Origin: Promethearchaeota archaeon
Lineage (GTDB): Archaea > Asgardarchaeota > Lokiarchaeia > Sigyniarchaeales > SOKP01
Reading direction: 5' to 3'
NCBI GenBank assembly: GCA_048940645.1
Contig: JBHLOI010000006.1
Span: forward strand, 47,316 to 111,315
DNA length: 64,000 bases
Shown here: piece by piece, positions 1 through 64,000 of the stretch
Position numbering within the stretch: position 1 is the stretch's first letter
Layout: the number at the start of each line of letters is the position of its first letter
The notes under the pieces: generated by a model
The model's database searches: none
What the model was told of the DNA's origin: nothing
Seen by the model: only the letters and a program-made list of their open reading frames with translations
Made by a program: the position numbers and the translations under genes

Positions 1-156
1 TCTAAAGATCCTAGTATCAATAAAGTAAAAATTAAAAGAATTTCTAAATTTATGGATAGAATATTACCTATTAAAGAAGGAAAATCTAAGGTTAAAAATG
101 TAGAAGATTTTGAAAACCTGTTCTTTGAGATGGAATGGGTTGTGAATAATATTTAA
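1..156 (+). CDS. 3' end of an unknown protein, probably first gene(s) of the MoxR operon (partial)
   Basis: Open frame from base 1 (SKDPSINKVKIKRISKFMDRILPIKEGK...FFEMEWVVNNI) to TAA at 154-156. Confidence 0.6.
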   Translation, partial: SKDPSINKVKIKRISKFMDRILPIKEGKSKVKNVEDFENLFFEMEWVVNNI

Positions 157-223
157 ATTATAAAATTAAGCATGATAACCAAATTAAATTAGTTAAAAAA
201 AATAAAAAAAAAGTGAAAAAAAA

Positions 224-1204
224 ATGGAAGCCCCAGATAAAGCAAAATATTATGAAAGAGAGGAACTTGATGTCGCTCCTATTCGAGAGATGGCCCAAGA
301 AGTTTTGAGTGAGGTTTCACGAGTAATTGTCGGTTATGGAGAAATCTTGCAAGAACTCTTCATAGCTCTTCTAGTAAATGGACATGTACTTCTTGAAGGA
401 GTACCCGGTCTAGGAAAAACCGTTATGGCCAAAACTTTTGCTAAGACACTTGGAATTGGTTTTAGACGTGTTCAATTTACTCCCGATCTTCTTCCAGCAG
501 ATATAACTGGCACGAAAATCTTTTCTCAAGAAGAAGGGACATTTGTACTTCAAAAAGGACCAATTTTCGCAAATGTGGTTTTAGCAGATGAAATAAATAG
601 AAGCGCACCAAAGACTCAAGCGGCATTATTAGAAGCTATGGCTGAGCGTCAAGTAACAATAGAAGGTCAAACTCTGCTTTTAGAAAAGCCTTTCATAGTT
701 CTAGCTACTGAGAACCCTATTGAAATGGAGGGTACTTACCCTTTACCAGAAGCACAATTAGATAGATTTCTCATGAAATTATGGCTTGATTATCCTGAAG
801 AGGATGGAGAGGTAGAAATTATGAGAAGACAAATTTCTGGTGAATCCCCCTCTGTAGAACAAATTACAAGCGCTCAAGAAATACTTGCTGCTCAGAAACT
901 AATGAATCTTGTTTACATTGATGACAGAATACTGAAATACATTAGAGATATAATTCTAAAGACACGGAGCCACCCACAATTAAGTATGGGTGCGGGCCCA
1001 AGAGCTAGCTTGGTATTAATGAAATGTGCTAAAGCACGAGCATCGATTCTAGGTCGTCAATACGTAACACCCGATGATGTACGAGCGTTAGTAATCCCTG
1101 CCCTCAATCATCGTATTTTATTGAAACCAGAAGCAGAGTTGGAAGGTTTAGATGTTATGTCAGTAATTAAAAACATCATAGAAGAAATACCTATTCCAAT
1201 CTAA
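224..1204 (+). CDS. moxR: MoxR-family AAA+ ATPase
   Basis: HVLLEGVPGLGKT Walker A, RVQFTPDLLPADITG, LADEINR Walker B, ENPIEMEGTYPLPEAQLDRF. Confidence 0.95.
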   Translation: MEAPDKAKYYEREELDVAPIREMAQEVLSEVSRVIVGYGEILQELFIALLVNGHVLLEGVPGLGKTVMAKTFAKTLGIGFRRVQFTPDLLPADITGTKIFSQEEGTFVLQKGPIFANVVLADEINRSAPKTQAALLEAMAERQVTIEGQTLLLEKPFIVLATENPIEMEGTYPLPEAQLDRFLMKLWLDYPEEDGEVEIMRRQISGESPSVEQITSAQEILAAQKLMNLVYIDDRILKYIRDIILKTRSHPQLSMGAGPRASLVLMKCAKARASILGRQYVTPDDVRALVIPALNHRILLKPEAELEGLDVMSVIKNIIEEIPIPI

Positions 1205-1283
1205 TTCAAGACACTCTATCATAATAAATTAAAAAATTGGAAAATTTTTTATAGGAAAATAATTAAAAGAATGGTGAAATGAA

Positions 1284-2612
1284 ATTTTTGGAGGAAAAGG
1301 AAGAACCTTAATCCTATTTTCAGTGTTTTTTCTGACAGCTGGATTTGCATTTGTAAATTATTATTTGATCTATTTCGCCATTCTATTATTATTTAGTACA
1401 ATAATTAGTCTACCAGTTTTTTATTGGAAAATGAATGTAGAAGAATTACGTGTACATCGTGAGTTAGAGAAAGAAAAGGTCTTTAAAGATGATTTTGTTC
1501 ATGTAAAAGTAGTGGTTGAAAATACTGGAAAAAGCAGTTTTGATTTTCTTGAGATTCGAGATTATTATAATCCCGAACTTTTTAGATTAGTACTAGGAGA
1601 AAATTTTATTTCTACCCGTATTGGTCCCAAAGGTTTAATTAAATTCTCATATGTTCTTGAGCCAAAAGTTAGAGGAGAATATCCATTGGGTCCACTCTCA
1701 ATTACTGTAAAAGACAGACTTGGTTTTAATTCAGAAGAACGAATAGTTCCAGAGAGTGTTTCAGATATTTTAGTTTATCCCCCTTATGAAGATATTAAAA
1801 AAATTGAAATTTTGGGATCTAAAAGATCTCTGCAATTAAACTATGGTTTACAAAGATCTAAGCAAAAAGGGCTCGGTTCAGAATTTTATGGGATGAGGAA
1901 GTATGTTTTTGGAGATCAATTCAGGCTAATAGACTGGAAAGCAAGTGCCCGTTCTCAACAATTAATTGTAAAAGAATATGAGAGTGAACGAGACATCACT
2001 GTCATGATCATTGTTGACTCGTCAAACTCTATGGCAGGAGGTGCTATTGAAAACACAAAATTTGAATATGCTATAAGAGCATGTATGCTTTTAACAAAAG
2101 TTGCGCTAACACGTAGAGATAGCGTTGGAGTATTTGCATTTTCAGATAAAAAAAATGTGCACTTTTTAAAACCAGGAAAGGGAGAAGATCATTTCTATCA
2201 AGTATTAGATTTTGTGGCAAAAATTAAACCTGAAGGAAAAAATAGAATGGTCGAAGCAATGGATTATTTTATAAGACGTTTTCAAAAACGCAGTTTAATC
2301 TTCTTTATATCAGATTTAGAATCACCTATTAAAGAAATAAGTCAAGGTATAAGAAAATTGGTGCCATTCAACCACTCGATTATAATTGTTAATCCTTTTA
2401 GTCCTTGGTTTGAGATTCATGAAATTGATTTATCTACAACCGATAAAGCTTTAGCAGAAGCCATAAGTGAAGAGATGATGGAACATATACTGAAGATTAA
2501 GCAAGATATTCGAAATCTCGGAATTAACATTGTAACAGTAGGTCCTGATGATATGATGAACCAAGTATTAGGTAATTATATGGAGGCAAAGAAAAAAGGA
2601 AAGGCGTTTTAG
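1284..2612 (+). CDS. DUF58 / vWA-domain protein with N-terminal TM segments (ORF track start 1323; frame is open back to ATT at 1284)
   Basis: GSEFYGMRKYVFGD..RLIDWKASAR..LIVKEYESER DUF58 signature; DSSNSM MIDAS-like motif; follows moxR. Confidence 0.9.
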   Translation: MFGGKGRTLILFSVFFLTAGFAFVNYYLIYFAILLLFSTIISLPVFYWKMNVEELRVHRELEKEKVFKDDFVHVKVVVENTGKSSFDFLEIRDYYNPELFRLVLGENFISTRIGPKGLIKFSYVLEPKVRGEYPLGPLSITVKDRLGFNSEERIVPESVSDILVYPPYEDIKKIEILGSKRSLQLNYGLQRSKQKGLGSEFYGMRKYVFGDQFRLIDWKASARSQQLIVKEYESERDITVMIIVDSSNSMAGGAIENTKFEYAIRACMLLTKVALTRRDSVGVFAFSDKKNVHFLKPGKGEDHFYQVLDFVAKIKPEGKNRMVEAMDYFIRRFQKRSLIFFISDLESPIKEISQGIRKLVPFNHSIIIVNPFSPWFEIHEIDLSTTDKALAEAISEEMMEHILKIKQDIRNLGINIVTVGPDDMMNQVLGNYMEAKKKGKAF

Positions 2613-2614
2613 AT

Positions 2615-4063
2615 ATGGTGAGATATTATTTACAAATTTTAAAGATAATCAATGCTCTGATGTTTGTTTGGTTAATATTAGTTTTTCTCTCTATATTCAA
2701 CTTTAATGAAGTTCTTTTTACATCTGGTGGTGAATTTGCTTTATTTTCGTTTATCGACAGTATTAAAAACATTTTTACGCTCATTATTTTTGCAGGAGCA
2801 TATATAATAGCAATAGGTTGTGCTTTCATCGCAACTTCCGTTTTTCTTCCATTTATTAATCGAGACTTCATGTTTAGCTTCATAGATGGCTTTTTTAAAA
2901 ATTTCTTAAATCTTTGGTTCACTTTCCCTAATGAAACTACACCAGATTTAAATCAAATTCCAGATTTGATTCTAAATGAAGTTTCAATCTTCTTTGGAGA
3001 TTTTTATTTAATCCTTTTCCAATTACTATTTGTTATTTCAATTATTTATGCAATTAGAACACTTTTAAAAACAAATCCAAAACATGACTTAATTGCTGTA
3101 GGAGCTTTAGTTCTAATGATTATAGTACCCTTAATTTTTTCTGGTTTTAATGAACTTTTAGATTTATTTCATGTTTCAATTGAATATCTGGAAGATTTAC
3201 CAAATCCTTTAGACCCATCTTTAAATTCAATTCCAATAAATAATTTCTTTCTTTTTCTGGCAAGTCCAGTCATACTACTCGCAATTATATCCTATATGTA
3301 TATAGAATTAGCATTTCAAATTAATTATACAGAAACGGTTACAAGACCTTCATTAGAAAGAAGTAATAGACTAGAAATTCAGTTAGAAATTTTGAAGAGT
3401 GAATCCCATTATATTACTGCAAACGTAGAAAAAATTAAAGAGGAAGCCAAAGGTAGAATGGAAGAGCTGGAAATTGGAGAGAAAACAACAATAAGTAAAT
3501 TTTTTGCCAAAACAAGTGAAAAATTTTCATATATCAAAGAAATGATTGAAAAAAGGAAATTAGAGGAAGAAGAAAAAAAATTAGTGACTGCAGCATCTAA
3601 AACAAGACGACTGGGAAGATATGTCGAGAGACTTTATCGTGAAGATATTGAAGCTCAAGATACATTAACAGCGAGTTCATCTGCACCTAGAGCACAAAGT
3701 TTGGCATTATCCACTTTTACAAATATTCTAATTCGTCTTGTTGTACTTATCATCATAAGTTTCATAATTATTCATCCAAAATGGTTCTTAGAAGATGTAT
3801 TTAACTTACCCCCAGCAATCACAGAGAGTGTAGTAATGTATTCACCAGAAATTATATTACTCATATTATTACCAATAATGTTAATTTTTCCAATTGTATC
3901 TAAAATTATTTCTTTTGTTAAACATAGGAATTTAATTATCAGATTACAGCAAGAGGGAAGAATCAAAGAAATTTTAGCCTCTGTTGGAGATTATGTAAAG
4001 AAAGAAGAAATAAAAGAAAAAGAAGCCAAAGAAGAAGTTAAAGCAGAGGAGGCAGTTACATAA
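2615..4063 (+). CDS. Multi-pass membrane protein with long charged coiled-coil loop, unknown function
   Basis: Several hydrophobic segments flank a ~130 aa E/K/R-rich helical region; 2 bp after the DUF58 gene. Confidence 0.8.
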   Translation: MVRYYLQILKIINALMFVWLILVFLSIFNFNEVLFTSGGEFALFSFIDSIKNIFTLIIFAGAYIIAIGCAFIATSVFLPFINRDFMFSFIDGFFKNFLNLWFTFPNETTPDLNQIPDLILNEVSIFFGDFYLILFQLLFVISIIYAIRTLLKTNPKHDLIAVGALVLMIIVPLIFSGFNELLDLFHVSIEYLEDLPNPLDPSLNSIPINNFFLFLASPVILLAIISYMYIELAFQINYTETVTRPSLERSNRLEIQLEILKSESHYITANVEKIKEEAKGRMEELEIGEKTTISKFFAKTSEKFSYIKEMIEKRKLEEEEKKLVTAASKTRRLGRYVERLYREDIEAQDTLTASSSAPRAQSLALSTFTNILIRLVVLIIISFIIIHPKWFLEDVFNLPPAITESVVMYSPEIILLILLPIMLIFPIVSKIISFVKHRNLIIRLQQEGRIKEILASVGDYVKKEEIKEKEAKEEVKAEEAVT

Positions 4064-4069
4064 TCATAT

Positions 4070-5005
4070 TTAATCGTTAATATCAATCATAAATTGAGCC
4101 AATTTCTTCTTTTTATCCAAATTTTCCATTATTGTATCAAAACAATAAGTTTTTATATCTAGTTCTTCTATTTTTGATTTTAAATAACAATCCTTATCAT
4201 CAATTATAAAATGACCTAAAATATCTTGATAATATTTTGCAACACCTATACATGAGACTTCTAAACCGAGGTATTTCATCAATTTATCAGCTGGACCTTT
4301 AATTGTTTTGCCTTCTATTATTGGTGATATGGCAAATACTTTATCTTTCACTTTACTCAAGGTTTCTTTGATTCCTTTAACTTGAAGAATTGTCCCTATT
4401 GATACTATTGGATTTGATGGGCTTACTATTATTCTCCTTGCTTCTTTAATATATTTCAAAACAGATTTTACTGGTTTTGCCTCATCAATTCCCTTAAATT
4501 GTATACCCTTAATTTCAGGTTCAGAATTATGCTTTATATAGTATTCTTCAAAATTTATTGATTCCGAACCTATGTTGATAATTGTCTGAACATCTTCATT
4601 ACACATAGGGATAAGATGAGCTTTTATTCCTAATTTCTTACTAATCAATAAAGTAACTTCTGCCTTAGTAAATCCTTTTTTAAGTAAGTCTGTTCGAAAA
4701 AGATGGGTTGCTAAATCTTTATCACCAAGATTAAACCACTTAAATTGATAATATTTTTTTAAAATACTCAAACAATTAAATGTTTCATTAAAGTAACCCC
4801 ATCCCTTTCCTCTATCTACTATATTTGCTAATGTGTAAGTAATAATATCAATATCTGGGCAAATTTTTAAACCGAATAAATCAAGATCATCACCTGTATT
4901 TATTACTACTTTAAGCTCTTCTTGAGGAATTACATTTGACAGACCATCAATAAATTTTGCTGCACCAACCCCACCAGCTAGCACTAAATAGAAACGATCT
5001 TTCAT
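4070..5005 (-). CDS. cofD: 2-phospho-L-lactate transferase (F420 biosynthesis)
   Basis: LAGGVGAAKF, NTGDD..GLKICPDID, WFNLGDKDLATH, PSNPIVSIGTIL, KGPADKLM. Confidence 0.95.
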   Translation of the reverse strand: MKDRFYLVLAGGVGAAKFIDGLSNVIPQEELKVVINTGDDLDLFGLKICPDIDIITYTLANIVDRGKGWGYFNETFNCLSILKKYYQFKWFNLGDKDLATHLFRTDLLKKGFTKAEVTLLISKKLGIKAHLIPMCNEDVQTIINIGSESINFEEYYIKHNSEPEIKGIQFKGIDEAKPVKSVLKYIKEARRIIVSPSNPIVSIGTILQVKGIKETLSKVKDKVFAISPIIEGKTIKGPADKLMKYLGLEVSCIGVAKYYQDILGHFIIDDKDCYLKSKIEELDIKTYCFDTIMENLDKKKKLAQFMIDIND

Positions 5006-5020
5006 CTTGACTATATTTTA

Positions 5021-6427
5021 CTATTTTAAATTATATATTATATCCTCTAATCTCTTTCTTTTTGGAACAGAGGGTGTTTTTTTTGAATATCCTGTGGTGA
5101 AAAAGGCAATTGGATAATAAGATTCTGGTAAATTTAACACTTCTTTCACAGTATGCTTAGCAAATAATGGAGCACAATACCAACATGCCGCTAAACCTTT
5201 GGATTCAAGAGCTAACAATAAATATGTCGCTGATGCGCTAACACTTTGAATCTGCATAAAAAACTCATTTTGATTACGATCAGGATCAGGATATTTTTCA
5301 AAATTAGGCTTATCTAAACAGAGTAAAATTAAGTAGGGAGCGTTCAAGAACTGATTTTTTGTTCTTTCAATTTTACTTTTTATGAAAGTATTTGATTTGC
5401 CATCATTCAATAAATCTCTACGTAATTTTTCATTCATTTTAGTAATTAGAGCTATGCGAAGCTTGGATTTTTCCAAAATAATATACCGCCAAAACTGTCC
5501 ATTATGAGCACTTGGAGCCCAACGAGCTATATCAATGCATTCTTCGATCAAATTTTTATCAACATCTTCCGAACTAAATTCTAACTTATAACTTCTTCTT
5601 GATTTTAAAAGTTCAACCAAATATCCTTCTGAAGCTTTTTCTCTAAATAAGTCCAGATTTTTATCTCTTAAAATTGCTGAAATAGATGTTTTTTCCACAA
5701 AATCAAATTCATAATTCCTAATTATTACAACAGGTAAACCTTCATCAGCTTCTCCCATAACTAATTGAGCTGCTGATGCCAAATTATCAACCTGCCCTAT
5801 AATTGTGCTTTGTAACTCATATCCAAATAAATCTTTTTCACCCTTTTTATCTAAAATTGGTTTAATTCCAGAAATTCCTAATGCTACTCCTATTGCTCCA
5901 ACCCTGAAAGGACGTCCAAAAGAATCAGAAATAATTATAGCTAAATCTTTACCAGTTAATTTCTTTAGAGAAGAGCGTATCTTATTTGCTTCTTCATCAG
6001 GATTTTCTGGTAATAAGCTTATATTATTCTCTCCCTCAATATTGGATTTATCAATACCTGCATTTGCACAAACAAATCCGTGTTTAGTTTCAACTATTAA
6101 AACATGCTCAGTTTTTAATATGGCTTCTGATTCATCTAAAATTGCTTGAATAAGTTCAGGGCTTTTTATCGGTATATGGACTTTTTTTCCTTTTGGAGTT
6201 ATTCTATTGTAAATGTCAATTGCTTTTTTACTTGGAATAATTTTTTTTAAATCTCTAATTCTTCCATTGCTCTTTGAGATAATAGTTTGAGCTATGACAA
6301 GAATATCTCCATTTTGTAATGAAATATTATTTTCATTTAATTTTTTAAAAATTATTTGGGCAATATTATCTCCCACTTTTATAAGAGGAAAATTCTTTAA
6401 TCCTATTAACTCGATTTTTTTATTCAT
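5021..6427 (-). CDS. cofE: F420-0:gamma-glutamyl ligase (CofE) fused to a C-terminal nitroreductase domain (FbiB-like)
   Basis: N-term: GFVCANAGIDKSN, DSFGRPFRVG, LVMGEADEGLP; C-term: RRSYK..ARWAPSAHNGQFW..GLAACWYCAPLF. Confidence 0.92.
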   Translation of the reverse strand: MNKKIELIGLKNFPLIKVGDNIAQIIFKKLNENNISLQNGDILVIAQTIISKSNGRIRDLKKIIPSKKAIDIYNRITPKGKKVHIPIKSPELIQAILDESEAILKTEHVLIVETKHGFVCANAGIDKSNIEGENNISLLPENPDEEANKIRSSLKKLTGKDLAIIISDSFGRPFRVGAIGVALGISGIKPILDKKGEKDLFGYELQSTIIGQVDNLASAAQLVMGEADEGLPVVIIRNYEFDFVEKTSISAILRDKNLDLFREKASEGYLVELLKSRRSYKLEFSSEDVDKNLIEECIDIARWAPSAHNGQFWRYIILEKSKLRIALITKMNEKLRRDLLNDGKSNTFIKSKIERTKNQFLNAPYLILLCLDKPNFEKYPDPDRNQNEFFMQIQSVSASATYLLLALESKGLAACWYCAPLFAKHTVKEVLNLPESYYPIAFFTTGYSKKTPSVPKRKRLEDIIYNLK

Positions 6428-7490
6428 GATAATAGTTAAATTCTTTATATTTTTTCAAATCAAATTCTTTACTTTTAGCATACTTTTCAAACTTTTCAGG
6501 TATTGCACAACAAGCAGAAAAAAATTTAAACTTCATATCGGGATATTTTTGCTTTAACCACTTTAAAGTTTCAATAGAAGGAATTTCTATTCTCGTTATT
6601 CCAGCCAAAATTGCAGATTTTTCGATTTGGGTTTTTATTATTCCTCTTGGTCTCATACACCCAAGAGAAATTTCTGTTTTAGGGAAAACAAACCTAATTA
6701 TTGCAATTACTTTTGCTATATCAATTGGATTGAGTCTAATAAACTTAGTCTTAGATTCTTTAGGTGGGATTAATGCAATTAAAACAATCAAAGAAGGATT
6801 CATTCCAGATTCTTTAAGAAATTTTATTGCCTCCAATTCTTTATGTATTTTCCCATAAAATAACCCAATACAAATATGAGGTACGATATTTAAATTATAC
6901 TTCTTTAGATACGCAATAGAATTTTTATAATCTTCAGGATCTTTACTTAAATGGTAAATCCTTTTGATTACTTCCTCATCCATAGTTACATCGAATGAGA
7001 CAATATCTACTCTTGCTTCAGCTAACTTTTTAGCAGTTTCTTCATTTAATAACCCTGTATGTGTATTTATTATCAAATTTGTTTTATCCTTTATTAACCT
7101 GATTGAATCCAGGAATTCTAATAAAGGAACAGAACCGTCTGGCTCACAGCCTCCTGATATTAGTGCACCAACTCCTCCGTTTTCGTAGTGATTGAATAAA
7201 AATCTCTCTAAATCATCTTTATTAAGGGCTTTTTCCATTCCTTTTAGATACTTCTTGTTACAATGCTCACATGCTAAAGCACAATCGTCTCCAGTTACAC
7301 TAATAGCTGGAAATCTCTTGTTTGGAATATATATCTTTATTTGGTTGCCAAAATTCTCATTTTTCAATTTTAAGGCAAGTTGTAAAAAATGATTTATATT
7401 ATTCGTTTTTAAATCTATAAACTTTGAGTAATCAGACCAAGTGGGGTTTCCATTTTTAAATTTATCTAATAGATTTTTCGTTTTACTCAT
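6420..7490 (-). CDS. lipS1: Radical SAM protein, archaeal lipoyl synthase subunit LipS1-like
   Basis: CALACEHC (CxxxCxxC), GCMR and C-terminal CC (FSACCA) motifs; adjacent to lipoate ligase. Confidence 0.8.
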   Translation of the reverse strand: MSKTKNLLDKFKNGNPTWSDYSKFIDLKTNNINHFLQLALKLKNENFGNQIKIYIPNKRFPAISVTGDDCALACEHCNKKYLKGMEKALNKDDLERFLFNHYENGGVGALISGGCEPDGSVPLLEFLDSIRLIKDKTNLIINTHTGLLNEETAKKLAEARVDIVSFDVTMDEEVIKRIYHLSKDPEDYKNSIAYLKKYNLNIVPHICIGLFYGKIHKELEAIKFLKESGMNPSLIVLIALIPPKESKTKFIRLNPIDIAKVIAIIRFVFPKTEISLGCMRPRGIIKTQIEKSAILAGITRIEIPSIETLKWLKQKYPDMKFKFFSACCAIPEKFEKYAKSKEFDLKKYKEFNYYHE

Positions 7491-8262
7491 ATTTCTTTAA
7501 CCAATTATCCTTAAAATATTTCTCCATCATTAATTTTCTTGCTAAATTTAACTCATTTTCAGTAAAGTTACCTTCTTCCAGTTTTATTCCTAATGTGGAT
7601 TCAAATCCCCTTTTCAAAGAAGATAATAAATCACTTTCGTTGTAATTTTGGAGTTGGTCCCTTATACCTACGCATTTAGAATAAACAGATCTAACCATTT
7701 TTGATTTTGATACATTATGAGGAGCTTTTAATACAGAATACATTAATTCAGGATTAATTTCTAACAGAATAGTTCCATGTTGCAGGAGATAACCCTTCTT
7801 TCTTACTTGAGCATTACCAGAAAATTTTTTACCATTTAAAAATATCGCAGGGCAATGTATAATACCCTTTTCTGGTTTTAATCCATAGTCAGTTAATCCG
7901 TTTACTATGCCTGTTTCAATTATTTCAAATTGCTCAATCACCTTTTTAGCATTAAGTTTTTCTAAGAATTTAAGTGAACAAATGATTGAATAAGTAATTT
8001 CCCCAAACTCATCATGAAAAACAGCTCCACCTCCAGTGATTCTCCTAACGATATTGAAGCCATTTTCTTTCACAACATTCAAATTTACCTCTGCCGAAAG
8101 ACTTTGATTTATACCTATTGAAACTGTTGATGGTTTCCATTTATAAAATCTAATCGTATAATATGAGTTTCTATTTATTACTGACCTCAAAATTGCTTCA
8201 TCTAAAGCCATATTCCAATAACCATTTTTAGTTTGCAATGGTATAAATCTCCATTTTTCCAT
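7483..8262 (-). CDS. Lipoate/octanoate-protein ligase catalytic domain (LplA/LipM family)
   Basis: NMALDEAIL, VRRITGGGAVFHD, GKKFSGNAQ, LQHGTIL. Confidence 0.92.
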   Translation of the reverse strand: MEKWRFIPLQTKNGYWNMALDEAILRSVINRNSYYTIRFYKWKPSTVSIGINQSLSAEVNLNVVKENGFNIVRRITGGGAVFHDEFGEITYSIICSLKFLEKLNAKKVIEQFEIIETGIVNGLTDYGLKPEKGIIHCPAIFLNGKKFSGNAQVRKKGYLLQHGTILLEINPELMYSVLKAPHNVSKSKMVRSVYSKCVGIRDQLQNYNESDLLSSLKRGFESTLGIKLEEGNFTENELNLARKLMMEKYFKDNWLKKYE

Positions 8263-8268
8263 GATTCT

Positions 8269-9270
8269 TCACAATATAAATTTTAAAAGTGAATGATAAA
8301 TCTCTTCTTGCTCTGTTATATTTAAGCCTCGAGGGTAATTATAAATTGGTCCAGAAGGTTTTGATGTATAATAAGGACGATTACAACCAGGACATCCACT
8401 TGTCATAAAGGCATTAGAATTTTCAATTATATTTTTCAATTCCTTCTTATTTAAGTTAAATTTAATTATATCTCCTTTCGAATTAAAGGTAAAATCTTTC
8501 AATTCTTTATTCTCATTGATTATCAAATATCTCCCAAGTTGGATTTTCCTAAATATTACAATTTCAGGCTTTGAATTACTCTGAAGTATTGTTCCCTTTA
8601 TAGGTGTAAAAGCAAAAAGGCTTACCTTGATTTTTAAATTATGTAATCTTTCAATCAGTTCTAAAACCTGTTGCGGAGTTTCTCCTAACCCGATTATTAG
8701 ATGAGTGGTTACAAAACCTACTGAAAATATTTCTAATGCATCATTTAGGCTTTGAAGGTGCAAATTCCAATTATAGGGTCCACTTACACCTTTTCCCTTT
8801 ACTTTTTCAAAAATCTCTTCTGTAGAACCATCTAAAGCGATTCCAACTCTCTCAACGCCAATTAATTTCAAATCTCTTAGCTTGCTTTTTGGCATAGGAG
8901 GTATTGCAATCGAGAGAGGAATGTTTGAATTTTTCTTAATTTTAGTTATAATTTCTACTAAATCCTCAAAATTTTGATCATAATTTAGTGTTTGTATACA
9001 AATCCTCTTAAACTTTTTATGAGGAGGCATATAATTTAATTTTGTTAAAAATTCCTTAAATTCAAAAATTGGCCAAGTTATTCGTGATAAAAACTCTATA
9101 GAGCCTTCCGACTCTCTAGCTTGAGGGCAAAATCCACAATTTGCTGTACAACGCCCTTTAAGGTATGTCATAACGTAGCAAGTAGTTGGTTCGATATTAA
9201 ATTTATTACTTTGAGATAATCCTAAAACTACAGCACTTCCAATTGAAACTCTAATTTTTTCAATAGTCAT
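8269..9270 (-). CDS. lipS2: Radical SAM protein, archaeal lipoyl synthase subunit LipS2-like
   Basis: CTANCGFC; TSGCPGCNRP matches the LipS2 TxGCPxC(N/D)RP motif. Confidence 0.82.
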   Translation of the reverse strand: MTIEKIRVSIGSAVVLGLSQSNKFNIEPTTCYVMTYLKGRCTANCGFCPQARESEGSIEFLSRITWPIFEFKEFLTKLNYMPPHKKFKRICIQTLNYDQNFEDLVEIITKIKKNSNIPLSIAIPPMPKSKLRDLKLIGVERVGIALDGSTEEIFEKVKGKGVSGPYNWNLHLQSLNDALEIFSVGFVTTHLIIGLGETPQQVLELIERLHNLKIKVSLFAFTPIKGTILQSNSKPEIVIFRKIQLGRYLIINENKELKDFTFNSKGDIIKFNLNKKELKNIIENSNAFMTSGCPGCNRPYYTSKPSGPIYNYPRGLNITEQEEIYHSLLKFIL

Positions 9271-9396
9271 TAAGCTTTCTCCAGTTTATAATTATGTTAA
9301 TTTACAATAAATTTAATCTCTATTTCAAAAAAAATTTAATGAATAAATTATTCAAAATAATATTTAGCAATTTTAAATTAAATATGGTTCATTTCT

Positions 9397-12183
9397 ATGG
9401 TTGAATACGATCCCCCCAAAATTGAGAAAAAATGGCAAGAAAAGTGGGAAAAGAGTAAAATATTTGAGGTTAAGGAAGATTTAGCTAAAAAAAGCCTAAA
9501 ATATTATGTTCTTGAAATGTATCCGTATCCATCATCTGAATTACATATGGGACATTTAAGAAATTATTCTATTGGGGATGCTTTTGCGCGTTATAAGAGA
9601 ATGTGTGGCTTTAACGTTTTGTATCCTATGGGATACGATTCTTTTGGCTTACCAGCTGAAAATGCTGCCATAGATCATGGAGTAGATCCTAGAGAATGGA
9701 CTGATTCGAATATTAATGCTATTCAACAACAACAAAAACGTATAGGACTTTCATATGACTGGACGAGGATGATTTATAGCCATGATCCAAATTATTTTAA
9801 GTGGGACCAATGGTTTTTTTTAAAAATGTTTGAAAAAGGTTTAGCATATAGAGAAAAATCTTATGTAAATTGGTGTCCTGATTGTGCTACAGTGCTTGCT
9901 AACGAGCAAGTTCAAGGAGGAAAATGTTGGAGATGTAATACAGATGTCGATCAAAAGTTTCTCACTCAATGGTTTTTAAAAATAAGAGCTTATGCGGAGC
10001 AATTACTCGAGGGTTTGAATATAGTTGATTGGCCAGAAAAAGTGAAATTAATGCAATCTAATTGGATTGGAAAATCAGAAGGGTCAATTATTAAATTTAC
10101 AATAGAAGGAGAAGAACGCACTATTGATATTTTTACAACTAGAGCAGATACATTATTCGGTGCTACATTTATGGTCTTCGCACCTGAACATCCATGGATT
10201 AGAGAATGGGTAGAAAACACTGATTATTTTGAAGAATTTGAGCAATTTTATGCAGAAGTAGCAAAACAGAATAAATTTGAAAGAACTGATATTGATATTG
10301 AAAAAAAAGGGATGTTTATTGGTAAGTATGCTTTAAATCCAATAAATAATGAAAAGCTGCCTATTTATATTGGAAATTTTGTCATCTATGAATATGGTGC
10401 TGGTGCAGTCATGGCTGTTCCTGCCCATGATCAAAGAGATTTCGAATTTGCTAAAGAATATAATATTCCAATCAAAGTAGTGATTCAACCATACGATTAT
10501 AAATTAACTCCTGAAAAGATGACTAGAGCTTATGTAAGTGATGGAATTTTATTTAATTCTGGTGAGTTTAATGGTATGGAAAATAGAAATGCAATAAATG
10601 CTATTACTGAAAAATTAGCTCAATTAGAAATGGGTTTTAATACTATTAATTATAAATTAAGAGACTGGCTAATTTCACGTCAGAGATACTGGGGTTGCCC
10701 AATACCTATTATTTATTGTGAAAACTGCGGAACTGTTCCTGTACCTTATGAAGCTTTACCCGTCAAACTGCCAACAGACGTTAAATTTACAGGTAAAGGA
10801 AATCCATTGAAAACAAGTAAAATTTATGCTAATGTGAACTGTCCTAAATGTAATAAACCCGCTAAGAGAGAAACTGATACAATGGACACATTTATTGATA
10901 GTTCATGGTACTTCTTTAGATATTGCGACCCTGAATCAAAAGATCTCCCATATAGAAAAAACCTTGTAGATTATTGGGGTAATATTGATCAATATATTGG
11001 TGGAATAGAACATGCAGTTATGCATTTATTATATGCTAGATTTTTTACTAAAGTTGCACGAGACTTAAATTTGCACTCTCTTGATGAACCCTTTCAAAGA
11101 TTATTAACTCAAGGTATGATCAATAAACTACACCCATATTGTCCAATGTGCGAAGCATTTGCAATGAAAGCAGATATGAATAATAAAGAATGTAAACGAT
11201 GTGGTACAAAATATATATTAAAAAGTGTAAAAATGAGTAAAAGTCTGGGAAATACCGTAGATCCTATCAGTATAATGGATAAATATGGTGCTGATGCAGC
11301 AAGATTCTTTATATTATTTGGTGCTAGTCCAAAGTCAGGACTAGAATGGTCAGATGAAGGTGTTGATTTTGCATTTAAATTTATTAAGAAGTTTTTCACA
11401 TTAATGTGTGAACCCCTAGACAAAATTAGAAAAGAGAGAAATATAAGAGACATTCTAATTGAATATTATTTAAATAAGACCATTAAAAGTGTTACTGAAA
11501 GCTTAAGCAAAATTGCGATAAGGGATTCTATTAATGAAATTATTCAACTTACATCAGAATTGAATAAATATAAACTTGAAGGAGTAAACAAAAAGATTTT
11601 TGAAATCTGCAAAACTAATTTAGTAAAATTATTACATCCAATTGCTCCTCATATCTCTGAGGAGATATGGGAGATTTTAGGAAATAAAAGTTTTTTAAGC
11701 TTAACAACATGGCCCTCATACGATGAAAATATTTTAACTGTTGAAAATGACTATAAATGGAAACTTCTAAATAATACAATGGATTCAGTGAATCATATTT
11801 TGCATATTATCAAGTTAAATAACATTAAAGAGATATCAATTATCGTCGCTGAAGATTGGAAGCATAGTTTAATTTCAGATTTACTAGAATTAATTGAAAA
11901 TATGGAAAATCATAACCAAATCATAAAAAAAATAATAAAAAATGAAGATTATAAGAAATATGGTAAATTCATCTCCAAGATAGTAGAAAACGCATTAAAA
12001 AATCGTGGTAAATATATGAGATCAACCCTATCTGCTGATGAAGAATATAATTTTTTTACCGATATAAAGTCGTTATTTGAAAAAAAATATCTCTGCCCCA
12101 TTAATGTATTGCATGAAAGAGATTCACATGAAAAAAAGGCAATTCAAGCTTTACCTGGAAGACCTGCTATTATTTTAAAATAA
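9397..12183 (+). CDS. leuS: Leucyl-tRNA synthetase, bacterial-type core with archaeal-type C-terminus
   Basis: MYPYPS.ELHMGH (HIGH), FGLPAENAAI, FTTRADTLFG editing motif, ISRQRYWG, KMSKS. Confidence 0.96.
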   Translation: MVEYDPPKIEKKWQEKWEKSKIFEVKEDLAKKSLKYYVLEMYPYPSSELHMGHLRNYSIGDAFARYKRMCGFNVLYPMGYDSFGLPAENAAIDHGVDPREWTDSNINAIQQQQKRIGLSYDWTRMIYSHDPNYFKWDQWFFLKMFEKGLAYREKSYVNWCPDCATVLANEQVQGGKCWRCNTDVDQKFLTQWFLKIRAYAEQLLEGLNIVDWPEKVKLMQSNWIGKSEGSIIKFTIEGEERTIDIFTTRADTLFGATFMVFAPEHPWIREWVENTDYFEEFEQFYAEVAKQNKFERTDIDIEKKGMFIGKYALNPINNEKLPIYIGNFVIYEYGAGAVMAVPAHDQRDFEFAKEYNIPIKVVIQPYDYKLTPEKMTRAYVSDGILFNSGEFNGMENRNAINAITEKLAQLEMGFNTINYKLRDWLISRQRYWGCPIPIIYCENCGTVPVPYEALPVKLPTDVKFTGKGNPLKTSKIYANVNCPKCNKPAKRETDTMDTFIDSSWYFFRYCDPESKDLPYRKNLVDYWGNIDQYIGGIEHAVMHLLYARFFTKVARDLNLHSLDEPFQRLLTQGMINKLHPYCPMCEAFAMKADMNNKECKRCGTKYILKSVKMSKSLGNTVDPISIMDKYGADAARFFILFGASPKSGLEWSDEGVDFAFKFIKKFFTLMCEPLDKIRKERNIRDILIEYYLNKTIKSVTESLSKIAIRDSINEIIQLTSELNKYKLEGVNKKIFEICKTNLVKLLHPIAPHISEEIWEILGNKSFLSLTTWPSYDENILTVENDYKWKLLNNTMDSVNHILHIIKLNNIKEISIIVAEDWKHSLISDLLELIENMENHNQIIKKIIKNEDYKKYGKFISKIVENALKNRGKYMRSTLSADEEYNFFTDIKSLFEKKYLCPINVLHERDSHEKKAIQALPGRPAIILK

Positions 12184-12344
12184 GAAAATTAGTATATCAA
12201 AAGAAAAAAATATTTAAAATTCTTTTGTTTCACCAATTATCACATAGATATTAACTCAATTAATTTAAATATTTATACTTAAATCATTATTAGTAGATAT
12301 ACCATAAATTAATTGATGAAAACTTATTATTAAAATCAACAATT

Positions 12345-13202
12345 ATGACCTTTTATGAACTTTCAGTTATAACTAATACGGGATTTCCTTATTACCACTT
12401 AAAGGTGAAAGATCCACCGAAAAATGTAACACTATTTTTAAGATTTTTTGATTTTTCCGAAAACAAATCAGAGCAAGTCTTAAATTTAGACCCTCTCAGT
12501 TCTTTTGAACTTAATGCGGGTCTTGCTTCTGCCTTATTTGAATTTGCGCGTAATTTAGATAAAAAAATAGAAATTCTTGAATTTAATTCAAATAAAAAAG
12601 CTAATTATTCTAATGAAGATTCAAAATATAATGGAGATGTATTGATAACTACTCAAACAGAACCTTATTTGTTACATAAATCAGTTCGTCAAAAAATAAA
12701 GCTAATTTACAATTTAATTATAGGAGACAAAGTTCCTCTTGACTCAGCATTAGAAATTTTACAAAATGAGGAAGATCTGATTCTTGATATATTAATGGAT
12801 AAAGAAGCAAGAAATCGAATTCAGGCTAATAATAAAGAAATATCAAAGCTAGGAAATGATCTACTCAGTGAAATGAAAGGTTACGGTCTTAATGGAATAT
12901 GTATTACTTCATTTGATTTATCACCAATTATTGTATTTGGAAAAAAATATACTTTGAATGATCTTAACACAATTCTTAGGCATATAGGAATTTTTCCTGA
13001 AATATCTCCTATGGAATGGATCTATAGGCAGTCTTATCTTTCACAAGAGCAAATATGGGTTTACATTATTAAGTCAGGAGTAGGACCAACAGTTAATGGG
13101 CTGTTTGAATCATATTTTTATCTCTTATTCTCTGAACCCCAATCATACTTAGGAGAATTTCCTGGAACATTAGCCACAAAATTTAATCAAATACTTGGAT
13201 AA
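12345..13202 (+). CDS. Asgard-type protein, probable longin-like N-terminal domain plus roadblock/profilin-like C-terminal domain
   Basis: FYELSVITNTGFPYY beta-hairpin and ELNAGLASALFEFARNLDKKIEILEF helix-strand are typical of longins; GICITSFDLSPII in second half. Confidence 0.5.
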   Translation: MTFYELSVITNTGFPYYHLKVKDPPKNVTLFLRFFDFSENKSEQVLNLDPLSSFELNAGLASALFEFARNLDKKIEILEFNSNKKANYSNEDSKYNGDVLITTQTEPYLLHKSVRQKIKLIYNLIIGDKVPLDSALEILQNEEDLILDILMDKEARNRIQANNKEISKLGNDLLSEMKGYGLNGICITSFDLSPIIVFGKKYTLNDLNTILRHIGIFPEISPMEWIYRQSYLSQEQIWVYIIKSGVGPTVNGLFESYFYLLFSEPQSYLGEFPGTLATKFNQILG

Positions 13203-13216
13203 ATTTTATAAAACTT

Positions 13217-13996
13217 CTAATTTAAAGTTGCTTGTGCTGCTTTTATTATTTCAAATAAGGAATCTGCTTGTAGAGAAGCGCCTCCTACTAGCCCTCCATC
13301 AATATTCTCTTTTCTAAATAAATCTTCAGCATTATTTGGTTTTATTGAACCACCATATTGGATTCTTACACTTTGAGCTGTATCTTTATCATAATAGGTA
13401 TCTAATAATTCACGAATGTAGAGATGTATCTCTTCAGCCTGCTCTGGTGTGGCTGTTCTACCTGTTCCTATTGCCCAAATTGGTTCGTAAGCAATTATTG
13501 TTTTTCTTATTTCTAGTTTAGTTAGATCCTTAAATGTATTCCTGAATTGATTAAGAATAATTTCTTTAGTTCTACCAGCTTCTCTATCTTCAAGGTGTTC
13601 TCCTATACATACTATTGGATTTAAACTCACGGATAAAGCTTTTTTCAACTTTTTATTTATTAATTCATCAGTCTCTTGAAAAATATCCCTCCTTTCACTA
13701 TGTCCCAGTATAACATATTCGCAACCAATATTTTTAATGAATATAGGAGAAATTTCTCCTGTAAAAGCTCCTTTTTCTTCAAAATACATATTTTGAGCTC
13801 CAACCTTTATTTGTGTCTTTTTAAGAGTATTAAAAATTGTATTTAAAACTGTATATGGCGGAAAGATAATAATTTCAACTGAGGTTTTCTTTTTTAGATA
13901 GGATTTAAGGTCTTGAATCATTTTTAAAGCTTCTTTAGGCGTTCCTCGATTCATTTTCCAATTTGCACCAATAACTGGTTTTCTCATCAAATTCAC
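13217..13996 (-). CDS. tpiA: Triosephosphate isomerase, bacterial/eukaryotic long type
   Basis: GANWKMN, GAFTGEIS, ILGHSERR, AYEPIWAIGTG, YGGS, GGLVGGASL. Confidence 0.97.
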   Translation of the reverse strand: MNLMRKPVIGANWKMNRGTPKEALKMIQDLKSYLKKKTSVEIIIFPPYTVLNTIFNTLKKTQIKVGAQNMYFEEKGAFTGEISPIFIKNIGCEYVILGHSERRDIFQETDELINKKLKKALSVSLNPIVCIGEHLEDREAGRTKEIILNQFRNTFKDLTKLEIRKTIIAYEPIWAIGTGRTATPEQAEEIHLYIRELLDTYYDKDTAQSVRIQYGGSIKPNNAEDLFRKENIDGGLVGGASLQADSLFEIIKAAQATLN

Positions 13997-14119
13997 TTCT
14001 TTAATGATTATTAATTTTAAATAAATCTATCTTCAATCTAATTTCAATTTTAAGAAGGATTATAATGTTAAAGATTCTAAAAAATAAAATTGTTTTTAAA
14101 AAGAGTATCAAAAGAAAAA

Positions 14120-14623
14120 TTAATCTTCTTTCTTAAGTTTTTCAGCTAATTTTGTTGTTTCTAAAAGTTTTTGTACTTCATTAACATCAGGAGTCAAAAC
14201 TTTTGGTAAACCAAGTTGATCTCTCCTTCTTTCTATCGCTGGTTGCATCGGGATTGCTTTTCCATTTTCCAAAATTGTTGAAGCCTGAGTAGTATAGTAA
14301 TCAGGAGCTTCTCCCCGATCAACGCTCATATTTTTTAGAATAGTAAAGATTTCAGTAAGTTCAACCTTTTGAGGGCAAACCTCATCACAGGTATCACAAA
14401 CTGTGCATCCCCAGATATTAAATGCGTTTTCCTTACCAAAAATCTTTTCTTTTAGCCCAAGGAGAGCATCTAAAATCAATCTTCTTGGATTATAACGTCC
14501 ATTAGTGACTTGTGCTACCGGACATGCTCCACTGCAAGTAGCACACTGATAACAATAAGCAAGCGTACTCCCAATATCAGATTGGATGATTTGGTTTCTA
14601 AAATCAAAATCTATTGTTGCCAT
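14120..14623 (-). CDS. hdrC: Heterodisulfide reductase subunit C-like Fe-S protein
   Basis: CYQCATCSGACP and WGCTVCDTCDEVCPQ. Confidence 0.88.
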   Translation of the reverse strand: MATIDFDFRNQIIQSDIGSTLAYCYQCATCSGACPVAQVTNGRYNPRRLILDALLGLKEKIFGKENAFNIWGCTVCDTCDEVCPQKVELTEIFTILKNMSVDRGEAPDYYTTQASTILENGKAIPMQPAIERRRDQLGLPKVLTPDVNEVQKLLETTKLAEKLKKED

Positions 14624-14816
14624 TTTAATTATATGAGATTTACTTAAACTTATATATTAATAACTCTCATTCTATTTTAAAATTAATTCTTTTATTTTTC
14701 AATCAAAATCATTTTAAAAAAGATATTTTAAACATTTTTAATGAAATTAATAAGGTTTATAAGAGGTAGGTAAAAAAAAGATAAAATCAATTTTTTAAAT
14801 ATATTTTTATGAAAAA

Positions 14817-15173
14817 TTAAATTTTCGCTATAATACTTTTTAAAACATTCTCTCCGGCAGCTCCTATCATTATTCCATCTATTACTGAAGCTTGACCTGG
14901 AATCTCAATAGTACCGTCAACCATTTTGCCATCTTTAAAAAATAAAAGCGTTGGGATAGCTGTCACACCAAACCTTTCACCTAGAGGTCTATTTTGTTCT
15001 AAATCTACAGTTAGTAATTTTATAAGCCCCTCTTCCTTGAGCTTTTCTAAGATTGGACTTAAAAATTTGCAGGGATTACACCAAACCGTATAAATATCAC
15101 ATATTAAGACCCCTTCCTTCATATCCTCAGTAATATCGAGTCCATAATTTTTTAGTTCTTCGATATTAGTCAT
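14817..15173 (-). CDS. Thioredoxin-family protein
   Basis: WCNPC active site; FGVTAIPTLLFFKDGK cis-Pro motif. Confidence 0.9.
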   Translation of the reverse strand: MTNIEELKNYGLDITEDMKEGVLICDIYTVWCNPCKFLSPILEKLKEEGLIKLLTVDLEQNRPLGERFGVTAIPTLLFFKDGKMVDGTIEIPGQASVIDGIMIGAAGENVLKSIIAKI

Positions 15174-15324
15174 ATAATCTCAACCTTTAATATTTACAAA
15201 TTTTGCTAAAGTTAATTTTAATAATGTACGAAATAATAAATTATTTTGGTTAATATTGATAGGAATAATTAATTTGAGTTTATATTAGTTTCATTTATAA
15301 AAAATCAAGGAGCTAACAAGAAAA

Positions 15325-15346
15325 GTTATGAATTTCTTCTCATAAC
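15325..15346. promoter_or_regulatory. Perfect inverted repeat GTTATGA-N8-TCATAAC, possible operator or hairpin
   Basis: Lies in the divergent intergenic region between trx and the Bet3-like pair. Confidence 0.35.
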
Positions 15347-15465
15347 AAATCTCTTTTGTATAATTAAAATCTCATCTATTTAAAATTCGAATTTGTATCA
15401 TAAATGTTAAATTAGATTATCCTTTTTCAATTATTATTTAAATTTTGATTTTTCTGAGTGAATTA

Positions 15466-15978
15466 ATGATGAGTTATACAAGGAAAGATTTAGTACAATC
15501 AGATGCTACTATGAATCAAATGCGTAATGCAATTTATCACCTTGAACGTTTTATGAAGAATAATAGTATTTCTGAAATTAAACAAAGATTTCATAGAATG
15601 GGTCAAAATATTGCTAATACCTACATTAAACATTGGAAACCCATTGATAAGGTAGATATTACAAATATAAAGAGTGTTCTCGCTACTATTTATAAAAATA
15701 TCTTAAATAGCTCAGTTTCAATTGAGATCAATGATTATGAAAAACTTATTATAATAAGAGATAGTGATTGCCCTCTATGTAAATATCATTTTGAAGATAT
15801 TCAAGTAGCTGGATGTGAAATTATAGCAGCAATGGTAATCGAACTTGTTTCATTGATAAATAAACAAGCAACTAATAATTCTTCATTCTCTATTCATCCT
15901 ATTGAAATTAAAGAATCACGTACTTTTGGTAATAAATCATGTATTCAACTATTTAAGTATGATAACGGAGGAGAATAA
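15466..15978 (+). CDS. Bet3/TRAPP-V4R family protein (ORF track start 15445; first ATG 15466)
   Basis: KQRFHRMGQNIA helix like Bet3; IIIRDSDCPLC, GCEIIAAM and ESRTFGNKSC V4R-type Cys pattern. Confidence 0.65.
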   Translation: MMSYTRKDLVQSDATMNQMRNAIYHLERFMKNNSISEIKQRFHRMGQNIANTYIKHWKPIDKVDITNIKSVLATIYKNILNSSVSIEINDYEKLIIIRDSDCPLCKYHFEDIQVAGCEIIAAMVIELVSLINKQATNNSSFSIHPIEIKESRTFGNKSCIQLFKYDNGGE

Positions 15979-15979
15979 G

Positions 15980-17455
15980 ATGGGTGTTGTTCAATGGTTA
16001 TTAAAAAAGATTACAAAAGTTTTTGGTCGTAGTACTAATTCTCTTTTCTATACACTTCTTTATCGTGAAATTCTCAAAGAGATTAATGAAATTACTGAGA
16101 ATGAACAAGATAGTTTAATCATTTTAAGAGAAGTTGGTAAAAATGCTGCTTTAGAATCATGTGAGCGCCATTCAGGTATATTTAGGTGGATGCCTGGCAA
16201 TCCTAAAAAAGTTCTTGAATACTTTGAACTATTATGGGTGGTCGTATTTGGAAAGGAGATTGCAGAAGGAGATTTAACACATGAAGAAATACCTAAGAAG
16301 GATTCAAAATATAATGATTATATAATCACAATTAAGAATTGTCCAATTTGCGCTGGTTATGGACTAGATGAGAAAGACACTTTTAACTTTCAAAAAATAA
16401 AGAATCAGGAAACTGAAGGATTAGCTTGCGGCTTATGTGGAATGCTGGAAAGTGTAGCCAACTTTATTCTTAAAATAAAGAGAAATGATTATCGAATTAA
16501 CATAGTAGAGCAAAAATGTAAGGCAAAAGGAGATGAATCTCTTCAGTTTATATGTAAAATTTATGATCTTGCTGAATGGAAGGAAATCACTGCGATTCAA
16601 ATACAAAATCAATTAAAATCTAGTGTATTTCTTGAAGAAAGAATGGAAGAGGACCTTATTCAAGAGACAAAATTAGATATTATAGATAAATTACAAGATG
16701 CTCTTTCATTAGATAAAATTGAAGAATTACTTGATGAGCCATTAGAAGGAATAAAGAGAAAGGTAGCAGAAATTATTGAGGATAAGCTCAATATGGAACC
16801 AGAACATTTCTTTGATTACTTTACGAATTATGAAGATGATATGATTAGAATAATTGGTTTTTTAACTATACATGTTTTTAATGAATATGGAGGATTAGTG
16901 GAAAAAATATTAGAAAATGAAACTTTTGCGAAAGTTGCAGGTTATCTATTTAAACAATTAAGGGAATTTGCTTTACTTTTCCTTCCTATAGATGTAATAA
17001 ATGATTATCATCACCTTTTGATAAGTTTCCTTGAAGGACTTGCTCCAGCAGATATGGTTGAAAATGTAAAGAAATTTTCAGGAAAAGATGATATAAATTT
17101 CCTATTTGAAGGTGCTCAAATCGCTTTAGAGAATTTAGGTATTAATTTTTCAGAATTAAAAGAAAATGTTTGGGAAGAATTAAGAAGAGAAAAAGAAGGT
17201 GAGTTAATTTCCTCTGAAGAATCGATGATAGAAAAAACAGAAGAAAAATTTCCAAAGATAATAGGAATTATCCAAGAAGTTCTAATGCTCTTCAATCAAA
17301 TACTTACGTTACCTATACGCGTTTTAGTCTCTGAAAGTCATTATGGCTTGAAAACTGCCATTAATTCAGTTGTCTCAGAAGAAGAAGGATTATTTGGTAG
17401 CATCAAAGGAAGGATTGATACTATTTTTGATTATATTCAAGAAATAAGAAAGTAA
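15980..17455 (+). CDS. Bet3/Trs31-like V4R domain fused to a ~290 aa acidic helical C-terminal region
   Basis: ATG 15980 preceded by GGAGG; SLFYTLLYREI, LREVGKNAA, LWVVVFGKEI, NCPIC, CGLCGMLE, EQKCKAKGD. Confidence 0.65.
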   Translation: MGVVQWLLKKITKVFGRSTNSLFYTLLYREILKEINEITENEQDSLIILREVGKNAALESCERHSGIFRWMPGNPKKVLEYFELLWVVVFGKEIAEGDLTHEEIPKKDSKYNDYIITIKNCPICAGYGLDEKDTFNFQKIKNQETEGLACGLCGMLESVANFILKIKRNDYRINIVEQKCKAKGDESLQFICKIYDLAEWKEITAIQIQNQLKSSVFLEERMEEDLIQETKLDIIDKLQDALSLDKIEELLDEPLEGIKRKVAEIIEDKLNMEPEHFFDYFTNYEDDMIRIIGFLTIHVFNEYGGLVEKILENETFAKVAGYLFKQLREFALLFLPIDVINDYHHLLISFLEGLAPADMVENVKKFSGKDDINFLFEGAQIALENLGINFSELKENVWEELRREKEGELISSEESMIEKTEEKFPKIIGIIQEVLMLFNQILTLPIRVLVSESHYGLKTAINSVVSEEEGLFGSIKGRIDTIFDYIQEIRK

Positions 17456-17568
17456 ATCTCTTTGAAAATTCTATTTTTTTAAATTAATCGCAAAATAACT
17501 AAGTTTTTAGCCCAGTAGTAGATCCGCTTTTTCAAAGAAAGTAAAATAATAAAAAAAATAAATAAAAT

Positions 17569-18276
17569 TTAGGTTTTTATTCCGAGATATATTAAAATGC
17601 TACTAATAATAACTCCAAATCTAACAATAGATACCGCAATTATAGGAGGAACTACTGAATCAAAAGCTACAATAATTGCAAAGACAATAAAGCCAATTGC
17701 TAGATATAGAAACTTCTTTCTTAAAATCCCTGTTGCTTGTTTAGCTTTCACCAAGAAGCCAATACCGTTAAAAATTAAAATAGATAGTATAAAAACAATT
17801 AAAAAGTAGGACGTGTAATAGGAATAATCACTAGATGTATCAATCAAGTCTGTACCAGGGCCAAGGGGGGGCGGAGTAAATTCAAAAGAACCTATAGGGT
17901 TCGAAAAAAGAAAATATTCATAAACAACACTTATAATAAGGAAAATCCCCACTAGAATCCATTTCTTTTTTGGTATCAATAATTCTCCACCAATATACAT
18001 ACCCAAAGTTATACCCGGAGCGGCCCACATATAACTTAGTAATGGATATACCCAAATTGGGTCAATATTAGTATCTGTTATAAGGATTTTGATAAAATCC
18101 GTGGTTGGGCCTAACCACAATAATCCAATAAAAATAATAGTCAACGCAGTAACAGTAAGAAGTTTAGCTTTCAATTTATTTGCTCTATATAAACCATAAA
18201 AGCCTATTATTATATTTATAGTAAGTACACCCAAAGCAGAAATTCCGTTAAGCCATCCTTCAATGGTAGCAAACAA
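17569..18276 (-). CDS. Polytopic (~7 TM) membrane protein, unknown function
   Basis: About seven hydrophobic segments; no catalytic domain recognised. Confidence 0.75.
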   Translation of the reverse strand: MFATIEGWLNGISALGVLTINIIIGFYGLYRANKLKAKLLTVTALTIIFIGLLWLGPTTDFIKILITDTNIDPIWVYPLLSYMWAAPGITLGMYIGGELLIPKKKWILVGIFLIISVVYEYFLFSNPIGSFEFTPPPLGPGTDLIDTSSDYSYYTSYFLIVFILSILIFNGIGFLVKAKQATGILRKKFLYLAIGFIVFAIIVAFDSVVPPIIAVSIVRFGVIISSILIYLGIKT

Positions 18277-18341
18277 TTTTATGATTCACCTTTTTATAAT
18301 TTATAATTTAATTTTTAATACTTTACATATTATAGAATTGA

Positions 18342-18560
18342 TTTTATTTAAAAGATATAATAATATACGGGTATGCAATATTTATACTTTTAGAACAATT
18401 TGGGTCATTAATGATAGGGACTGGATTTGGATGGCTACTGTTAATACTAACTATTTTATTCTGAGCATTTTTTGGGACACTCGGAGGAATTATTGATAAT
18501 GGATTGTTAGTCATGTTTAGATTTTACCTTAAGAGAAAAATAACTAGGAATGGTGATTAA
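18342..18560 (+). pseudogene. Probable remnant of a membrane-protein gene with an in-frame TGA
   Basis: Frame reads FYLKDIIIYGYAIFILLEQFGSLMIGTGFGWLLLILTILF*AFFGTLGGIIDNGLLVMFRFYLKRKITRNGD*; TGA at 18462; no clear start codon at its 5' end. Confidence 0.45.
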
Positions 18561-18621
18561 GTTCTGTTCAAGGGGTTAAAGAAAATTATCATTTTTTATT
18601 ATTTTTTAATAGTTTAGTTTA

Positions 18622-19923
18622 TTAATCCTTTATATCAACTTCTTTATCCAAATATATTTTATGAAACCAATCCACAATATATTGAAGAAAAACACGTTCT
18701 CTAAGAACATCATAATGAGATTTTTCTTTTAAACTCGTAAGTTTTGCAATATCTTCAGATCTTAACTTACCATCTGCTAACAATTCCATTCTAGCTTTAA
18801 ATTGGTCGATCATTTCAATTGGCCTTAATATTTTAGAAATTCTTTTTGAAATTTTATTTATTAACTTTTGAAGATGTTCTTTTTTATCGATTGAAATCGA
18901 AATATTAGAATCAAAAAAAAACTTAATTTTACGTAAAATCTCCTCCTTTTTATAAAAGTTAATTAGGTTCTTAGGTTTAAGTAATTCCAAGAGATATAGA
19001 ATTAATTTATCTGTAATTGAGCCCTCGATATTAAGATCAATTAATTCTTGCTTGAGTTTTAATAAAAACTGTTCTGTTAAGAATTCTTTATATTTGATAA
19101 TTATTGCTTCATTTTCTTTGACATCTGAACATATTTCAATTACTTCACCTTTGGGTGTTGAAAAGGTGAATCCAAATCCTTGAGGACCTATACCATATAA
19201 AATAACCATTGATAAGTTATAGAATTTATATTGTTCGTGAGAAGTATTTTTTTTTATGTTATTTAAGATGTTTTTTGGTGAAACTAAATGTTTTTTATTT
19301 GCAAATTTAAACTCGATAAGTTTCTCATTTTTATTCACATAGTTCTTATTAAATGAACAAATGAAATCCTCCAAATTACCCAACAATTTAATGCTTAATC
19401 CATAAACGTTATATTCGTTCAAATAGTTTAAGATTAAATCTATGTCATAACCATCATTAGAATAAAAAGAATATTCGCTAAAATAATTGTCATAATACCT
19501 ATATAAATTGGAAGGCATTAATTTCCTAACATATAAGATAAAACTATTAGAAACACTTCCAAATAAATCTATTAAATTAGAAATGAATAGAGAATCATTC
19601 TTAATATTTTCAACAATTTTTAATTCTGAATCAGTTAAATCTTTATCAACTAAATTGTATTTATTAACAAATCTCAAAATATTAAAAATTTCACCTAAAT
19701 TAAGATTTCTAATACATTCTATTAATAAATTGGAGACTATTTCAATTCGATTTGGAATTTTACGGGGATTGATAAAAATATCTAAATCTATTGATTTCTC
19801 AATTAGCTTTCTAATTTTTTCAAATTTTTTAATTTTTAAAAAGTAAGATATATATCCATAATATTTATTTTCTAACTCTCTTCTTTCTGATTCATTTTGC
19901 ATACTCAAGTTGAACTCATCCAA
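18622..19923 (-). CDS. Hypothetical protein
   Basis: 433 aa ORF with a conserved-looking core GIGPQGFGFTFSTPKGEVIEICSD and EKSHYDVLRER. Confidence 0.8.
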   Translation of the reverse strand: MDEFNLSMQNESERRELENKYYGYISYFLKIKKFEKIRKLIEKSIDLDIFINPRKIPNRIEIVSNLLIECIRNLNLGEIFNILRFVNKYNLVDKDLTDSELKIVENIKNDSLFISNLIDLFGSVSNSFILYVRKLMPSNLYRYYDNYFSEYSFYSNDGYDIDLILNYLNEYNVYGLSIKLLGNLEDFICSFNKNYVNKNEKLIEFKFANKKHLVSPKNILNNIKKNTSHEQYKFYNLSMVILYGIGPQGFGFTFSTPKGEVIEICSDVKENEAIIIKYKEFLTEQFLLKLKQELIDLNIEGSITDKLILYLLELLKPKNLINFYKKEEILRKIKFFFDSNISISIDKKEHLQKLINKISKRISKILRPIEMIDQFKARMELLADGKLRSEDIAKLTSLKEKSHYDVLRERVFLQYIVDWFHKIYLDKEVDIKD

Positions 19924-20024
19924 TCCCTTTTTTCATAGATTGACTTAAAGCTTGAATTTTCTTGTGATAGTTTTAAAGAATAAGTAATTTTAAAATCATT
20001 CATATAATTTTTATATCATTAAAA

Positions 20025-20396
20025 TTAATCCAATAGAGCTGCTATTCTATTTGCTACACTCTGAATGTTGAGAAAAACCATTCCTAAACTTGCATTTGCA
20101 TGGCATAATGTACATAATATAGCATTTTCACCAGCTTTAGACAGAATTATAATTCCACTTACTCCCTCAATAAGAATCCTTTTTAAACCTCCACGATCTA
20201 ATTCCTCAACCGCTCTTTCTGATACACTCTGAATTGCTGCTGACATAGCAGATACAATACCATCATTTACATCACGGCTTAAAACAGAACAAATTGGAAG
20301 TCCTTGTACACTAACAATAGCCGACCCCTCTATATCCGAATTTACAGCAGATAATTTTCTTAGCAGATCTGTAAGTTCACTGATGTTTTCAGACAA
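20025..20396 (-). CDS. Roadblock/LC7 (MglB-like) protein
   Basis: IEGSAIVSVQGLPICS..VSAMSAAI..ELDRGGLKRILIEG..LGMVFL; GGAGG upstream of the TTG start. Confidence 0.92.
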   Translation of the reverse strand: MSENISELTDLLRKLSAVNSDIEGSAIVSVQGLPICSVLSRDVNDGIVSAMSAAIQSVSERAVEELDRGGLKRILIEGVSGIIILSKAGENAILCTLCHANASLGMVFLNIQSVANRIAALLD

Positions 20397-20629
20397 AATT
20401 TAATTCCTCCATAATGTATTACGTTGTAGAATTAATCTCCTTAACTTTTTCCTCAACAATAATTCAAATTAAATGGGTGATAAATTATTCAATTATATGA
20501 TCTATTAAAATTAACTATATTTAATTATTAATATTTACTTTATTTATTTTTATTTTTATTTTTAGTTATAGTGTGAAATAATAAGCTTTTAAAAAATATT
20601 TTTATCAATATTTACATTTACTGATTTTA

Positions 20630-21610
20630 ATGAGTAAGGATCAAAAATTAAAAAGTAAACCTGATGAAAAGAAAAGCAAAGAGGAATTAGAAAAAGAGGC
20701 TGAAGAAAAACAACATGAAATTGAATCACTAAGAAAAGCTGGAAAAATTGCTCAAGAAGTTAAAAGTTTTATTAAACCAAGGATAAAAATAGATACCAAG
20801 GTTTTAGATTTAATTGAATCAACAGAATCAAAAATAGTGGAATTAGGAGGAAGCTGTGCTTTTCCTGTAAATATAGGAATAAATAATATAGCAGCTCATT
20901 ACACATCTCCATTAAAAGACGATAATCTTGTGATAAAGAATGGAGATATTGTAAAAATTGATTTAGGGGTACATATTGACGGATATATTGTCGATACAGC
21001 TTTCACTATAAACTTTAATGATGAAAAAGTATTAGAAAATATTATTCAAGCAACAGAAGTGGCTGTAGAAGCGGCAAAAATGATGGCTAAACCAAAAATC
21101 AATACAAAAGATATAGGAAAGAAAATTGAAGATATTGTAAGGGGATTTAAATATATTCCAATTAAAGAACTAGGAGGTCATCAAGTTGAAAGATGGACAG
21201 TTCATGGCAAAAAACAGTTACCAGAATTAGGATCTCAAGGTGGTGATATAATGGAAGAAGGAGATGCGTTTGCTGTTGAGATATTTGCCTCAACAGGAAA
21301 TGGTTCTGTTCATTACACAAATGCCTCATATATATACGAACTTAATCCGTATACAGGAAGGGTTCCTTTAAGAAGAAAATTTTCAAAACAGATCTTAGGA
21401 TTTATTAATAAGAATTATAAAACCCTGCCGTTTGCTGAAAGATGGTTAGGAAAAGAATTTAGAATGGGGGTTCTTTTTGGACTTCAAGAACTAGTACAAC
21501 AAGATAAATTGAAGGTACATAGTGTTTTGGCAGAACAAAAAGGTACTTATGTAGCTCAAACTGAAGAAACTATATTAATAACTGAAGATGGTTATGAACA
21601 ACTGACTTAA
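20630..21610 (+). CDS. map: Methionine aminopeptidase type II
   Basis: AFPVN..AAHYT, KIDLGVHIDGYIVDTA, GGH, AVEIFAS, TLPFAERW insertion domain. Confidence 0.96.
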   Translation: MSKDQKLKSKPDEKKSKEELEKEAEEKQHEIESLRKAGKIAQEVKSFIKPRIKIDTKVLDLIESTESKIVELGGSCAFPVNIGINNIAAHYTSPLKDDNLVIKNGDIVKIDLGVHIDGYIVDTAFTINFNDEKVLENIIQATEVAVEAAKMMAKPKINTKDIGKKIEDIVRGFKYIPIKELGGHQVERWTVHGKKQLPELGSQGGDIMEEGDAFAVEIFASTGNGSVHYTNASYIYELNPYTGRVPLRRKFSKQILGFINKNYKTLPFAERWLGKEFRMGVLFGLQELVQQDKLKVHSVLAEQKGTYVAQTEETILITEDGYEQLT

Positions 21611-21627
21611 ATAATATTAATTATCAA

Positions 21628-22758
21628 TTGAAAAAAAAAATTCTATATATGAAAAAGTTGAAAATTGCCCTTGTTTCTCTCACAATTTCTCCAGATAGTC
21701 AAGATGGAAGTGCAAAATTTTTTTCAGGAATATATAATTATCTGAAAAATAGAGGACATGATGTTAAAGTTATAACTGGTAGATGGAACCTTAATTTAGG
21801 TGATCCAAATGTTTCACAAATTAAAATAATTCGAAAGAGTTATTTATGGATACCTCAATTCACTTTAAAAGTCAATAGATTTTTAAGAAATACTGATTTT
21901 GATATTATTCATGGAAATGGACCTAAAGGTACTTTACCCTTACTATTATACAACAAAAAAAATTTTATCTCAACTATTCATGATCTAGGACCTATTGAAT
22001 CTAGTTTTTCATTAATTCCAATTGAGAAGATATTAATTAATGAGGTTATTAAAAAGGCTAATATCATAACAACATGTTCAGAATTTACTAAACATCAAAT
22101 TAAAAATTTCTTTCCTAAAATTGAAACGAATAAAATTCATAATTTATATTCGGCGATTGAAAGCAAATTTAAACCTTATCCTAAAAAAGCGGAACAACTT
22201 AAAGAAAATTTTGGCTTAAAAGGCCCTGTAGCTTTATATATTGGACGTATAGCCTTGTATAAGGATATTGAAAACGTTATTAAAGCATATAAATATGCAA
22301 AAAAAGAAATAGCTAATCTTGAATTAGTAATTGGTGGAACCCCAGATTTTTATATGAAGGAAACTTATAAAAGGTGGAAACAAAAATATAAAGATATTCA
22401 CTTTATTGGTTTCATTCCAGAAGTAGAACTTCCAATTTATTATAGTATGGGTGATGTTTTTATTACTTATTCATATTCTTCAGAGGGATTTGGGTTAACT
22501 CCAATTGAAGCAATTGCATGTGGAACACCCGTAATTTGTTCTTCTATAGGAGCGTATAAGGAAGTTTTGCAAGACAATGCTATTTTTGTTCCACCCAAAA
22601 AACCACAATTTTTAGCAAGGGAACTAATAAATTTGATTAATGATGATGAAAAGCGCAAAGAATTACTTAAGAATGCTCAAAACTTTATATCCAGATATTC
22701 GTGGAATTCTGTTGGAGAAAAATTAGAGAAAGTATATGAAAGATTTTTATCAATATAA
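21628..22758 (+). CDS. GT4-family glycosyltransferase
   Basis: YIGRIALYKD, EGFGLTPIEAIACGTPVI. Confidence 0.92.
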   Translation: MKKKILYMKKLKIALVSLTISPDSQDGSAKFFSGIYNYLKNRGHDVKVITGRWNLNLGDPNVSQIKIIRKSYLWIPQFTLKVNRFLRNTDFDIIHGNGPKGTLPLLLYNKKNFISTIHDLGPIESSFSLIPIEKILINEVIKKANIITTCSEFTKHQIKNFFPKIETNKIHNLYSAIESKFKPYPKKAEQLKENFGLKGPVALYIGRIALYKDIENVIKAYKYAKKEIANLELVIGGTPDFYMKETYKRWKQKYKDIHFIGFIPEVELPIYYSMGDVFITYSYSSEGFGLTPIEAIACGTPVICSSIGAYKEVLQDNAIFVPPKKPQFLARELINLINDDEKRKELLKNAQNFISRYSWNSVGEKLEKVYERFLSI

Positions 22759-22767
22759 GATGAACTT

Positions 22768-23838
22768 CTAGTTTTTCATTTTTTTACTAAATTCATTTAA
22801 AGCTATGTCTATTGGATTTTCTAATTGTCTAACTTTCTCATTTGTGTTTATTTTATAATTTTTATCTAAAAATTTTAAAGCAGTATTGATTATCAAATCA
22901 GCATTCCTTACATGTTTTAACGGAAAACCATGATCTATAAGAAATTGCTCTTGAGGATAAGTGGCTAATGGAAAAAATTCTATTGAAGGAACACCTAATA
23001 ACGCAGATTCTCTAACCATCGTACCTCCTCCAGTTATAACCATTTTAGCATAAAACATAAAATGTGCTAGATTGTTTAATCCAGTGTAAATACTAATTAT
23101 ATTTTGTTTGATGTGTTTCTTGAAAAAATTATTTAAATATTTATACTGTTCAATATTTCGAGTTAATATTAAAAATTTTAAATCAACTTCATTTTCTAGT
23201 AATTCTGGTATGATTTTACTTAACTTTGTTTCATGAGGAGCCATTTTATCTGTTAAATACCCTGCTTTTGATGGTTCTGTTCTACATACAATGTAGCTAT
23301 CAGGACTAAGCCCATGGGATTTAATGATTTCTCTATTTGGTTTAAAATCTGAAAGCCATCCAACCTCATCAATCCCATTAAATCTTATTATTCTCTCCTC
23401 CTTTAATCCGTAATCCAAATACCATTCGATAGGTATACATTGAGGAACTATAATTTGATTAACATATGGAAAAGTTGTGGAGCATGGACCATAAGATCGT
23501 GGTTCATCATTAAACATAATATTAGGAATTTGAAGACCAAACGAAATTCTCATTGCTTCTGGAGACGTTATACAAAATAAAAAATTAGGTTTTTTTTTAA
23601 TTATAATTTTTATTAATCTAGATAATCTATTCGAATAAGCTAATAATTTTCCTTCTAAAGTTCCGCCACCATAGCTTCCTACAGGAGTATAACTAACATT
23701 CCATTGATTTAATAAGAAATGAGTAGAATCGAAATCTCTAGCTGTTATAAAAACTTCATAATCCTCTATTAAACTCTCATAAAGAGGTCTTAACATAGTG
23801 ACACTCTTTGGCTCACAAAAATCTAACCATATTTTCAT
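22768..23838 (-). CDS. DUF354-family GT-B fold protein
   Basis: MKIWLD..PK, VFITARD, GGGTMVRESALLGVPSI. Confidence 0.85.
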   Translation of the reverse strand: MKIWLDFCEPKSVTMLRPLYESLIEDYEVFITARDFDSTHFLLNQWNVSYTPVGSYGGGTLEGKLLAYSNRLSRLIKIIIKKKPNFLFCITSPEAMRISFGLQIPNIMFNDEPRSYGPCSTTFPYVNQIIVPQCIPIEWYLDYGLKEERIIRFNGIDEVGWLSDFKPNREIIKSHGLSPDSYIVCRTEPSKAGYLTDKMAPHETKLSKIIPELLENEVDLKFLILTRNIEQYKYLNNFFKKHIKQNIISIYTGLNNLAHFMFYAKMVITGGGTMVRESALLGVPSIEFFPLATYPQEQFLIDHGFPLKHVRNADLIINTALKFLDKNYKINTNEKVRQLENPIDIALNEFSKKMKN

Positions 23839-23860
23839 GAAATCCCTTCTAAGTATTTAC

Positions 23861-24865
23861 TTAAACACGTGGTTTATAGTTCCAAAATTCTGGGTTTTTA
23901 GTAATCCAATCAATTTCTTTCTTAATCCCTTCAACAAAATTCGTTTTTGGTTGATATCCTAATGTCTTATGAATTAGAGAATTATCAAGTATAAAATCTC
24001 GTAATTCTCCTGGCAATCTCCTTCGATCTGGTTGATATTTACTTGCCTTTCCTGGTGGAGGATTGTCAAAAATTGGATTTAATGTAGAGTTTCCAAATAG
24101 TTTTATTAAAATATGTGCTAAATCAACAATTGAGTATGAGGTTCCTCCACCAACATTAAACACCATCCCATTGCCCTTTTCACTTTTTATTGCCATCATA
24201 TTTGCTTCAACAACATCCGATATATATACAAAATCCCTTCTTTGTTTGCCATCACCAAAAATAATAGGTGATTTCCCCTCTAATAGACGTTTTATAAATA
24301 TTGTTAATACTCTTCCGTACCATTCACGAGGACCATATACTATTCCATATCTCAGAGAGATAGTTGGGAGATTATTTAATAAAAAATACTGACTACAATA
24401 CTTCTCTCCAGCTAATTTACTTACACCATAAGGCCAATGAGGCAAAAGAGGATGGTTTTCAGATTCTGGTATAAATTGTGCTTGACCATAAACGCCTCCC
24501 GATGACGCATATACTAATTTTTTAATATTATTTTTTAAAGAAGCATTTAAAACATTTAGAGTACCTATAATATTCGTCTTCAAGTCATGTAAGGTATTTT
24601 CTATTCCCGTAAAAACTTCTAATTCAGCAGCATGGTGTGAAACAATGTCTATATTTTTCATGCATGAATTTAATTTATTAAAATCTAATATATCACCCTC
24701 AATAATCTTAACTTGTTTGTTTTGGATGAACTCTTTATTTCCTGTTGAAAAGTTATCATATATTATTATATTCTTCGCTTTCTCTTTAATAATGCGATCT
24801 GCTAAATGAGATCCAATAAATCCTGCTCCACCTGTTATTAAAACATTTTTATCTTTGATTTCCAT
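23861..24865 (-). CDS. NAD-dependent nucleotide-sugar epimerase/dehydratase (extended SDR)
   Basis: TGGAGFIGSHL, YASS, PYGVSK (YxxxK), IFGDGKQRRDFVYI. Confidence 0.95.
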   Translation of the reverse strand: MEIKDKNVLITGGAGFIGSHLADRIIKEKAKNIIIYDNFSTGNKEFIQNKQVKIIEGDILDFNKLNSCMKNIDIVSHHAAELEVFTGIENTLHDLKTNIIGTLNVLNASLKNNIKKLVYASSGGVYGQAQFIPESENHPLLPHWPYGVSKLAGEKYCSQYFLLNNLPTISLRYGIVYGPREWYGRVLTIFIKRLLEGKSPIIFGDGKQRRDFVYISDVVEANMMAIKSEKGNGMVFNVGGGTSYSIVDLAHILIKLFGNSTLNPIFDNPPPGKASKYQPDRRRLPGELRDFILDNSLIHKTLGYQPKTNFVEGIKKEIDWITKNPEFWNYKPRV

Positions 24866-25124
24866 TATGATTCTTTATTAATTATTTATATAGGATTCTA
24901 ATCCTCTAATTATTATAAGAAACCTTTAAATTAATCTATTACTTGGTTGAAAATGAAAATTTAATTATTATTATATTTTTAAATACTGTCCCTTTATTAT
25001 ATCTTTCAATATATGTTTCAACAAAAGTTCACATCTAAAGAGTTGTAGAAAAATTAATTTAAATTATGGATAATTTCTTAAAGTCATATTTTATTTTAAA
25101 AAATATAATTAAAAAATCGATTCT

Positions 25125-26489
25125 ATGATTTTAATATCACAATTAAACTGGGAATTACTTGAAATATTCTATTTAATTATTATTTTTCTTAGCGGTTTTC
25201 TTGTAAGTTATATATTTATACCATATCTCATGAAATTAATGAGGAAAAAACGGTATATTGGATATGATATTCACAAAAATGCAAAACCTGAAATTCCTGA
25301 ATCAGGAGGTTTAAGCCTTATCCTTGGATTGACAGTAACTTCTATATTCTCGATCATATTTTTTCCTGCATTGCGTAATGAATTGTTAATTTTCCTCTTA
25401 ACGATTCTATTATCCGGAGCAATTGGTTTTATAGATGATCGGATAAAATTAAGATCACTATATAAGATTTTATTAACAATTTTTACAGGAGTAATTATTT
25501 TTGTGGCAAATTTTTTTGGTTTTATAACCATTCATTCTCCTACAATACCTTTCTTAGGATTTACAAGATTAACAAGAATTTATCCATTTGTGGCTCCTTT
25601 AATCGTAGCTTTTTTTGCGAATACATCAAATATGCTAGAAGGATATAATGGTGAAGGTTCAGGGACATCCTTAATAGCATTATTTTTTCTTCTAATTTGT
25701 GCTATATTTTGGAATTCTGCTGAAGCTTTAATATTCATTATTTCTGGAATTAGTGTTTTGATTCCTTTTTTCCTATATAATAAATTCCCTGCTAAAATAT
25801 TTCCTGGAGATGTAGGTACTTTAGGCATGGGTTCTCTTTTTGCGTGTATTGCATTATTAGGTTCTTTGGAGGTTGCAGTATTTTGCGCACTTCTCATTCA
25901 AGTTATTAATAGTTTTTATGTGATTAGTTCTGTAAAAGGTTTTTTAGAAAGCAGTGAGATTCAAACTCAGAAAAATGATATAATACTTTTAGAGGATGAT
26001 AGAATAAAAGCTTCTGATCAAAAAGATGCAGCATTAACTTTACCTAGATTAATTTTAGCAAAAGGACCATTAAAAGAACCAGAATTAATAAAACAATTTT
26101 ATATTATTTCAATTATTTGTGGGATTTTTTCCATAACAGCATTCTTATCTATACAATGGACATTAGGAAATTTAGATACTCTTATATTTCTTCTTTTTTT
26201 CATGATTTTTTTAGTTTTAATTATATTAATTTCATACTTTTTCCCCAGAATAAGAGGAACCGTAATTTTAATGATAGTCCTTTTAGGTATAATTAGTATT
26301 TCATTGTTTTTTATCGATTCTGTTATTATGTCGATTTTTCAACAGGATATTAACTTGGGGATAATTATTATTCCTAGTAATATTCTTTTTTCAATACTTT
26401 TAGTTGCTCCAGGATTGATATTATGGTATTTGTTAACAATCAAATTTTTTTGGAGACAAATTGAAAAAATGAAAGAGTCGGGAACATAG
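25125..26489 (+). CDS. aglH: UDP-GlcNAc:dolichol-phosphate GlcNAc-1-P transferase (AglH/Alg7/DPAGT1-like)
   Basis: GYDIHK..PEIPESGG, IGFIDD, NMLEGYNG, YNKFPAKIFPGDVG. Confidence 0.85.
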   Translation: MILISQLNWELLEIFYLIIIFLSGFLVSYIFIPYLMKLMRKKRYIGYDIHKNAKPEIPESGGLSLILGLTVTSIFSIIFFPALRNELLIFLLTILLSGAIGFIDDRIKLRSLYKILLTIFTGVIIFVANFFGFITIHSPTIPFLGFTRLTRIYPFVAPLIVAFFANTSNMLEGYNGEGSGTSLIALFFLLICAIFWNSAEALIFIISGISVLIPFFLYNKFPAKIFPGDVGTLGMGSLFACIALLGSLEVAVFCALLIQVINSFYVISSVKGFLESSEIQTQKNDIILLEDDRIKASDQKDAALTLPRLILAKGPLKEPELIKQFYIISIICGIFSITAFLSIQWTLGNLDTLIFLLFFMIFLVLIILISYFFPRIRGTVILMIVLLGIISISLFFIDSVIMSIFQQDINLGIIIIPSNILFSILLVAPGLILWYLLTIKFFWRQIEKMKESGT

Positions 26490-26591
26490 ACTTTTATGTA
26501 TACTATGATTCCCTTTAAACAAAACCCAATATTAATATTTTTCACAAAATTTTTACAATCATAATTTTTATTAAATTACTTTAAGGCAATC

Positions 26592-27656
26592 ATGAAGAAA
26601 ATATTAGTTACTGGTTCTGGAGGTCCAGCAGGAGTAAATTTTCTAAAGTCATTGAATTTAGTCAAAGAGAAAATCCAATTATATGGTACAGATATTAATC
26701 CTTATCATTTAGAATTTGGAAAACCCTGGACAAAAAAAATGTTTTTAATTCCTCGAGCAGTTTCGGATCAGTTTATACCAAGCCTAAATGAAATAATAAA
26801 TCAATATAAAATAGATTTTATCCATCCTCAACCTGATATTGAGGTCTTAAATGTTTCTGAAAATCGTGAAAAACTTAATGCAATTACTTATTTACCAAAA
26901 AAAGAAACAATTCGAATATGTCAAGATAAATTTTCTAGTGCTGCTATTTGGAGAAAAAAAAATTTTCCTTCTATTAGAGCCATTGAAATCAGGGACACCC
27001 ATTTAGAAAGTGATCTGGAAAATGCATTTAATGTATTAGGAGAAAAATTATGGATACGTGCCAAAAAAGGTGCTGGTGGCACCGGAAGCACTCCAGTTGA
27101 AAATGTAGAGACGGGAGTTAATTGGATAAAATATTGGCGTTCCCGCGGTAAAAAATGGGAATTTATTGCCCAAAAATATTTACCAGGTAGAAATATCGCT
27201 TTTCAAAGTATTTTTAAAAATGGAGAATTAATAACTTCACAAGCAAGAGAAAGAATTGAATATATCTATCCCTATCTCGCTCCTTCGGGAGTAACAGGAA
27301 CTCCTATAGTAGCTAAAACTATACATGATTATAATGTAAATAATATAGCTACCCAGACAGTACTAGCAATTGATCCAGACGCAACAGGAGTATTTTGTGT
27401 TGATTTAAAAGTGGATGAATCCGGAGAAATTTGCCCTACAGAAATTAATGCAGGTAGATTTTTTACAACGAGCTATTTTTTCTCTTACGCAGCCAAAAAA
27501 TTTAATAATCCTCTAGCAAATATGCCATACATTTTAGTAAAACTTGCATTTAAAGAATCAATACCTGAAGGTCAAAAATTTAATGTTTTACCAAAAGATC
27601 TCTATTGGATAAGGCATATTGATTGCTCTGAACATTTAATTGAAGGGAAAAATTAA
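26592..27656 (+). CDS. ATP-grasp protein (type found in glycan loci)
   Basis: ILVTGSGGPAG, CQDKF, KKGAGG, QKYLPG, VDLK, PTEINAGRF. Confidence 0.85.
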   Translation: MKKILVTGSGGPAGVNFLKSLNLVKEKIQLYGTDINPYHLEFGKPWTKKMFLIPRAVSDQFIPSLNEIINQYKIDFIHPQPDIEVLNVSENREKLNAITYLPKKETIRICQDKFSSAAIWRKKNFPSIRAIEIRDTHLESDLENAFNVLGEKLWIRAKKGAGGTGSTPVENVETGVNWIKYWRSRGKKWEFIAQKYLPGRNIAFQSIFKNGELITSQARERIEYIYPYLAPSGVTGTPIVAKTIHDYNVNNIATQTVLAIDPDATGVFCVDLKVDESGEICPTEINAGRFFTTSYFFSYAAKKFNNPLANMPYILVKLAFKESIPEGQKFNVLPKDLYWIRHIDCSEHLIEGKN

Positions 27657-27681
27657 TTTTTATATAAAAATATTTCATCTT

Positions 27682-27981
27682 TTATAAGTCATTATTACAT
27701 CTACAGGGCTTATTACCGCATTTTTTGCACTGATTTGGGTATTTATTAAAGAGGGCATCCTCTAAATCAATATTCAATAAATTTGCTAATGAATTTGTCC
27801 ATGCAATGATATCAGCTAATTCTTCTGAAACTTTATTAGTATCAATATTATCTTTTCTTAAAAGTGTCGCTAGTTCACCGATTTCTTCAACTAACCAAAT
27901 GAATGTATTTTTAATGCCTCTCTTACAATCTTTCTTAAAATATAACTCTTTAATCAAATCTTGAAACTCAGAAATCTTCAT
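27682..27981 (-). CDS. MazG-family nucleotide pyrophosphohydrolase with C-terminal Cys cluster
   Basis: WLVEEIGELA, EELADIIAW, CKKCGNKPCRC. Confidence 0.9.
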   Translation of the reverse strand: MKISEFQDLIKELYFKKDCKRGIKNTFIWLVEEIGELATLLRKDNIDTNKVSEELADIIAWTNSLANLLNIDLEDALFNKYPNQCKKCGNKPCRCNNDL

Positions 27982-28029
27982 AATAAAATCTTACTAAGTA
28001 TAATAAGAATAAGTGATTTAAATTTAAGA

Positions 28030-28239
28030 TTAAAAAAACCATTCAAAAATACCAAGATGAGCAAATATTACAACTAATATTAATACAAGTGTCATAATAA
28101 CTGTACTAATAGGTCCCACCTTTATTCCAATAGAACTATCCTCGAAAAACCTCATTAATCCCGCTCCTCCCATAGGCATTGGAGCAGTTCCACTTCGTCT
28201 TTTTCGACGTCTTGATTGGTTTCTTCTTCTTGTAGACAT
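28030..28239 (-). CDS. secG: Preprotein translocase subunit Sec61-beta
   Basis: GAGLMRFFED..GIKVGP followed by a single TM ending in H; basic N-terminus. Confidence 0.92.
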   Translation of the reverse strand: MSTRRRNQSRRRKRRSGTAPMPMGGAGLMRFFEDSSIGIKVGPISTVIMTLVLILVVIFAHLGIFEWFF

Positions 28240-28398
28240 GATTTTCTAATTTATTAAAAAGTTTTTAATCAAGAATTATTTAAATATAGAGATCTATTAA
28301 TATTAAGTTTTATCCCGAATCATAAAAATAAAATTAAATAAATTTTTATTATTTATTTTAATTATTTGTAGTTAATTTAAGGAGTAAAATAAAAAAAT

Positions 28399-30276
28399 AT
28401 GTTTAGAAAAAAAAAATTTTGTATATTAGCTTTAGGATTGATATTTCTTATTATATTAATATCAAATATTCAATATAATTCCAGAAACAGTAAGAATAAC
28501 GAAGTATATATAACTCCAAAATTATCTACAAGTTTAGAGGGCGCAGAGAATATATTAATTACAGACGTTTTACGAACCATAAACGTTAGTGGATATGATT
28601 TGGTAAATTTTAAGGACGAATTAAGGATTTTAAATCAAAATAATAACCCAATTACTTCAATATTTATTCCAATACACTTAAACGAATCAAATGATGTAAT
28701 CTTTTGTAAAGCAACTGGTGAGAGCAAGAATGCTTTGTTAATTGAAAGAGCCCATCTTGTTTTAAACGATTATGAACTAATTGCTATCTATTTTGATACA
28801 CCACTATTACCCCATCAACACACAACTATATCTTTCTACCATTCACATAAAGATAGTTTAATTTATTACACTTTACTTAATGAAGAATATCAAATTGAGC
28901 AACATATCAATATCACAGAATCTCTTTTTCCAATTTTACCTTATAAAGCAGCAGGCGGGGTAGTCCAGACACAAATAATATTCCCTGAGGCTTCTGATAT
29001 AGTGAATTATGAAAAGGTAATTGACCTTGGAATCCCTATCACCCCAACTATATTAGTATATGATTTGAGTCAAAGTGTTTATTTTGATCATGTAGACCCC
29101 TTTCTAGCAAATTTCAATAAATCTCAACAAGAGATCTTAATCACTATTCAAGACAATAGATTTTCCAAAATGGAATTCGAAAAAATCGATCGGGAAATAA
29201 ATATTTCACCATGGGGTATAATTAAAGTTAAAGAGAATTATATACTCCAAAATCTGGGAGTTATAGATATAAGTACTTTCCCTTTACACGTTCCATATAG
29301 CTCTAAAAATGTGCATGTGTATGACGATATTGGTGCCATTGGTAATCCAGTTGTTGCCTTGAAGGATAGTGAGGTATTTTTAAATAAAAAATCATTTACA
29401 ATTAATTTAGCTCAAAACAGAGTCCCATTAAAACCATTATCTAAAATTAGATTTACTGTAGAATATGTTTTAGACATATATGAATATATTTCAATAAATT
29501 GGTTTCAAGAGTCAATCCAAATCAATTTATTTACAACAACCTTTGAATGTTTGGGTAAGGAACAAACTATAAATGTGGTTATTCAAGGATGTAATAGTTT
29601 AGAATATGTGTCGCTTCCGCCTGATGCAATAATTGATGCTGGAGGTGCAAAAACTTTAGTATATTACTTTGAATTTGTAACCCCAATTGAATCTAAAATG
29701 ATTCAATTCACTTTTTCAATTGATCTCTTTGAATTATTACTCAGACCAATCATAATTTCATTAATTATTGGATTTTTGGCATCAATTTATGTTATAGTAA
29801 TTAAAATCAAAAAAGAAAGAGAAGAAAAATTTGTTACTGAAAAAGTTGAAATACCCGTAGATGAGCTTCGCGAATTTTGTTCATTACATGAAGAAAAAAA
29901 TGCTTTAGTTTTAGAAATTAGAAGAGCGGAAGAAGATGCTAAACGTAAAAAAATAGCAAAGAAAATATTCAGTAATCTTTTAAGCAAAAACACTACTAAA
30001 ATAGAGCAAATCAAACAAGAATTACTTCCGTTTAAAAAAGCTTTAATGGAAACTAGTGAAACTTTTGAAAATATTATCAAGAAATTAGATGTCTTAGATG
30101 CTGAAAGAGAAAGTGTGAATGATAGTCTAAATTTATTAGATAATCGATATAAAAGAGGTAAGTTACCCTCAAAAGCGGCTTATCAAAAACTCCTCGAAGA
30201 TTTCATGAAAAGGAGGAGACGGATTGATAGAACAATAGATAAAAATATTCAACAATTAAGAAGCTATTTACTATAA
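28399..30276 (+). CDS. Ribophorin I (OST1/RPN1) homolog
   Basis: N-terminal signal/anchor; beta-rich lumenal region with DREINISPWGIIKVKENY; TM LLLRPIIISLIIGFLASIYV; ~155 aa helical cytosolic tail. Confidence 0.8.
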   Translation: MFRKKKFCILALGLIFLIILISNIQYNSRNSKNNEVYITPKLSTSLEGAENILITDVLRTINVSGYDLVNFKDELRILNQNNNPITSIFIPIHLNESNDVIFCKATGESKNALLIERAHLVLNDYELIAIYFDTPLLPHQHTTISFYHSHKDSLIYYTLLNEEYQIEQHINITESLFPILPYKAAGGVVQTQIIFPEASDIVNYEKVIDLGIPITPTILVYDLSQSVYFDHVDPFLANFNKSQQEILITIQDNRFSKMEFEKIDREINISPWGIIKVKENYILQNLGVIDISTFPLHVPYSSKNVHVYDDIGAIGNPVVALKDSEVFLNKKSFTINLAQNRVPLKPLSKIRFTVEYVLDIYEYISINWFQESIQINLFTTTFECLGKEQTINVVIQGCNSLEYVSLPPDAIIDAGGAKTLVYYFEFVTPIESKMIQFTFSIDLFELLLRPIIISLIIGFLASIYVIVIKIKKEREEKFVTEKVEIPVDELREFCSLHEEKNALVLEIRRAEEDAKRKKIAKKIFSNLLSKNTTKIEQIKQELLPFKKALMETSETFENIIKKLDVLDAERESVNDSLNLLDNRYKRGKLPSKAAYQKLLEDFMKRRRRIDRTIDKNIQQLRSYLL

Positions 30277-30310
30277 AAATCATTATTTTTCTCTAAAAGT
30301 GAGTTCTTTT

Positions 30311-30934
30311 ATGAAACCATGGCTATTTGACATTTTAGCATGCCCTATAGATAAACATTTCCCCTTAGAATTATATATTTTTTCATTTGGAACAAAGGAA
30401 GATGAATTTCAAACATTTGTAAATAATTATAAGAAAAAAGATTTAGAAATTGTTAAAAAAGAAAGTATTCTTGAAATATTTCGAGAAAATGAGGATATAT
30501 TTATCAAAGATAATGTTATCATCGAAAAAAATCCTATTCAAAAATATCTTGAGTTAATAATTTCAAGTATTAATGAATTTGATTTTATATATGATAATTC
30601 ATCAAGTAAAGCTAGCAAAATATGTTTCAATATAATTAAAAATGAAATTAAAAAAAAAATTATAACCTATTCTAAAAATATACAGCTTGACAAGATTGAA
30701 ACATTATTGCCAGAATTATTTTTTATAAATAAAATTAAACTCGAAACTGAAATTGAGTCAGGGCTTTTATTCTGTCCAAAATGTAAACGTTGGTTTCCCA
30801 TAAGAGACAGCATCCCACAAATGCTTCCAGATGAATACAGAAATAAAAATGAAGAAATTGACTTTTTAAAATATAATAGTAAATTATTGGGAGAAAAATT
30901 TTTTAAACACGATTTAAAACCATTTAATATTTAA
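30311..30934 (+). CDS. trm112: Trm112-like methyltransferase activator with a large helical insertion (ORF track start 30299)
   Basis: MKPWLFDILACPIDKHFPL ... IESGLLFCPKCKRWFPIRDSIPQML split zinc-ribbon motif. Confidence 0.85.
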   Translation: MKPWLFDILACPIDKHFPLELYIFSFGTKEDEFQTFVNNYKKKDLEIVKKESILEIFRENEDIFIKDNVIIEKNPIQKYLELIISSINEFDFIYDNSSSKASKICFNIIKNEIKKKIITYSKNIQLDKIETLLPELFFINKIKLETEIESGLLFCPKCKRWFPIRDSIPQMLPDEYRNKNEEIDFLKYNSKLLGEKFFKHDLKPFNI

Positions 30935-30966
30935 ATTCTAATGAATTTATTTATCACATAAATAAA

Positions 30967-31039
30967 AGCCCGGTGGTGTAGCGGCCAAGCATATGGGGCC
31001 TTGAACCCCGTGACCACGGTTCGAATCCGTGCCGGGCTA
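30967..31039 (+). tRNA. tRNA-Gln(UUG), intron-less, CCA not encoded
   Basis: Cloverleaf: AGCCCGG/CCGGGCT acceptor (A1-U72), TGGGG/CCCCG anticodon stem, loop CC-TTG-AA, CACGG-TTCGAAT-CCGTG T arm. Confidence 0.92.
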
Positions 31040-31145
31040 TAATTAAAACTTTTTATTAGTAAAAAAGATTTTAAAGAAATTTAAACAAACAACGATTTTT
31101 TGCCTTAATAAAGTTTAATTTAGATGTCCTTTTTAAAAAATTAAT

Positions 31146-32096
31146 ATGAAAAGCACTATTAAAAATATTTTAAATCTTTTACGAATAAGACAGTACTATA
31201 AAAATATATTGATTTTCGTAGGTTCTTTCTTTGGTGGAAAATTATTGGACATTTCACTTTTACCACTTCTTATTTTAGGTTTTATTATTTTATGTTGCGC
31301 ATCTTCAATCAACTATATTATAAATGATATAATGGATATCGAAAAAGATAAGTTACACCCAGAAAAGCTAGAAAAAAAAGCCCTTGCTTCTGGAAAACTT
31401 TCTGTAAAGTTTGCCCTGGCATTGATAACATTCCTTTCTGCAGTTATAGTAATTTTATTAATATTTTTAATCCCAAATTTAAATTTTATCATCATGTTGG
31501 TATTAGTATTTGGAACGGGACAATTATATAATTATTTCTTTAAAAGATTTGCATTTATTGATGTTTTAGTTTTAGCATTAATTTACCTATGGCGTGCTTT
31601 AGCAGGATGCGTCTTGATAGATGTTGTTGTATCTCCATGGTTAATTTTAGCGGTATATGAAAGTGCCTTATTTTTGGTTATTGCAAAAAGAAAAGGAGAT
31701 TTAATCCTATTAGGAGAAGAAAAAGCTAAAGTACATAAAAAAATCTACAAACAATATAACATGAAATTGTTAGAACAATTCCATACGATTACTGCGGCTA
31801 CTATCTTAATAATTTATATTATGTATTTGATCTCTCAATTCTATCTATTCGAAGATTTGAGATTTTTTTATCAATACTTAATAATCTTATCTATTCCAAC
31901 TTTGTTTTATATTATTATGAGATATATGTTTTTAACCTCATCGAAACCTGAAATTGCTCGGAGTACTGAAAAAGTAATTTTTGATAAGGGAATCCTTATT
32001 GCGGGGTTATTTTTAGGTGCGATATTCTTTTTTACTTTTTATTATATTGACATAAAGCAGATTTTATATGATTTGTTTAAAATATCTTTACCTTAA
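31146..32096 (+). CDS. UbiA-family prenyltransferase, polyprenyl-phosphate phosphoribosyltransferase (DPPR synthase)-like
   Basis: LLRIRQYYKN, YIINDIMDIEKDKLHPEK, KRKGDL. Confidence 0.85.
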   Translation: MKSTIKNILNLLRIRQYYKNILIFVGSFFGGKLLDISLLPLLILGFIILCCASSINYIINDIMDIEKDKLHPEKLEKKALASGKLSVKFALALITFLSAVIVILLIFLIPNLNFIIMLVLVFGTGQLYNYFFKRFAFIDVLVLALIYLWRALAGCVLIDVVVSPWLILAVYESALFLVIAKRKGDLILLGEEKAKVHKKIYKQYNMKLLEQFHTITAATILIIYIMYLISQFYLFEDLRFFYQYLIILSIPTLFYIIMRYMFLTSSKPEIARSTEKVIFDKGILIAGLFLGAIFFFTFYYIDIKQILYDLFKISLP

Positions 32097-32140
32097 TCTT
32101 AATTTTTAGCTTGAGTCTAATACGTTTTATATTTGGAAGA

Positions 32141-33340
32141 TTATCCAATTTGTGAATCCAAATATGATACGGTTTCATAACAAATACCTAAACATCCATT
32201 CAAAATCTTATTTGAACATTTATCTGGAGTATCTCTTATAGAATGAATATATTTTGAATCCTTATCTGAATGGAAACACGCAACCTGAAAAGAACTTTTA
32301 TTTTTCTTGCTATAACGTCGAAATGAAATATAATCACCTGCTGGTTTACGGGCTTTATCATAAACTTCTAAAGGTATATTTATTTTCTGTGCGGATTGTT
32401 GAATTATTATATTTAAATTCTTATTAAGTGCTTTTTTTCTAATTAGTCCCTTTCTATTAAAGAGTCCTATATAAGTACCTACCATATCTATATTAATATT
32501 CATAGATTTGTTGAGATCATATTTATTTTTGAGATAATATTTATTTTTTTTAATGTAGTTTTTTGAACCCTTCAAGCCCCATTCTTCTGCTCCACACCAA
32601 ACAAATAATGCATCATAATTTTCAAGCGGTTTATTTTTTATTAACTTTGCTAACTCAATTAAAATAGAAACCCCACTTGCATTGTCTATTGAACCAGTTG
32701 ATTTATTAGCAATAAAGAAAAATAAAAAAGTTGGAATTACTACACTTAAAGAAATTATTGAAATAATACTAACTAGATAAATAAAAACAACATTATAAAC
32801 GGTAATTGAAAACAAATTAAGTGCTATCCAAATTGAAACAAACATATTTAGACCAATATATGGTAAGATAACAATTCGAATTATGAATAATAATGCATTT
32901 TGAACTTTATAAGAGATTCTTGAAGATACAGAATCATAATGAGCAGAAAAAATAATAACTGGTCTGTTTTTTACTCTCCTTCTAGCTTTTATGGTAGCGA
33001 TTAAGTTTTTAGATTGTTCTTTTTTTGTAAACGAGATCTTCCTAGTTTTTTGAAACATGTATTTAATAAAAAAAAAGAGTACAATTACTAAGAATAGACG
33101 AAAAACAAGTAAATATGCTAATACCATTAAATAAATAGTTTTCATTAAAAATCTTATTGGACTACTCCATGCAAAATATTCCAATTTAAAATTAATCCCA
33201 TTATCATTAAGTTCTTCTTGCATATAATTAACAGCTTTTGTTTCTCCTACCGTTGCTGCCGAGCGATCAAATGCTAAAAGATTAACATGTTTAATGGTAT
33301 CTAATTCATCAATTATTTTTTGTTCTAATACAACCACCAT
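32141..33340 (-). CDS. M28-family zinc peptidase with TM insertions
   Basis: SAHYDS, GSIDNASG, GAEEWGLKGS, NIDMVG, IHSIRDTPD. Confidence 0.9.
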   Translation of the reverse strand: MVVVLEQKIIDELDTIKHVNLLAFDRSAATVGETKAVNYMQEELNDNGINFKLEYFAWSSPIRFLMKTIYLMVLAYLLVFRLFLVIVLFFFIKYMFQKTRKISFTKKEQSKNLIATIKARRRVKNRPVIIFSAHYDSVSSRISYKVQNALLFIIRIVILPYIGLNMFVSIWIALNLFSITVYNVVFIYLVSIISIISLSVVIPTFLFFFIANKSTGSIDNASGVSILIELAKLIKNKPLENYDALFVWCGAEEWGLKGSKNYIKKNKYYLKNKYDLNKSMNINIDMVGTYIGLFNRKGLIRKKALNKNLNIIIQQSAQKINIPLEVYDKARKPAGDYISFRRYSKKNKSSFQVACFHSDKDSKYIHSIRDTPDKCSNKILNGCLGICYETVSYLDSQIG

Positions 33341-33648
33341 TTCATCTCAATTTATAATTTTATTGATCCTTTATAATGTTAATTATGTTAGAATTTGAGT
33401 AAGAAATAATTTTTAATTATATTTATCAAGATATATATTTTTTAAAAAGCAACTCAGAAAGATTAATTTTGAAATATATTGATTTTCCAATAAAAAAACT
33501 AGTTAAATATTTTCATAATACGTAAATTCTGATTATTTTTACATTACAACAAAAAAATGGTAAAACTTATAAGTTTACAAATTAACAAAAATAATTAACT
33601 ACTAATCTATTAAAAATAAAAAATCAAAAATCATTAAGTGATATAAAT

Positions 33649-35424
33649 ATGGAAATGGAAAAGAAAAATGTAGCAATCATTATTCTTGCCATAGCATTAA
33701 TCGCCTCAGGCGTAGGCAACATTATACTTGTTGTACAACCAGAATTAGTAGCTCCAACAGCAACACGGGTTGTTAAATTCGGTAACATGTATATAGCTGA
33801 GGATATTGATCCTCAATATTCCTGGGATTCCGCTTCTTTTGATGCGGAGATGATGGTCTGGGAACAATTATTCAAGAATAATTTAACTGCCCCTGCCCTT
33901 GGAGTTAATATGGAAGCATTTCCCTTACTAGCAACTGATATGGGTACTTACGATGTAACAGGAACAGAATTAACTGTTAACCTTAAACCAGGAGTTTTGT
34001 TCCACGATGGCACCCCTTGTGATGCCGATGCTGTTGTATGGAGTTTTATGAGATTATTATACTTGATGAATACCACATGGAATGGTGGTCCTCATCCTTG
34101 GGGCCCTCTACCAGGTACCGTCTTTTATAACATCCCAACTATTGTCGATTCCTTATATTATGTTGGTGGTGTTCCAATCATTGAAAATGTTGAAGCCATT
34201 ACCTCAACACAGGTAAAATTTACTTTAAGTCAACCTTATGGGGTTTTCCGTGCTTTATTAACATTTCCAGCATCATCTATCATGTCTCCTACTTCTACAC
34301 CACAATACGACTATATTAATCCTGCTTTAGTTGATACAGGTATCTGTGTTGGAACTGGTCCTATGGAAATACTAAAACTTGAAACTTATGAAGTAAGATT
34401 CAAGGCTTTTGAAAATTATCATCGACCAAGAATTGGTTTTGATGTTTTAGTACATGTTAAAATCCAAGATGGTGATGCCAGAAATATGGCAGTACTTTCT
34501 GGTGCGGTAGATATTATAACAGATCCTTTCTTCTCATACTTCCCTACAATGGATGCTGAACCAGAAGTTACTCTATTAAATACAGGTACAGTAAATTCTA
34601 TTACCCAATACATGGGTATTAATAACAAATGGTACAACATAACATGGAGAAATGTATTTTCATATGCATTTAACTATACTGGAGTAATTGATGGTATAAT
34701 GGAAGGCTATGGAGTTAGAATGAAAACACCCGTACCGCCAGGTATTAAGTATCATAACGACACATTCGATTGCCCAACCTATAATCTTGCAACGGCTAGA
34801 TCATATATGCAGAGCATGGGTTATGGAATTGGATTTACTACAGATGCAGAATGGGAGGCAGCAACTTTTCTAACTGTCAACTATACCTATAACACTGGCA
34901 ATTTAGTCAGAGAAGGTGTATACGATATATTAGAACAAGCCTTTGATAAAGTTGGAATAGTTGTAGAGGATGCGGGCATGACTTGGGAAGATTTCAAGGA
35001 CCGATTATACAATAGAAGGGTATCAAGTGCCGGCTATAATGCTATGCATCTTTGGTGGGTCGGATGGATCCCTGACTATAACGATCCTGAGAACTTTTTC
35101 AACCCATTAATGCATCCTGATTCATCCAGTAACGCTGCTCAAGTAAATGATGCTTATCTAAATGGATTAATGGCAGCAGGAATCTCTACAACTGATGAAC
35201 AGGCAAGAAAACACATTTATTGGGAGGCTCAACGATACGTCGTTGAAGATCTCAGACATTGGCTATTCGGCTACCATGGAGAGAATTTTGATACCTTTGA
35301 CAAAGACCTTAAAGGATGGGTTGGCAATCCAATCGGATATAATGATTTCTACGGAACTTACTGGGACGGAAAACTTTTACCAGGCGAATACGGATATATG
35401 GAAGATGGATATATCCCTACCTAA
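33649..35424 (+). CDS. dppA: ABC transporter substrate-binding protein, family 5 (DppA/OppA)
   Basis: N-terminal anchor; LKPGVLFHDGTP.DADAV, VGTGP, GWIPDYNDP. Confidence 0.9.
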   Translation: MEMEKKNVAIIILAIALIASGVGNIILVVQPELVAPTATRVVKFGNMYIAEDIDPQYSWDSASFDAEMMVWEQLFKNNLTAPALGVNMEAFPLLATDMGTYDVTGTELTVNLKPGVLFHDGTPCDADAVVWSFMRLLYLMNTTWNGGPHPWGPLPGTVFYNIPTIVDSLYYVGGVPIIENVEAITSTQVKFTLSQPYGVFRALLTFPASSIMSPTSTPQYDYINPALVDTGICVGTGPMEILKLETYEVRFKAFENYHRPRIGFDVLVHVKIQDGDARNMAVLSGAVDIITDPFFSYFPTMDAEPEVTLLNTGTVNSITQYMGINNKWYNITWRNVFSYAFNYTGVIDGIMEGYGVRMKTPVPPGIKYHNDTFDCPTYNLATARSYMQSMGYGIGFTTDAEWEAATFLTVNYTYNTGNLVREGVYDILEQAFDKVGIVVEDAGMTWEDFKDRLYNRRVSSAGYNAMHLWWVGWIPDYNDPENFFNPLMHPDSSSNAAQVNDAYLNGLMAAGISTTDEQARKHIYWEAQRYVVEDLRHWLFGYHGENFDTFDKDLKGWVGNPIGYNDFYGTYWDGKLLPGEYGYMEDGYIPT

Positions 35425-35468
35425 TCTAGAGGATACCAGATATACATAATTAATCAAATTAAATTATA

Positions 35469-35505
35469 TTTTTTTTTTATTATTTTTTATTATTTTCATT
35501 ATTTT
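35469..35505 (+). terminator. Oligo-T tract after dppA, probable archaeal intrinsic terminator
   Basis: T10 run followed by repeated ATTATTTT units about 45 bp after the stop. Confidence 0.45.
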
Positions 35506-35513
35506 CAGATTAA

Positions 35514-35791
35514 GACTACAAAAGAAAGAACCCCAAAGAACCAATTAAACTATTTAGAGATGGTGTTCAGATTTTTGAACAGAATGTATTAGGGATAATT
35601 TTAAAAAGTAAGAAATTAAAGAATTATTTAAAAAATATATGAAAAAGTAATCTGAATTAAATGCGGTATTAACGATTTTTGGAATCAATTCTACTGTTAA
35701 AGCTGCCAAAATTTGCACAGATTCAGTCACTTATTCGAAACCTAATAATTTTGAAGATTTGGTATTAGATCGCGGAGGTATATTGGTATGA
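35514..35791 (+). pseudogene. Probable degraded gene remnant
   Basis: Protein-like fragments DYKRKNPKEPIKLFRDGVQIFEQNVLGII... and LNAVLTIFGINSTVKAAKICTDSV...DRGGILV* in different frames; final TGA overlaps the next ATG (ATGA at 35788). Confidence 0.35.
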
Positions 35792-36645
35792 GCTCAAAAG
35801 GTTTATTTAAAAGTCCCCCACCTAAATTAAAATCATTTAAAAATGATATTGCTCCAATTGGGTTTTATTTTGATCTATTTGCCCCCGATCTATTTAAAAT
35901 TCCTGTAATGCCCGTTCCAATGAGAATTGATAAAATTTCAAACGGAATGCCCACTTTAATTATTTTTCCTAACATTATTAAATTAAATAGCTTATGTCAA
36001 CAGTTAAATCTATCTATCAACTACGAGCTATTTTTCTTTATCGGACTTAAAAATCTAATAAATTACACAAAAAAGAAATATAAAGAAATAACATATCGAG
36101 CATTAGGAGAAAATAAAGTTATAGATTGGTTTAATTATTCAAAGATAATAACCGCAGATATTTCTTATCTTACAAATGATTTTACGTTTTTAACTTCTGA
36201 ATTTCTAAAATTATATTCAAAAATTGATTTTAATAAGGATATAGAAGAATATCATCCTGAATTTATCCAATATTGCGATAGAATAATTAATTTTTTAAAA
36301 CATCGAATAGAAAATAATATATTAGAAGATGAATCTGAAAATATTATTAAAACTGAAAAATTATATGAGGAAAGGGAAAATAAATATTTTCCAAATATAA
36401 TTTCTCTAAAAATTTATAATTCTAATATAAAAAAATGGAAAACTATGAATTTCATTCCGTATTTGATATATGATGATCTGTTTGATTCATTTTCCTATAA
36501 CAAGAAATTATTAGATGGAGAAAATCATCCACTGTTTGATTTACAATTATGGAAAGAAAATAATATAATTAATAACGGATCGAAAACTAATGAATTTGAT
36601 TTTAAAAAATTTCTAAATGGTCTTAATATAAAAGATTTAAAGTAG
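35788..36645 (+). CDS. Hypothetical protein
   Basis: 285 aa ORF with GGAGG upstream; Pro-rich N-terminal motif PIGFYFDLFAP..PVPMRIDK. Confidence 0.75.
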   Translation: MSSKGLFKSPPPKLKSFKNDIAPIGFYFDLFAPDLFKIPVMPVPMRIDKISNGMPTLIIFPNIIKLNSLCQQLNLSINYELFFFIGLKNLINYTKKKYKEITYRALGENKVIDWFNYSKIITADISYLTNDFTFLTSEFLKLYSKIDFNKDIEEYHPEFIQYCDRIINFLKHRIENNILEDESENIIKTEKLYEERENKYFPNIISLKIYNSNIKKWKTMNFIPYLIYDDLFDSFSYNKKLLDGENHPLFDLQLWKENNIINNGSKTNEFDFKKFLNGLNIKDLK

Positions 36646-36656
36646 GGAATGTTAGT

Positions 36657-37112
36657 ATGAAAAAAAAAATTGAAATTGGACGACAAGCTAAATTTATTCT
36701 AGCATGTTTATTAATTCATTTTTTATACTTTGGATATATATGTAATGTATATGAAAAATCAATCGGAGAGAATATTCTCTTTTTGTATAAAGTAATGTTT
36801 AATCCCCAATCATATTTATCGCTAATTATTTTATTTGGTATTATTTTTATTACTGTATTCAGAGAAAGATTTTTTGAATATGGGATGAGAAATAGTATGT
36901 GGTTAATTCTGTTTATAATATTCGAATCCTGGATATGGTATTGGTTTATTAATGGATTTGATATTCTCATAATTTTTACATTTTTTACAAGGTATGAAGC
37001 TTATATATCAATTCTATCATTAGTAGGTGTAAATTTACTATCAGCATTTCTTGGCGCTATTTTAAAAGAAAAATATTTAAAGTATCTTGAAAAAGTTAAA
37101 ACAGTTTCCTAA
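36657..37112 (+). CDS. Small 4-TM membrane protein
   Basis: Four hydrophobic segments; RERFFEYGMRNS loop. Confidence 0.75.
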   Translation: MKKKIEIGRQAKFILACLLIHFLYFGYICNVYEKSIGENILFLYKVMFNPQSYLSLIILFGIIFITVFRERFFEYGMRNSMWLILFIIFESWIWYWFINGFDILIIFTFFTRYEAYISILSLVGVNLLSAFLGAILKEKYLKYLEKVKTVS

Positions 37113-37118
37113 TCTATC

Positions 37119-37150
37119 AAAAAAAAAAAAAAAAAAAAGAAAAGAAAAAA
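37119..37150. repeat. A20 homopolymer followed by GAAAAGAAAAAA
   Basis: Seen directly between the 4-TM gene and dppB. Confidence 0.9.
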
Positions 37151-37177
37151 ATTTTATATAGGGTGATCTAATAATCT

Positions 37178-38194
37178 ATGAGTATGATCAATTATATCTT
37201 CAAAAGAGTTCTAAGTATGATACCAGTGTTATTTGGCGCTTTACTTCTAACATTTGTTCTTTCTAGAGCCATGCCCGGTGATCCGGTTTCAGCGTACCTC
37301 CCTGCCAGAGCCACTCCTGAACAATATTGGGAAGCATACTATGCATATGGATTTCATCTTCCCATCTGGCAACAATTCTTTATATACCTTGGGAATATAT
37401 TCACAGGAAATTGGGGTAATTCTATAAATGTTGCTAAAGGTGTACCAGTTTGGGATTTAATTTGGGAGCGACTACCCAGAACAATAGATATTACTCTCTT
37501 CTCGATGATTATTGCTGCATTTATAGGAATTAAAACTGGAGTAATTTCAGCAAAGCATCGAAATAAATGGAGGGATACGGTTTTTAGAGGTACAGCCCTT
37601 ATTGGTGTATCAATCCCTGTTTTTTGGTTAGGGTTATTATTGCAATATTTTATCTCTTATCAATTGGGTTGGTTACCTAATATGCACTTTAAAGATGCTG
37701 GATATCCAGATCCTCCTGTAGTTACGGGTTTTAGAATAATTGATTCGTTAATATCAGGACAGTGGTACTTAGTAGGGGATTATTTAGTCCACCTAGCGCT
37801 ACCAGTCTTCTCTTTATCGTTTATTTTTCTCGCATCAATTACACGGCAAACTCGATCAAGTATGCTTGAAGTTCTTCAACAAGATTATATAAGAACTGCT
37901 CGTGCAAAAGGGTGTAAAGAAAAAGATGTAATTAAGAAGCATGCTCGGAAGAACGCATTAATACCAACTATAACAATCATTGGATTAAACGTCGGAGGGT
38001 TATTAGGCGGAGCATTTTTAACAGAAACAACTTTTAATTTATTTGGAGTAGGTAATCTTTTGTTAGAGGCTATTACAGGTAATGATTATAATACCCTTAA
38101 TGCGATTGTAGTTATGACAACGTTAGTTTTTATTATTGTGAATTTATTTGTGGATATAATTTACGCCTATTTAGATCCTCGAATAAAATATTAA
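37178..38194 (+). CDS. dppB: Peptide ABC permease
   Basis: MPGDP, SIPVFWLG, EAA loop QDYIRTARAKG; GGGTGA SD upstream. Confidence 0.93.
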   Translation: MSMINYIFKRVLSMIPVLFGALLLTFVLSRAMPGDPVSAYLPARATPEQYWEAYYAYGFHLPIWQQFFIYLGNIFTGNWGNSINVAKGVPVWDLIWERLPRTIDITLFSMIIAAFIGIKTGVISAKHRNKWRDTVFRGTALIGVSIPVFWLGLLLQYFISYQLGWLPNMHFKDAGYPDPPVVTGFRIIDSLISGQWYLVGDYLVHLALPVFSLSFIFLASITRQTRSSMLEVLQQDYIRTARAKGCKEKDVIKKHARKNALIPTITIIGLNVGGLLGGAFLTETTFNLFGVGNLLLEAITGNDYNTLNAIVVMTTLVFIIVNLFVDIIYAYLDPRIKY

Positions 38195-38212
38195 ATTTTA
38201 TAATTCAAAAAG

Positions 38213-39235
38213 GTGAAAAGAATAATGAAACAAGAAGTAAGTCTAGAAGAATTAGAGGGAGAGCTAGAACCTGAAGAAGAGAAAAGCGCTAGTAAAGCTG
38301 TTTTTAGTTGGTTCTTCAAAAATATTAAGTTTCTTCTTATTCCTGCTTCGAGGTTAGAAGAACTTACGATTCGAGAACGCGAATATGAAAAAACTGTAAG
38401 TAAAAGAAGATTTCTTAAAAGATTGAAATCGACATTAACAGTTGTTGGAATTATTCTGGTGCTTTATGTCATAACTCTAGCCATATTTGGCCCTTGGATT
38501 TCTCCATATACTTTTGAACAAGCTGACGCTGTATATGGTGTATATTGGACACCACCTTCTCCAAATCATCCTTTAGGAACCACCTATATGGGACGGGACG
38601 TATATGCAAGAATGATATATGGAGCCAGAGCTTCATTAACTATGGCCTTACCCGCAATAGGAGTAAGCCTTGGTGCGGGTATTATTCTTGGAGTAATATC
38701 TGCTTATCAAGGTGGTTGGGTCGATACGCTAATTATGAGGATTTTTGATGTTATGCTTGCCTTCCCTGCGTTAATCTTTGCTATCGTTATAGTATCAATC
38801 TTTGGAAGACAATTGAATAATATTATTATGGCTTATGGTATTCTTGGAATTCCTTATTATTCACGATTAATAAGGGGAAATGTATTACAGGCAAAAGAAT
38901 TGCCATATGTACAAGCGGCAAAGGTAGCTGGTGCGAAAAACTGGAGAATCATGTTTAAACATATTTTACCAAATACCATCCAACCAATAATTATATCATT
39001 TACATTGGATATCGGAGGAGTTATCTTAAGTTTTGCTGGTCTTGCATTTCTGGGTTATAGTGATCCAGATTTAATAGAATGGGGAAGAGATATTAATTTA
39101 GCTCGGGGTCATATTTTATCAGCACCATGGGCATCACTTTGGCCAGGAGTGATGATTATCATCACAGTGCTAGGGTTCATGTTACTAGGAGATGGGTTAC
39201 GAGATGCTCTCGATCCAAGATTGAAGAATTTATAA
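38213..39235 (+). CDS. dppC: Peptide ABC permease
   Basis: HPLGT..GRDVYARMIYGAR, YVQAAKVAGA, LLGDGLRDALDPR. Confidence 0.93.
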   Translation: MKRIMKQEVSLEELEGELEPEEEKSASKAVFSWFFKNIKFLLIPASRLEELTIREREYEKTVSKRRFLKRLKSTLTVVGIILVLYVITLAIFGPWISPYTFEQADAVYGVYWTPPSPNHPLGTTYMGRDVYARMIYGARASLTMALPAIGVSLGAGIILGVISAYQGGWVDTLIMRIFDVMLAFPALIFAIVIVSIFGRQLNNIIMAYGILGIPYYSRLIRGNVLQAKELPYVQAAKVAGAKNWRIMFKHILPNTIQPIIISFTLDIGGVILSFAGLAFLGYSDPDLIEWGRDINLARGHILSAPWASLWPGVMIIITVLGFMLLGDGLRDALDPRLKNL

Positions 39236-39289
39236 TTTTTTATTTTTTTTAAAAAAATACAATTAGATTAAGATTGATGATTAAGAATA

Positions 39290-40537
39290 ATGGAAAATGT
39301 AGAAGAAAAACAAGTGTTTAAAGAAGAGGTATCATCAATAAAAAAAGAGACAAAGAAACTACTTGAGGTTAAAAATCTAAAAACCTACTTTTACACCGAA
39401 GAGGGTGTTGTAAAAGCGGTAGATGGTGTTTCTTTTGATATGTATGAGGATGAAGTCCTCGGTTTGGTAGGTGAAACAGGTTGTGGAAAATCGGTTACGG
39501 CACTCTCCATTATAGGCCTTGTAAGGGAACCAGGAAAGATAATTGACGGATCTATAAAGCTTAAAGGTGTAGATCTACTGGATCTAGAAGAAAAAAGAAT
39601 GAGGGATCATAGAGGCAAAGATATTACTATGATCTTCCAAGATCCTTTAAATTCACTAAATCCAGTTATGTCAGCTGGAGTACAAATCGGAGAAGTCTTT
39701 TTACTTCATCAAGAAGATGAACTTAGGAGATTTCTGGATGAAAGAATTCTAGAAAGGAAACAGATAATTGAAGAACGTAAAGAATTAATGGAAGCATTAA
39801 AGGATAAAGAATTATCAGAAGATCAAAAAGAGGATATTAAACTTAAAATTAAAGAAGTTAAAGAAAAGCAACCCAAAATACCAAACCTAAAAGATGTATT
39901 AAATGATAAAGTAGAAAAAATCATTAAAGAAGTGGGTATTGCAGATGCGAAGGGAATATTAAAAAGATATCCACATGAACTTAGCGGTGGAATGAGACAA
40001 CGCATAATGATTGCTATGGCGCTCTCTTGCGAACCGATGTTATTAATTGCTGATGAACCAACAACTGCTTTAGATGTTACCATTCAGGCTCAAATTTTAG
40101 ATTTGATGAAAGATTTAAAAAATAAATTTAATACTTCTATACTGATGATTACTCACGATTTAGGAATTATTGCAGATTTATGCGATAGAGTCGCAGTGAT
40201 GTATAGTGGTAATATAGTTGAGTATGCTACTGCAGAACGCTTATTTAAAAACCCTCGGCATCCATATACACAAGGATTAATTGGAGCAATTCCTAGTATT
40301 GAAAAAAAAGACCAAAAGTTAAGGGTTATTCGCGGTATGGTTCCTAATTTAATATTTCCTCCATCAGGGTGTAGATTTCATCCTAGATGTAATCATAGAA
40401 TGGAAATATGTGATAAAATAAAACCGAAACTGAATGAAATTGGTGAAAGATATTTTGTAGCATGTCATCTTTTTGATCCAAAATATCAGGATTCACCCAA
40501 ATATGATTGGAGTAAAGACAATATTGAAATTCCATAA
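39290..40537 (+). CDS. dppD: Peptide ABC ATPase with charged helical insertion
   Basis: GETGCGKS, YPHELSGGMRQR, IADEPTTALD, GCRFHPRC...VACH. Confidence 0.93.
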   Translation: MENVEEKQVFKEEVSSIKKETKKLLEVKNLKTYFYTEEGVVKAVDGVSFDMYEDEVLGLVGETGCGKSVTALSIIGLVREPGKIIDGSIKLKGVDLLDLEEKRMRDHRGKDITMIFQDPLNSLNPVMSAGVQIGEVFLLHQEDELRRFLDERILERKQIIEERKELMEALKDKELSEDQKEDIKLKIKEVKEKQPKIPNLKDVLNDKVEKIIKEVGIADAKGILKRYPHELSGGMRQRIMIAMALSCEPMLLIADEPTTALDVTIQAQILDLMKDLKNKFNTSILMITHDLGIIADLCDRVAVMYSGNIVEYATAERLFKNPRHPYTQGLIGAIPSIEKKDQKLRVIRGMVPNLIFPPSGCRFHPRCNHRMEICDKIKPKLNEIGERYFVACHLFDPKYQDSPKYDWSKDNIEIP

Positions 40538-40584
40538 AAATTAATTTAATATATAACATAATAAAGAAGGTAAGGAAGAAGAAT

Positions 40585-41724
40585 ATGACAGTAGCTGAGG
40601 AGAAAATAGAAACTTCCACAAGTAGCAGAAAGGTCATCTTATCAGTAAGGGATCTTAAAACCTATTATCCAATATACGGTGGGCTTTTTAAGAGAAGAAT
40701 TGCAGATGTTAAAGCAGTTGATGGAGTTACCTTTAATATGTACGAGGGTGAGACTCTAGGTATAGTCGGAGAAAGCGGATGCGGTAAAACTTCAATAGGA
40801 AATACTATTTTAAACTTAGTTAAGCCTACAGACGGAGAAGTCATTTATCGAAATAAAAAACTAATTATTTCTAAAAAGCTACATAAAAAACAAATGAAAG
40901 AAAAGGTAAAACCTAAAGTAAGGCTAACTAAATTACAAAAAAAAGAAGCTAGAGCGATTGAATATACCACGGAGATTCGGAAAAAAATTCAAATGGTATT
41001 CCAAGATCCAGATTCATCTTTAAATCCTCGTTGGAAAATTGTAAATATTATCGGTGAACCACTTAGAATATTAGAGGGAATGAAAAAAAGAAATAGAATT
41101 CGCGCTAGGGTTCTTGAATTATTAGAAACTGTCTCAATGAAAGCGGAGCACTTAGATCGGTATCCTCACGAATTTTCAGGAGGTCAAAAACAAAGAATAG
41201 TTATTGCTAGAGCTCTTGCCTGTAATCCTGATATAATGATTTTAGATGAACCAACTTCTGCCTTAGACGTATCAGTTCAAGCACAAATATTAAACCTTTT
41301 AAGAGATCTTCAATCTCAATTCAATTTATCTTATATGTTTATAACCCATGATTTAAGTGTAGTGCATCATATAGCTGATAGAATTGCTGTTATGTATTTA
41401 GGTAAATTTGTTGAGAGAGGTCCTATAGAAAAAGTTTTCTATCATCCTGTCCATCCATACACAAAAGCTTTATTATCAGCACGCCCAACCTTTGATCCTA
41501 CTTCAAGAATAACTAGGATAATCTTAGAAGGTGATGTACCAAGTCCTATTAACCCTCCCGAGGGATGTGCTTTTAATCCTAGATGTTATGAAAAAGGTAA
41601 GCATATAGGGTGCGGGAAGGAGGATCCTGTTGAGATCAAGATAAGCGAAGATCATTATATCATGTGCAGACCGTTTATCAAAGAAGAAAAATCTTATGAA
41701 GGAATGGAATATATTTCTGATTAA
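40585..41724 (+). CDS. dppF: Peptide ABC ATPase with basic insertion
   Basis: GESGCGKT, YPHEFSGGQKQR, LDEPTSALD, GCAFNPRC. Confidence 0.93.
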   Translation: MTVAEEKIETSTSSRKVILSVRDLKTYYPIYGGLFKRRIADVKAVDGVTFNMYEGETLGIVGESGCGKTSIGNTILNLVKPTDGEVIYRNKKLIISKKLHKKQMKEKVKPKVRLTKLQKKEARAIEYTTEIRKKIQMVFQDPDSSLNPRWKIVNIIGEPLRILEGMKKRNRIRARVLELLETVSMKAEHLDRYPHEFSGGQKQRIVIARALACNPDIMILDEPTSALDVSVQAQILNLLRDLQSQFNLSYMFITHDLSVVHHIADRIAVMYLGKFVERGPIEKVFYHPVHPYTKALLSARPTFDPTSRITRIILEGDVPSPINPPEGCAFNPRCYEKGKHIGCGKEDPVEIKISEDHYIMCRPFIKEEKSYEGMEYISD

Positions 41725-41848
41725 AATTTTATAATTTTTTAACTACTTTTTTTAATTATTATTTAACCTTTTATCAATAATCCTTTCTCTGAAGAGACCA
41801 ATTTCGTTTTTAATAAAGAAATTAAACAATCAAAAATTAGAAATCAAA

Positions 41849-43021
41849 ATGATTAGAAATAAATCTCAAATTTTTGTAATTAAGACTTCTCCAAAGACAA
41901 TTTTTGAAGATTATAAAAAATTAATGCATCTTACGGAATATCAAAATTATTACTCCAAAAAAAATAAAATCATCATCAAGCTTAATTTAAGCTGGTCGAA
42001 ATTTTTTCCAGCATGTTCAAGTCCTCCTTGGCAAGTAGAGGGTGTTTTGAAAACCATGATTGAGGATGGTTATGATCCTAAAAAATTATTTACAGCAGAA
42101 AATAGAACTGTAGTTACAAATATTGAAAAAGGTTTAAAAGGAAATTGTTGGTGGCCAATCATAAGGAAGTATAATGCATGGTTTATACCCCTAACGCGTA
42201 TTAATTTTGTTCCTTACGAATCACTGAGAAATAAATTCTTGAATTTAAAAAACCAGAAATTACTTGCTTTAGATTCTAAAATATTTCCTGAAGGATTTAA
42301 AATACCGAAATTTTATATCGGGAAATCTATTATTCATCTTCCAACGATGAAAACACATGGACATACTGGTGCTGTGGGAGGATCATTAGAGCATACCAAA
42401 AGTGAAATGAAGCATGGGGGAATTACCTGTGCTATGAAGAATGCTTTTGGTGGATTACTAACAAAAAGAAGGCATTTCTCCCACCAATATATGAGTGAAG
42501 TTCTTGTTGATTTACTAATAATCCAAAAACAAATACACCCAAATATTATATCTATAGTTGATGGTACTGTTTGCGGAGATGGAGCTGGACCAAGGACTAT
42601 GATACCAAAAATTAAGAACATTTTACTCGCTGGATATGATCAAGTGGCTGTAGATACAGTTGTTTCTAAAATGATGGGTTTTGATCCATTAAGATTACCT
42701 GCTATAAAACTAGCTCATGATATGGGATTAGGGTGCGGTGATTTCGATCAAATTGAATTAGTAGGTGAAGATGTTTCAAACATCAATTGGAAATTTGATG
42801 TAAAGAGAAGCTTAGTAATTTGGGGCGACCAAATGGTTAGAAAAGGACCTTTACAATTCATGTATCCATTGTTTAAGAGTGATCTTTTTTTTATGGGACC
42901 AATCATGGCATCTATGATATTCCATGATATGTTTTGGTATCCAACAATAGGAAAACGTAGGATTAAAAAATTTATGCTAACAGAATGGGGAAAATTATTT
43001 AGAAGTTATCAATCTATTTAA
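41849..43021 (+). CDS. DUF362-family protein (putative Fe-S binding)
   Basis: IIKLNLSW, HLPTMKTHGH, TCAMKNAFGG, VDGTVCGDGAGP, DQVAVD. Confidence 0.85.
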   Translation: MIRNKSQIFVIKTSPKTIFEDYKKLMHLTEYQNYYSKKNKIIIKLNLSWSKFFPACSSPPWQVEGVLKTMIEDGYDPKKLFTAENRTVVTNIEKGLKGNCWWPIIRKYNAWFIPLTRINFVPYESLRNKFLNLKNQKLLALDSKIFPEGFKIPKFYIGKSIIHLPTMKTHGHTGAVGGSLEHTKSEMKHGGITCAMKNAFGGLLTKRRHFSHQYMSEVLVDLLIIQKQIHPNIISIVDGTVCGDGAGPRTMIPKIKNILLAGYDQVAVDTVVSKMMGFDPLRLPAIKLAHDMGLGCGDFDQIELVGEDVSNINWKFDVKRSLVIWGDQMVRKGPLQFMYPLFKSDLFFMGPIMASMIFHDMFWYPTIGKRRIKKFMLTEWGKLFRSYQSI

Positions 43022-43814
43022 ACTCTTCAATATTTACGCTATCGATAACATCTTCAATTTCTTTAAAGATCTTGAATTGTTTACTTTCTTTATCTATTCT
43101 AAAATGGACTAAAAATTCTATTGAACCCCCCTTACCTAAAATTGGAGATTTGGTTATCCCATAAGGAAAAAAGCCATTTTCAGAACTCCAGTATAGAAAA
43201 TCATGTAAGATTTCTTTAAGTCTTTGAATATTCGTTATTATTTTAAAAAATTTTTTTTCATAAAAATTTGTTTCAAAAAGTGGTTTAACTAAAACAATAA
43301 TATCTCCAGTACTTTTTAAATAATATTTAACATTTGGTAGAATTGTTTTTAATGAAGCAAACGTAATATCTATGGTTACGATATCAATTTTTTCATCCAA
43401 TTCTATCAATGATCGTGCATCAACTCCTAACAATTTGATAATAATGGATGATTTACTTTTCAATGATGGATGTAGAATATTTTTTGCTGTATCGATAGCA
43501 TAGACTTTTAATGCTTTATTCTTTATGAGACAATCGGTAAATCCCCCAATAGAAGCTCCTATATCAGCACATACCTTATTTTTCACTATTATTGCAAATT
43601 TCTTTAGCGCTGCTTCTAATTTTAACCCACCACGCCCTACATACGGAAATTCCTTTTTCAAAACAATAATAGCCTTACTATCTACCTTTTTTCCCGGTTT
43701 TTTTAGTACAACTCCATCTACAAATACAAAACCGCTTTTTATTAACCACTGGGCTTTTACTCTACTCTCTACTAATTCTCTTTCAACTAAAATAAAATCA
43801 ATACGCTCTTTCAT
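43014..43814 (-). CDS. tlyA: TlyA-family S4-domain RNA 2'-O-methyltransferase
   Basis: KERID.ILVER S4 domain, YVGRGGLKL, DIGASIGGFTDCL, LVKPLFE, SPILGKGG.IEF. Confidence 0.9.
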   Translation of the reverse strand: MKERIDFILVERELVESRVKAQWLIKSGFVFVDGVVLKKPGKKVDSKAIIVLKKEFPYVGRGGLKLEAALKKFAIIVKNKVCADIGASIGGFTDCLIKNKALKVYAIDTAKNILHPSLKSKSSIIIKLLGVDARSLIELDEKIDIVTIDITFASLKTILPNVKYYLKSTGDIIVLVKPLFETNFYEKKFFKIITNIQRLKEILHDFLYWSSENGFFPYGITKSPILGKGGSIEFLVHFRIDKESKQFKIFKEIEDVIDSVNIEEFK

Positions 43815-43889
43815 AAATCAATTTAATTAATATCAAGATGTTAAATTTTAAGATTATCCCTTGTTTTTTAAGGTTTTTAACTAAAAATT

Positions 43890-44957
43890 TTATAATCTCT
43901 CTGCTAAGGCTCTACTTAACCTTCCGATCTGTATCTTTATCGAAAAATGTGGCCCGATCTTAATATGAATAATTCTCAGTAAAATGCCAAGTGAAAAGAG
44001 AGTGATTGAAATATACATCAAGAGATATATATGCTGTAAGCTGTTTTGAAAAATAAAAAATAACACATTATGAAGTAGATAAATCGAAAGAGAATAGTAC
44101 GAGAAATAATAAAGAAATTTATAGTTTTTCTTAAAACGAAATACCTCAATCTCCTCAATAAAAATCAGAGAAGATATTAATATTAGTTGAATACCTAATG
44201 AATAAACTAACCAAGAAAATGTTCGATGGTGTAAGAAATTAGGAAATCGAAAGAATATCCCAAAAATAATCAATATTATACCAAATATTAATCCTGGAAT
44301 CAGTAATTTCTTCTTCAAAATAAACTTTCTCTCCTTCGGATCCTCAATTAAATAAATTTCAAAAATTATTTCTCCGATAACTGTTCCAATTATAAAAAAT
44401 GTGAAGAATGATAAAATAGGATCTAATCCTAATCTATTATATAGGAGATGATTAAGGAAGCCAAGAAAATTCATTTGTCCACTAAAATTCGATAGATAAC
44501 TCATTAAAAATAGATTCATGACCCATAGAACTAAACCTAAATATATTCTGAAGCGTTTACTGGTTTTCAATAAGGGCCACCCCAAAAATAACGACACAGA
44601 AACAGTTAATAAAATAAACCATGTCCAAATATCTGCAGGATTATTCAACTTTATAGAAATAAGAGCATTATATATCAAAGCAATTATAAATATAATGAAT
44701 GTACGAAGAAAATACGCCCTCTTATATAATTTCATGCCATTTATTTCACTATCCTGAATATTCTTTTTATAGGACAATGCAGTACTTACTCCAGCAATAA
44801 ACAAAAATGCTCCTGAACCTAATGGGTCTCCTATTGAACGAAGTGTATTGAAAAACCAAAGTTCCTCATTTAGTATCCACCACTCGGTCAAATGACCGAT
44901 TATCATCCAAATTATGCTTATTCCCCGAAGAGTATCGATCGTTTTAAATCTCTTCAT
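43890..44957 (-). CDS. DUF1624 / HGSNAT-like membrane acyltransferase
   Basis: RFKTIDTLRGISIIWMIIGH, FLFIAGVS, SLSIYLLH; ~10 TM. Confidence 0.82.
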   Translation of the reverse strand: MKRFKTIDTLRGISIIWMIIGHLTEWWILNEELWFFNTLRSIGDPLGSGAFLFIAGVSTALSYKKNIQDSEINGMKLYKRAYFLRTFIIFIIALIYNALISIKLNNPADIWTWFILLTVSVSLFLGWPLLKTSKRFRIYLGLVLWVMNLFLMSYLSNFSGQMNFLGFLNHLLYNRLGLDPILSFFTFFIIGTVIGEIIFEIYLIEDPKERKFILKKKLLIPGLIFGIILIIFGIFFRFPNFLHHRTFSWLVYSLGIQLILISSLIFIEEIEVFRFKKNYKFLYYFSYYSLSIYLLHNVLFFIFQNSLQHIYLLMYISITLFSLGILLRIIHIKIGPHFSIKIQIGRLSRALAERL

Positions 44958-45048
44958 TCCAAAACTGATTAATTAGTTTAAAATCTAACAAAAAAATGGT
45001 AACTAAATCTTATTCTTAAGTTTAAAAAAACAAATAAAAACTTATTAA

Positions 45049-45933
45049 TTAATTTTTGTTTTTCGAAAGACAAGAATTTTCTTTTATAATCTTTGTTGAT
45101 TCGGTTAAGGATAATTCTCCATTTAATAACCTTTTTGCTGTAGCTTCTAATGAAAGGCCATATCCATTATTCTTTTCAAATTTAAAATCCTTCCATTTCT
45201 CAATCTTTAATCTTTTTGTCTTAATTTTATTAAAGAAAGTTTCATAATTAACGAGATTTACCTCTATCCCTTCTCGCAAAGATATAATCAATGCGGCTAT
45301 CTCATCTTTAGATAATTTTGCCTTTCTTTTATTATATATTTTTATTTTTGATGACTTATGTTCGTCAATTAAAAAAATTCTTATAAATTTTCTGTTTTTA
45401 TAAATATTAAATATAAGTTTCACTAAATTATGAGTTACTGAAATAACACCTATCCCAAATTTGAAATTTAACGTTAAATTGTCATTTTTACTTCCAAAAT
45501 ATGCTATATATTCTTCTAAAATACGTATAAAGGCTAACTCTTTGAAACAACAATAAGAATCTAAAAAATAATCATCTAGAAAAATCATTAAACCTATTTT
45601 TTTACCAGGATCAATTGAAAATGTAAGAGAGGAATAAATCTCTTTATATCCAACTCTATAAGAAGATAATACTTCTAAAAGATAATTTTCAAACTTTTGA
45701 GTATCTGAATATGCTAAAATTATAGTTTTATTGTTTACTCTTACTACTCTATTAAGCTCTCTACTTGTAGTAAGGATTATTGAGGGAGCGTTTGGTAACT
45801 TATTTCCGATATTCAAAATTTTAAATTGGATTTTTTTCTCTTGTAATGCCTTGTTTAATCTAAAAAAAAAATTCAAATTTTCTGTGAATATATATAAAGG
45901 TAATTTTCTCAAATTAATTATATAAATTAACAA
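45049..45933 (-). CDS. Conserved archaeal protein with a YqgF/RuvX-like RNase H-fold domain (start uncertain; alternative TTG at 45912)
   Basis: FSIDPGKKIGL, IFLIDEHKSS and KDEIAALII match the YqgF D / DE..SS / D..AA..I pattern. Confidence 0.6.
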   Translation of the reverse strand: MLIYIINLRKLPLYIFTENLNFFFRLNKALQEKKIQFKILNIGNKLPNAPSIILTTSRELNRVVRVNNKTIILAYSDTQKFENYLLEVLSSYRVGYKEIYSSLTFSIDPGKKIGLMIFLDDYFLDSYCCFKELAFIRILEEYIAYFGSKNDNLTLNFKFGIGVISVTHNLVKLIFNIYKNRKFIRIFLIDEHKSSKIKIYNKRKAKLSKDEIAALIISLREGIEVNLVNYETFFNKIKTKRLKIEKWKDFKFEKNNGYGLSLEATAKRLLNGELSLTESTKIIKENSCLSKNKN

Positions 45934-45954
45934 TTGATTTAATAATTTATAATA

Positions 45955-46647
45955 ATGGATTTCTTAATAAAACCCTTTAACGAGTTATTTAATTATATTT
46001 TTCCAATTAAAGGAATAGTTTCTGTCTGGGGTGATTTTGGAGTTGGAAAAACCACCTTTTCACTACAAAAAGCTATAAATTATGCATCAGAAAAAAAAAA
46101 AATAATTTATATTTATACAAAACCTAATTTTCCTTTTGAGAAGATAAATAATATTGTCCAAAAATCAGTGAGAAATACCTTGGATAACATAATTTTTATT
46201 AAATCTTTAAATTTTGAAGATCTGTATTCCTTAGTTTTCAATTTAGAATTTATAGTGATAGATAGTTATAAAAAACCTAATAACATTATAGATTTAATAA
46301 TTATCGATTCTATAACCGATTTATACCGGTTGGAGCTGAACAGAGAAAGTAAAGAAAAAAATTTTTTATTGAATTATAAATTAAACCAGATTTTAGCAAA
46401 TTTATTTTTTTTAAATAAGAAATACCACATTAATATTCTAGTTGTAAATTCTCAAACTAATATTAATCAAAACGGGCAATTAATTGAAGTTCAAAGTGGT
46501 GGTAAGGTCATGGATTATTGGATTGACAATTCGCTCAAAATTTTGCGAACAAACAAATTAACTTGTCGGAAATTTGTCTTTAAAATTAAGAACAATAAGA
46601 AAGTAATCGAATCTTTAACAACTCTCACACAAGATGGATTTATTTAA
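45955..46647 (+). CDS. RadB-like RecA-superfamily ATPase paralog
   Basis: VWGDFGVGKTT Walker A, LIIIDSITDLYRLE Walker B, VVNSQ, GGKVMDYW. Confidence 0.8.
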   Translation: MDFLIKPFNELFNYIFPIKGIVSVWGDFGVGKTTFSLQKAINYASEKKKIIYIYTKPNFPFEKINNIVQKSVRNTLDNIIFIKSLNFEDLYSLVFNLEFIVIDSYKKPNNIIDLIIIDSITDLYRLELNRESKEKNFLLNYKLNQILANLFFLNKKYHINILVVNSQTNINQNGQLIEVQSGGKVMDYWIDNSLKILRTNKLTCRKFVFKIKNNKKVIESLTTLTQDGFI

Positions 46648-46796
46648 ATAAGTTTTTAAAAAAATTATTATTTGGTTTCTGTTTAAGTTAGATTAATTCT
46701 CATTATAATATTGATTACTTATAAAAAATTATCTATAATTTTTCATTAATATAATTGAAGAATTTAAAAAATAATTAAAAAATTAATTTTTTACAT

Positions 46797-47789
46797 ATGA
46801 ATGCTAAAACTGAGAAAATAAAGCTATCTAGATGGTTAGAGAGATATATACCTCACTCCTTTCCAAATAAAATAGAAATAATTGAAATTATTGAAACCAT
46901 TGCTGAAGCCACGATACCTATTCGTGGTTTATTAGAAAGAGGGATAACATCTCGTGAAATAGAACATAGAATGAATATTGAAAAACCTCTTTATGATTCC
47001 AAAAATATTTTTGAAGAAACTCAAATTCATGAAGATATATTAACTCATAGTATAATCTTAAAAGCTTTAAATGAAGGAAATGTAGGTTTTTCTTTTATTG
47101 CATCTGAGGAGTCAGAACCTGTGTTAGGGGATGGAATTTTTGGAATTACTATTGATCCTGTTGATGGCTCTTCTAATGTTGCTGTCAATAGAACAGTTGG
47201 AACTATAGTAGGAATTTATAATGAATCAGGGAAAATAATATGCGGGTTTTATGTACTGTATGGAATCTTTACCAATCTTGTTTTAGCTATTAATGGTAAA
47301 GTTGTTGAATTTATTTTGGATACTTCGCCTTATAGTATGACTTTCTATCATTATGTGTTTCAAGAGTTAAAAACCATGCCAAATAAAGAAGAGGGATGTA
47401 TTAGGTGTATTGGAGGAGATTTTACACGGTGGATTGATAAATACAAAAATTATGAGAAATTATTAATGAATAAACGCTTCAAAGATCGTTATAGTGGTAG
47501 CTTTGTGGGAGACTTTCATGCAATCGTTAATTATGGAGGTATATATGCATATTTTCCCTCTCCAAATCCAAAGATTAGAGTTTATTATGAATGGTTACCA
47601 TTGGCTTTTATCATAAAATCTCTTAAAGGAGAATTTATAGCTTTGGAATATTTAAATAAAAAAGAGAAAATAAAACATATAGAGGATTTTGAACCTTTAA
47701 AGAGAACTAATGTTCAAAAAATTCATTCTCTTACGTATGGTGGAATTTTGGGGAGTAAAAAAGCGGTAGATCTATATTATATGCTTTAA
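46797..47789 (+). CDS. fbp: Class I fructose-1,6-bisphosphatase
   Basis: IASEE, IDPVDGSSN, RYSGSFVGDFH, GGIYAY, KIRVYYEWLPLAF. Confidence 0.85.
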   Translation: MNAKTEKIKLSRWLERYIPHSFPNKIEIIEIIETIAEATIPIRGLLERGITSREIEHRMNIEKPLYDSKNIFEETQIHEDILTHSIILKALNEGNVGFSFIASEESEPVLGDGIFGITIDPVDGSSNVAVNRTVGTIVGIYNESGKIICGFYVLYGIFTNLVLAINGKVVEFILDTSPYSMTFYHYVFQELKTMPNKEEGCIRCIGGDFTRWIDKYKNYEKLLMNKRFKDRYSGSFVGDFHAIVNYGGIYAYFPSPNPKIRVYYEWLPLAFIIKSLKGEFIALEYLNKKEKIKHIEDFEPLKRTNVQKIHSLTYGGILGSKKAVDLYYML

Positions 47790-47848
47790 ACTTTTTATTT
47801 AATTAACAAAGCAAAAAAAATTTACTTAAATATATAAAAATTTTAATT

Positions 47849-49090
47849 ATGAGAATAAACACTAATATTCAAAATAAAAAATATTTACTTCAGAAAGAAA
47901 GTTCTGTTGATTTTTATATATATAATTCAGATAAAGATAAAATTCCATCAAAATCTATGGATGTTTTTTATAATAAAAAGATGGAAATAAATCGTGATAT
48001 CACTAATTCTTCTATTATTACATATAATGAATTATTTAATCCAGAATCTTTAATGATAGTGGATTCTATGGCAGCATCAGGAATCGGGGCCATAAGATTA
48101 CTAAAAGAATGTAAAAATATTAAAAAATTATATATAAATGATTTAAATCCTTTAGCAATAAAGCTTATTAGAAAAAATCTAGAATTAAATAATATAAATT
48201 CTTCTCATATCGAAGTAACTAATGAAGATTCCAATTTATTATGTTTAAAATTAGCCCAACAAATTAAATTAAATTTAAAAAAAATTTCTAAGCGTCCGAA
48301 TGTAATAATAATCGATCCATTTGGTACACCTTCTCATTTTGTAGATTCAGCGTTGAAACTAATTCAAAAAGAAAATGGGTTATTATGCATAACTGCAACT
48401 GATACAGCAGTTCTATTTGGTGTCAGAAAGGAAGCATGTTTTAGAAAATACATGTCCAAACCTCTTCATAATGAATATTGTAAAGAAACTGGGGCAAGAA
48501 TTTTACTTCATTTTATATCAAAAATAGCCAATATAAATAATCTGGGCATAAATCCATTATTGACGTTTTATTCAACTCATTTCATAAAAATTTTTGCCCA
48601 TACTTATAAGAATAAGGATAAGATTCATACAAACTTTTCTAATTATGGATATATCATACATTGTAATAATTGTGGGTACCGTTCTGTATATACGAACAAT
48701 ATTGTAAAAATCCATAATCAATGTCCATCCTGTAAGGAGACTAAGATAACAGAATATGCTGGACCTCTTTGGATTGAAAAAATCCATGATAAAGAATTTA
48801 TTAAACGAGTTCTTTTTCATAATTCAAACTCAAATTATTTTACTAAGAAGAAGGTTAATAAAATTCTAAGCTTGATATCAAATGAAATTGATATGCCTAT
48901 TTCCTACTATAATATACATCTCCTATGTGAAAGGTTGAAATTATCCCAAATACCTAAAATTGATTTAATAATTGAACAAATAAAAAGAATTGGTGGTCAA
49001 GCTTCAAGAACTCATTTTGACTTTTTATCGATAAAAACAGATATTGGAATAAATGAGTTACAAAAAATATTAATTGAAATAGAGAAGTAA
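47849..49090 (+). CDS. trm1: tRNA m2(2)G26 methyltransferase
   Basis: VFYNKKMEINRD, AASGIGAIR, IDPFGTP, LCITATD, CNNC..CPSC zinc site, AGPLW, ASRTHF. Confidence 0.93.
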   Translation: MRINTNIQNKKYLLQKESSVDFYIYNSDKDKIPSKSMDVFYNKKMEINRDITNSSIITYNELFNPESLMIVDSMAASGIGAIRLLKECKNIKKLYINDLNPLAIKLIRKNLELNNINSSHIEVTNEDSNLLCLKLAQQIKLNLKKISKRPNVIIIDPFGTPSHFVDSALKLIQKENGLLCITATDTAVLFGVRKEACFRKYMSKPLHNEYCKETGARILLHFISKIANINNLGINPLLTFYSTHFIKIFAHTYKNKDKIHTNFSNYGYIIHCNNCGYRSVYTNNIVKIHNQCPSCKETKITEYAGPLWIEKIHDKEFIKRVLFHNSNSNYFTKKKVNKILSLISNEIDMPISYYNIHLLCERLKLSQIPKIDLIIEQIKRIGGQASRTHFDFLSIKTDIGINELQKILIEIEK

Positions 49091-49102
49091 GAGTCGTCAA
49101 AT

Positions 49103-49738
49103 GTGTCTAAATATCCAGTAAGCCATAGAAAAGAATCTCATTATAGAAAAGCTAAACAAAAGGGATATAGAGCACGTTCCGCATTTAAACTTATTGAAAT
49201 TCAAAAAAGGTTTAATATCTTCAAAAGAGCTTTTTATATTCTTGACTTAGGAAGTGCCCCTGGCTCTTGGTTACAGGTTACAAAACAATTTGCCATTGAA
49301 AATTTAGAAAAATATAATGATGATCACTACTCTAGAACCTATTATAAAATTATGGGTGTCGATCTTAAAAAGCTAACTCCAATTGAGGATATAGAAATTG
49401 TTAGAATGGATCTCACGAATAAAGAATTAGAAAATCAAATAAATAAATATTTTAATAGAGAAAAGTTAGATCTGATAATTTCTGATGCAAGTATAAATAA
49501 ATCTGGAAACAAATTTAGTGATCAAGCAAGACAAATAAAATTGTGCTATGAAATATTAAAATTAACAAAATTTTTGAAATATAAAGGAAACTTTGTTATT
49601 AAACTCTTTCAAGGAAAAGATTATGAAGAATTTTATAAAGATTTAAAAAAAAAATTTATTAACATTAAAAGTTTTAAACCAAAATCTTCATATAAAAAAA
49701 GCAATGAAATTTATCTTATTGCATTAAAAAAGAAGTAA
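49103..49738 (+). CDS. rlmE: 23S rRNA Um2552 methyltransferase (RlmE/RrmJ/FtsJ)
   Basis: GYRARSAFKL, LDLGSAPGSW, ISDAS, FVIKLFQG, KP.SS...SNEIY. Confidence 0.93.
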   Translation: MSKYPVSHRKESHYRKAKQKGYRARSAFKLIEIQKRFNIFKRAFYILDLGSAPGSWLQVTKQFAIENLEKYNDDHYSRTYYKIMGVDLKKLTPIEDIEIVRMDLTNKELENQINKYFNREKLDLIISDASINKSGNKFSDQARQIKLCYEILKLTKFLKYKGNFVIKLFQGKDYEEFYKDLKKKFINIKSFKPKSSYKKSNEIYLIALKKK

Positions 49739-50350
49739 TTATTCTAAAGTCTCTGATTGAATCTCCTCAAAATTCACTTTATAAATTCTACCTTCTAATA
49801 AGGAGTAAATCCAATCAGTAAGCCAGGGACAAACCTTAGGATTAAATTGATCATTACTGGTTTCACTACACCTATTGATGAATGGACAAATTAAGCATGG
49901 TTGGTATGAAAAAATATCCAAAATAAAATCTTTTTTATTTTCATCAATTTTAATATCTTTTACTTTTAATTCAATCTCCTCAATAGCAGATATGAATTTT
50001 GTCCAAGATGCATCAACTAATTCTCTCCTTAGTTTAATTTTTGATTGTAAAGATAAAATATCTAAAATATCGTCCAATTCATTGCGACTTTTATTCGTAA
50101 TTTCTAGTAGATCTTCAAAATATAAATTTCCTCTTTTATTTATAATGTCAAGAACATTCTTTTCTTCTTTCTTAAGATTCCTAGAGAAATGTTTTTTCCT
50201 TTCTTCTATTCTTTCTATTCTTCTGTCAACCTCAGATTTATCAGAATCTTCAGGACTCTCCAATCTCTCTTTTACTTTACATTTATGACGCGATAAATAT
50301 GCAAAACTATTGCCACAGTAAGGACAAACTTCTTTTTTTTTCTTTGCCAT
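49739..50350 (-). CDS. TFE-beta / RPC34 (C39) homolog: winged helix plus [4Fe-4S] domain, with an extra N-terminal zinc finger
   Basis: C-term PCLICPFINRC...NPKVCPWLTDW; central wHTH; N-term CPYC..LSRHKC. Confidence 0.75.
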   Translation of the reverse strand: MAKKKKEVCPYCGNSFAYLSRHKCKVKERLESPEDSDKSEVDRRIERIEERKKHFSRNLKKEEKNVLDIINKRGNLYFEDLLEITNKSRNELDDILDILSLQSKIKLRRELVDASWTKFISAIEEIELKVKDIKIDENKKDFILDIFSYQPCLICPFINRCSETSNDQFNPKVCPWLTDWIYSLLEGRIYKVNFEEIQSETLE

Positions 50351-50501
50351 GTTTAATATTGATTATTTAATTTAGCAATATACTTTATGTTTATTTCAAA
50401 ATTAATTTTTTGGTTTATTTTTTTAGTATTACTTATTAATGTTTTATTGATTAAATTCTTCATAATAATTAAATTTTTTAAATCAAATTTATAGATAAAA
50501 G

Positions 50502-51302
50502 ATGAATCTTGACATTTCCAAATTTCTTAACAAATCAAATCAATATATTGATGCTAATGCTGTAATTAATGAACAAGGTAAAAATTTAAAACAATCCAAT
50601 TTATTAAGTTCAGGATCAAAAGATTTGAATAGAATATTGAATGGTGGATTTCATTCAGGAAAAAAATATTTAATATTTGGATCAAATAGTACCGGGAAAA
50701 CTCAATTATGTCATCAGTTATGCATTGAAGCATATAAAAAATTTTCTAATTCGATTTATATAGATACAGAAAATACCTTTCGACCAGAGAGAATAAATGA
50801 ACTAGCAGAAACTCAAGGACTTAATTCAGCTAAAGTATTAAAAAGTATTTTAGTTTCAAAGATCATGAGCAATTCGATGTTCCTCTTAAATTTGAAAAAT
50901 ATTAAAAACTTGATAAAAAGTAAAAATTTCAAAGTGATTTTGATAGATTCAATTAATAATCATTATCGCCTTGAACAAGCTAATTCAGATATAAGCTATT
51001 TAAAAGCTAAAACAACTTTTATGAAAATATTGGAATATTTTAATCATATTACTGATAAATATAAGTTAATAACAATAACAACAGCTCAAATTACTCCTAA
51101 TTTTGTTTATAACTCTATTATTAATCACATTCCCGTAGGAATTCAATTTCTTAGCCATTTCTTTTCAGAGTTCATATATTTAAACTTTAAGGAAGAATCA
51201 ATTGGATCTGCCCATTTAGTTAATTCTTTTTCCCTTCCAGAGAAAGAAGCATTATATAAAATAACTTCTGAAGGAATTCAAGATTATAAAATCAGTGATT
51301 AA
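50502..51302 (+). CDS. RadA/Rad51 paralog lacking the N-terminal HhH domain
   Basis: LSSGSKDLNRILNGG, FGSNSTGKTQLCHQL, YIDTENTFRPERI, ILIDSI, SLPEKEA..ITSEGIQD. Confidence 0.85.
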   Translation: MNLDISKFLNKSNQYIDANAVINEQGKNLKQSNLLSSGSKDLNRILNGGFHSGKKYLIFGSNSTGKTQLCHQLCIEAYKKFSNSIYIDTENTFRPERINELAETQGLNSAKVLKSILVSKIMSNSMFLLNLKNIKNLIKSKNFKVILIDSINNHYRLEQANSDISYLKAKTTFMKILEYFNHITDKYKLITITTAQITPNFVYNSIINHIPVGIQFLSHFFSEFIYLNFKEESIGSAHLVNSFSLPEKEALYKITSEGIQDYKISD

Positions 51303-52141
51303 TATTTGTCTAAAACTAATTTCTTAAAATTATTTAATGAAATGTTTAGAAAGCTCTTAGATTTAGTATTAGAATTTACATTATAAATTGGACATTCAAT
51401 CTTATTTTGAATCCATTCTATTAACTTCCTTGCGTAGTTTAATTTCATAATTTTAATTTTCGAACCTTTGAAATTCTCAAGTTTACCAATTTTGCTATAT
51501 TTTCCAATAATTTTGTTAAAATCCATCCCTATTAAAAAAATTTTGTGTTCTGACGATACTAGAGATTTTAAAAAAAATAAAATTCGATCTCCATCAGTAA
51601 AACCACCATGATTAATAATATTTTCAAGGGGTTCTACTTGAGTAGTACATATTAAATTTTCAAATCTAATAATATGTTTTTTAAAATCCTGCAATTTATC
51701 TAGATTATCACCATGAGCATGAAGGACTACAAATTTTGAATAGCAAAATTCCATATCTGTTATTCCATCTAAATCCGTAAATACAGCATCAACGCGTATT
51801 TCATTTTCTCGTAATAATCTGGATGCACCATCAGCAGTAAAATTAACAAAATTATTAAAGACTTCCTTTCCTTTAGTATCAAGAATATAATCTATTGTTT
51901 CTTCTAAAGAAGGACCACAACCATATGCTAAAATTATTTTTTTGCTGTTAATAAGACTATTAAGAGAATCCAGAACTTTTTCAATATTCCATTCTTTAGA
52001 TTTTTTTAATATAATTTCGTGTAAAAAATTTCTTGCTTCAATATCTCTATGGCGATCGAACTTGAAATCTATTACTATTTTAGAATAAAATTTTTTGAAT
52101 TCTTCATAAAAGTTAATCCTATCTTTTAAGAAAGCTATCAT
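51299..52141 (-). CDS. mptE: 6-hydroxymethyl-7,8-dihydropterin pyrophosphokinase (DUF115)
   Basis: GCGPSL, ADGA, TDLDG, VLHAHGDN, TTQ, GGFTDGDR, LIGMDF. Confidence 0.9.
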   Translation of the reverse strand: MIAFLKDRINFYEEFKKFYSKIVIDFKFDRHRDIEARNFLHEIILKKSKEWNIEKVLDSLNSLINSKKIILAYGCGPSLEETIDYILDTKGKEVFNNFVNFTADGASRLLRENEIRVDAVFTDLDGITDMEFCYSKFVVLHAHGDNLDKLQDFKKHIIRFENLICTTQVEPLENIINHGGFTDGDRILFFLKSLVSSEHKIFLIGMDFNKIIGKYSKIGKLENFKGSKIKIMKLNYARKLIEWIQNKIECPIYNVNSNTKSKSFLNISLNNFKKLVLDKY

Positions 52142-52272
52142 TTTAATGAATTCAAATTTAACAGTATACCTAATAAAAAAATTTTATATTTTTGATATAA
52201 TTAATTTTATCATACAATTAAATTCAATATAATTATAATTCATAAAATTATTAACAAGGAGTTTGATATTGT

Positions 52273-52674
52273 ATGACATTTTGGTTTACTAAAACCCATC
52301 AATGGTTTAATGATGAAACTGGAGAGGTTGGAATTACTCCCTTTGCTGCTGAACAATTAGGTGAAATTTCTTTTGTAGATGTTGAAGCTCTTGAAGGAGC
52401 TACCATAAATCAAGTTAAAATGGATGGGGATGAGCCAAGTAGCGATCCATTAGATTGTACAGTTGAATCAAGTAAAGCTGTTGGGGATATCTATAGCCCA
52501 GTTTCAGGTACAGTTACTGAAGTTAATGTTGATTTAATGGATGAACCTGAAAACATCAATGAAGATGCTCTCTCTGCATGGTTATTTAAGGTTAAGCCTT
52601 CAAATTGGGATGCAGAGAAAGGAAATTTATTAGATGAAGCCGCTTATAAGGCTTTCATTGACACACTAAAATAA
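52273..52674 (+). CDS. gcvH: Glycine cleavage H-like lipoyl carrier protein
   Basis: FTKTHQW, VGITPFAAEQLGEI.FV, VESSKAVGDIYSPVSG (lipoyl Lys), PENINED, WLFK. Confidence 0.92.
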   Translation: MTFWFTKTHQWFNDETGEVGITPFAAEQLGEISFVDVEALEGATINQVKMDGDEPSSDPLDCTVESSKAVGDIYSPVSGTVTEVNVDLMDEPENINEDALSAWLFKVKPSNWDAEKGNLLDEAAYKAFIDTLK

Positions 52675-52799
52675 ATTATTTTTGATTTAATATACCTAAT
52701 TTATTCTTTTTTTTTTGATTTTATTTAAATAGCTTAAGATTTAAATCAAGATCTTCTATTTATCACAAAAACAAATTAATAAGTTTTATCTTTAAAAAA

Positions 52800-53312
52800 T
52801 TAAACATTAAACAACCTTTCACCAAGCTTTATTGTTATTATTGCTTGTAATGCAACAAAAGCAGTAATAACTAAAATCATTCCTATAACTAAAATTTTTA
52901 CTGCCGTTTTCTTATTATATACATATTTAGATGCTTGATATACTAATAAAAATCCTATAGAACAAAGAAAAATGAAAATTGAAGCTACTATACTCTCAAT
53001 TATAAAAGCTTCGTTAAGATCAGGATATAATAGAACAGCATTACCCTGATTATCTGCTCCTATTGCTACAGGTTCTCTATAAATAATATATACTATTCCC
53101 ATCTGAAGTAAGAATAAAATAATATAAATTCCTATAACCACTAAAGACTTACCTGGTAAAGGCATATCCATTTTAGGAAGTTTTATCTGCGGGTAGGCTA
53201 TTTTAGGTTTCCGTAATGAATTTCCAAATATCCATGGAGTCCTACTCTTCATTTTTTCAAAAACTGTTTCTGAACCACTGATTTCTTCTTTAGCAGTTTT
53301 TCGTTTTTCCAT
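52800..53312 (-). CDS. OST3/OST6-family membrane subunit, OSTC/DC2-like (3 TM, no thioredoxin domain)
   Basis: GIVYIIYREPVAIG...LNEAFIIESIVASIFIFLCSIGFL...IKLG pattern of OST3/6-DC2 TM region. Confidence 0.72.
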   Translation of the reverse strand: MEKRKTAKEEISGSETVFEKMKSRTPWIFGNSLRKPKIAYPQIKLPKMDMPLPGKSLVVIGIYIILFLLQMGIVYIIYREPVAIGADNQGNAVLLYPDLNEAFIIESIVASIFIFLCSIGFLLVYQASKYVYNKKTAVKILVIGMILVITAFVALQAIITIKLGERLFNV

Positions 53313-53381
53313 GGTTATTAAAATTAATTAATCTTCTTTAAATTAAAAACTTTTTAATTATTCATCTTCTTTTCAGAATAT

Positions 53382-54893
53382 CTATACTAATTTCTTTAAT
53401 AATGCTATCAAGAAATTCCAAATTTTTTCAACACTATTTATTTTTAATCGCTCATCTGGTGAATGAACATCAATTATATCTGGTCCGATAGAAATTATCT
53501 CCATATTTGAATAATGATGAATAAAATAGGCACATTCTAAGCCTGCATGAATAGCTTGAATTATAACATCATCATCGAATAACTCTTTATATATTTTTTT
53601 AGAAAGTATTGAAATTTTTGAATTGAAATTTGGAGGCCAACTTGGATATTCATATTTGATATGTACATTTAAATCCAAACCAGATATTTCAAATAAAGTT
53701 AAAAATTTTTCATATATTACGTCTAAATCATATTGAGTTAAACTTCTTTGGCTTATTACAAAATTTATAGAATTTTTTTCAGTTCTTATTGAAGCAAAGT
53801 TAGTCGAAGTATGTACCAATTTTTTAGTTATAGGATGCATCGAAATGGGGCCGTTTGGCATTGAAAATAATAAATCTATTAATTTATTCTGTAATTCTTT
53901 AGAACTCATTGAAGATTCATTATAATTTTCTAATTTATGAATTGAAATTTCCATATTTGATTCAATTCCATTATATAGCAGCTTAATGTTCTGAGAATTG
54001 TTATTAATAAGACTAATTATCTCAGAAAGCTCATTCTCTTCAATAAAAAATATAACTTCTGCTTCTCTTGGAATAGCGTTATCTAAATTACCCCCGTTTA
54101 AGGAATGTATATAAATTTTATATTTCTTTTTTAATTTCCATAAAATTTGAAAAATTATTTTTAGCGCATTCGCTCTACCTTTATTAATATCTCCCCCAGA
54201 ATGGCCACCAACTAGCCCTATAACTGAAAGTTTCATTGGGATTAGTCTTTTTTCATAATCTAGTGATTTTCTTCCGTCTTTTACAATTACTTCAAAAACT
54301 CTTCCTCCTGCAGCACCAATAGTGAATCTCTTTTCTTCTTCTGAATCAAGATTTATCATATAGGAGCCACTTATCATATTTTTATCAATTTGACTTGCAC
54401 CAGTTAAACCCCTCTCTTCATCTACAGTAAATAAAAGATCTAATGAAATTGAGCCTAAATCTAACTCTCCTTTATAGATTTTTTTCATAATTGCTAGTTG
54501 GTAAGCCATCCCAACAGCATTATCAGCTCCTAAAGTAGTACCATTTGCGGTTATCCACTTTTCATTATTAATTTCAATTAATTTCAAATCTAGTGGATCT
54601 TTCGAAAAGTCGTGTTTAACATCATCATTCTTTTCGCAAACCATATCCATGTGGCTTTGCAAAATGACTCCTGAACTATTAGTTCTTTCTTTTGAAGGAA
54701 TTTTAATTACTATATTGTTAATTCGATCTGTTTTGGTTTGGAAACCAAATTTTTCTGCTTCTTTTTGAATAAAAATTCTCATTTGATCCTCGTATCCAGA
54801 GCATCGAGGAATTTTTGATATTTCGAAAAAATATTCCCAAAATTCTAAAGGTTTACCCAATTCTTTTAAATCTTCCATCATAATCGCTTTCAA
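53382..54893 (-). CDS. pepD: Aminoacyl-histidine dipeptidase (M20C)
   Basis: LQSHMDMVCEK, GTTLGADN, TVDEERG, INLDSE, GGHSG, IHAGLEC, VHSPDE. Confidence 0.93.
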   Translation of the reverse strand: MKAIMMEDLKELGKPLEFWEYFFEISKIPRCSGYEDQMRIFIQKEAEKFGFQTKTDRINNIVIKIPSKERTNSSGVILQSHMDMVCEKNDDVKHDFSKDPLDLKLIEINNEKWITANGTTLGADNAVGMAYQLAIMKKIYKGELDLGSISLDLLFTVDEERGLTGASQIDKNMISGSYMINLDSEEEKRFTIGAAGGRVFEVIVKDGRKSLDYEKRLIPMKLSVIGLVGGHSGGDINKGRANALKIIFQILWKLKKKYKIYIHSLNGGNLDNAIPREAEVIFFIEENELSEIISLINNNSQNIKLLYNGIESNMEISIHKLENYNESSMSSKELQNKLIDLLFSMPNGPISMHPITKKLVHTSTNFASIRTEKNSINFVISQRSLTQYDLDVIYEKFLTLFEISGLDLNVHIKYEYPSWPPNFNSKISILSKKIYKELFDDDVIIQAIHAGLECAYFIHHYSNMEIISIGPDIIDVHSPDERLKINSVEKIWNFLIALLKKLV

Positions 54894-54976
54894 TGAAAAT
54901 ATAAATATGCATTATTTTTTATTACTTATAAAAATAATATTAATTTTCTTATAATCTTAACGTGAGAGATTTTTAA

Positions 54977-56083
54977 ATGAGTAGCTGGAAAGATTTATAT
55001 TCTGAAGTCAAGCAACGTAAAATGGAAGCCCTCAATAAAAAGGATGTTGTGAAAGCAGTTGAAGAACATGGTAAAATTTTAGCTGTTGAAGGACGATATG
55101 AGAAACCAAAAAAGATTATTGAACACATGTATGCTGCAGCACATGAGACAATAAAACCAAAACAAATCATGAAATATAACCTTAAAGATTATGACGTTGT
55201 GTTGATTGGATGCCCAGGTGATGGAGTACCACATTCAGCTTATCCAAAAATTAAAGAATACGTGTCAACTCATGGGGGTTGGTTAATTACGACAGATTGG
55301 GCAATTAAAACCCTGGTCGAAGTAATTTTCCCAGGATATGTTCGCTGGAATGGAAAAAAGACTGCAGATGCCGTTGTTGCTTGTCAAATAATGGAACCAA
55401 ATCATCCATTTTTAGATGGTGTTTTAACTGAAATCCAACAGAGTAAATGGCAAAAAGGTGCCTCAAAAAATACCAAAAAAACGGAATTTCGATGGTGGTT
55501 GGAGACTAAAAGTTTTCCTATAACTATATTGAATCCAACAGTTCATGTTTTAATATCATCGCAAGATATTCTTCGAAAGTGGGGAGAATCTCCTGTTTTT
55601 TTATATTTTGATTATGGTAAAGCTGGTGGAAGGGTAATTCATATGATCTCCCATACTCATTTACAAAAAGGAGGTCCTAAAGGAAAATATGCATCAGCAC
55701 TTATATTAACTAACATTTTAGATGAAAAAGTCTCTCAAAAGACAGGAATTTCAAAATCACCTACGACAGGGTATGTATCTAATTGGGAACAAACGCAACA
55801 ACCTCAACAGCAATATACAACACCTAATCAACAAAAAGACTTTTTGATTCCTTCGGACGCGGTAAGCGGATTAACAGGAACTGCACAAATCACAGAAGCA
55901 AATGTAAATAGCAATGATTTTTCATTTGCTAGTACATGTGGTTATTGTGGATATGACTTTGGGGAATACACAGGCAAAATTTATATGTGTAATGCCTGTA
56001 AAACGCTATATCATGAAACATGTCTAAATATGCAGATAAATGAAGGTACATGTAAAAATTGTAATAAAATTTTATTATGGTAA
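54977..56083 (+). CDS. Class I GATase-like fold protein with Q-rich linker and C-terminal C4HC3 RING/PHD-like finger
   Basis: DYDVVLIGCPG, GGWLITTDWA; CGYC-x13-CNAC-x4-H-x2-C-x9-CKNC at the C-terminus. Confidence 0.65.
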   Translation: MSSWKDLYSEVKQRKMEALNKKDVVKAVEEHGKILAVEGRYEKPKKIIEHMYAAAHETIKPKQIMKYNLKDYDVVLIGCPGDGVPHSAYPKIKEYVSTHGGWLITTDWAIKTLVEVIFPGYVRWNGKKTADAVVACQIMEPNHPFLDGVLTEIQQSKWQKGASKNTKKTEFRWWLETKSFPITILNPTVHVLISSQDILRKWGESPVFLYFDYGKAGGRVIHMISHTHLQKGGPKGKYASALILTNILDEKVSQKTGISKSPTTGYVSNWEQTQQPQQQYTTPNQQKDFLIPSDAVSGLTGTAQITEANVNSNDFSFASTCGYCGYDFGEYTGKIYMCNACKTLYHETCLNMQINEGTCKNCNKILLW

Positions 56084-56194
56084 TCTTATCTTCAAAATAA
56101 TTATACTATCAATTCTATTCCTTTAGAAAAAAGAATTTAATATATTGCAAATTTTCCTTTTTATACGAATTATATTACCAGATGAAATCAATTT

Positions 56195-57478
56195 TTGATA
56201 AATTTACAAAAAATTTTCGAGGATATAGAAAATTTACAAGAAGAAAGAATTATGGATATTATGAAGAAAGTCATTAAAATAGATACTTCAGTTCCTCCTG
56301 GCAATACCTATCGTAAATATGTCGACACTATCTCACCATATTTTATTGAATTGGATTTCACATTAGAGGAAATTATTATTCCAGAAAAGTTAATCCAACA
56401 AATTCCATACCCCCTAGAAGGACCTCGAATCAATCTCGTTGCAACAAAAGATTATAATCAAGATAAATGGATTACTTTTTATGGTCACATGGATGTGGTA
56501 CCAGCATTAACAGAGGGGCAAAAGAAATGGCGTTTTCCGCCATTTGAAGCAACATTAGTAAAAAGTGGAAAGATTTATGGTAGAGGCACAGCAGACATGA
56601 AAGGTGATATGGTATGCCTAATATTGGCTCTTCAGATTATAGATAAATTAAATCTTAAGCCAAAATTTAATGTTCAAGTATTAAATTGTACAGATGAGGA
56701 AGTGGGGGTTTATCCAGGAATTCGTTATCTTGCAGAACAAGGATATATAAAGGGAACCATTTTTTGTATGGATGGAATGATTACTCCCTTAATTCCCGTA
56801 GGAACTGGTGGGGATTTGAATGTACTAATTGAGATCATTGGAAAGAGTTGTCACTCAGGCTACAACTTTTTAGGAATAAATGCTATAGAAGAGTCACTAC
56901 CCATTTTAAATGAATTAATGACTCTCAAGAGAAAAGTTGAAAAACGAAGAAGTGCCGACATTCCTGGAGATCCTCGAGATAAAATTGGAGAAAAATTAAG
57001 ACCGATGTTTAGTCTAGTAATTATAGAATCAGGTAAAAAAGAGAACATAATCCCGGGATACTGTAAATTAATTATTAATAGAAGAATTATACCAGATGAG
57101 AAATTTGAAGATGTTAAGCAAGAAATCCTAGAATCAATTAATACAGGAAAACAGAAAAGTAAGGCATTAGATGTTAAAGTCTCTTTTAGATATGATAATC
57201 CTCCTTTAAAAGTAAATCATAGTTTGCCGATTATTAAACGATGGAAAAAAACTATAGCATTAGTGAATAATATTTTTGAAGATAAGATTCAAATTATTGG
57301 AACTTCAGCTTCTACAGATATGGGATTTGTAGCTGACATACTTAATAAGGAAGATGTTATTTTAACTGGTATCGAATCTCCAACATCTAAAGCTCATGCA
57401 GAAAATGAATTTACTAGAATTAGGGACATAAAAACTTTACTAAAAGAAATACTTGTTTTTCTATGTGGTGATTTATAA
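56195..57478 (+). CDS. M20 ArgE/DapE-family metallo-deacylase/peptidase
   Basis: YGHMDVVP, IYGRGTADMKG, TDEEVG, GKSCHSG..GINAI, AHAENE. Confidence 0.9.
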   Translation: MINLQKIFEDIENLQEERIMDIMKKVIKIDTSVPPGNTYRKYVDTISPYFIELDFTLEEIIIPEKLIQQIPYPLEGPRINLVATKDYNQDKWITFYGHMDVVPALTEGQKKWRFPPFEATLVKSGKIYGRGTADMKGDMVCLILALQIIDKLNLKPKFNVQVLNCTDEEVGVYPGIRYLAEQGYIKGTIFCMDGMITPLIPVGTGGDLNVLIEIIGKSCHSGYNFLGINAIEESLPILNELMTLKRKVEKRRSADIPGDPRDKIGEKLRPMFSLVIIESGKKENIIPGYCKLIINRRIIPDEKFEDVKQEILESINTGKQKSKALDVKVSFRYDNPPLKVNHSLPIIKRWKKTIALVNNIFEDKIQIIGTSASTDMGFVADILNKEDVILTGIESPTSKAHAENEFTRIRDIKTLLKEILVFLCGDL

Positions 57479-57556
57479 GATTTTTATATGCCATTAGATA
57501 TTCTAGAATAATATCCTCATATTCTTCTAGATATTTTATAGATACAAATAAATTTA

Positions 57557-57576
57557 CGTGAAAGGGGGGTTTCACG
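57557..57576. promoter_or_regulatory. GC-rich inverted repeat CGTGAAA-GGGGGG-TTTCACG
   Basis: Perfect 7-bp arms in an otherwise AT-rich intergenic region upstream of the SH3 gene. Confidence 0.4.
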
Positions 57577-57619
57577 AACTAATTAAAAAAAAATAATATT
57601 AAATATTATTATATAAATT

Positions 57620-57970
57620 ATGAAAAAAAAAGTCTGTCAAGTCATAGAAGATTATCATTCCGCTTATCCAGATCCTTTTATAGTAAATAAGGGTGAAATA
57701 TTAAGAATTGAAAATAAAGAATGTGATTGGTCTGGTTGGATCTGGTGCATAAACAATGATGGCGAAGGAAGATGGGTTCCAATAGATCATATAGAACTTC
57801 AAGAAACTCAAGCTAAATTTACCCAAGATTATAATTCTATAGAATTAACAGTATCAGCTGGTCAAATCCTAACTATTGAAAAAGAGTCATATGGCTGGAT
57901 TTGGGTGATTGATGAAAGTAATAAAGCTGGATGGATTCCATTAAAAAATGTCAAAATTTTAAGTGAATAA
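57620..57970 (+). CDS. Tandem SH3-domain protein
   Basis: Two repeats: DY..ELTV..G.IL.I...GWIW.....GW(V/I)P. Confidence 0.85.
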   Translation: MKKKVCQVIEDYHSAYPDPFIVNKGEILRIENKECDWSGWIWCINNDGEGRWVPIDHIELQETQAKFTQDYNSIELTVSAGQILTIEKESYGWIWVIDESNKAGWIPLKNVKILSE

Positions 57971-58022
57971 TTAAAAGATAAAAAATAAAAAAAAGTAATA
58001 TTAGAGCTAATCGCTACCTAAT

Positions 58023-58220
58023 TTATTCTTCAGTTATTGTAATAGCTTCCTCAGGGCATTGTGTTTCACAAGCTCTACATCCTACACAATCGTCTCTATT
58101 TTCCTCAATTATATTAACTTTACCGCCTTCAGGTTCACCAAAGCATTCACTAGGACAAACTTCATAGCATGTTCCACATCCAGTACAAGCATCTTTATCA
58201 ATTTCAATCCCGAAACTCAT
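58023..58220 (-). CDS. 2[4Fe-4S] ferredoxin
   Basis: CTGCGTCYEVCP and CVGCRACETQCP. Confidence 0.95.
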   Translation of the reverse strand: MSFGIEIDKDACTGCGTCYEVCPSECFGEPEGGKVNIIEENRDDCVGCRACETQCPEEAITITEE

Positions 58221-58378
58221 ATTTAAAACCTTTTTATTATTGAATTTTTTTTTGTTCTAAAAAAGTATTTATCAGTAAATGTGAGAATAATGTAAAAAAT
58301 TTAAATTTCGTTTTTATTTTAAGAAATATTCTTTTGAAGATTTACTTTAAAATTAAATAATTTAAGGAAAAAAATAAA

Positions 58379-58813
58379 TTATTTATTTTTTTGTTTTAAG
58401 AAAAATAAAATTGTATTGAGAATTCCACCAACCACGCTTCCATAAAATCCTAATTCGGGCCACCAATCATCTCCTATATGTACAACTCCAAAAGATATAA
58501 GCCCTATAATTGCCAAAGCAAACGTTGTTATTGCGATATATAAGCCATACTTAGTTAAATCGATTGATATAAATTTCTTTGGAACTAAATCATTCAATGC
58601 AATTATCACCTGAATAATAAATAGGATTAGAATGAAAATCTGTGCGATTAAATCAACTGTTGTCCAATAATCACAATATAAACATGAATATCTATCTCCA
58701 TATCCCCAATAATAGAATCCAGCGAAAGGACCAATTGCCTCCAACACAATGGATATGATACTAAGTGTTAATATTAATGCTGAAAAAATATCAATTTTTC
58801 TATCTTCTGACAT
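58379..58813 (-). CDS. 4-TM membrane protein with CxxC in the first loop
   Basis: Four hydrophobic helices; loop GFYYWGYGDRYSCLYC. Confidence 0.8.
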   Translation of the reverse strand: MSEDRKIDIFSALILTLSIISIVLEAIGPFAGFYYWGYGDRYSCLYCDYWTTVDLIAQIFILILFIIQVIIALNDLVPKKFISIDLTKYGLYIAITTFALAIIGLISFGVVHIGDDWWPELGFYGSVVGGILNTILFFLKQKNK

Positions 58814-58964
58814 TTCTCTATCATAAATTTTATTTTTAGAATATAGTTAGGTTTTAGAGTAAATAAATTGTATTATTTTATAAAATTACAACTTAAAGAA
58901 TTTATTTTAAAAAATTAAAATATCATTCTTATAAGGATTTGAATCTATAATTATTTGAACTACT

Positions 58965-60071
58965 TTGAACATTGAAAAAATTTGGGATTTTAACGCGAAT
59001 GAACAGTTACTAGGAGTTGAATTAGGAAATCTCATCGAAGGTAATAATAAACAAATTATTACATATACTAAATCTGGAAAAATCCTAATATTCTCATTAA
59101 ATGGCAAATTATTGTTTAAAGATGAAATAACAAAGAATACACCAATTTGGAAAGCATTAATATATGATATAGATAATGATGGTAAAGAAGAGCTACTTTT
59201 AGGTGGAATGGATGGAGTTTTAAGAGTCTTTAAATATAAGGCTGAATTTAAGTTAAAGCACTATTGGACACATAGATTTAATTCCTCTATTGGGGGAATT
59301 TTAGTAGATGATATTAATTATGACGGAATTAATGAAATTATCTCCTTTTCTCTTGATAAAAGTCTACGAGTTCTAAACCCATTAGATGGTTCTTTAATAT
59401 GGGGACAAATTTTTGAAGAAGGAATTGGGGATGCACTAATATGGAGAAACTTAAAAGATCCCAATGAGATTGAAATTATTGCATGTGGTAATGATGGTAC
59501 AATAAGAATTTTTGATAATAAATATGGAGAATTACTCTGGTTTAAACGATTTTCTAATAAAGTTAGATGCCTATCTTATATGTGTTCATATCAATACGAT
59601 TACCTCGTATGTGGAGGAGATGATAAAAAAATACATATTATTGATAAAGAACGGAAAAAAGAGATTAAAACCTTCGAATCAGATGATATTATTTGGAAAT
59701 GCCTTTCATTTCCTCCACACCAACATAATAATTTATTAGTAAGTTCCTATTCTTTTGAATTTTTAGACAACTCAATTAAAGATATAAAATTCAAATCCAA
59801 AGTAATGTGTTTCAATGAGAATCTTGGTGTTAAATGGGAGTATAAAAATGTAAATGCTGAAATTCTTAGCTATATTAATGCTCTTGAAAACAAGTGCATA
59901 GCGATTGGAACAACGCGTGGTTATTTAATGCTACTAGATGAGCTCAATGGTAAATTACTAGCTCAAATTAATAATCCTTCTTGTTTAAATGGTTTTTATT
60001 TTGATGATGATTCAATGACTTTAGTAACTTGTCATGATAATGGATATATTTATGCTTTTATTCTTGATTAA
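58965..60071 (+). CDS. Beta-propeller protein (WD40 / FG-GAP-like repeats)
   Basis: DIDNDGKEELLLGGMDGVLRVF, DINYDGINEII, ACGNDGTIRIFD, CGGDDKKIHIID. Confidence 0.82.
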   Translation: MNIEKIWDFNANEQLLGVELGNLIEGNNKQIITYTKSGKILIFSLNGKLLFKDEITKNTPIWKALIYDIDNDGKEELLLGGMDGVLRVFKYKAEFKLKHYWTHRFNSSIGGILVDDINYDGINEIISFSLDKSLRVLNPLDGSLIWGQIFEEGIGDALIWRNLKDPNEIEIIACGNDGTIRIFDNKYGELLWFKRFSNKVRCLSYMCSYQYDYLVCGGDDKKIHIIDKERKKEIKTFESDDIIWKCLSFPPHQHNNLLVSSYSFEFLDNSIKDIKFKSKVMCFNENLGVKWEYKNVNAEILSYINALENKCIAIGTTRGYLMLLDELNGKLLAQINNPSCLNGFYFDDDSMTLVTCHDNGYIYAFILD

Positions 60072-60113
60072 AAGTAATTATCTTTTTGACTCATTATTAA
60101 TTAAGTATTTACA

Positions 60114-60857
60114 ATGTGTCGTATGTTTTTCCAGTGTTCGACAGAACCATTTAACATTCAATATAATTTTTTAGAAAAGTTTGTAAAAACCTGCCATTGG
60201 CAATATTTACGAAAATATAATTTATATGGACATCATGGATTAGGTTGGGGTTTTGCTTACATTCCAGAAAATACTAATAGTAAACTAATTATTAAAAGAG
60301 ATATTACTCCAATTTATCATTCCGATTGGAAGAATTTGGTTAAAATTAAAACCAGATTTTTATTAGTACACGCAAGAAGAGCTTATCCTTGGAATAAATG
60401 CTTTAATGATGTTCATCCCATTAATATTGATGAAAAGTATTTAATAGTCCATAATGGAGTTATTAAGAATAAATCCTTTCCTAAATTAATAAATCCTAAA
60501 TTAGAAGATATTAAGAATAATACAAGATTGGATACACGAAAATACCTGTGTTATATAATTGATCAATTAAATATGGAACATGACCTAAAAAGCTCCTTAG
60601 AAGAAATGTTTAAAAAGATAGAAATTGCAGCTGGAGCAAATGCTTTTCTTTTTAATTCAAAAGAATGTAATATAATCACATATCATAATACAAACTTCAA
60701 TGGCAGGCATCATACGCTATTTATCTCTAAAAACTTCGATAGGGTAACAGTATCAACAACTCCAATATTAAAGGGGGCCAAGGAAATACCAAATAACTCC
60801 TTAATTCAAATTAATCTAAAAAAACTAAATATGAATATAACAAAATTAAATAAATGA
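60114..60857 (+). CDS. Class II (Ntn) glutamine amidotransferase-like protein (YafJ/EgtC-like)
   Basis: MCRM N-terminal nucleophile Cys, GWGFAY, VHARRA, HP, HNG. Confidence 0.85.
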   Translation: MCRMFFQCSTEPFNIQYNFLEKFVKTCHWQYLRKYNLYGHHGLGWGFAYIPENTNSKLIIKRDITPIYHSDWKNLVKIKTRFLLVHARRAYPWNKCFNDVHPINIDEKYLIVHNGVIKNKSFPKLINPKLEDIKNNTRLDTRKYLCYIIDQLNMEHDLKSSLEEMFKKIEIAAGANAFLFNSKECNIITYHNTNFNGRHHTLFISKNFDRVTVSTTPILKGAKEIPNNSLIQINLKKLNMNITKLNK

Positions 60858-60894
60858 ATATAAAAAAAATAAAAATTTTTTAGTTATTCTCGTA

Positions 60895-61218
60895 TTAACC
60901 TTCTGAAGATTCTTCTTCCTCAGCTGCTAGTTCTTCCTCCAACTCTTCGAGTGGAACTGGTGCAGGTGTGGTGAGCATACTGTACCCTATCCAAATAGCG
61001 ATAATACAAATTAATATTACAATCAACCACATTGGTAAAACAACGAATGCTTCATAATCTAGCCAATCAACACCAAAAAATCGAAAAGCTAGATCCCAAT
61101 TTGGATTATTAAGCAACTTATCAAATATGAGATCAACGAGAGATCCCATTGTATAGATAATTGCAATTAAAATTCCTAAAATTGCTACAATAGCACCTAT
61201 AATTTTATCTTTTGCCAT
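60895..61218 (-). CDS. 2-TM membrane protein resembling DPM2 (dolichol-phosphate mannose synthase subunit 2)
   Basis: DKIIGAIVAILGILIAIIYT ... AFVVLPMWLIVILICIIAIWIGYSMLTT; acidic tail. Confidence 0.55.
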   Translation of the reverse strand: MAKDKIIGAIVAILGILIAIIYTMGSLVDLIFDKLLNNPNWDLAFRFFGVDWLDYEAFVVLPMWLIVILICIIAIWIGYSMLTTPAPVPLEELEEELAAEEEESSEG

Positions 61219-61391
61219 TATTTATCACTTTTTAATTTTAATTAGTTTCTTATTTTAATAAGCAACTTAGTTATGGTTAATATTATTTTTTAAAATAATA
61301 TTAAATTAAAACCATTCGATAAGATACATATGATTTTAATGGTGATGATCCACAATTAGTAAATAAGATCTAAAAAAATAGACGTAGGATT

Positions 61392-62360
61392 ATGATCAAC
61401 GTAAAAGATTATGTCATGATTATAGGTTCAAGTAATATGGATTTAAATATATATTCAGAAAGGCTACCAGAACCAGGTGAAACTGTTACTGGAGGAACAT
61501 TTAAGCAATATTTAGGAGGAAAAGGAGCTAATCAGTCAGTTGCATCTAAACGTTCTGGTTCGAATACATTATTTATTGCAAAGCTTGGGAAAGATGCTTT
61601 CGGTGATCAAATTATCTCACAGTTAGGAGATGAGGGTATCAATATTGACCATATTATTAGGGATCCAAATGAACAAAGTGGAATAGCATTCATAATGATT
61701 GATAAAAATGGAGAAAATATGATAAGTGTGGCTCCTGGAGCAAATGTAAAGTTGATGCCTGAAGATATTCGAAAAAAGGCAGATTTAATTAAAAATGCGA
61801 ATACGTTAGTAGTACAGATGGAAATCCCAATTGAAACTATCAATGAGATTTTCTCCATAGCTTCTAAAGGAAATGTTATTAAAATTCTAAATCCAGCTCC
61901 TTTAAAACCAATTCCAGTTAAGATTTTAAAAAGTATTGATGTTATTACTCCAAATGAGGGTGAATTAATTAGATTATATTCATTGCTGGGATTTAAGGAA
62001 TTTAAGAGAAAGGATAATGAAATGATGGTTCAGATATCAAGAGATATTACTAGTTTAGGAGTCAAGGATGTGATTATTACTTTAGGTGAGAAAGGATCAT
62101 TAGTTTATCAATCAGAAATAGATAAGATCACTAAAATTCCCGCAATTAAAGTTAAAGCCATTGATACAGTTGGAGCTGGTGATTGCTTTAATGGAGTTCT
62201 AGCTAGTAAATTAAATCAAGGAAAAGATTTAATAACAAGTGTTAAATATGCCACTATAGCAGCTTCTATAGCAGTAACTCGCAGAGGAGCGCAAACGTCA
62301 ATCCCTTATTTCCATGAAATTGAAGAAAAATATATTGAATTTAATAGATTATTTAATTAG
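61392..62360 (+). CDS. rbsK: Ribokinase (PfkB family)
   Basis: GSSNMDL, GGKGANQ, ILNPAP, TPNEGE, IDTVGAGDCF. Confidence 0.93.
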   Translation: MINVKDYVMIIGSSNMDLNIYSERLPEPGETVTGGTFKQYLGGKGANQSVASKRSGSNTLFIAKLGKDAFGDQIISQLGDEGINIDHIIRDPNEQSGIAFIMIDKNGENMISVAPGANVKLMPEDIRKKADLIKNANTLVVQMEIPIETINEIFSIASKGNVIKILNPAPLKPIPVKILKSIDVITPNEGELIRLYSLLGFKEFKRKDNEMMVQISRDITSLGVKDVIITLGEKGSLVYQSEIDKITKIPAIKVKAIDTVGAGDCFNGVLASKLNQGKDLITSVKYATIAASIAVTRRGAQTSIPYFHEIEEKYIEFNRLFN

Positions 62361-62372
62361 GGGTATTTTCCT

Positions 62373-63047
62373 ATGATAAGTGAATATTTATTTCCCAAGA
62401 GAGGGAATTTTCTCAGGAAAAATAGTACAAATAAATTATTAATTAGCATTAATGATAATGAGCTTAATAACATATACCTTATAAATGGAACTTCTTTTAT
62501 CACTAAAAATATAAGAGCTAAAGATTTAATTATAGAACCGCACAACTACTATATGATAATAAATAATGGTAAGAAGAAAATTAAAATTAATTATAACCAT
62601 GATATTTCTATTCATGATATAATTTACAATCCGTATAAATACGAGCATTCTAAAAAATCAGATTTTGACCCAGAAACGTTTAAAAAATTGTATAATATTC
62701 CTGAAGGTTTTATTGATGTGTTATCAAAGTGGTACAGTATAAAATTCACATATCCTGATTATAATTTAATTTATATTAAACCAGAGATGGGAATTTCTAT
62801 TCAAGTTCATTACTTCAGGAGTGAGATTTGGGAAATTTTAGGAGGAAAACCAATAGTTATTAATGGTAATAAAGTTTTTTATTTTGTTGAAAATGGCACT
62901 TATTTCGAAAACCCAATTAATACCTATCATTCGGTGATAAACCCAAATATTGATCCAGGAAACTTCGTGTTAATTAGAGAAAAATGGGAAGGTAAATTTG
63001 ACGAGAAGGACATAGAAAGGGTATATAATCCTAACAAATATTATTAG
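62373..63047 (+). CDS. Cupin protein, type II mannose-6-phosphate isomerase-like C-terminal domain
   Basis: IKPEMGISIQVHYFRSEIW ... HSVIN ... FDEKDIERV. Confidence 0.65.
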   Translation: MISEYLFPKRGNFLRKNSTNKLLISINDNELNNIYLINGTSFITKNIRAKDLIIEPHNYYMIINNGKKKIKINYNHDISIHDIIYNPYKYEHSKKSDFDPETFKKLYNIPEGFIDVLSKWYSIKFTYPDYNLIYIKPEMGISIQVHYFRSEIWEILGGKPIVINGNKVFYFVENGTYFENPINTYHSVINPNIDPGNFVLIREKWEGKFDEKDIERVYNPNKYY

Positions 63048-63234
63048 TTATAATCTAAAATTGAAAATAACTACCAAATCCCTCGATAAAATTAGTGTAT
63101 TAAAGATCTTATAGACTTTCATCAAATTTGTATTATAACCTTTTAAATTTTATGTTTTTCAGTTCTCTTGTTTTAATAAAATTAAAATTTAATAGATAAC
63201 TAATAACCTTACATGTCAAAATAATTAAGTAAAT

Positions 63235-63255
63235 AATAAACAATAAACAATAAAC
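63235..63255. repeat. (AATAAAC)x3 tandem repeat in the ribosomal operon leader
   Basis: Seen directly, 23 bp upstream of rps19. Confidence 0.7.
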
Positions 63256-63278
63256 GGAACAAACAGATTGGTGGAAAA

Positions 63279-63815
63279 ATGACTCCGAATGAGGAACTTG
63301 ACAAAGAAGATCAAGAAGATTTAGAAGAAGAAGAATTTCTTGAGGAAATAGAAGAAGAAGTTGAAGAAGAAGTAGAAGAGGAAGAAGTTTTAGATGTCGA
63401 AAAAGAGCGTGATAGATTACGTTTTCATTATCGTGGTCATACTTTAGATGACTTAAAAAAGATGAATATGGATCAGTTATTACAATTATTACCTGCTAGA
63501 GCTAGAAGAAGTTTAAGAAGAGGACTGCCTCCAAGACAAAAGAAAGTTATTGAAAGGTTAAGGAGAGCGTATAGAGCAAAAAAAAGAGGTAAAGATCTAA
63601 TTGTGAGAACACACGTCCGAGATTTAATAATTTTCCCAGAATTCGTTGGGCTTAAGGTTGGAATTTACAACGGAAGGAATTATGATATTGTAGAAATACG
63701 ACCTGAAATGATTGGTCATTATTTAGGCGAATTTGCCCTTACAAGAAAGAGAGTACAGCATGGTTCCCCTGGTATCGGAGCAACACGTTCAAGTAAATAT
63801 GTTCCACTTAAGTAA
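63279..63815 (+). CDS. rps19p: 30S ribosomal protein uS19 with acidic N-terminal extension
   Basis: FHYRG, LPARARRSLRRG, RTHVRD, PEMIGHYLGEF, HGSPGIGATRSSKYVPLK. Confidence 0.97.
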   Translation: MTPNEELDKEDQEDLEEEEFLEEIEEEVEEEVEEEEVLDVEKERDRLRFHYRGHTLDDLKKMNMDQLLQLLPARARRSLRRGLPPRQKKVIERLRRAYRAKKRGKDLIVRTHVRDLIIFPEFVGLKVGIYNGRNYDIVEIRPEMIGHYLGEFALTRKRVQHGSPGIGATRSSKYVPLK

Positions 63816-63848
63816 TGTTAAATATTAATATAAAAAGAGATGATTATA

Positions 63849-64000
63849 ATGCCTACATGGGGTTATTCATTTATTGAACAGAAATATGATGCAGAAAGAT
63901 TAGCAAAAGCATCTGGAAGAGATTTAAGAATTAAGCCAAAACATGCAAGAGAAATTTGTGCTGTAATAAAGGGTATGAATCTTGAAAAAGCTAAATCATA
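63849..64000 (+). CDS. rpl22p: 50S ribosomal protein uL22 (5' part, runs off the window)
   Basis: MPTWGYSFIEQKYDAERLAKASGRDLRIKPKHAREICAVIKGMNLEKAK. Confidence 0.92.
   Translation, partial: MPTWGYSFIEQKYDAERLAKASGRDLRIKPKHAREICAVIKGMNLEKAKS

Follow-up and report, generated by a model that had tools for sequence, protein, structure and literature searches.

In Haloferax, Methanococcus and other archaea the genes for N-glycan assembly are grouped around aglB, forming agl clusters. Homologs of Ost1-5, Swp1, Wbp1 and TRAP have been described in Asgard archaea (Eme et al. 2023, PMC10307638), and AF2 models of the Sec61, OST and TRAP complexes of MK-D1 superimpose on the human structure 8B6L (Carilo et al. 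2024, PMC11417166). The latter authors showed that the OST1 tail of MK-D1 binds ribosomes, and their abstract describes MK-D1 as lacking internal membranes; no mention of gene order was found in the article by text search. Glycoproteomics of MK-D1 has already been published (PMC11284389): the N-glycans include hexose and pentose as well as HexNAc and what is probably an amino-acid-modified HexNAc, and the agl genes are not clustered near aglB.

Genes around the ribophorin I homolog

The stretch analysed here (the window) comprises 64,000 nucleotides from a Promethearchaeota archaeon. The features of interest are:

21628..22758, plus strand: GT4-family glycosyltransferase, 376 aa (Pfam Glycos_transf_1, 121 bits, and Glyco_transf_4)
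22768..23838, minus strand: DUF354 protein, GT-B fold, 356 aa (Pfam DUF354, 157 bits)
23861..24865, minus strand: NAD-dependent sugar-nucleotide epimerase/dehydratase, 334 aa (Pfam Epimerase, 198 bits)
25125..26489, plus strand: AglH/Alg7(DPAGT1)-type polyprenyl-phosphate HexNAc-1-P transferase, 454 aa (Pfam Glycos_transf_4, PF00953, 93 bits)
26592..27656, plus strand: ATP-grasp ligase-like protein, 354 aa (Pfam ATP-grasp_3, 24.8 bits, barely above the cut-off)
27682..27981, minus strand: MazG-type NTP pyrophosphohydrolase, 99 aa (Pfam MazG, 35.5 bits)
28030..28239, minus strand: Sec61-beta / SecG-type translocon subunit, tail-anchored, 69 aa (Pfam Sec61_beta, 46.5 bits)
28240..28398, no strand: divergent Sec61-beta/RPN1 spacer of 159 bp, containing AT-rich blocks that are conserved (alignment of 12 spacers)
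28399..30276, plus strand: ribophorin I / Ost1 homolog (RPN1), 625 aa (fold search, PDB 8WHN match, AlphaFold model)
30299..30934, plus strand: Trm112-like zinc-ribbon protein, 211 aa, carrying a ~120-aa insertion (Pfam Trm112p, 48 bits)
30967..31039, plus strand: tRNA-Gln(UUG) (ARAGORN)
31146..32096, plus strand: UbiA-family polyprenyl-phosphate transferase, DPPR synthase-like, 316 aa (Pfam UbiA, 71 bits)
52800..53312, minus strand: OSTC/DC2-like member of the OST3/6 family, 170 aa (Pfam OST3_OST6, 31 bits, cut-off 27)
60895..61218, minus strand: small protein with two transmembrane segments and an acidic tail, 107 aa (Pfam PIG-P/DPM3/DPM2, sub-threshold only)

All nine genes that a first-pass annotation had named between 21628 and 32096 (GT4, DUF354, epimerase, AglH, ATP-grasp, MazG, Sec61-beta, RPN1 and UbiA) are present with the identities it gave them. 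The Trm112-like gene and the tRNA-Gln gene were missing from its gene list.

The RPN1 candidate gave no direct match to Pfam Ribophorin_I, even at E <= 10. Its layout comprises a signal anchor, two beta-sandwich exoplasmic domains, one transmembrane helix and a cytosolic four-helix bundle. When the AlphaFold model (pLDDT 82.7) was compared with the PDB by Foldseek, the eight top matches were human RPN1 and yeast Ost1, aligned over the full length (E 2.7e-34 to 3.9e-22), and the first fold to follow them in the ranking had an E of 9e-9. Residues 472-625, the cytosolic tail, matched the crystallised OST1 domain of MK-D1 (PDB 8WHN; E 1e-35). A transitive link to Ribophorin_I is provided by Heimdall homologs, which were retrieved with a profile of Loki RPN1 and match the Pfam family at 61.7 and 36.7 bits. 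Homologs were found in 278 of 301 genomes of the phylum. The full-length matches and the tail match bear out the annotation as a ribophorin I homolog, and the model indicates that 28399-30276 encodes a full-length ribophorin I with a cytosolic helix bundle of the metazoan type. The neighbouring Sec61-beta protein is basic at its N-terminus and carries a transmembrane helix at the C-terminal end.

The genome has no PF00953 gene other than the AglH-type one, and a profile of its Asgard homologs scored human DPAGT1 at 133 bits as against 107 bits for MraY, in agreement with its designation as an AglH/Alg7-type initiating transferase. It shares the PNPT family with eukaryotic ALG7 (DPAGT1), from which it differs by about 110 additional C-terminal residues; in loci labelled Freyarchaeum and Helarchaeota and in family f20 this extension is a separate small ORF. 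No Alg13/14 or Agl24 homolog was identified adjoining the AglH gene.

The closest PDB folds to the DUF354 model (pLDDT 91) were UDP-GlcNAc 2-epimerases (E 3e-14, TM about 0.68), with GT-B transferases close behind. NCBIfam matches of the epimerase/dehydratase to the RmlB, GalE and LegB types all fell under their cut-offs, as did those of the ATP-grasp protein to a PRK12767-type, carbamoyl-phosphate-synthase-like family (72 bits) and of the UbiA protein to PRK12324, decaprenyl-phosphate phosphoribosyltransferase (163 bits, cut-off 234). The UbiA protein also matched PDB 8j8j at E 1e-22. An ATP-grasp ligase and a lipid-phosphate-pentose synthase would be in keeping with the composition of the MK-D1 N-glycans.

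Trm112 acts together with methyltransferases of rRNA, tRNA and release factors. Since the genome has no PF03966 gene besides that of the window, whose Pfam match is split over residues 9-171, the latter is probably the canonical Trm112; its true start is likely the ATG at 30311. We know of no role in glycosylation for MazG, Trm112 or tRNA-Gln.

Two further genes had been drawn into the same system. The OSTC-like protein has three hydrophobic segments and no thioredoxin domain, covers only positions 179-288 of the OST3_OST6 profile, and found human OSTC as its top PDB match (residues 14-144 of 149, E 1.6e-6). While its identity is thus upheld, its clustering is not, because it lies 22.5 kb from RPN1 with unrelated housekeeping genes (peptide-transporter, RadA-like and tRNA-methylase genes) in between. 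The label DPM2-like for the 107-aa protein could not be confirmed, since PIG-P (E 0.0085), DPM3 (0.016) and DPM2 (0.036) all scored under their cut-offs; among 20 of its homologs PIG-P was touched by 19 (best 8e-6), a holin family by 17 and DPM2 by eight. It has 631 homologs, the best 120 of which are 71-99% identical, and its membership of the glycosylation system is doubtful. As the annotation had stated, no STT3/AglB was found in the 64-kb window: the sole one found in the genome (1295 aa) lies on contig C46 amid UvrA/B, aIF5B, RFC and enolase genes.

Conservation of gene order in Asgard archaea

Sec61-beta and RPN1 are head-to-head, 102-176 bp apart, in 17 of 20 loci of the order (MK-D1 included), and the same pair was found in all of 20 further loci. 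Blocks of the spacer, e.g. AAGTTTTAT..GAA and ATAAATTTTTATTA, are preserved among members of the genus in the 12 aligned spacers; the RPN1 proteins flanking them are only about 50% identical to each other. These blocks may represent back-to-back promoters. Trm112 lies 19-48 bp past RPN1 in family f1, within 2.6 kb of it in 20 of 20 order-level loci, and 0.3-4.3 kb from it in six Asgard families outside the order. Most loci of the order, but no locus outside it, have MazG downstream of Sec61-beta. A distance of 0.01-5.6 kb separates the GT4 gene from RPN1 in families f1, f2 (genus g5) and f3 as well as in f20 and f17 outside the order; DUF354 also adjoins AglH or RPN1 in f20, f23 and f31. Linkage of UbiA to RPN1 is restricted to f1. 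The epimerase and ATP-grasp genes form a variable cassette, which is absent from most relatives in the genus; a hexapeptide acetyltransferase stands in for the two genes in other genus members. The distance between OSTC and RPN1 is 4.5-27 kb in f1, f2 (genus g5), f3 and f4 (genus g4); in MK-D1-like genomes it grows to about 0.9-1 Mb.

Of 25 loci from outside the order, 14 have AglH no more than 4.5 kb from RPN1. They represent seven of the 16 Asgard families sampled there, and the counts overstate the statistical support because the sampled related genomes are not independent. The linked loci are labelled Helarchaeota, Thorarchaeota, Freyarchaeum and Atabeyarchaeia or belong to f20 and f30, and the two genes are often head-to-head, 113-174 bp apart. 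An internal control is given by Sec61-beta, MazG, epimerase, ATP-grasp, UbiA, M24, M28, solute-binding protein and OSTC, none of which is near RPN1 in any of these 25 loci. The window genes that recur near RPN1 are AglH, Trm112, DUF354 and GT4, together with a single weak roadblock match 5.8 kb away. AglH is about 0.9-1 Mb from RPN1 in MK-D1-like genomes and was not near it in the sampled Odin and Heimdall genomes; the linkage is therefore dispensable.

The Sec61-beta/RPN1-Trm112 arrangement is thus kept across the order and AglH-RPN1 across several Asgard classes, and the clustering of these genes exceeds chance. The synteny comparison that had been proposed as a check found linkage, and the idea of a partial clustering of translocon, OST and glycan genes holds, with AglH, RPN1 and Sec61-beta close together and AglB elsewhere.

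The proposed island and alternative readings

We consider it probable that the region around RPN1 is an N-glycosylation gene island which is conserved in Asgard archaea and has the ribophorin I/Ost1 gene as its anchor, with promoters in the spacer, joint expression and assembly at the membrane. It contains the sole AglH/Alg7-type enzyme, GT4, DUF354, the sugar-tailoring cassette, UbiA, RPN1 and Sec61-beta. Back-to-back promoters in the 159-bp spacer would lead to joint expression of Sec61-beta, RPN1 and AglH, the last joining the co-expressed set from a few kb away here and from a directly adjacent position in other classes. The site of action would be the cell membrane, where, on the cytoplasmic side, AglH and the transferases would assemble the glycan on a carrier of the dolichol type. 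AglB, whose gene lies elsewhere, would then act with RPN1 and the OSTC-like subunit in placing the glycan onto chains emerging from SecY/Sec61, and the RPN1 tail might hold the ribosome, as shown for the MK-D1 ortholog. On this reading the link between the genes would be one of regulation and evolution, and they do not make up an operon for a complete complex.

It might be thought that the synteny has no functional meaning, these being single-copy housekeeping genes which were neighbours in the Asgard ancestor and have yet to be separated. The loss of linkage from MK-D1-like, Odin and Heimdall genomes, which show no sign of having lost the genes themselves, would agree with this, as would the interleaving of unrelated genes (MazG, Trm112, tRNA-Gln, M24 and M28 peptidases) and the general retention of long-range synteny within the genus, e.g. 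of the roadblock and M24 genes. However, in classes whose RPN1 is only 25-30% identical the other neighbours have all changed while AglH, Trm112 and often DUF354 stay, in differing local orders and orientations, and AglH and RPN1 are head-to-head in several classes. By our estimate two genes would by chance lie 5 kb or less apart in roughly 0.3-0.4% of genomes of ~3 Mb, and we regard simple inheritance as unlikely.

It is also rather improbable that the sugar genes make some other surface glycoconjugate (glycolipid, polysaccharide or O-glycan) beside which RPN1 and Sec61-beta are mere neighbours. The GT4, DUF354, epimerase, ATP-grasp and DPPR-synthase-like UbiA proteins are generic, all falling under every equivalog cut-off, and DPPR synthase (PDB 8j8j) is part of the cell-wall arabinan pathway in mycobacteria. 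The N-glycans of MK-D1 lack the conventional core but do contain HexNAc and pentose (PMC11284389). Moreover, the one PF00953 enzyme of the genome is closest by profile to DPAGT1, and its linkage to an OST subunit recurs between classes. A translation-linked group, in which Sec61-beta, ribosome-docking RPN1, Trm112 and tRNA-Gln are expressed along with the translation machinery, the glycan genes being secondary neighbours, would account for RPN1-Trm112 being the most widely kept pair (the whole order and six further families, one of them labelled Heimdallarchaeota with AglH absent from the locus), for the presence here of what is probably the canonical Trm112, and for ribosome binding by the MK-D1 OST1 tail (PMC11417166). 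Yet the neighbourhood contains no ribosomal-protein or translation-factor genes, and AglH, DUF354 and GT4 recur beside RPN1 as often as Trm112 does; we think this grouping very unlikely.

Comparison with known systems

The multi-subunit translocon-OST-dolichol system proposed in the first pass is partly supported, by gene identities and linkage. A multi-subunit translocon-OST system has already been published for Asgard archaea (PMC10307638, PMC11417166). The component proteins are already known from this group, and the observation is real and mostly known. The conserved gene neighbourhood is a modest new detail which seems unreported in the searchable literature.

With the mammalian ribosome-Sec61-OST-A complex (PDB 8B6L, 6S7O) the window shares the RPN1 architecture, including the cytosolic helix bundle, although identity to human RPN1 is only 16-17%. 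Human OSTC/DC2 is matched almost end to end, and the Sec61-beta gene is a member of its family. Subunits of subcomplex III, KCP2 and the remaining mammalian subunits were not among the parts identified here. A difference is the lack of an ER: the abstract of PMC11417166 reports no internal membranes in MK-D1, which places the machinery in the cell membrane and argues against the label 'proto-ER'.

RPN1 is the ortholog of MK-D1 OST1 (WP_147663064.1, PDB 8WHN), with about 30% full-length identity and E 1e-35 over the cytosolic bundle. The genome of MK-D1 (locus L011, taken as MK-D1, has an RPN1 tail equal to 8WHN but for one residue) shares the Sec61-beta|RPN1-Trm112 arrangement. Unlike the window, it has no AglH, sugar genes or MazG beside RPN1; its AglH and OSTC-like genes lie 33 kb apart, at a distance of about 0.9 Mb from RPN1.

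Like archaeal agl clusters, the window holds an island of glycosyltransferase and sugar-nucleotide enzyme genes, with variable cassettes and an initiator of the lipid-linked glycan. In contrast to those clusters the aglB gene of this organism lies amid housekeeping genes, and the island is anchored not on aglB but on the non-catalytic Ost1/RPN1 and, within the order, on Sec61-beta as well.

Gene content of the island

The window belongs to a metagenome-assembled genome of 3.83 Mb in 126 contigs (89.6% complete, about 29% G+C). ORF listing and Pfam scans recovered in 21628-32096 all nine genes that the first-pass annotation had named there; a Trm112-like gene and a tRNA-Gln gene, both absent from its list, lie in the same stretch. 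The island comprises:

21628-22758, + strand, GT4 (Pfam)
22768-23838, - strand, DUF354 (Pfam)
23861-24865, - strand, NAD epimerase/dehydratase (Pfam)
25125-26489, + strand, PF00953 transferase, referred to as AglH (Pfam)
26592-27656, + strand, ATP-grasp (Pfam)
27682-27981, - strand, MazG (Pfam)
28030-28239, - strand, Sec61-beta (Pfam)
28399-30276, + strand, 625-aa membrane protein, referred to as RPN1 (ORF listing; fold search)
30299-30934, + strand, Trm112-like gene (Pfam)
30967-31039, tRNA-Gln
31146-32096, + strand, UbiA (Pfam)

Sec61-beta (69 aa) is a member of PF03911 (46.5 bits, cut-off 27) and shows a basic N-terminus and a single C-terminal hydrophobic helix, i.e. a tail-anchored topology. 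The UbiA protein falls within the UbiA superfamily (71 bits). Its best NCBIfam match, PRK12324, reached 163 bits against a cut-off of 234, which is below equivalog level, and it matched PDB entry 8j8j with an E-value of 1e-22. It may be called decaprenyl-phosphate phosphoribosyltransferase-like, membership in that enzyme group not being established. Small membrane ORFs resembling Ost4, Ost5 or Sec61-gamma were sought in the intergenic space of the window, where no convincing candidate besides Sec61-beta was found.

AglH (93.5 bits) is the sole PF00953 gene of the genome. As a single sequence it was equally distant from MraY and DPAGT1 (E about 1e-9 to both), whereas a profile of 14 Asgard homologs gave 133 bits with human DPAGT1 and 107 bits with MraY. 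By profile it thus belongs to the AglH/Alg7 (DPAGT1) subgroup, matching PNPT and lying closer to DPAGT1 than to MraY. The 454-aa protein ends in a hydrophobic module of about 110 aa (26150-26489) without a Pfam family. This module is fused to AglH in Lokiarchaeales and in f16 (families bear f-numbers, f1-f4 being those of the window genome's order). In f20 and in loci labelled Freyarchaeum and Helarchaeota it is a separate ORF of 92-112 aa directly downstream of an AglH of 328-352 aa (L030:7480-7791 (-), L027:4862-5188 (+), L028:13651-13929 (-), L022:2305-2643 (-) and L038:7557-7886 (-), the L-numbers denoting fetched loci, here those around RPN1 homologs).

In a fold search with the DUF354 protein UDP-GlcNAc 2-epimerases came first and GT-B transferases just behind. 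It is a GT-B protein whose fold is closest to UDP-GlcNAc 2-epimerases. Most Asgard archaea are without Alg13/14/Agl24 (PMC8993221). Since epimerase folds ranked above the transferases and the sequence had no match in the PDB, we do not claim DUF354 as the missing Alg13/14-like second-step transferase. A full-text literature search for DUF354 yielded nothing but DUF354x families, which are unrelated. The window also carries a tailoring cassette, composed of the epimerase/dehydratase and the ATP-grasp gene; other genus members have a hexapeptide acetyltransferase in it.

Several further genes of these loci deserve mention. Family f20 possesses a second, differently arranged island around RPN1 (L027:1001-10830) with the order GT4, a PMT_2-type GT-C enzyme, AglH with the small ORF, an unassigned 332-aa gene, DUF354, an 89-aa Trm112, a xylose-isomerase-like TIM-barrel gene and RPN1. 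An M48 (Ste24/HtpX-type) membrane protease of 849 aa lies between AglH and UbiA in L003:13204-15753 (+) and at equivalent places in L006-L009, all from genus members, and is absent at that place in the window. A Roadblock/LC7 protein of 123 aa (20025-20396) is 91-99% identical among genus members whose RPN1 is only about 50% identical. Starting 3.4 kb downstream of RPN1, 33649-41724 encodes a family-5 (oligopeptide-type) solute-binding protein and an OppBCDF-like ABC transporter, a block conserved within f1.

Ribophorin I, Trm112-like and OST-related proteins

The 625-aa protein matched no Pfam or NCBIfam family, and PF04597 was not hit even at E <= 10. Its residues 472-625, in contrast, matched PDB 8WHN, the crystallised cytosolic domain of the OST1 of Ca. 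Prometheoarchaeum syntrophicum MK-D1, with an E-value of 1e-35. An AlphaFold model built on 16 order-level homologs (pLDDT 82.7) predicts an N-terminal anchor helix, a beta-rich exoplasmic region (52-441), a transmembrane helix (443-475) and four long cytosolic helices within 487-624. When the model was submitted to Foldseek, the top eight PDB matches were all human RPN1 (8b6l_O, 6s7o_E, 8pn9_E, 6s7t_E) or yeast Ost1 (7oci_A, 6ezn_A, 8agb_E, 6c26_1), with E-values from 2.7e-34 to 3.9e-22; the first fold after these chains had 9e-9. The modelled exoplasmic part has the two beta-sandwich domains of the RPN1/Ost1 fold, and the single transmembrane helix is followed by a cytosolic four-helix bundle of the metazoan RPN1 type. 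The alignment with human RPN1 in OST-A spans about 620 columns and so includes the bundle.

Searched with a profile based on the Loki sequences, 278 of the phylum's 301 genomes proved to have an RPN1 homolog. Among the most distant of these, two with the labels Heimdallarchaeota and Heimdallarchaeum aukensis matched PF04597 with 61.7 and 36.7 bits (cut-off 25), which supports homology of RPN1 to Ribophorin_I transitively. Assignment of the 625-aa protein to ribophorin I/Ost1 is thus well supported by modelled fold and transitive sequence homology. In f11 (L033:7677-10640 (+), labelled Thorarchaeota; also L031, L032 and L034) and in f30 the homolog is enlarged to about 985-1230 aa. An N-terminal extension of about 445 aa precedes the RPN1 part and contains an FKBP-type prolyl isomerase domain (149-231) and a Big_7 Ig domain (348-412). 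In such a protein an OST accessory subunit would carry a fused folding enzyme on its exoplasmic side.

The Trm112-like gene probably starts at the ATG at 30311, where all homologs begin. Its product is a zinc-ribbon protein matching PF03966 at 48 bits, the match being split by some 120 residues inserted between the ribbon's two halves; with NCBIfam Trm112_arch it scored 52.8 bits, below the cut-off of 77. In the window's order Asp stands in place of the second Cys in the first CxxC pair. Forms without the insertion (89-106 aa) occur in f20 and in loci labelled Thorarchaeota and Heimdallarchaeota. Because the gene is the only PF03966 match in the genome, and hence its only Trm112, it probably encodes the canonical methyltransferase partner. 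A complex prediction with alignments of the RPN1 cytosolic domain and of the Trm112-like protein scored 0.01 (mark 0.32), which speaks neither for nor against binding.

The OSTC-like gene (52800-53312, 170 aa) matched OST3_OST6 (PF04756) at 31 bits (cut-off 27), the match being limited to the transmembrane module (profile positions 179-288 of 294). Its best solved relative was human OSTC/DC2, with an E-value of 1.6e-6 over residues 14-144 of 149, and a PDB search at E <= 10 returned no Ost3, Ost6, TUSC3 or MAGT1 chain. An N-terminal lumenal thioredoxin domain defines Ost3/Ost6/TUSC3/MAGT1 proper. As the 170-aa protein has no such domain and matches through its transmembrane region alone, its architecture is OSTC-like rather than that of Ost3/6, and the original label, borne out by an almost end-to-end match to human OSTC/DC2, is the better description.

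The name DPM2-like for a 107-aa protein (60895-61218) did not hold: DPM2 (PF07297) scored 14.8 bits against a cut-off of 27.3, and PIG-P, DPM3 and DPM2 were all sub-threshold. Among 20 homologs, eight matched DPM2 (best E 0.0045), 19 matched PIG-P (best 8e-6, below the 39-bit cut-off) and 17, about as many, a holin family. The two-transmembrane protein is nevertheless strongly conserved, with 631 homologs, the best 120 of which show 71-99% identity. The C-terminal tail, proline-rich and acidic, does not vary, and the gene sits between a class-II glutamine amidotransferase-like gene and genes for a PfkB kinase and a mannose-6-phosphate isomerase-type cupin.

The catalytic subunit AglB/STT3 is a 1295-aa gene product encoded on another contig, C46 (L067:8131-12018 (-)), where it is flanked by uvrA, uvrB, aIF5B, truA, RFC and enolase; no glycosylation genes were found near it on that contig. 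The protein is unusually long. The STT3 transmembrane and core domains cover the first 580 or so residues, leaving about 700 C-terminal residues without assignment.

Conservation of the neighbourhood

Loci of about +/-9 kb around the RPN1 homolog were compared in 20 genomes of the order (four families) and in 25 genomes of 16 other families, and 20 further loci were taken from a scan of the collection. Their ORFs were searched with the window's proteins by tblastn and jackhmmer. Within the order, Sec61-beta and RPN1 form a head-to-head pair, 102-176 bp apart, in 17 of the 20 loci and in every one of the 20 extra loci. In most loci MazG comes next after Sec61-beta. The distance from RPN1 to the Trm112 gene after it is 0-368 bp in most loci and 1.4-2.6 kb in genus g5. 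AglH lies 0.1-3.4 kb from RPN1 in 14 of 20 loci; those missing it are L010-L013 and L019 of the MK-D1-like family f2 and L018 of f4. The RPN1 tail at L011 is that of 8WHN except for one residue, and we take its genome (G038) to be MK-D1, which so identified belongs to the same order as the window genome and to a different family. This locus retains only Sec61-beta, RPN1 and Trm112.

The 159-bp spacer between Sec61-beta and RPN1 in the window is extremely AT-rich. Aligned with 11 homologous spacers, it showed several blocks kept among genus members with RPN1 only about 50% identical; one TATA-like block is visible in f3 too. These blocks might be back-to-back promoters.

Outside the order AglH was found near RPN1 in 14 of 25 loci (7 of 16 families), Trm112 in 10 (6 families), DUF354 in 5 and GT4 in 3, the identities of AglH and Trm112 being confirmed by Pfam in representative loci. 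Sec61-beta, MazG, epimerase, ATP-grasp, UbiA, M24, M28, the solute-binding protein and OSTC were never near RPN1 in these 25 loci, and for the roadblock gene there was a single weak match, in L045 at 5.8 kb from RPN1. A head-to-head AglH-RPN1 pair occurs at 113-174 bp in loci with the labels Thorarchaeota and Freyarchaeum and in f30 and f4, and at 669 bp in a Helarchaeota-labelled locus; in f16, f20 and a locus labelled Atabeyarchaeia the two genes are 2.8-4.4 kb apart. Odinarchaeum yellowstonii LCB_4 and the sampled loci of f9, f18, f22, f26 and f31 showed no linkage; two of the unlinked loci carry Heimdall labels. AglH was present elsewhere in all three unlinked genomes searched (Odin, f9, f26). 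Public labels have to be read with care: the record titles of L049, L050, L052, L064 and L065, near-identical or congeneric loci, name different phyla (Odinarchaeota, Hodarchaeota, Hermodarchaeota), although RPN1 in these loci shares 46-85% identity with that of the window. The labels of these genomes are unreliable.

In the Thor, Frey, Atabey and Heimdall genomes checked, Sec61-beta lies 93-385 kb from RPN1, and in the 1.4-Mb genome of O. yellowstonii LCB_4 the distance is 17 kb (G041:C1 825142-843846). OSTC is loosely linked to the island, not clustered with it. Its distance from RPN1 is 20-27 kb in genus g1, about 10 kb in f2 (genus g5), 4.5 kb in f3 and 14 kb in f4 (genus g4), and rises to about 0.9-1 Mb in MK-D1 (G038) and two other genomes of the order, G032 and G033, each of the three being a single contig; in MK-D1 AglH and OSTC are 33 kb apart. 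In the window the genes between island and OSTC include an oligopeptide ABC transporter, FtsJ and Trm1 methylases, RadA-like genes and FBPase.

By our own estimate two single-copy genes would fall within 5 kb of each other by chance in roughly 0.3-0.4% of 3-Mb genomes. The genomes are related, and therefore no formal probability is claimed for the clustering. Genes that persist amid complete turnover of their flanks are the usual signature of a selected neighbourhood. It is seen here, since from class to class AglH, Trm112 and DUF354 stay and the flanks are entirely exchanged. The first-pass annotation had named a lack of conserved linkage in relatives, together with a lack of confident interfaces, as refuting its proposal; linkage is present in the order and in several Asgard classes.

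A possible pathway and its relation to known systems

Gene content and linkage are the observed part of the following explanation. AglH would start a lipid-linked glycan on the cytoplasmic face, its putative activity being transfer of GlcNAc-1-P to dolichyl phosphate. GT4, DUF354 and the swappable cassette may extend and tailor the glycan, and the DPPR-synthase-like UbiA enzyme could supply a lipid-phosphate-pentose donor for its pentose. AglB would act with RPN1 and the OSTC-like subunit in transferring the glycan next to SecY/Sec61. During transfer the RPN1 bundle might hold the ribosome, ribosome binding being known from the OST1 tail of the MK-D1 ortholog (PMC11417166). Genomic linkage may serve co-expression, and co-regulation in cultured strains is a testable prediction from it.

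A bolder evolutionary reading, which we consider rather improbable, is that Ost1/ribophorin I of the Asgard ancestor, along with a Trm112-like zinc-ribbon protein, had its functional and regulatory tie not with the catalytic STT3 but with AglH/Alg7, the enzyme that begins the synthesis of the lipid-linked glycan; Sec61-beta would have been inserted head-to-head with RPN1 later, in Lokiarchaeales. If this were true, glycan-donor supply, an OST accessory subunit and the translocon would have been coupled before any ER, and Trm112 (or DUF354) would be an unrecognised cytoplasmic component of the pathway.

Asgard translocon and OST homologs are central to the debate on the origin of the ER and of co-translational N-glycosylation, a picture that the window leaves unchanged. 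The proteins of the island are themselves already known. No prior description of the conserved neighbourhood was found in the literature searched, a search that was not exhaustive. The window is a clear example of a neighbourhood kept across several Asgard classes, in which ribophorin I travels with the glycan-starting enzyme, and in Loki-type genomes with Sec61-beta as well, the catalytic AglB being elsewhere. It offers DUF354, GT4, the ATP-grasp ligase and the UbiA enzyme as candidates for the poorly understood Asgard glycan pathway.

The multi-subunit translocon-OST-dolichol system proposed in the first-pass annotation agrees with the literature and is not new, having already been published. 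The term proto-ER is a label, not a finding; in MK-D1, which lacks internal membranes (PMC11417166), the machinery sits in the cell membrane. Multimer models and glycoproteomics, suggested as checks, are likewise already published for MK-D1. Asgard archaea encode homologs of Ost1-5 and TRAP (PMC10307638). In MK-D1 N-glycosylation falls mainly on an oligopeptide-type solute-binding protein, the only protein of this strain found to be heavily modified in this way; the glycans are linear and contain HexNAc, hexose, pentose and a probable amino-acid-modified HexNAc, and the agl genes are not grouped around aglB (PMC11284389). AF2 models of the MK-D1 Sec61, OST and TRAP superimpose on the human translocon (PMC11417166).

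Follow-up and report, generated by a model that had tools for sequence, protein, structure and literature searches.

A small archaeal membrane hairpin of the DPM2/PIG-P superfamily in a Promethearchaeota genome and its possible role as a glycosyltransferase platform

Introduction

Here we describe P0001, a small two-helix membrane protein encoded in a 64,000-nucleotide stretch of Promethearchaeota DNA (hereafter the window). Our overall reading, which we regard as evenly balanced, is that P0001 is a genuine archaeal hairpin of the DPM2/PIG-P superfamily that acts as a transferase platform. DPM2 (PF07297) is the regulatory subunit of the eukaryotic type-II dolichol-phosphate-mannose (Dol-P-Man) synthase and is also a component of the GPI-GlcNAc transferase (GPI-GnT), of which PIG-P (PF08510) is a subunit. 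The two proteins stand at the entry of two ER pathways, namely the supply of mannose for N-, O- and C-glycosylation and the making of GPI anchors. A third small protein, DPM3 (PF08285), is the membrane tether of DPM1, and its cytosolic C-terminal helix binds the catalytic subunit. A single conserved hairpin from before their duplication offers a simpler system in which to ask what job DPM2 and PIG-P perform mechanistically, and an archaeal hairpin helps to date the assembly of the ER glycosylation machinery.

Results and Discussion

The gene and its product

P0001 is encoded by one ORF of 107 codons with an ATG start on the minus strand. The start codon is backed by the family alignment, in which M-x-K-D-K opens nearly all members; P0001 reads M-A-K-D-K. 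The window is AT-rich and the genome, which is 89.6% complete, has a GC content of 29.8%. A first-pass annotation of this DNA had already picked out the two-helix ORF, and the strings that it quoted are present letter for letter at residues 4-23 (DKIIGAIVAILGILIAIIYT) and 57-84 (AFVVLPMWLIVILICIIAIWIGYSMLTT). The gene is divided as follows.

60895..61218, minus strand: whole gene, stop included, encoding the 107-residue DPM2/PIG-P-like two-helix membrane protein P0001 (ORF and translation)
61147..61209, minus strand: K-D-K-x-x-G motif and first membrane helix with Y-T at its end, residues 4-24 (family conservation and alignment to DPM2)
61051..61146, minus strand: variable, net-acidic, aromatic-rich inter-helix loop, residues 25-56, 32 residues (the most variable and indel-rich part of the alignment)
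60973..61050, minus strand: second membrane helix with P62 and a W-I-G-Y-S-M-L end, residues 57-82 (gap-free alignment to DPM2 residues 49-74)
60898..60972, minus strand: T-T-P-(A/P)-P-x-P linker and acidic C-terminal helix, residues 83-107 (family conservation and AF2 model)

In an alignment of 50 members D4, G8 and Y22-T23 are conserved, G8 being invariant. Helix 2, the stretch matched by the Pfam DPM2 and DPM3 models, opens V-V-L-P in P0001; across the 50 members G78 never varies, and P62, W76 and I77 reach at least 90% conservation. The tail, TTPPPxP(I/L)EE(L/I)E, is kept in both Asgard and Thermoproteota members and reads T-T-P-A-P-V-P in P0001 itself. Judging sidedness from the N-terminal lysines, loop 25-56 is predicted to lie outside the cell, with the N-terminus and the C-terminal tail (residues 83-107) both predicted to be cytoplasmic. 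An AF2 model built on 50 relatives has a mean pLDDT of 87 and places helices at residues 3-37, 55-83 and 90-106. Its pLDDT is lowest in the loop (56-76) and reaches 94 in the C-terminal helix.

Family and distribution

A word-indexed search with P0001 returned 631 homologues. The best 120 of the 631 were 71-99% identical to it, and their source names, where given, were Loki-, Hermod-, Thor-, Hod- and Promethearchaeota. Exhaustive comparison of P0001 by phmmer with 1.8 billion cluster representatives yielded 73 matching clusters. From 50 full-length archaeal representatives we built a family profile (A1) with the consensus M-x-K-D-K-x-x-G ... Y-T ... P-x-W-L-A ... W-I-G-x-T-M-x-T-T-P-P-P-x-P-x-E, followed by an acidic tail. 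This profile is present in 138 of the 151 Asgard genomes searched and in 70/72 of those of high quality; most of the genomes have a single match. Further named members belong to Njordarchaeota, Wukongarchaeota, 'Asgardarchaeia', Bathyarchaeia, Geothermarchaeales, Nitrososphaerota and other Thermoproteota, and one record carries a Euryarchaeota label. Moreover, a motif scan of species-representative genomes, made with a 12-member subset of the alignment, confirmed at least 444 hairpin loci. The best 80 of these are almost all from Bathyarchaeia, with single records from Baldrarchaeota, Nitrososphaerota and an unclassified thermoproteote.

The expectation of the first-pass annotation that similar small proteins would be found across archaea, mostly unannotated, was borne out. 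Many members are labelled 'hypothetical', and others 'transcriptional regulator' or 'BrkB/YihY family'; the latter two labels find no support in the present data. A possible second PIG-P-like paralogue in the genome, a 255-residue multi-helix ORF on contig C11 scoring 22-24 bits, was discarded: hhalign aligned it to the family with 25% probability over 7 columns.

Kinship to DPM2 and PIG-P

Searched alone against Pfam, P0001 has PIG-P (E 0.0085), DPM3 (0.016) and DPM2 (0.036) as its three top families, and every match is below the cut-off. Its scores are 16.4 bits against a curated cut-off of 39.3 for PIG-P and 14.8 against 27.3 for DPM2, the latter match lying on helix 2 only, and in a search of the whole genome with the Pfam DPM2 model it was not significant (E 1.1). 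The Pfam PIG-P model is moreover prone to false matches through simple membrane helices (PMC3217874). Therefore, we tested the family and not the single sequence. One member, P0138, which is 42% identical to P0001 (phmmer E 2.9e-10), clears both curated cut-offs, with 39.8 bits against 39.3 for PIG-P (profile positions 3-101 of 121) and 32.6 against 27.3 for DPM2 (positions 2-71 of 75). Since P0138 passes the DPM2 cut-off while P0001 does not, the predicted DPM2 membership of P0001 is one of family or superfamily, by transitivity, and is not read from the P0001 sequence alone.

Scanned one by one against Pfam, 34/50 members match PIG-P (E up to 0.1, best 2.3e-10) and 31/50 match DPM2 (best 1.7e-8), with weak matches to DPM3 in seven. 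An unrelated two-helix family, Phage_holin_3_6, gives sub-threshold matches in 26 of the 50, and composition therefore contributes to some of these scores. Assignment to Phage_holin_3_6 (PF07332) itself was rejected, P0001 scoring 14.2 bits and the best individually scanned member, P0213, 26.5 against a cut-off of 28.4. A phage or lysis context was rejected too; the neighbours are ribosomal and sugar-metabolism genes, with no phage genes among them.

We then compared the 50 archaeal members by hhalign with a DPM2 profile of 14 mammalian database sequences retrieved with a 78-residue bait, a profile that is shallow and confined to mammals. The two align with a probability of 97%, a pairwise E of 1e-10 and a score of 56.3 over 76 columns, covering DPM2 residues 4-79 and P0001 residues 2-87. 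D4 and G8 pair with DPM2 D6 and G10, Y22-T23 with Y24-T25, P62 with P54, and I77, Y79 and M81 with I69, Y71 and M73. Neither helix is gapped, so that the gap-free correspondence of landmarks within each helix, proposed in the first-pass annotation against human DPM2 strings, holds in an unbiased profile-profile alignment. The DPM2 strings given there match database DPM2 proteins, save for the residue after YVMLK, which in several mammals is S and not T.

Reversing either alignment reduced the score to 11.0 and 9.4, whilst reversing both gave 54.5. Shuffling columns separately inside TM1, the loop, TM2 and the tail (n = 150) gave a mean of 13.9 (sd 3.1) and a maximum of 26.8. The family does not resemble the C-terminal hairpin of Asgard GtrB-like GT2 proteins; this comparison scored 16.3 and doubles as a negative control. 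The real score lies far above the single reversals, the shuffles and the GT2 hairpin, and the kinship is therefore position-specific and real. On this basis the P0001 family is very probably homologous to DPM2 and PIG-P. The first-pass annotation had named hits of the generic TM-hairpin kind as the first of its grounds for doubt; since the DPM2 match is significant and position-specific, that ground falls away. The family profile found nothing relevant among the sequences of solved structures at E up to 10, with no DPM2, PIG-P or 5mlz chain. Foldseek, given the AF2 model, retrieved from the PDB nothing but generic helical hairpins (ATP synthase c, WXG100), all at E >2, a comparison that is uninformative for a two-helix fold.

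Placement relative to the duplication

PIG-P is the top Pfam family for P0001 and for most members, slightly ahead of DPM2. The PIG-P profile match also runs past helix 2, to position 101/121 in P0138 and to position 85 in P0001, and the P0138 tail (residues about 80-108) falls within the post-TM2 part of that profile. P0001 is best read as no closer to DPM2 than to PIG-P, and as a pre-duplication relative of both; its lineage would go back to an ancestral gene whose duplication along the eukaryotic stem gave rise to DPM2 and PIG-P. The earlier identification as a DPM2 homologue is accordingly right as to homology but too narrow, given the PIG-P-like C-terminal extension. The tail and the scores agree with a published tree of PF07297 in which DPM2 and PIGP stem from a pre-LECA duplication and the Asgard sequences are their sister group (PMC12872463). 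An Asgard origin has also been reported for the whole GPI-GnT complex (PMC12872458).

The Asgard origin of DPM2/PIGP is thus already in print (2025-26), and P0001 is a typical member. What was unannotated here is the P0001 sequence, not the kinship of its family. The phrase 'little-noticed' used in the first-pass annotation fits the mostly hypothetical labels, but it does not fit a published origin, nor the PF07297/PF08510 matches that some members bear in public precomputed annotation. With the kinship published and the member typical, the value of this instance is modest. What we add are negative results on the obvious partners, that is, the GPI-GnT subunits and any one conserved DPMS-like GT2.

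Comparison with known systems

P0001 shares with DPM2 a two-helix hairpin of the same size, together with D-x-x-x-G, Y-T, the early proline of helix 2 and I-x-Y-x-M. However, DPM2 has about 80 residues, with only a few basic ones following helix 2, whereas P0001 has a longer inter-helix loop and carries 25 residues after helix 2, made up of a proline-rich linker and an acidic helix of 17 residues, which are conserved in the family. DPM2 works with DPM3 and DPM1; in this genome DPM3 was not found, and four DPMS-like GT2 are present, none of them conserved or linked to the hairpin gene. PIG-P likewise consists of a hairpin followed by a cytosolic C-terminal segment, and the PIG-P profile match extends over that segment in the archaeal family. 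The archaeal tail differs in being strongly acidic, and the partners differ as well: the remaining GPI-GnT subunits were not found in the genome, nor PIG-C in 101 Asgard genomes. DPM3 has the same layout of two helices and a cytosolic C-terminal helix, and its Pfam model weakly matches helix 2. However, this similarity is sub-threshold and covers one helix only, and on present evidence P0001 does not appear to be a DPM3 member.

Another relevant system is archaeal. In the type-III Dol-P-Man synthase of P. furiosus (5mlz) the first and third helices resemble human DPM2 (Gandini et al., PMC5526996), and the membrane domain is made of two fused two-helix pairs that could correspond to DPM2 and DPM3 (PMC5526996). 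It is a known archaeal case of a DPMS catalytic domain served by hairpins. However, its hairpins are fused to the enzyme while that of P0001 stands alone, and the family profile gave no PDB match to it even at E 10.

Candidate partner enzymes

We searched the genome (89.6% complete) for partners known from eukaryotes. For GPI-GnT, neither PIG-C nor PIG-H nor the PIG-A-specific domain was matched, and a PIG-Q/Gpi1-like stretch was weak (17.6 bits). PIG-C was found in 0/101 Asgard genomes searched, with a model that had no positive control. The genome has nine GT2 genes, of which four are DPMS-like. Three of these were queried, and each has 5mlz, the Dol-P-Man synthase of P. furiosus, as its best solved relative (E 1.4e-13, 3.7e-9 and 1.3e-16); the fourth is their paralogue. 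The four lie at three places in the assembly.

C68:6717-7442: helix-less DPMS-like GT2 of about 240 residues
C1:65280-65996: helix-less DPMS-like GT2 of about 240 residues
C64:8097-9059 and C64:9208-10050: two adjacent DPMS-like GT2, yeast Dpm1-like, with a single C-terminal helix each

Helix-less versions are common in Asgard genomes. In yeast, the DPM2 homologue binds both Dpm1, which has one helix, and Spt14, the homologue of PIG-A (PMC7728079). Yeast does not survive deletion of yil102c-A (PMC7728079). The helix-poor archaeal set would fit a eukaryote-like multi-subunit enzyme.

None of the candidate partner glycosyltransferases comes near the hairpin in conservation. The identity of the hairpin is near 75-80% among the best-scoring public homologues, which are largely Lokiarchaeia-type records. 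For one of the DPMS-like GT2 the best orthologue is 45% identical, and that within the same genus only 35%. Another was found in 4/61 genomes. A third reaches 65% within the genus and 43-47% within the family, and is absent from two family members. Moreover, two well-assembled Asgard genomes, G005 (98% complete) and G016 (95%), keep the tailed hairpin and have one weak GT2 each; a check of the G005 enzyme returned no solved relative of any kind, DPMS included. A complex prediction for the hairpin with a helix-less DPMS-like GT2 of this genome (18 rows), run without controls, scored 0.00 in both runs, below the mark, which counts neither for nor against an interaction. The GPI-GnT subunits and any single conserved DPMS-like GT2 do not track the hairpin. 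Therefore, the question of its partner is more interesting than the label 'archaeal DPM synthase subunit'.

Gene neighbourhoods and fusions

For the Asgard survey, 10-kb regions from 40 further genera were taken together with the window, giving 41 loci, and their neighbouring genes were clustered. The following recur within 5 kb of the hairpin gene.

S19 ribosomal operon: 21/41 loci, window included
Phosphogluco/phosphomannomutase (PGM/PMM): 17/41 loci in six taxonomic families, immediately convergent in 8
Electron-transfer flavoprotein genes: 12-14 of 41 loci, largely one lineage
TPR protein: 10/41 loci
Mannose-6-phosphate-isomerase-like (PMI-like) cupin: 6/41 loci, window included, where it adjoins the hairpin gene
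PfkB kinase: 5/41 loci, window included

Among the best 80 of the at least 444 loci, mostly Bathyarchaeia, 55 have an SAH hydrolase gene directly upstream of the hairpin gene in the same orientation. In 11 of these 80 a sugar-1-phosphate nucleotidyltransferase gene is found no more than 4 kb away, and in nine it is the next gene downstream. In one Thermoproteota lineage a cis-prenyltransferase gene is divergent from the hairpin gene, 48 bp away, with a DegT-type aminotransferase, a GT2_3 and an AglH-type transferase within 6 kb. Other lineages had nothing relevant near their hairpin loci. The commonest neighbours are housekeeping genes, the S19 operon and SAH hydrolase, and neither a GT2 nor a GT4 recurs beside the hairpin in the 41 Asgard or the 80 mostly Bathyarchaeia loci.

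PMI, PMM and the nucleotidyltransferase catalyse the three steps to GDP-mannose, and their repeated, separate appearance beside the hairpin gene is suggestive for that reason. Links to sugar-activation or dolichol genes recur, loosely, in four separate lineages. Each of these three enzyme families is generic, and a gene order passed down by descent around the ribosomal operon may account for much of the Asgard pattern. As a separate observation, the hairpin gene of one lineage lies near SecY and an EMC3/YidC-like gene. In a search for fusions (8000 candidates scored) two longer proteins were found, neither with a transferase domain. One is a clear fusion of the hairpin to a DUF4332 helix-hairpin-helix (HhH) domain; the other, on a 985-bp contig, is probably a miscalled read-through and was set aside.

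Proposed role and alternatives

From its homology and architecture, the hairpin may be a small non-catalytic membrane platform, as its eukaryotic relatives are. It would dock, orient or stabilise a peripheral glycosyltransferase that works on the cytoplasmic face with a lipid phosphate acceptor, the hairpin sitting in the membrane beside the lipid and the conserved acidic helix contacting the enzyme. The likeliest clients would be the dolichol-phosphate-hexose-synthase-like GT2, which in this genome comprise the two helix-less enzymes and the two with one C-terminal helix. That the hairpin serves as a platform for a lipid-linked-sugar transferase has, in our estimation, slightly less than an even chance. 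An AlphaFold3 model of human GPI-GnT offers a parallel: PIGP, PIGY and DPM2 form V-shaped two-helix hairpins under the peripheral GT4 PIGA, and taking out PIGP or PIGY shifts the orientation of PIGA (PMC12182360).

Because the hairpin is highly conserved while its candidate clients vary, a multi-enzyme adaptor or a lipid-centred role would explain its conservation better than one-to-one pairing. A more specific version, which we put forward tentatively and think on balance unlikely, is an ancestral adaptor of Asgard and Thermoproteota that docks interchangeable helix-poor dolichol-phosphate-hexose synthases, and perhaps other peripheral lipid-directed transferases, through the acidic helix. 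If this were true, both the type II Dol-P-Man synthase design and the GPI-GnT hairpin platform would predate eukaryotes, and the two eukaryotic designs would have arisen by duplication of this one gene.

The platform reading has to be weighed against others. A resemblance of generic hydrophobic hairpins, unrelated to DPM2 and PIG-P, would account for the sub-threshold scores of P0001 alone, the known false matches of the PIG-P model (PMC3217874), the many members that match Phage_holin_3_6 and the generic hairpins, such as ATP synthase c subunits, returned by Foldseek. However, it does not sit with a member that clears two curated cut-offs along almost the whole of both models, nor with an alignment score of 56.3 against 9-11 on reversal, at most 26.8 in 150 shuffles and 16.3 for the GT2 hairpin. 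The conserved D, G, Y-T, P, Y and M, all of them polar or otherwise special, fall at matching positions, and we regard this explanation as largely refuted and exceedingly improbable. A role closer to that of PIG-P, in an archaeal GPI-GnT-like enzyme in which the hairpin would help a GT4 (PIG-A/MshA-like) to put GlcNAc on archaetidylinositol, is favoured by PIG-P being the best Pfam family for most members (34/50; best E 2.3e-10) and by the PIG-P-like architecture of hairpin and cytosolic tail. Glucosaminyl-archaetidylinositol lipids are known in some methanogens, which also counts for it, as does the reported Asgard origin of GPI-GnT (PMC12872458). We nevertheless consider it improbable, with PIG-C, the PIG-A-specific domain and PIG-H unmatched in this genome, a PIG-Q-like stretch of only 17.6 bits, PIG-C in 0/101 Asgard genomes (by the model that had no positive control) and a GT4 never recurrent beside the hairpin.

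The homology may also be real without P0001 being a dedicated transferase subunit. The hairpin would then be a housekeeping membrane protein, for instance in the handling of polyprenyl or dolichyl phosphate or in service to several membrane complexes, and the roles of DPM2 and PIG-P would be later eukaryotic specialisations. A hairpin that is near-universal, mostly single and very conserved, while every candidate GT2 is variable or missing, is what one would expect of such a protein. The S19 operon and SAH hydrolase as commonest neighbours, SecY and the EMC3/YidC-like gene nearby in one lineage, and a rare fusion partner that is a DUF4332 helix-hairpin-helix and no transferase all point the same way. 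However, the two eukaryotic relatives that have been characterised each belong to a complex of a lipid-directed glycosyltransferase, the links to sugar-activation and dolichol genes occur in four separate lineages, and nothing in the present data points positively to another activity. We regard the housekeeping role as a serious but rather unlikely alternative to the transferase platform.

Codon usage and the downstream spacer

Lastly, we looked at the gene itself and its immediate flank. High expression as judged by elevated GC3 was considered and dropped; the P0001 gene has an ordinary GC3 of 0.234 for this genome (mean 0.208, sd 0.032). A convergent gene (60114-60857) ends beside the P0001 gene, leaving an intergenic spacer of 37 bp that contains one further feature.

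60862..60881, no strand assigned: A/T-run spacer between the two convergent genes, with oligo-T past each stop on either strand (sequence reading)

On the minus strand, runs of TTTTT and TTTTTTTT lie 20-35 nt beyond the P0001 stop, and on the plus strand TTTTTT lies beyond the stop of the convergent gene. With oligo-T just past each stop codon, the spacer is therefore probably a terminator shared by both genes.

Genomic context of the hairpin gene

In the window, the gene for the two-helix DPM2/PIG-P-like membrane protein (the hairpin gene) is accompanied by the following genes:

52800-53312, - strand: OST3/OST6-like membrane protein (170 aa), matching the OST3/OST6 membrane domain
54977-56083, + strand: 368-aa protein with a weak PHD-finger match (20.4 bits, below the cut-off)
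57620-57970, + strand: 116-aa protein with two SH3_2 matches (53 bits)
58965-60071, + strand: 368-aa beta-propeller, matching WD40, FG-GAP, BBS7, BBS2 and ITFG2-type models
61392-63047, + strand: PfkB-family sugar kinase (322 aa) and mannose-6-phosphate-isomerase-like cupin (224 aa; PF01050, 36 bits)
63279-63815, + strand: ribosomal protein S19 with an N-terminal extension (Pfam S19 match from residue 77)

The OST3/OST6 model matched the 170-aa protein over profile positions 179-288 of 294 with 31 bits (cut-off 27). Judged by its sequence this is an oligosaccharyltransferase-subunit-like gene, and it lies 8 kb from the hairpin gene. The PfkB kinase and the cupin sit between the hairpin gene on one side and the S19 operon on the other. 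Both are present together in the close relative CP070805.1, and of the 41 Asgard genus-level loci, 5 have the kinase and 6 have the cupin. The beta-propeller gene is a neighbour of the hairpin gene both in the window and in CP070805.1. The S19 domain is preceded by a strongly acidic extension of ~75 residues, and the extended form (173-177 aa) was also found in CP070805.1 and a further close relative (L104). As a separate observation, SH3_2 and the sub-cut-off PHD finger are eukaryote-type domains occurring in an Asgard window.

Neighbourhoods, mostly in Bathyarchaeia

Among the best 80 of at least 444 hairpin-gene loci, mostly from Bathyarchaeia, 55 carry an S-adenosylhomocysteine hydrolase gene directly upstream of the hairpin gene on the same strand. 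A sugar-1-phosphate nucleotidyltransferase is found nearby in 11 of these 80, immediately downstream in 9. On one contig, JBEKSS010000003.1, the hairpin gene occurs twice, with 8 kb between the copies.

GT2 enzymes in Asgard genomes

Outside the window, the source genome carries two paralogous GT2 genes side by side, and two other Asgard genomes of one family, G005 and G016, have just one GT2 each:

C64:8097-10050 (L019, L020): GT2 pair of the source genome, 52% identical to each other
L095:1474-2307: sole GT2 of G005
L096:1084-2214: sole GT2 of G016

The best solved relative of the pair is the P. furiosus Dol-P-Man synthase. Each has one C-terminal membrane helix, which gives this Asgard genome a GT2 layout of the yeast-like 'type I'. 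G005 and G016 are well assembled (95-98% complete) and both retain the hairpin gene. Their sole GT2s are atypical; comparison by eye revealed common motifs, and a sequence query of the G005 protein against solved structures found no relative.

Other PIG-P matches and a hairpin fusion

The top raw PIG-P match in the source genome (22-24 bits) was a multi-helix membrane protein of 255 aa whose C-terminal stretch is acidic:

Contig C11 (L001:1417-2184), - strand

Profile comparison gave 25% probability, ruling it out as a hairpin-family relative.

In a rare fusion of metagenomic origin (P0356; 291 aa, 5 member sequences), a long acidic linker connects the hairpin with a DUF4332 helix-hairpin-helix domain (147.7 bits). 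This fusion may be why some sources name the hairpin family 'transcriptional regulator'.
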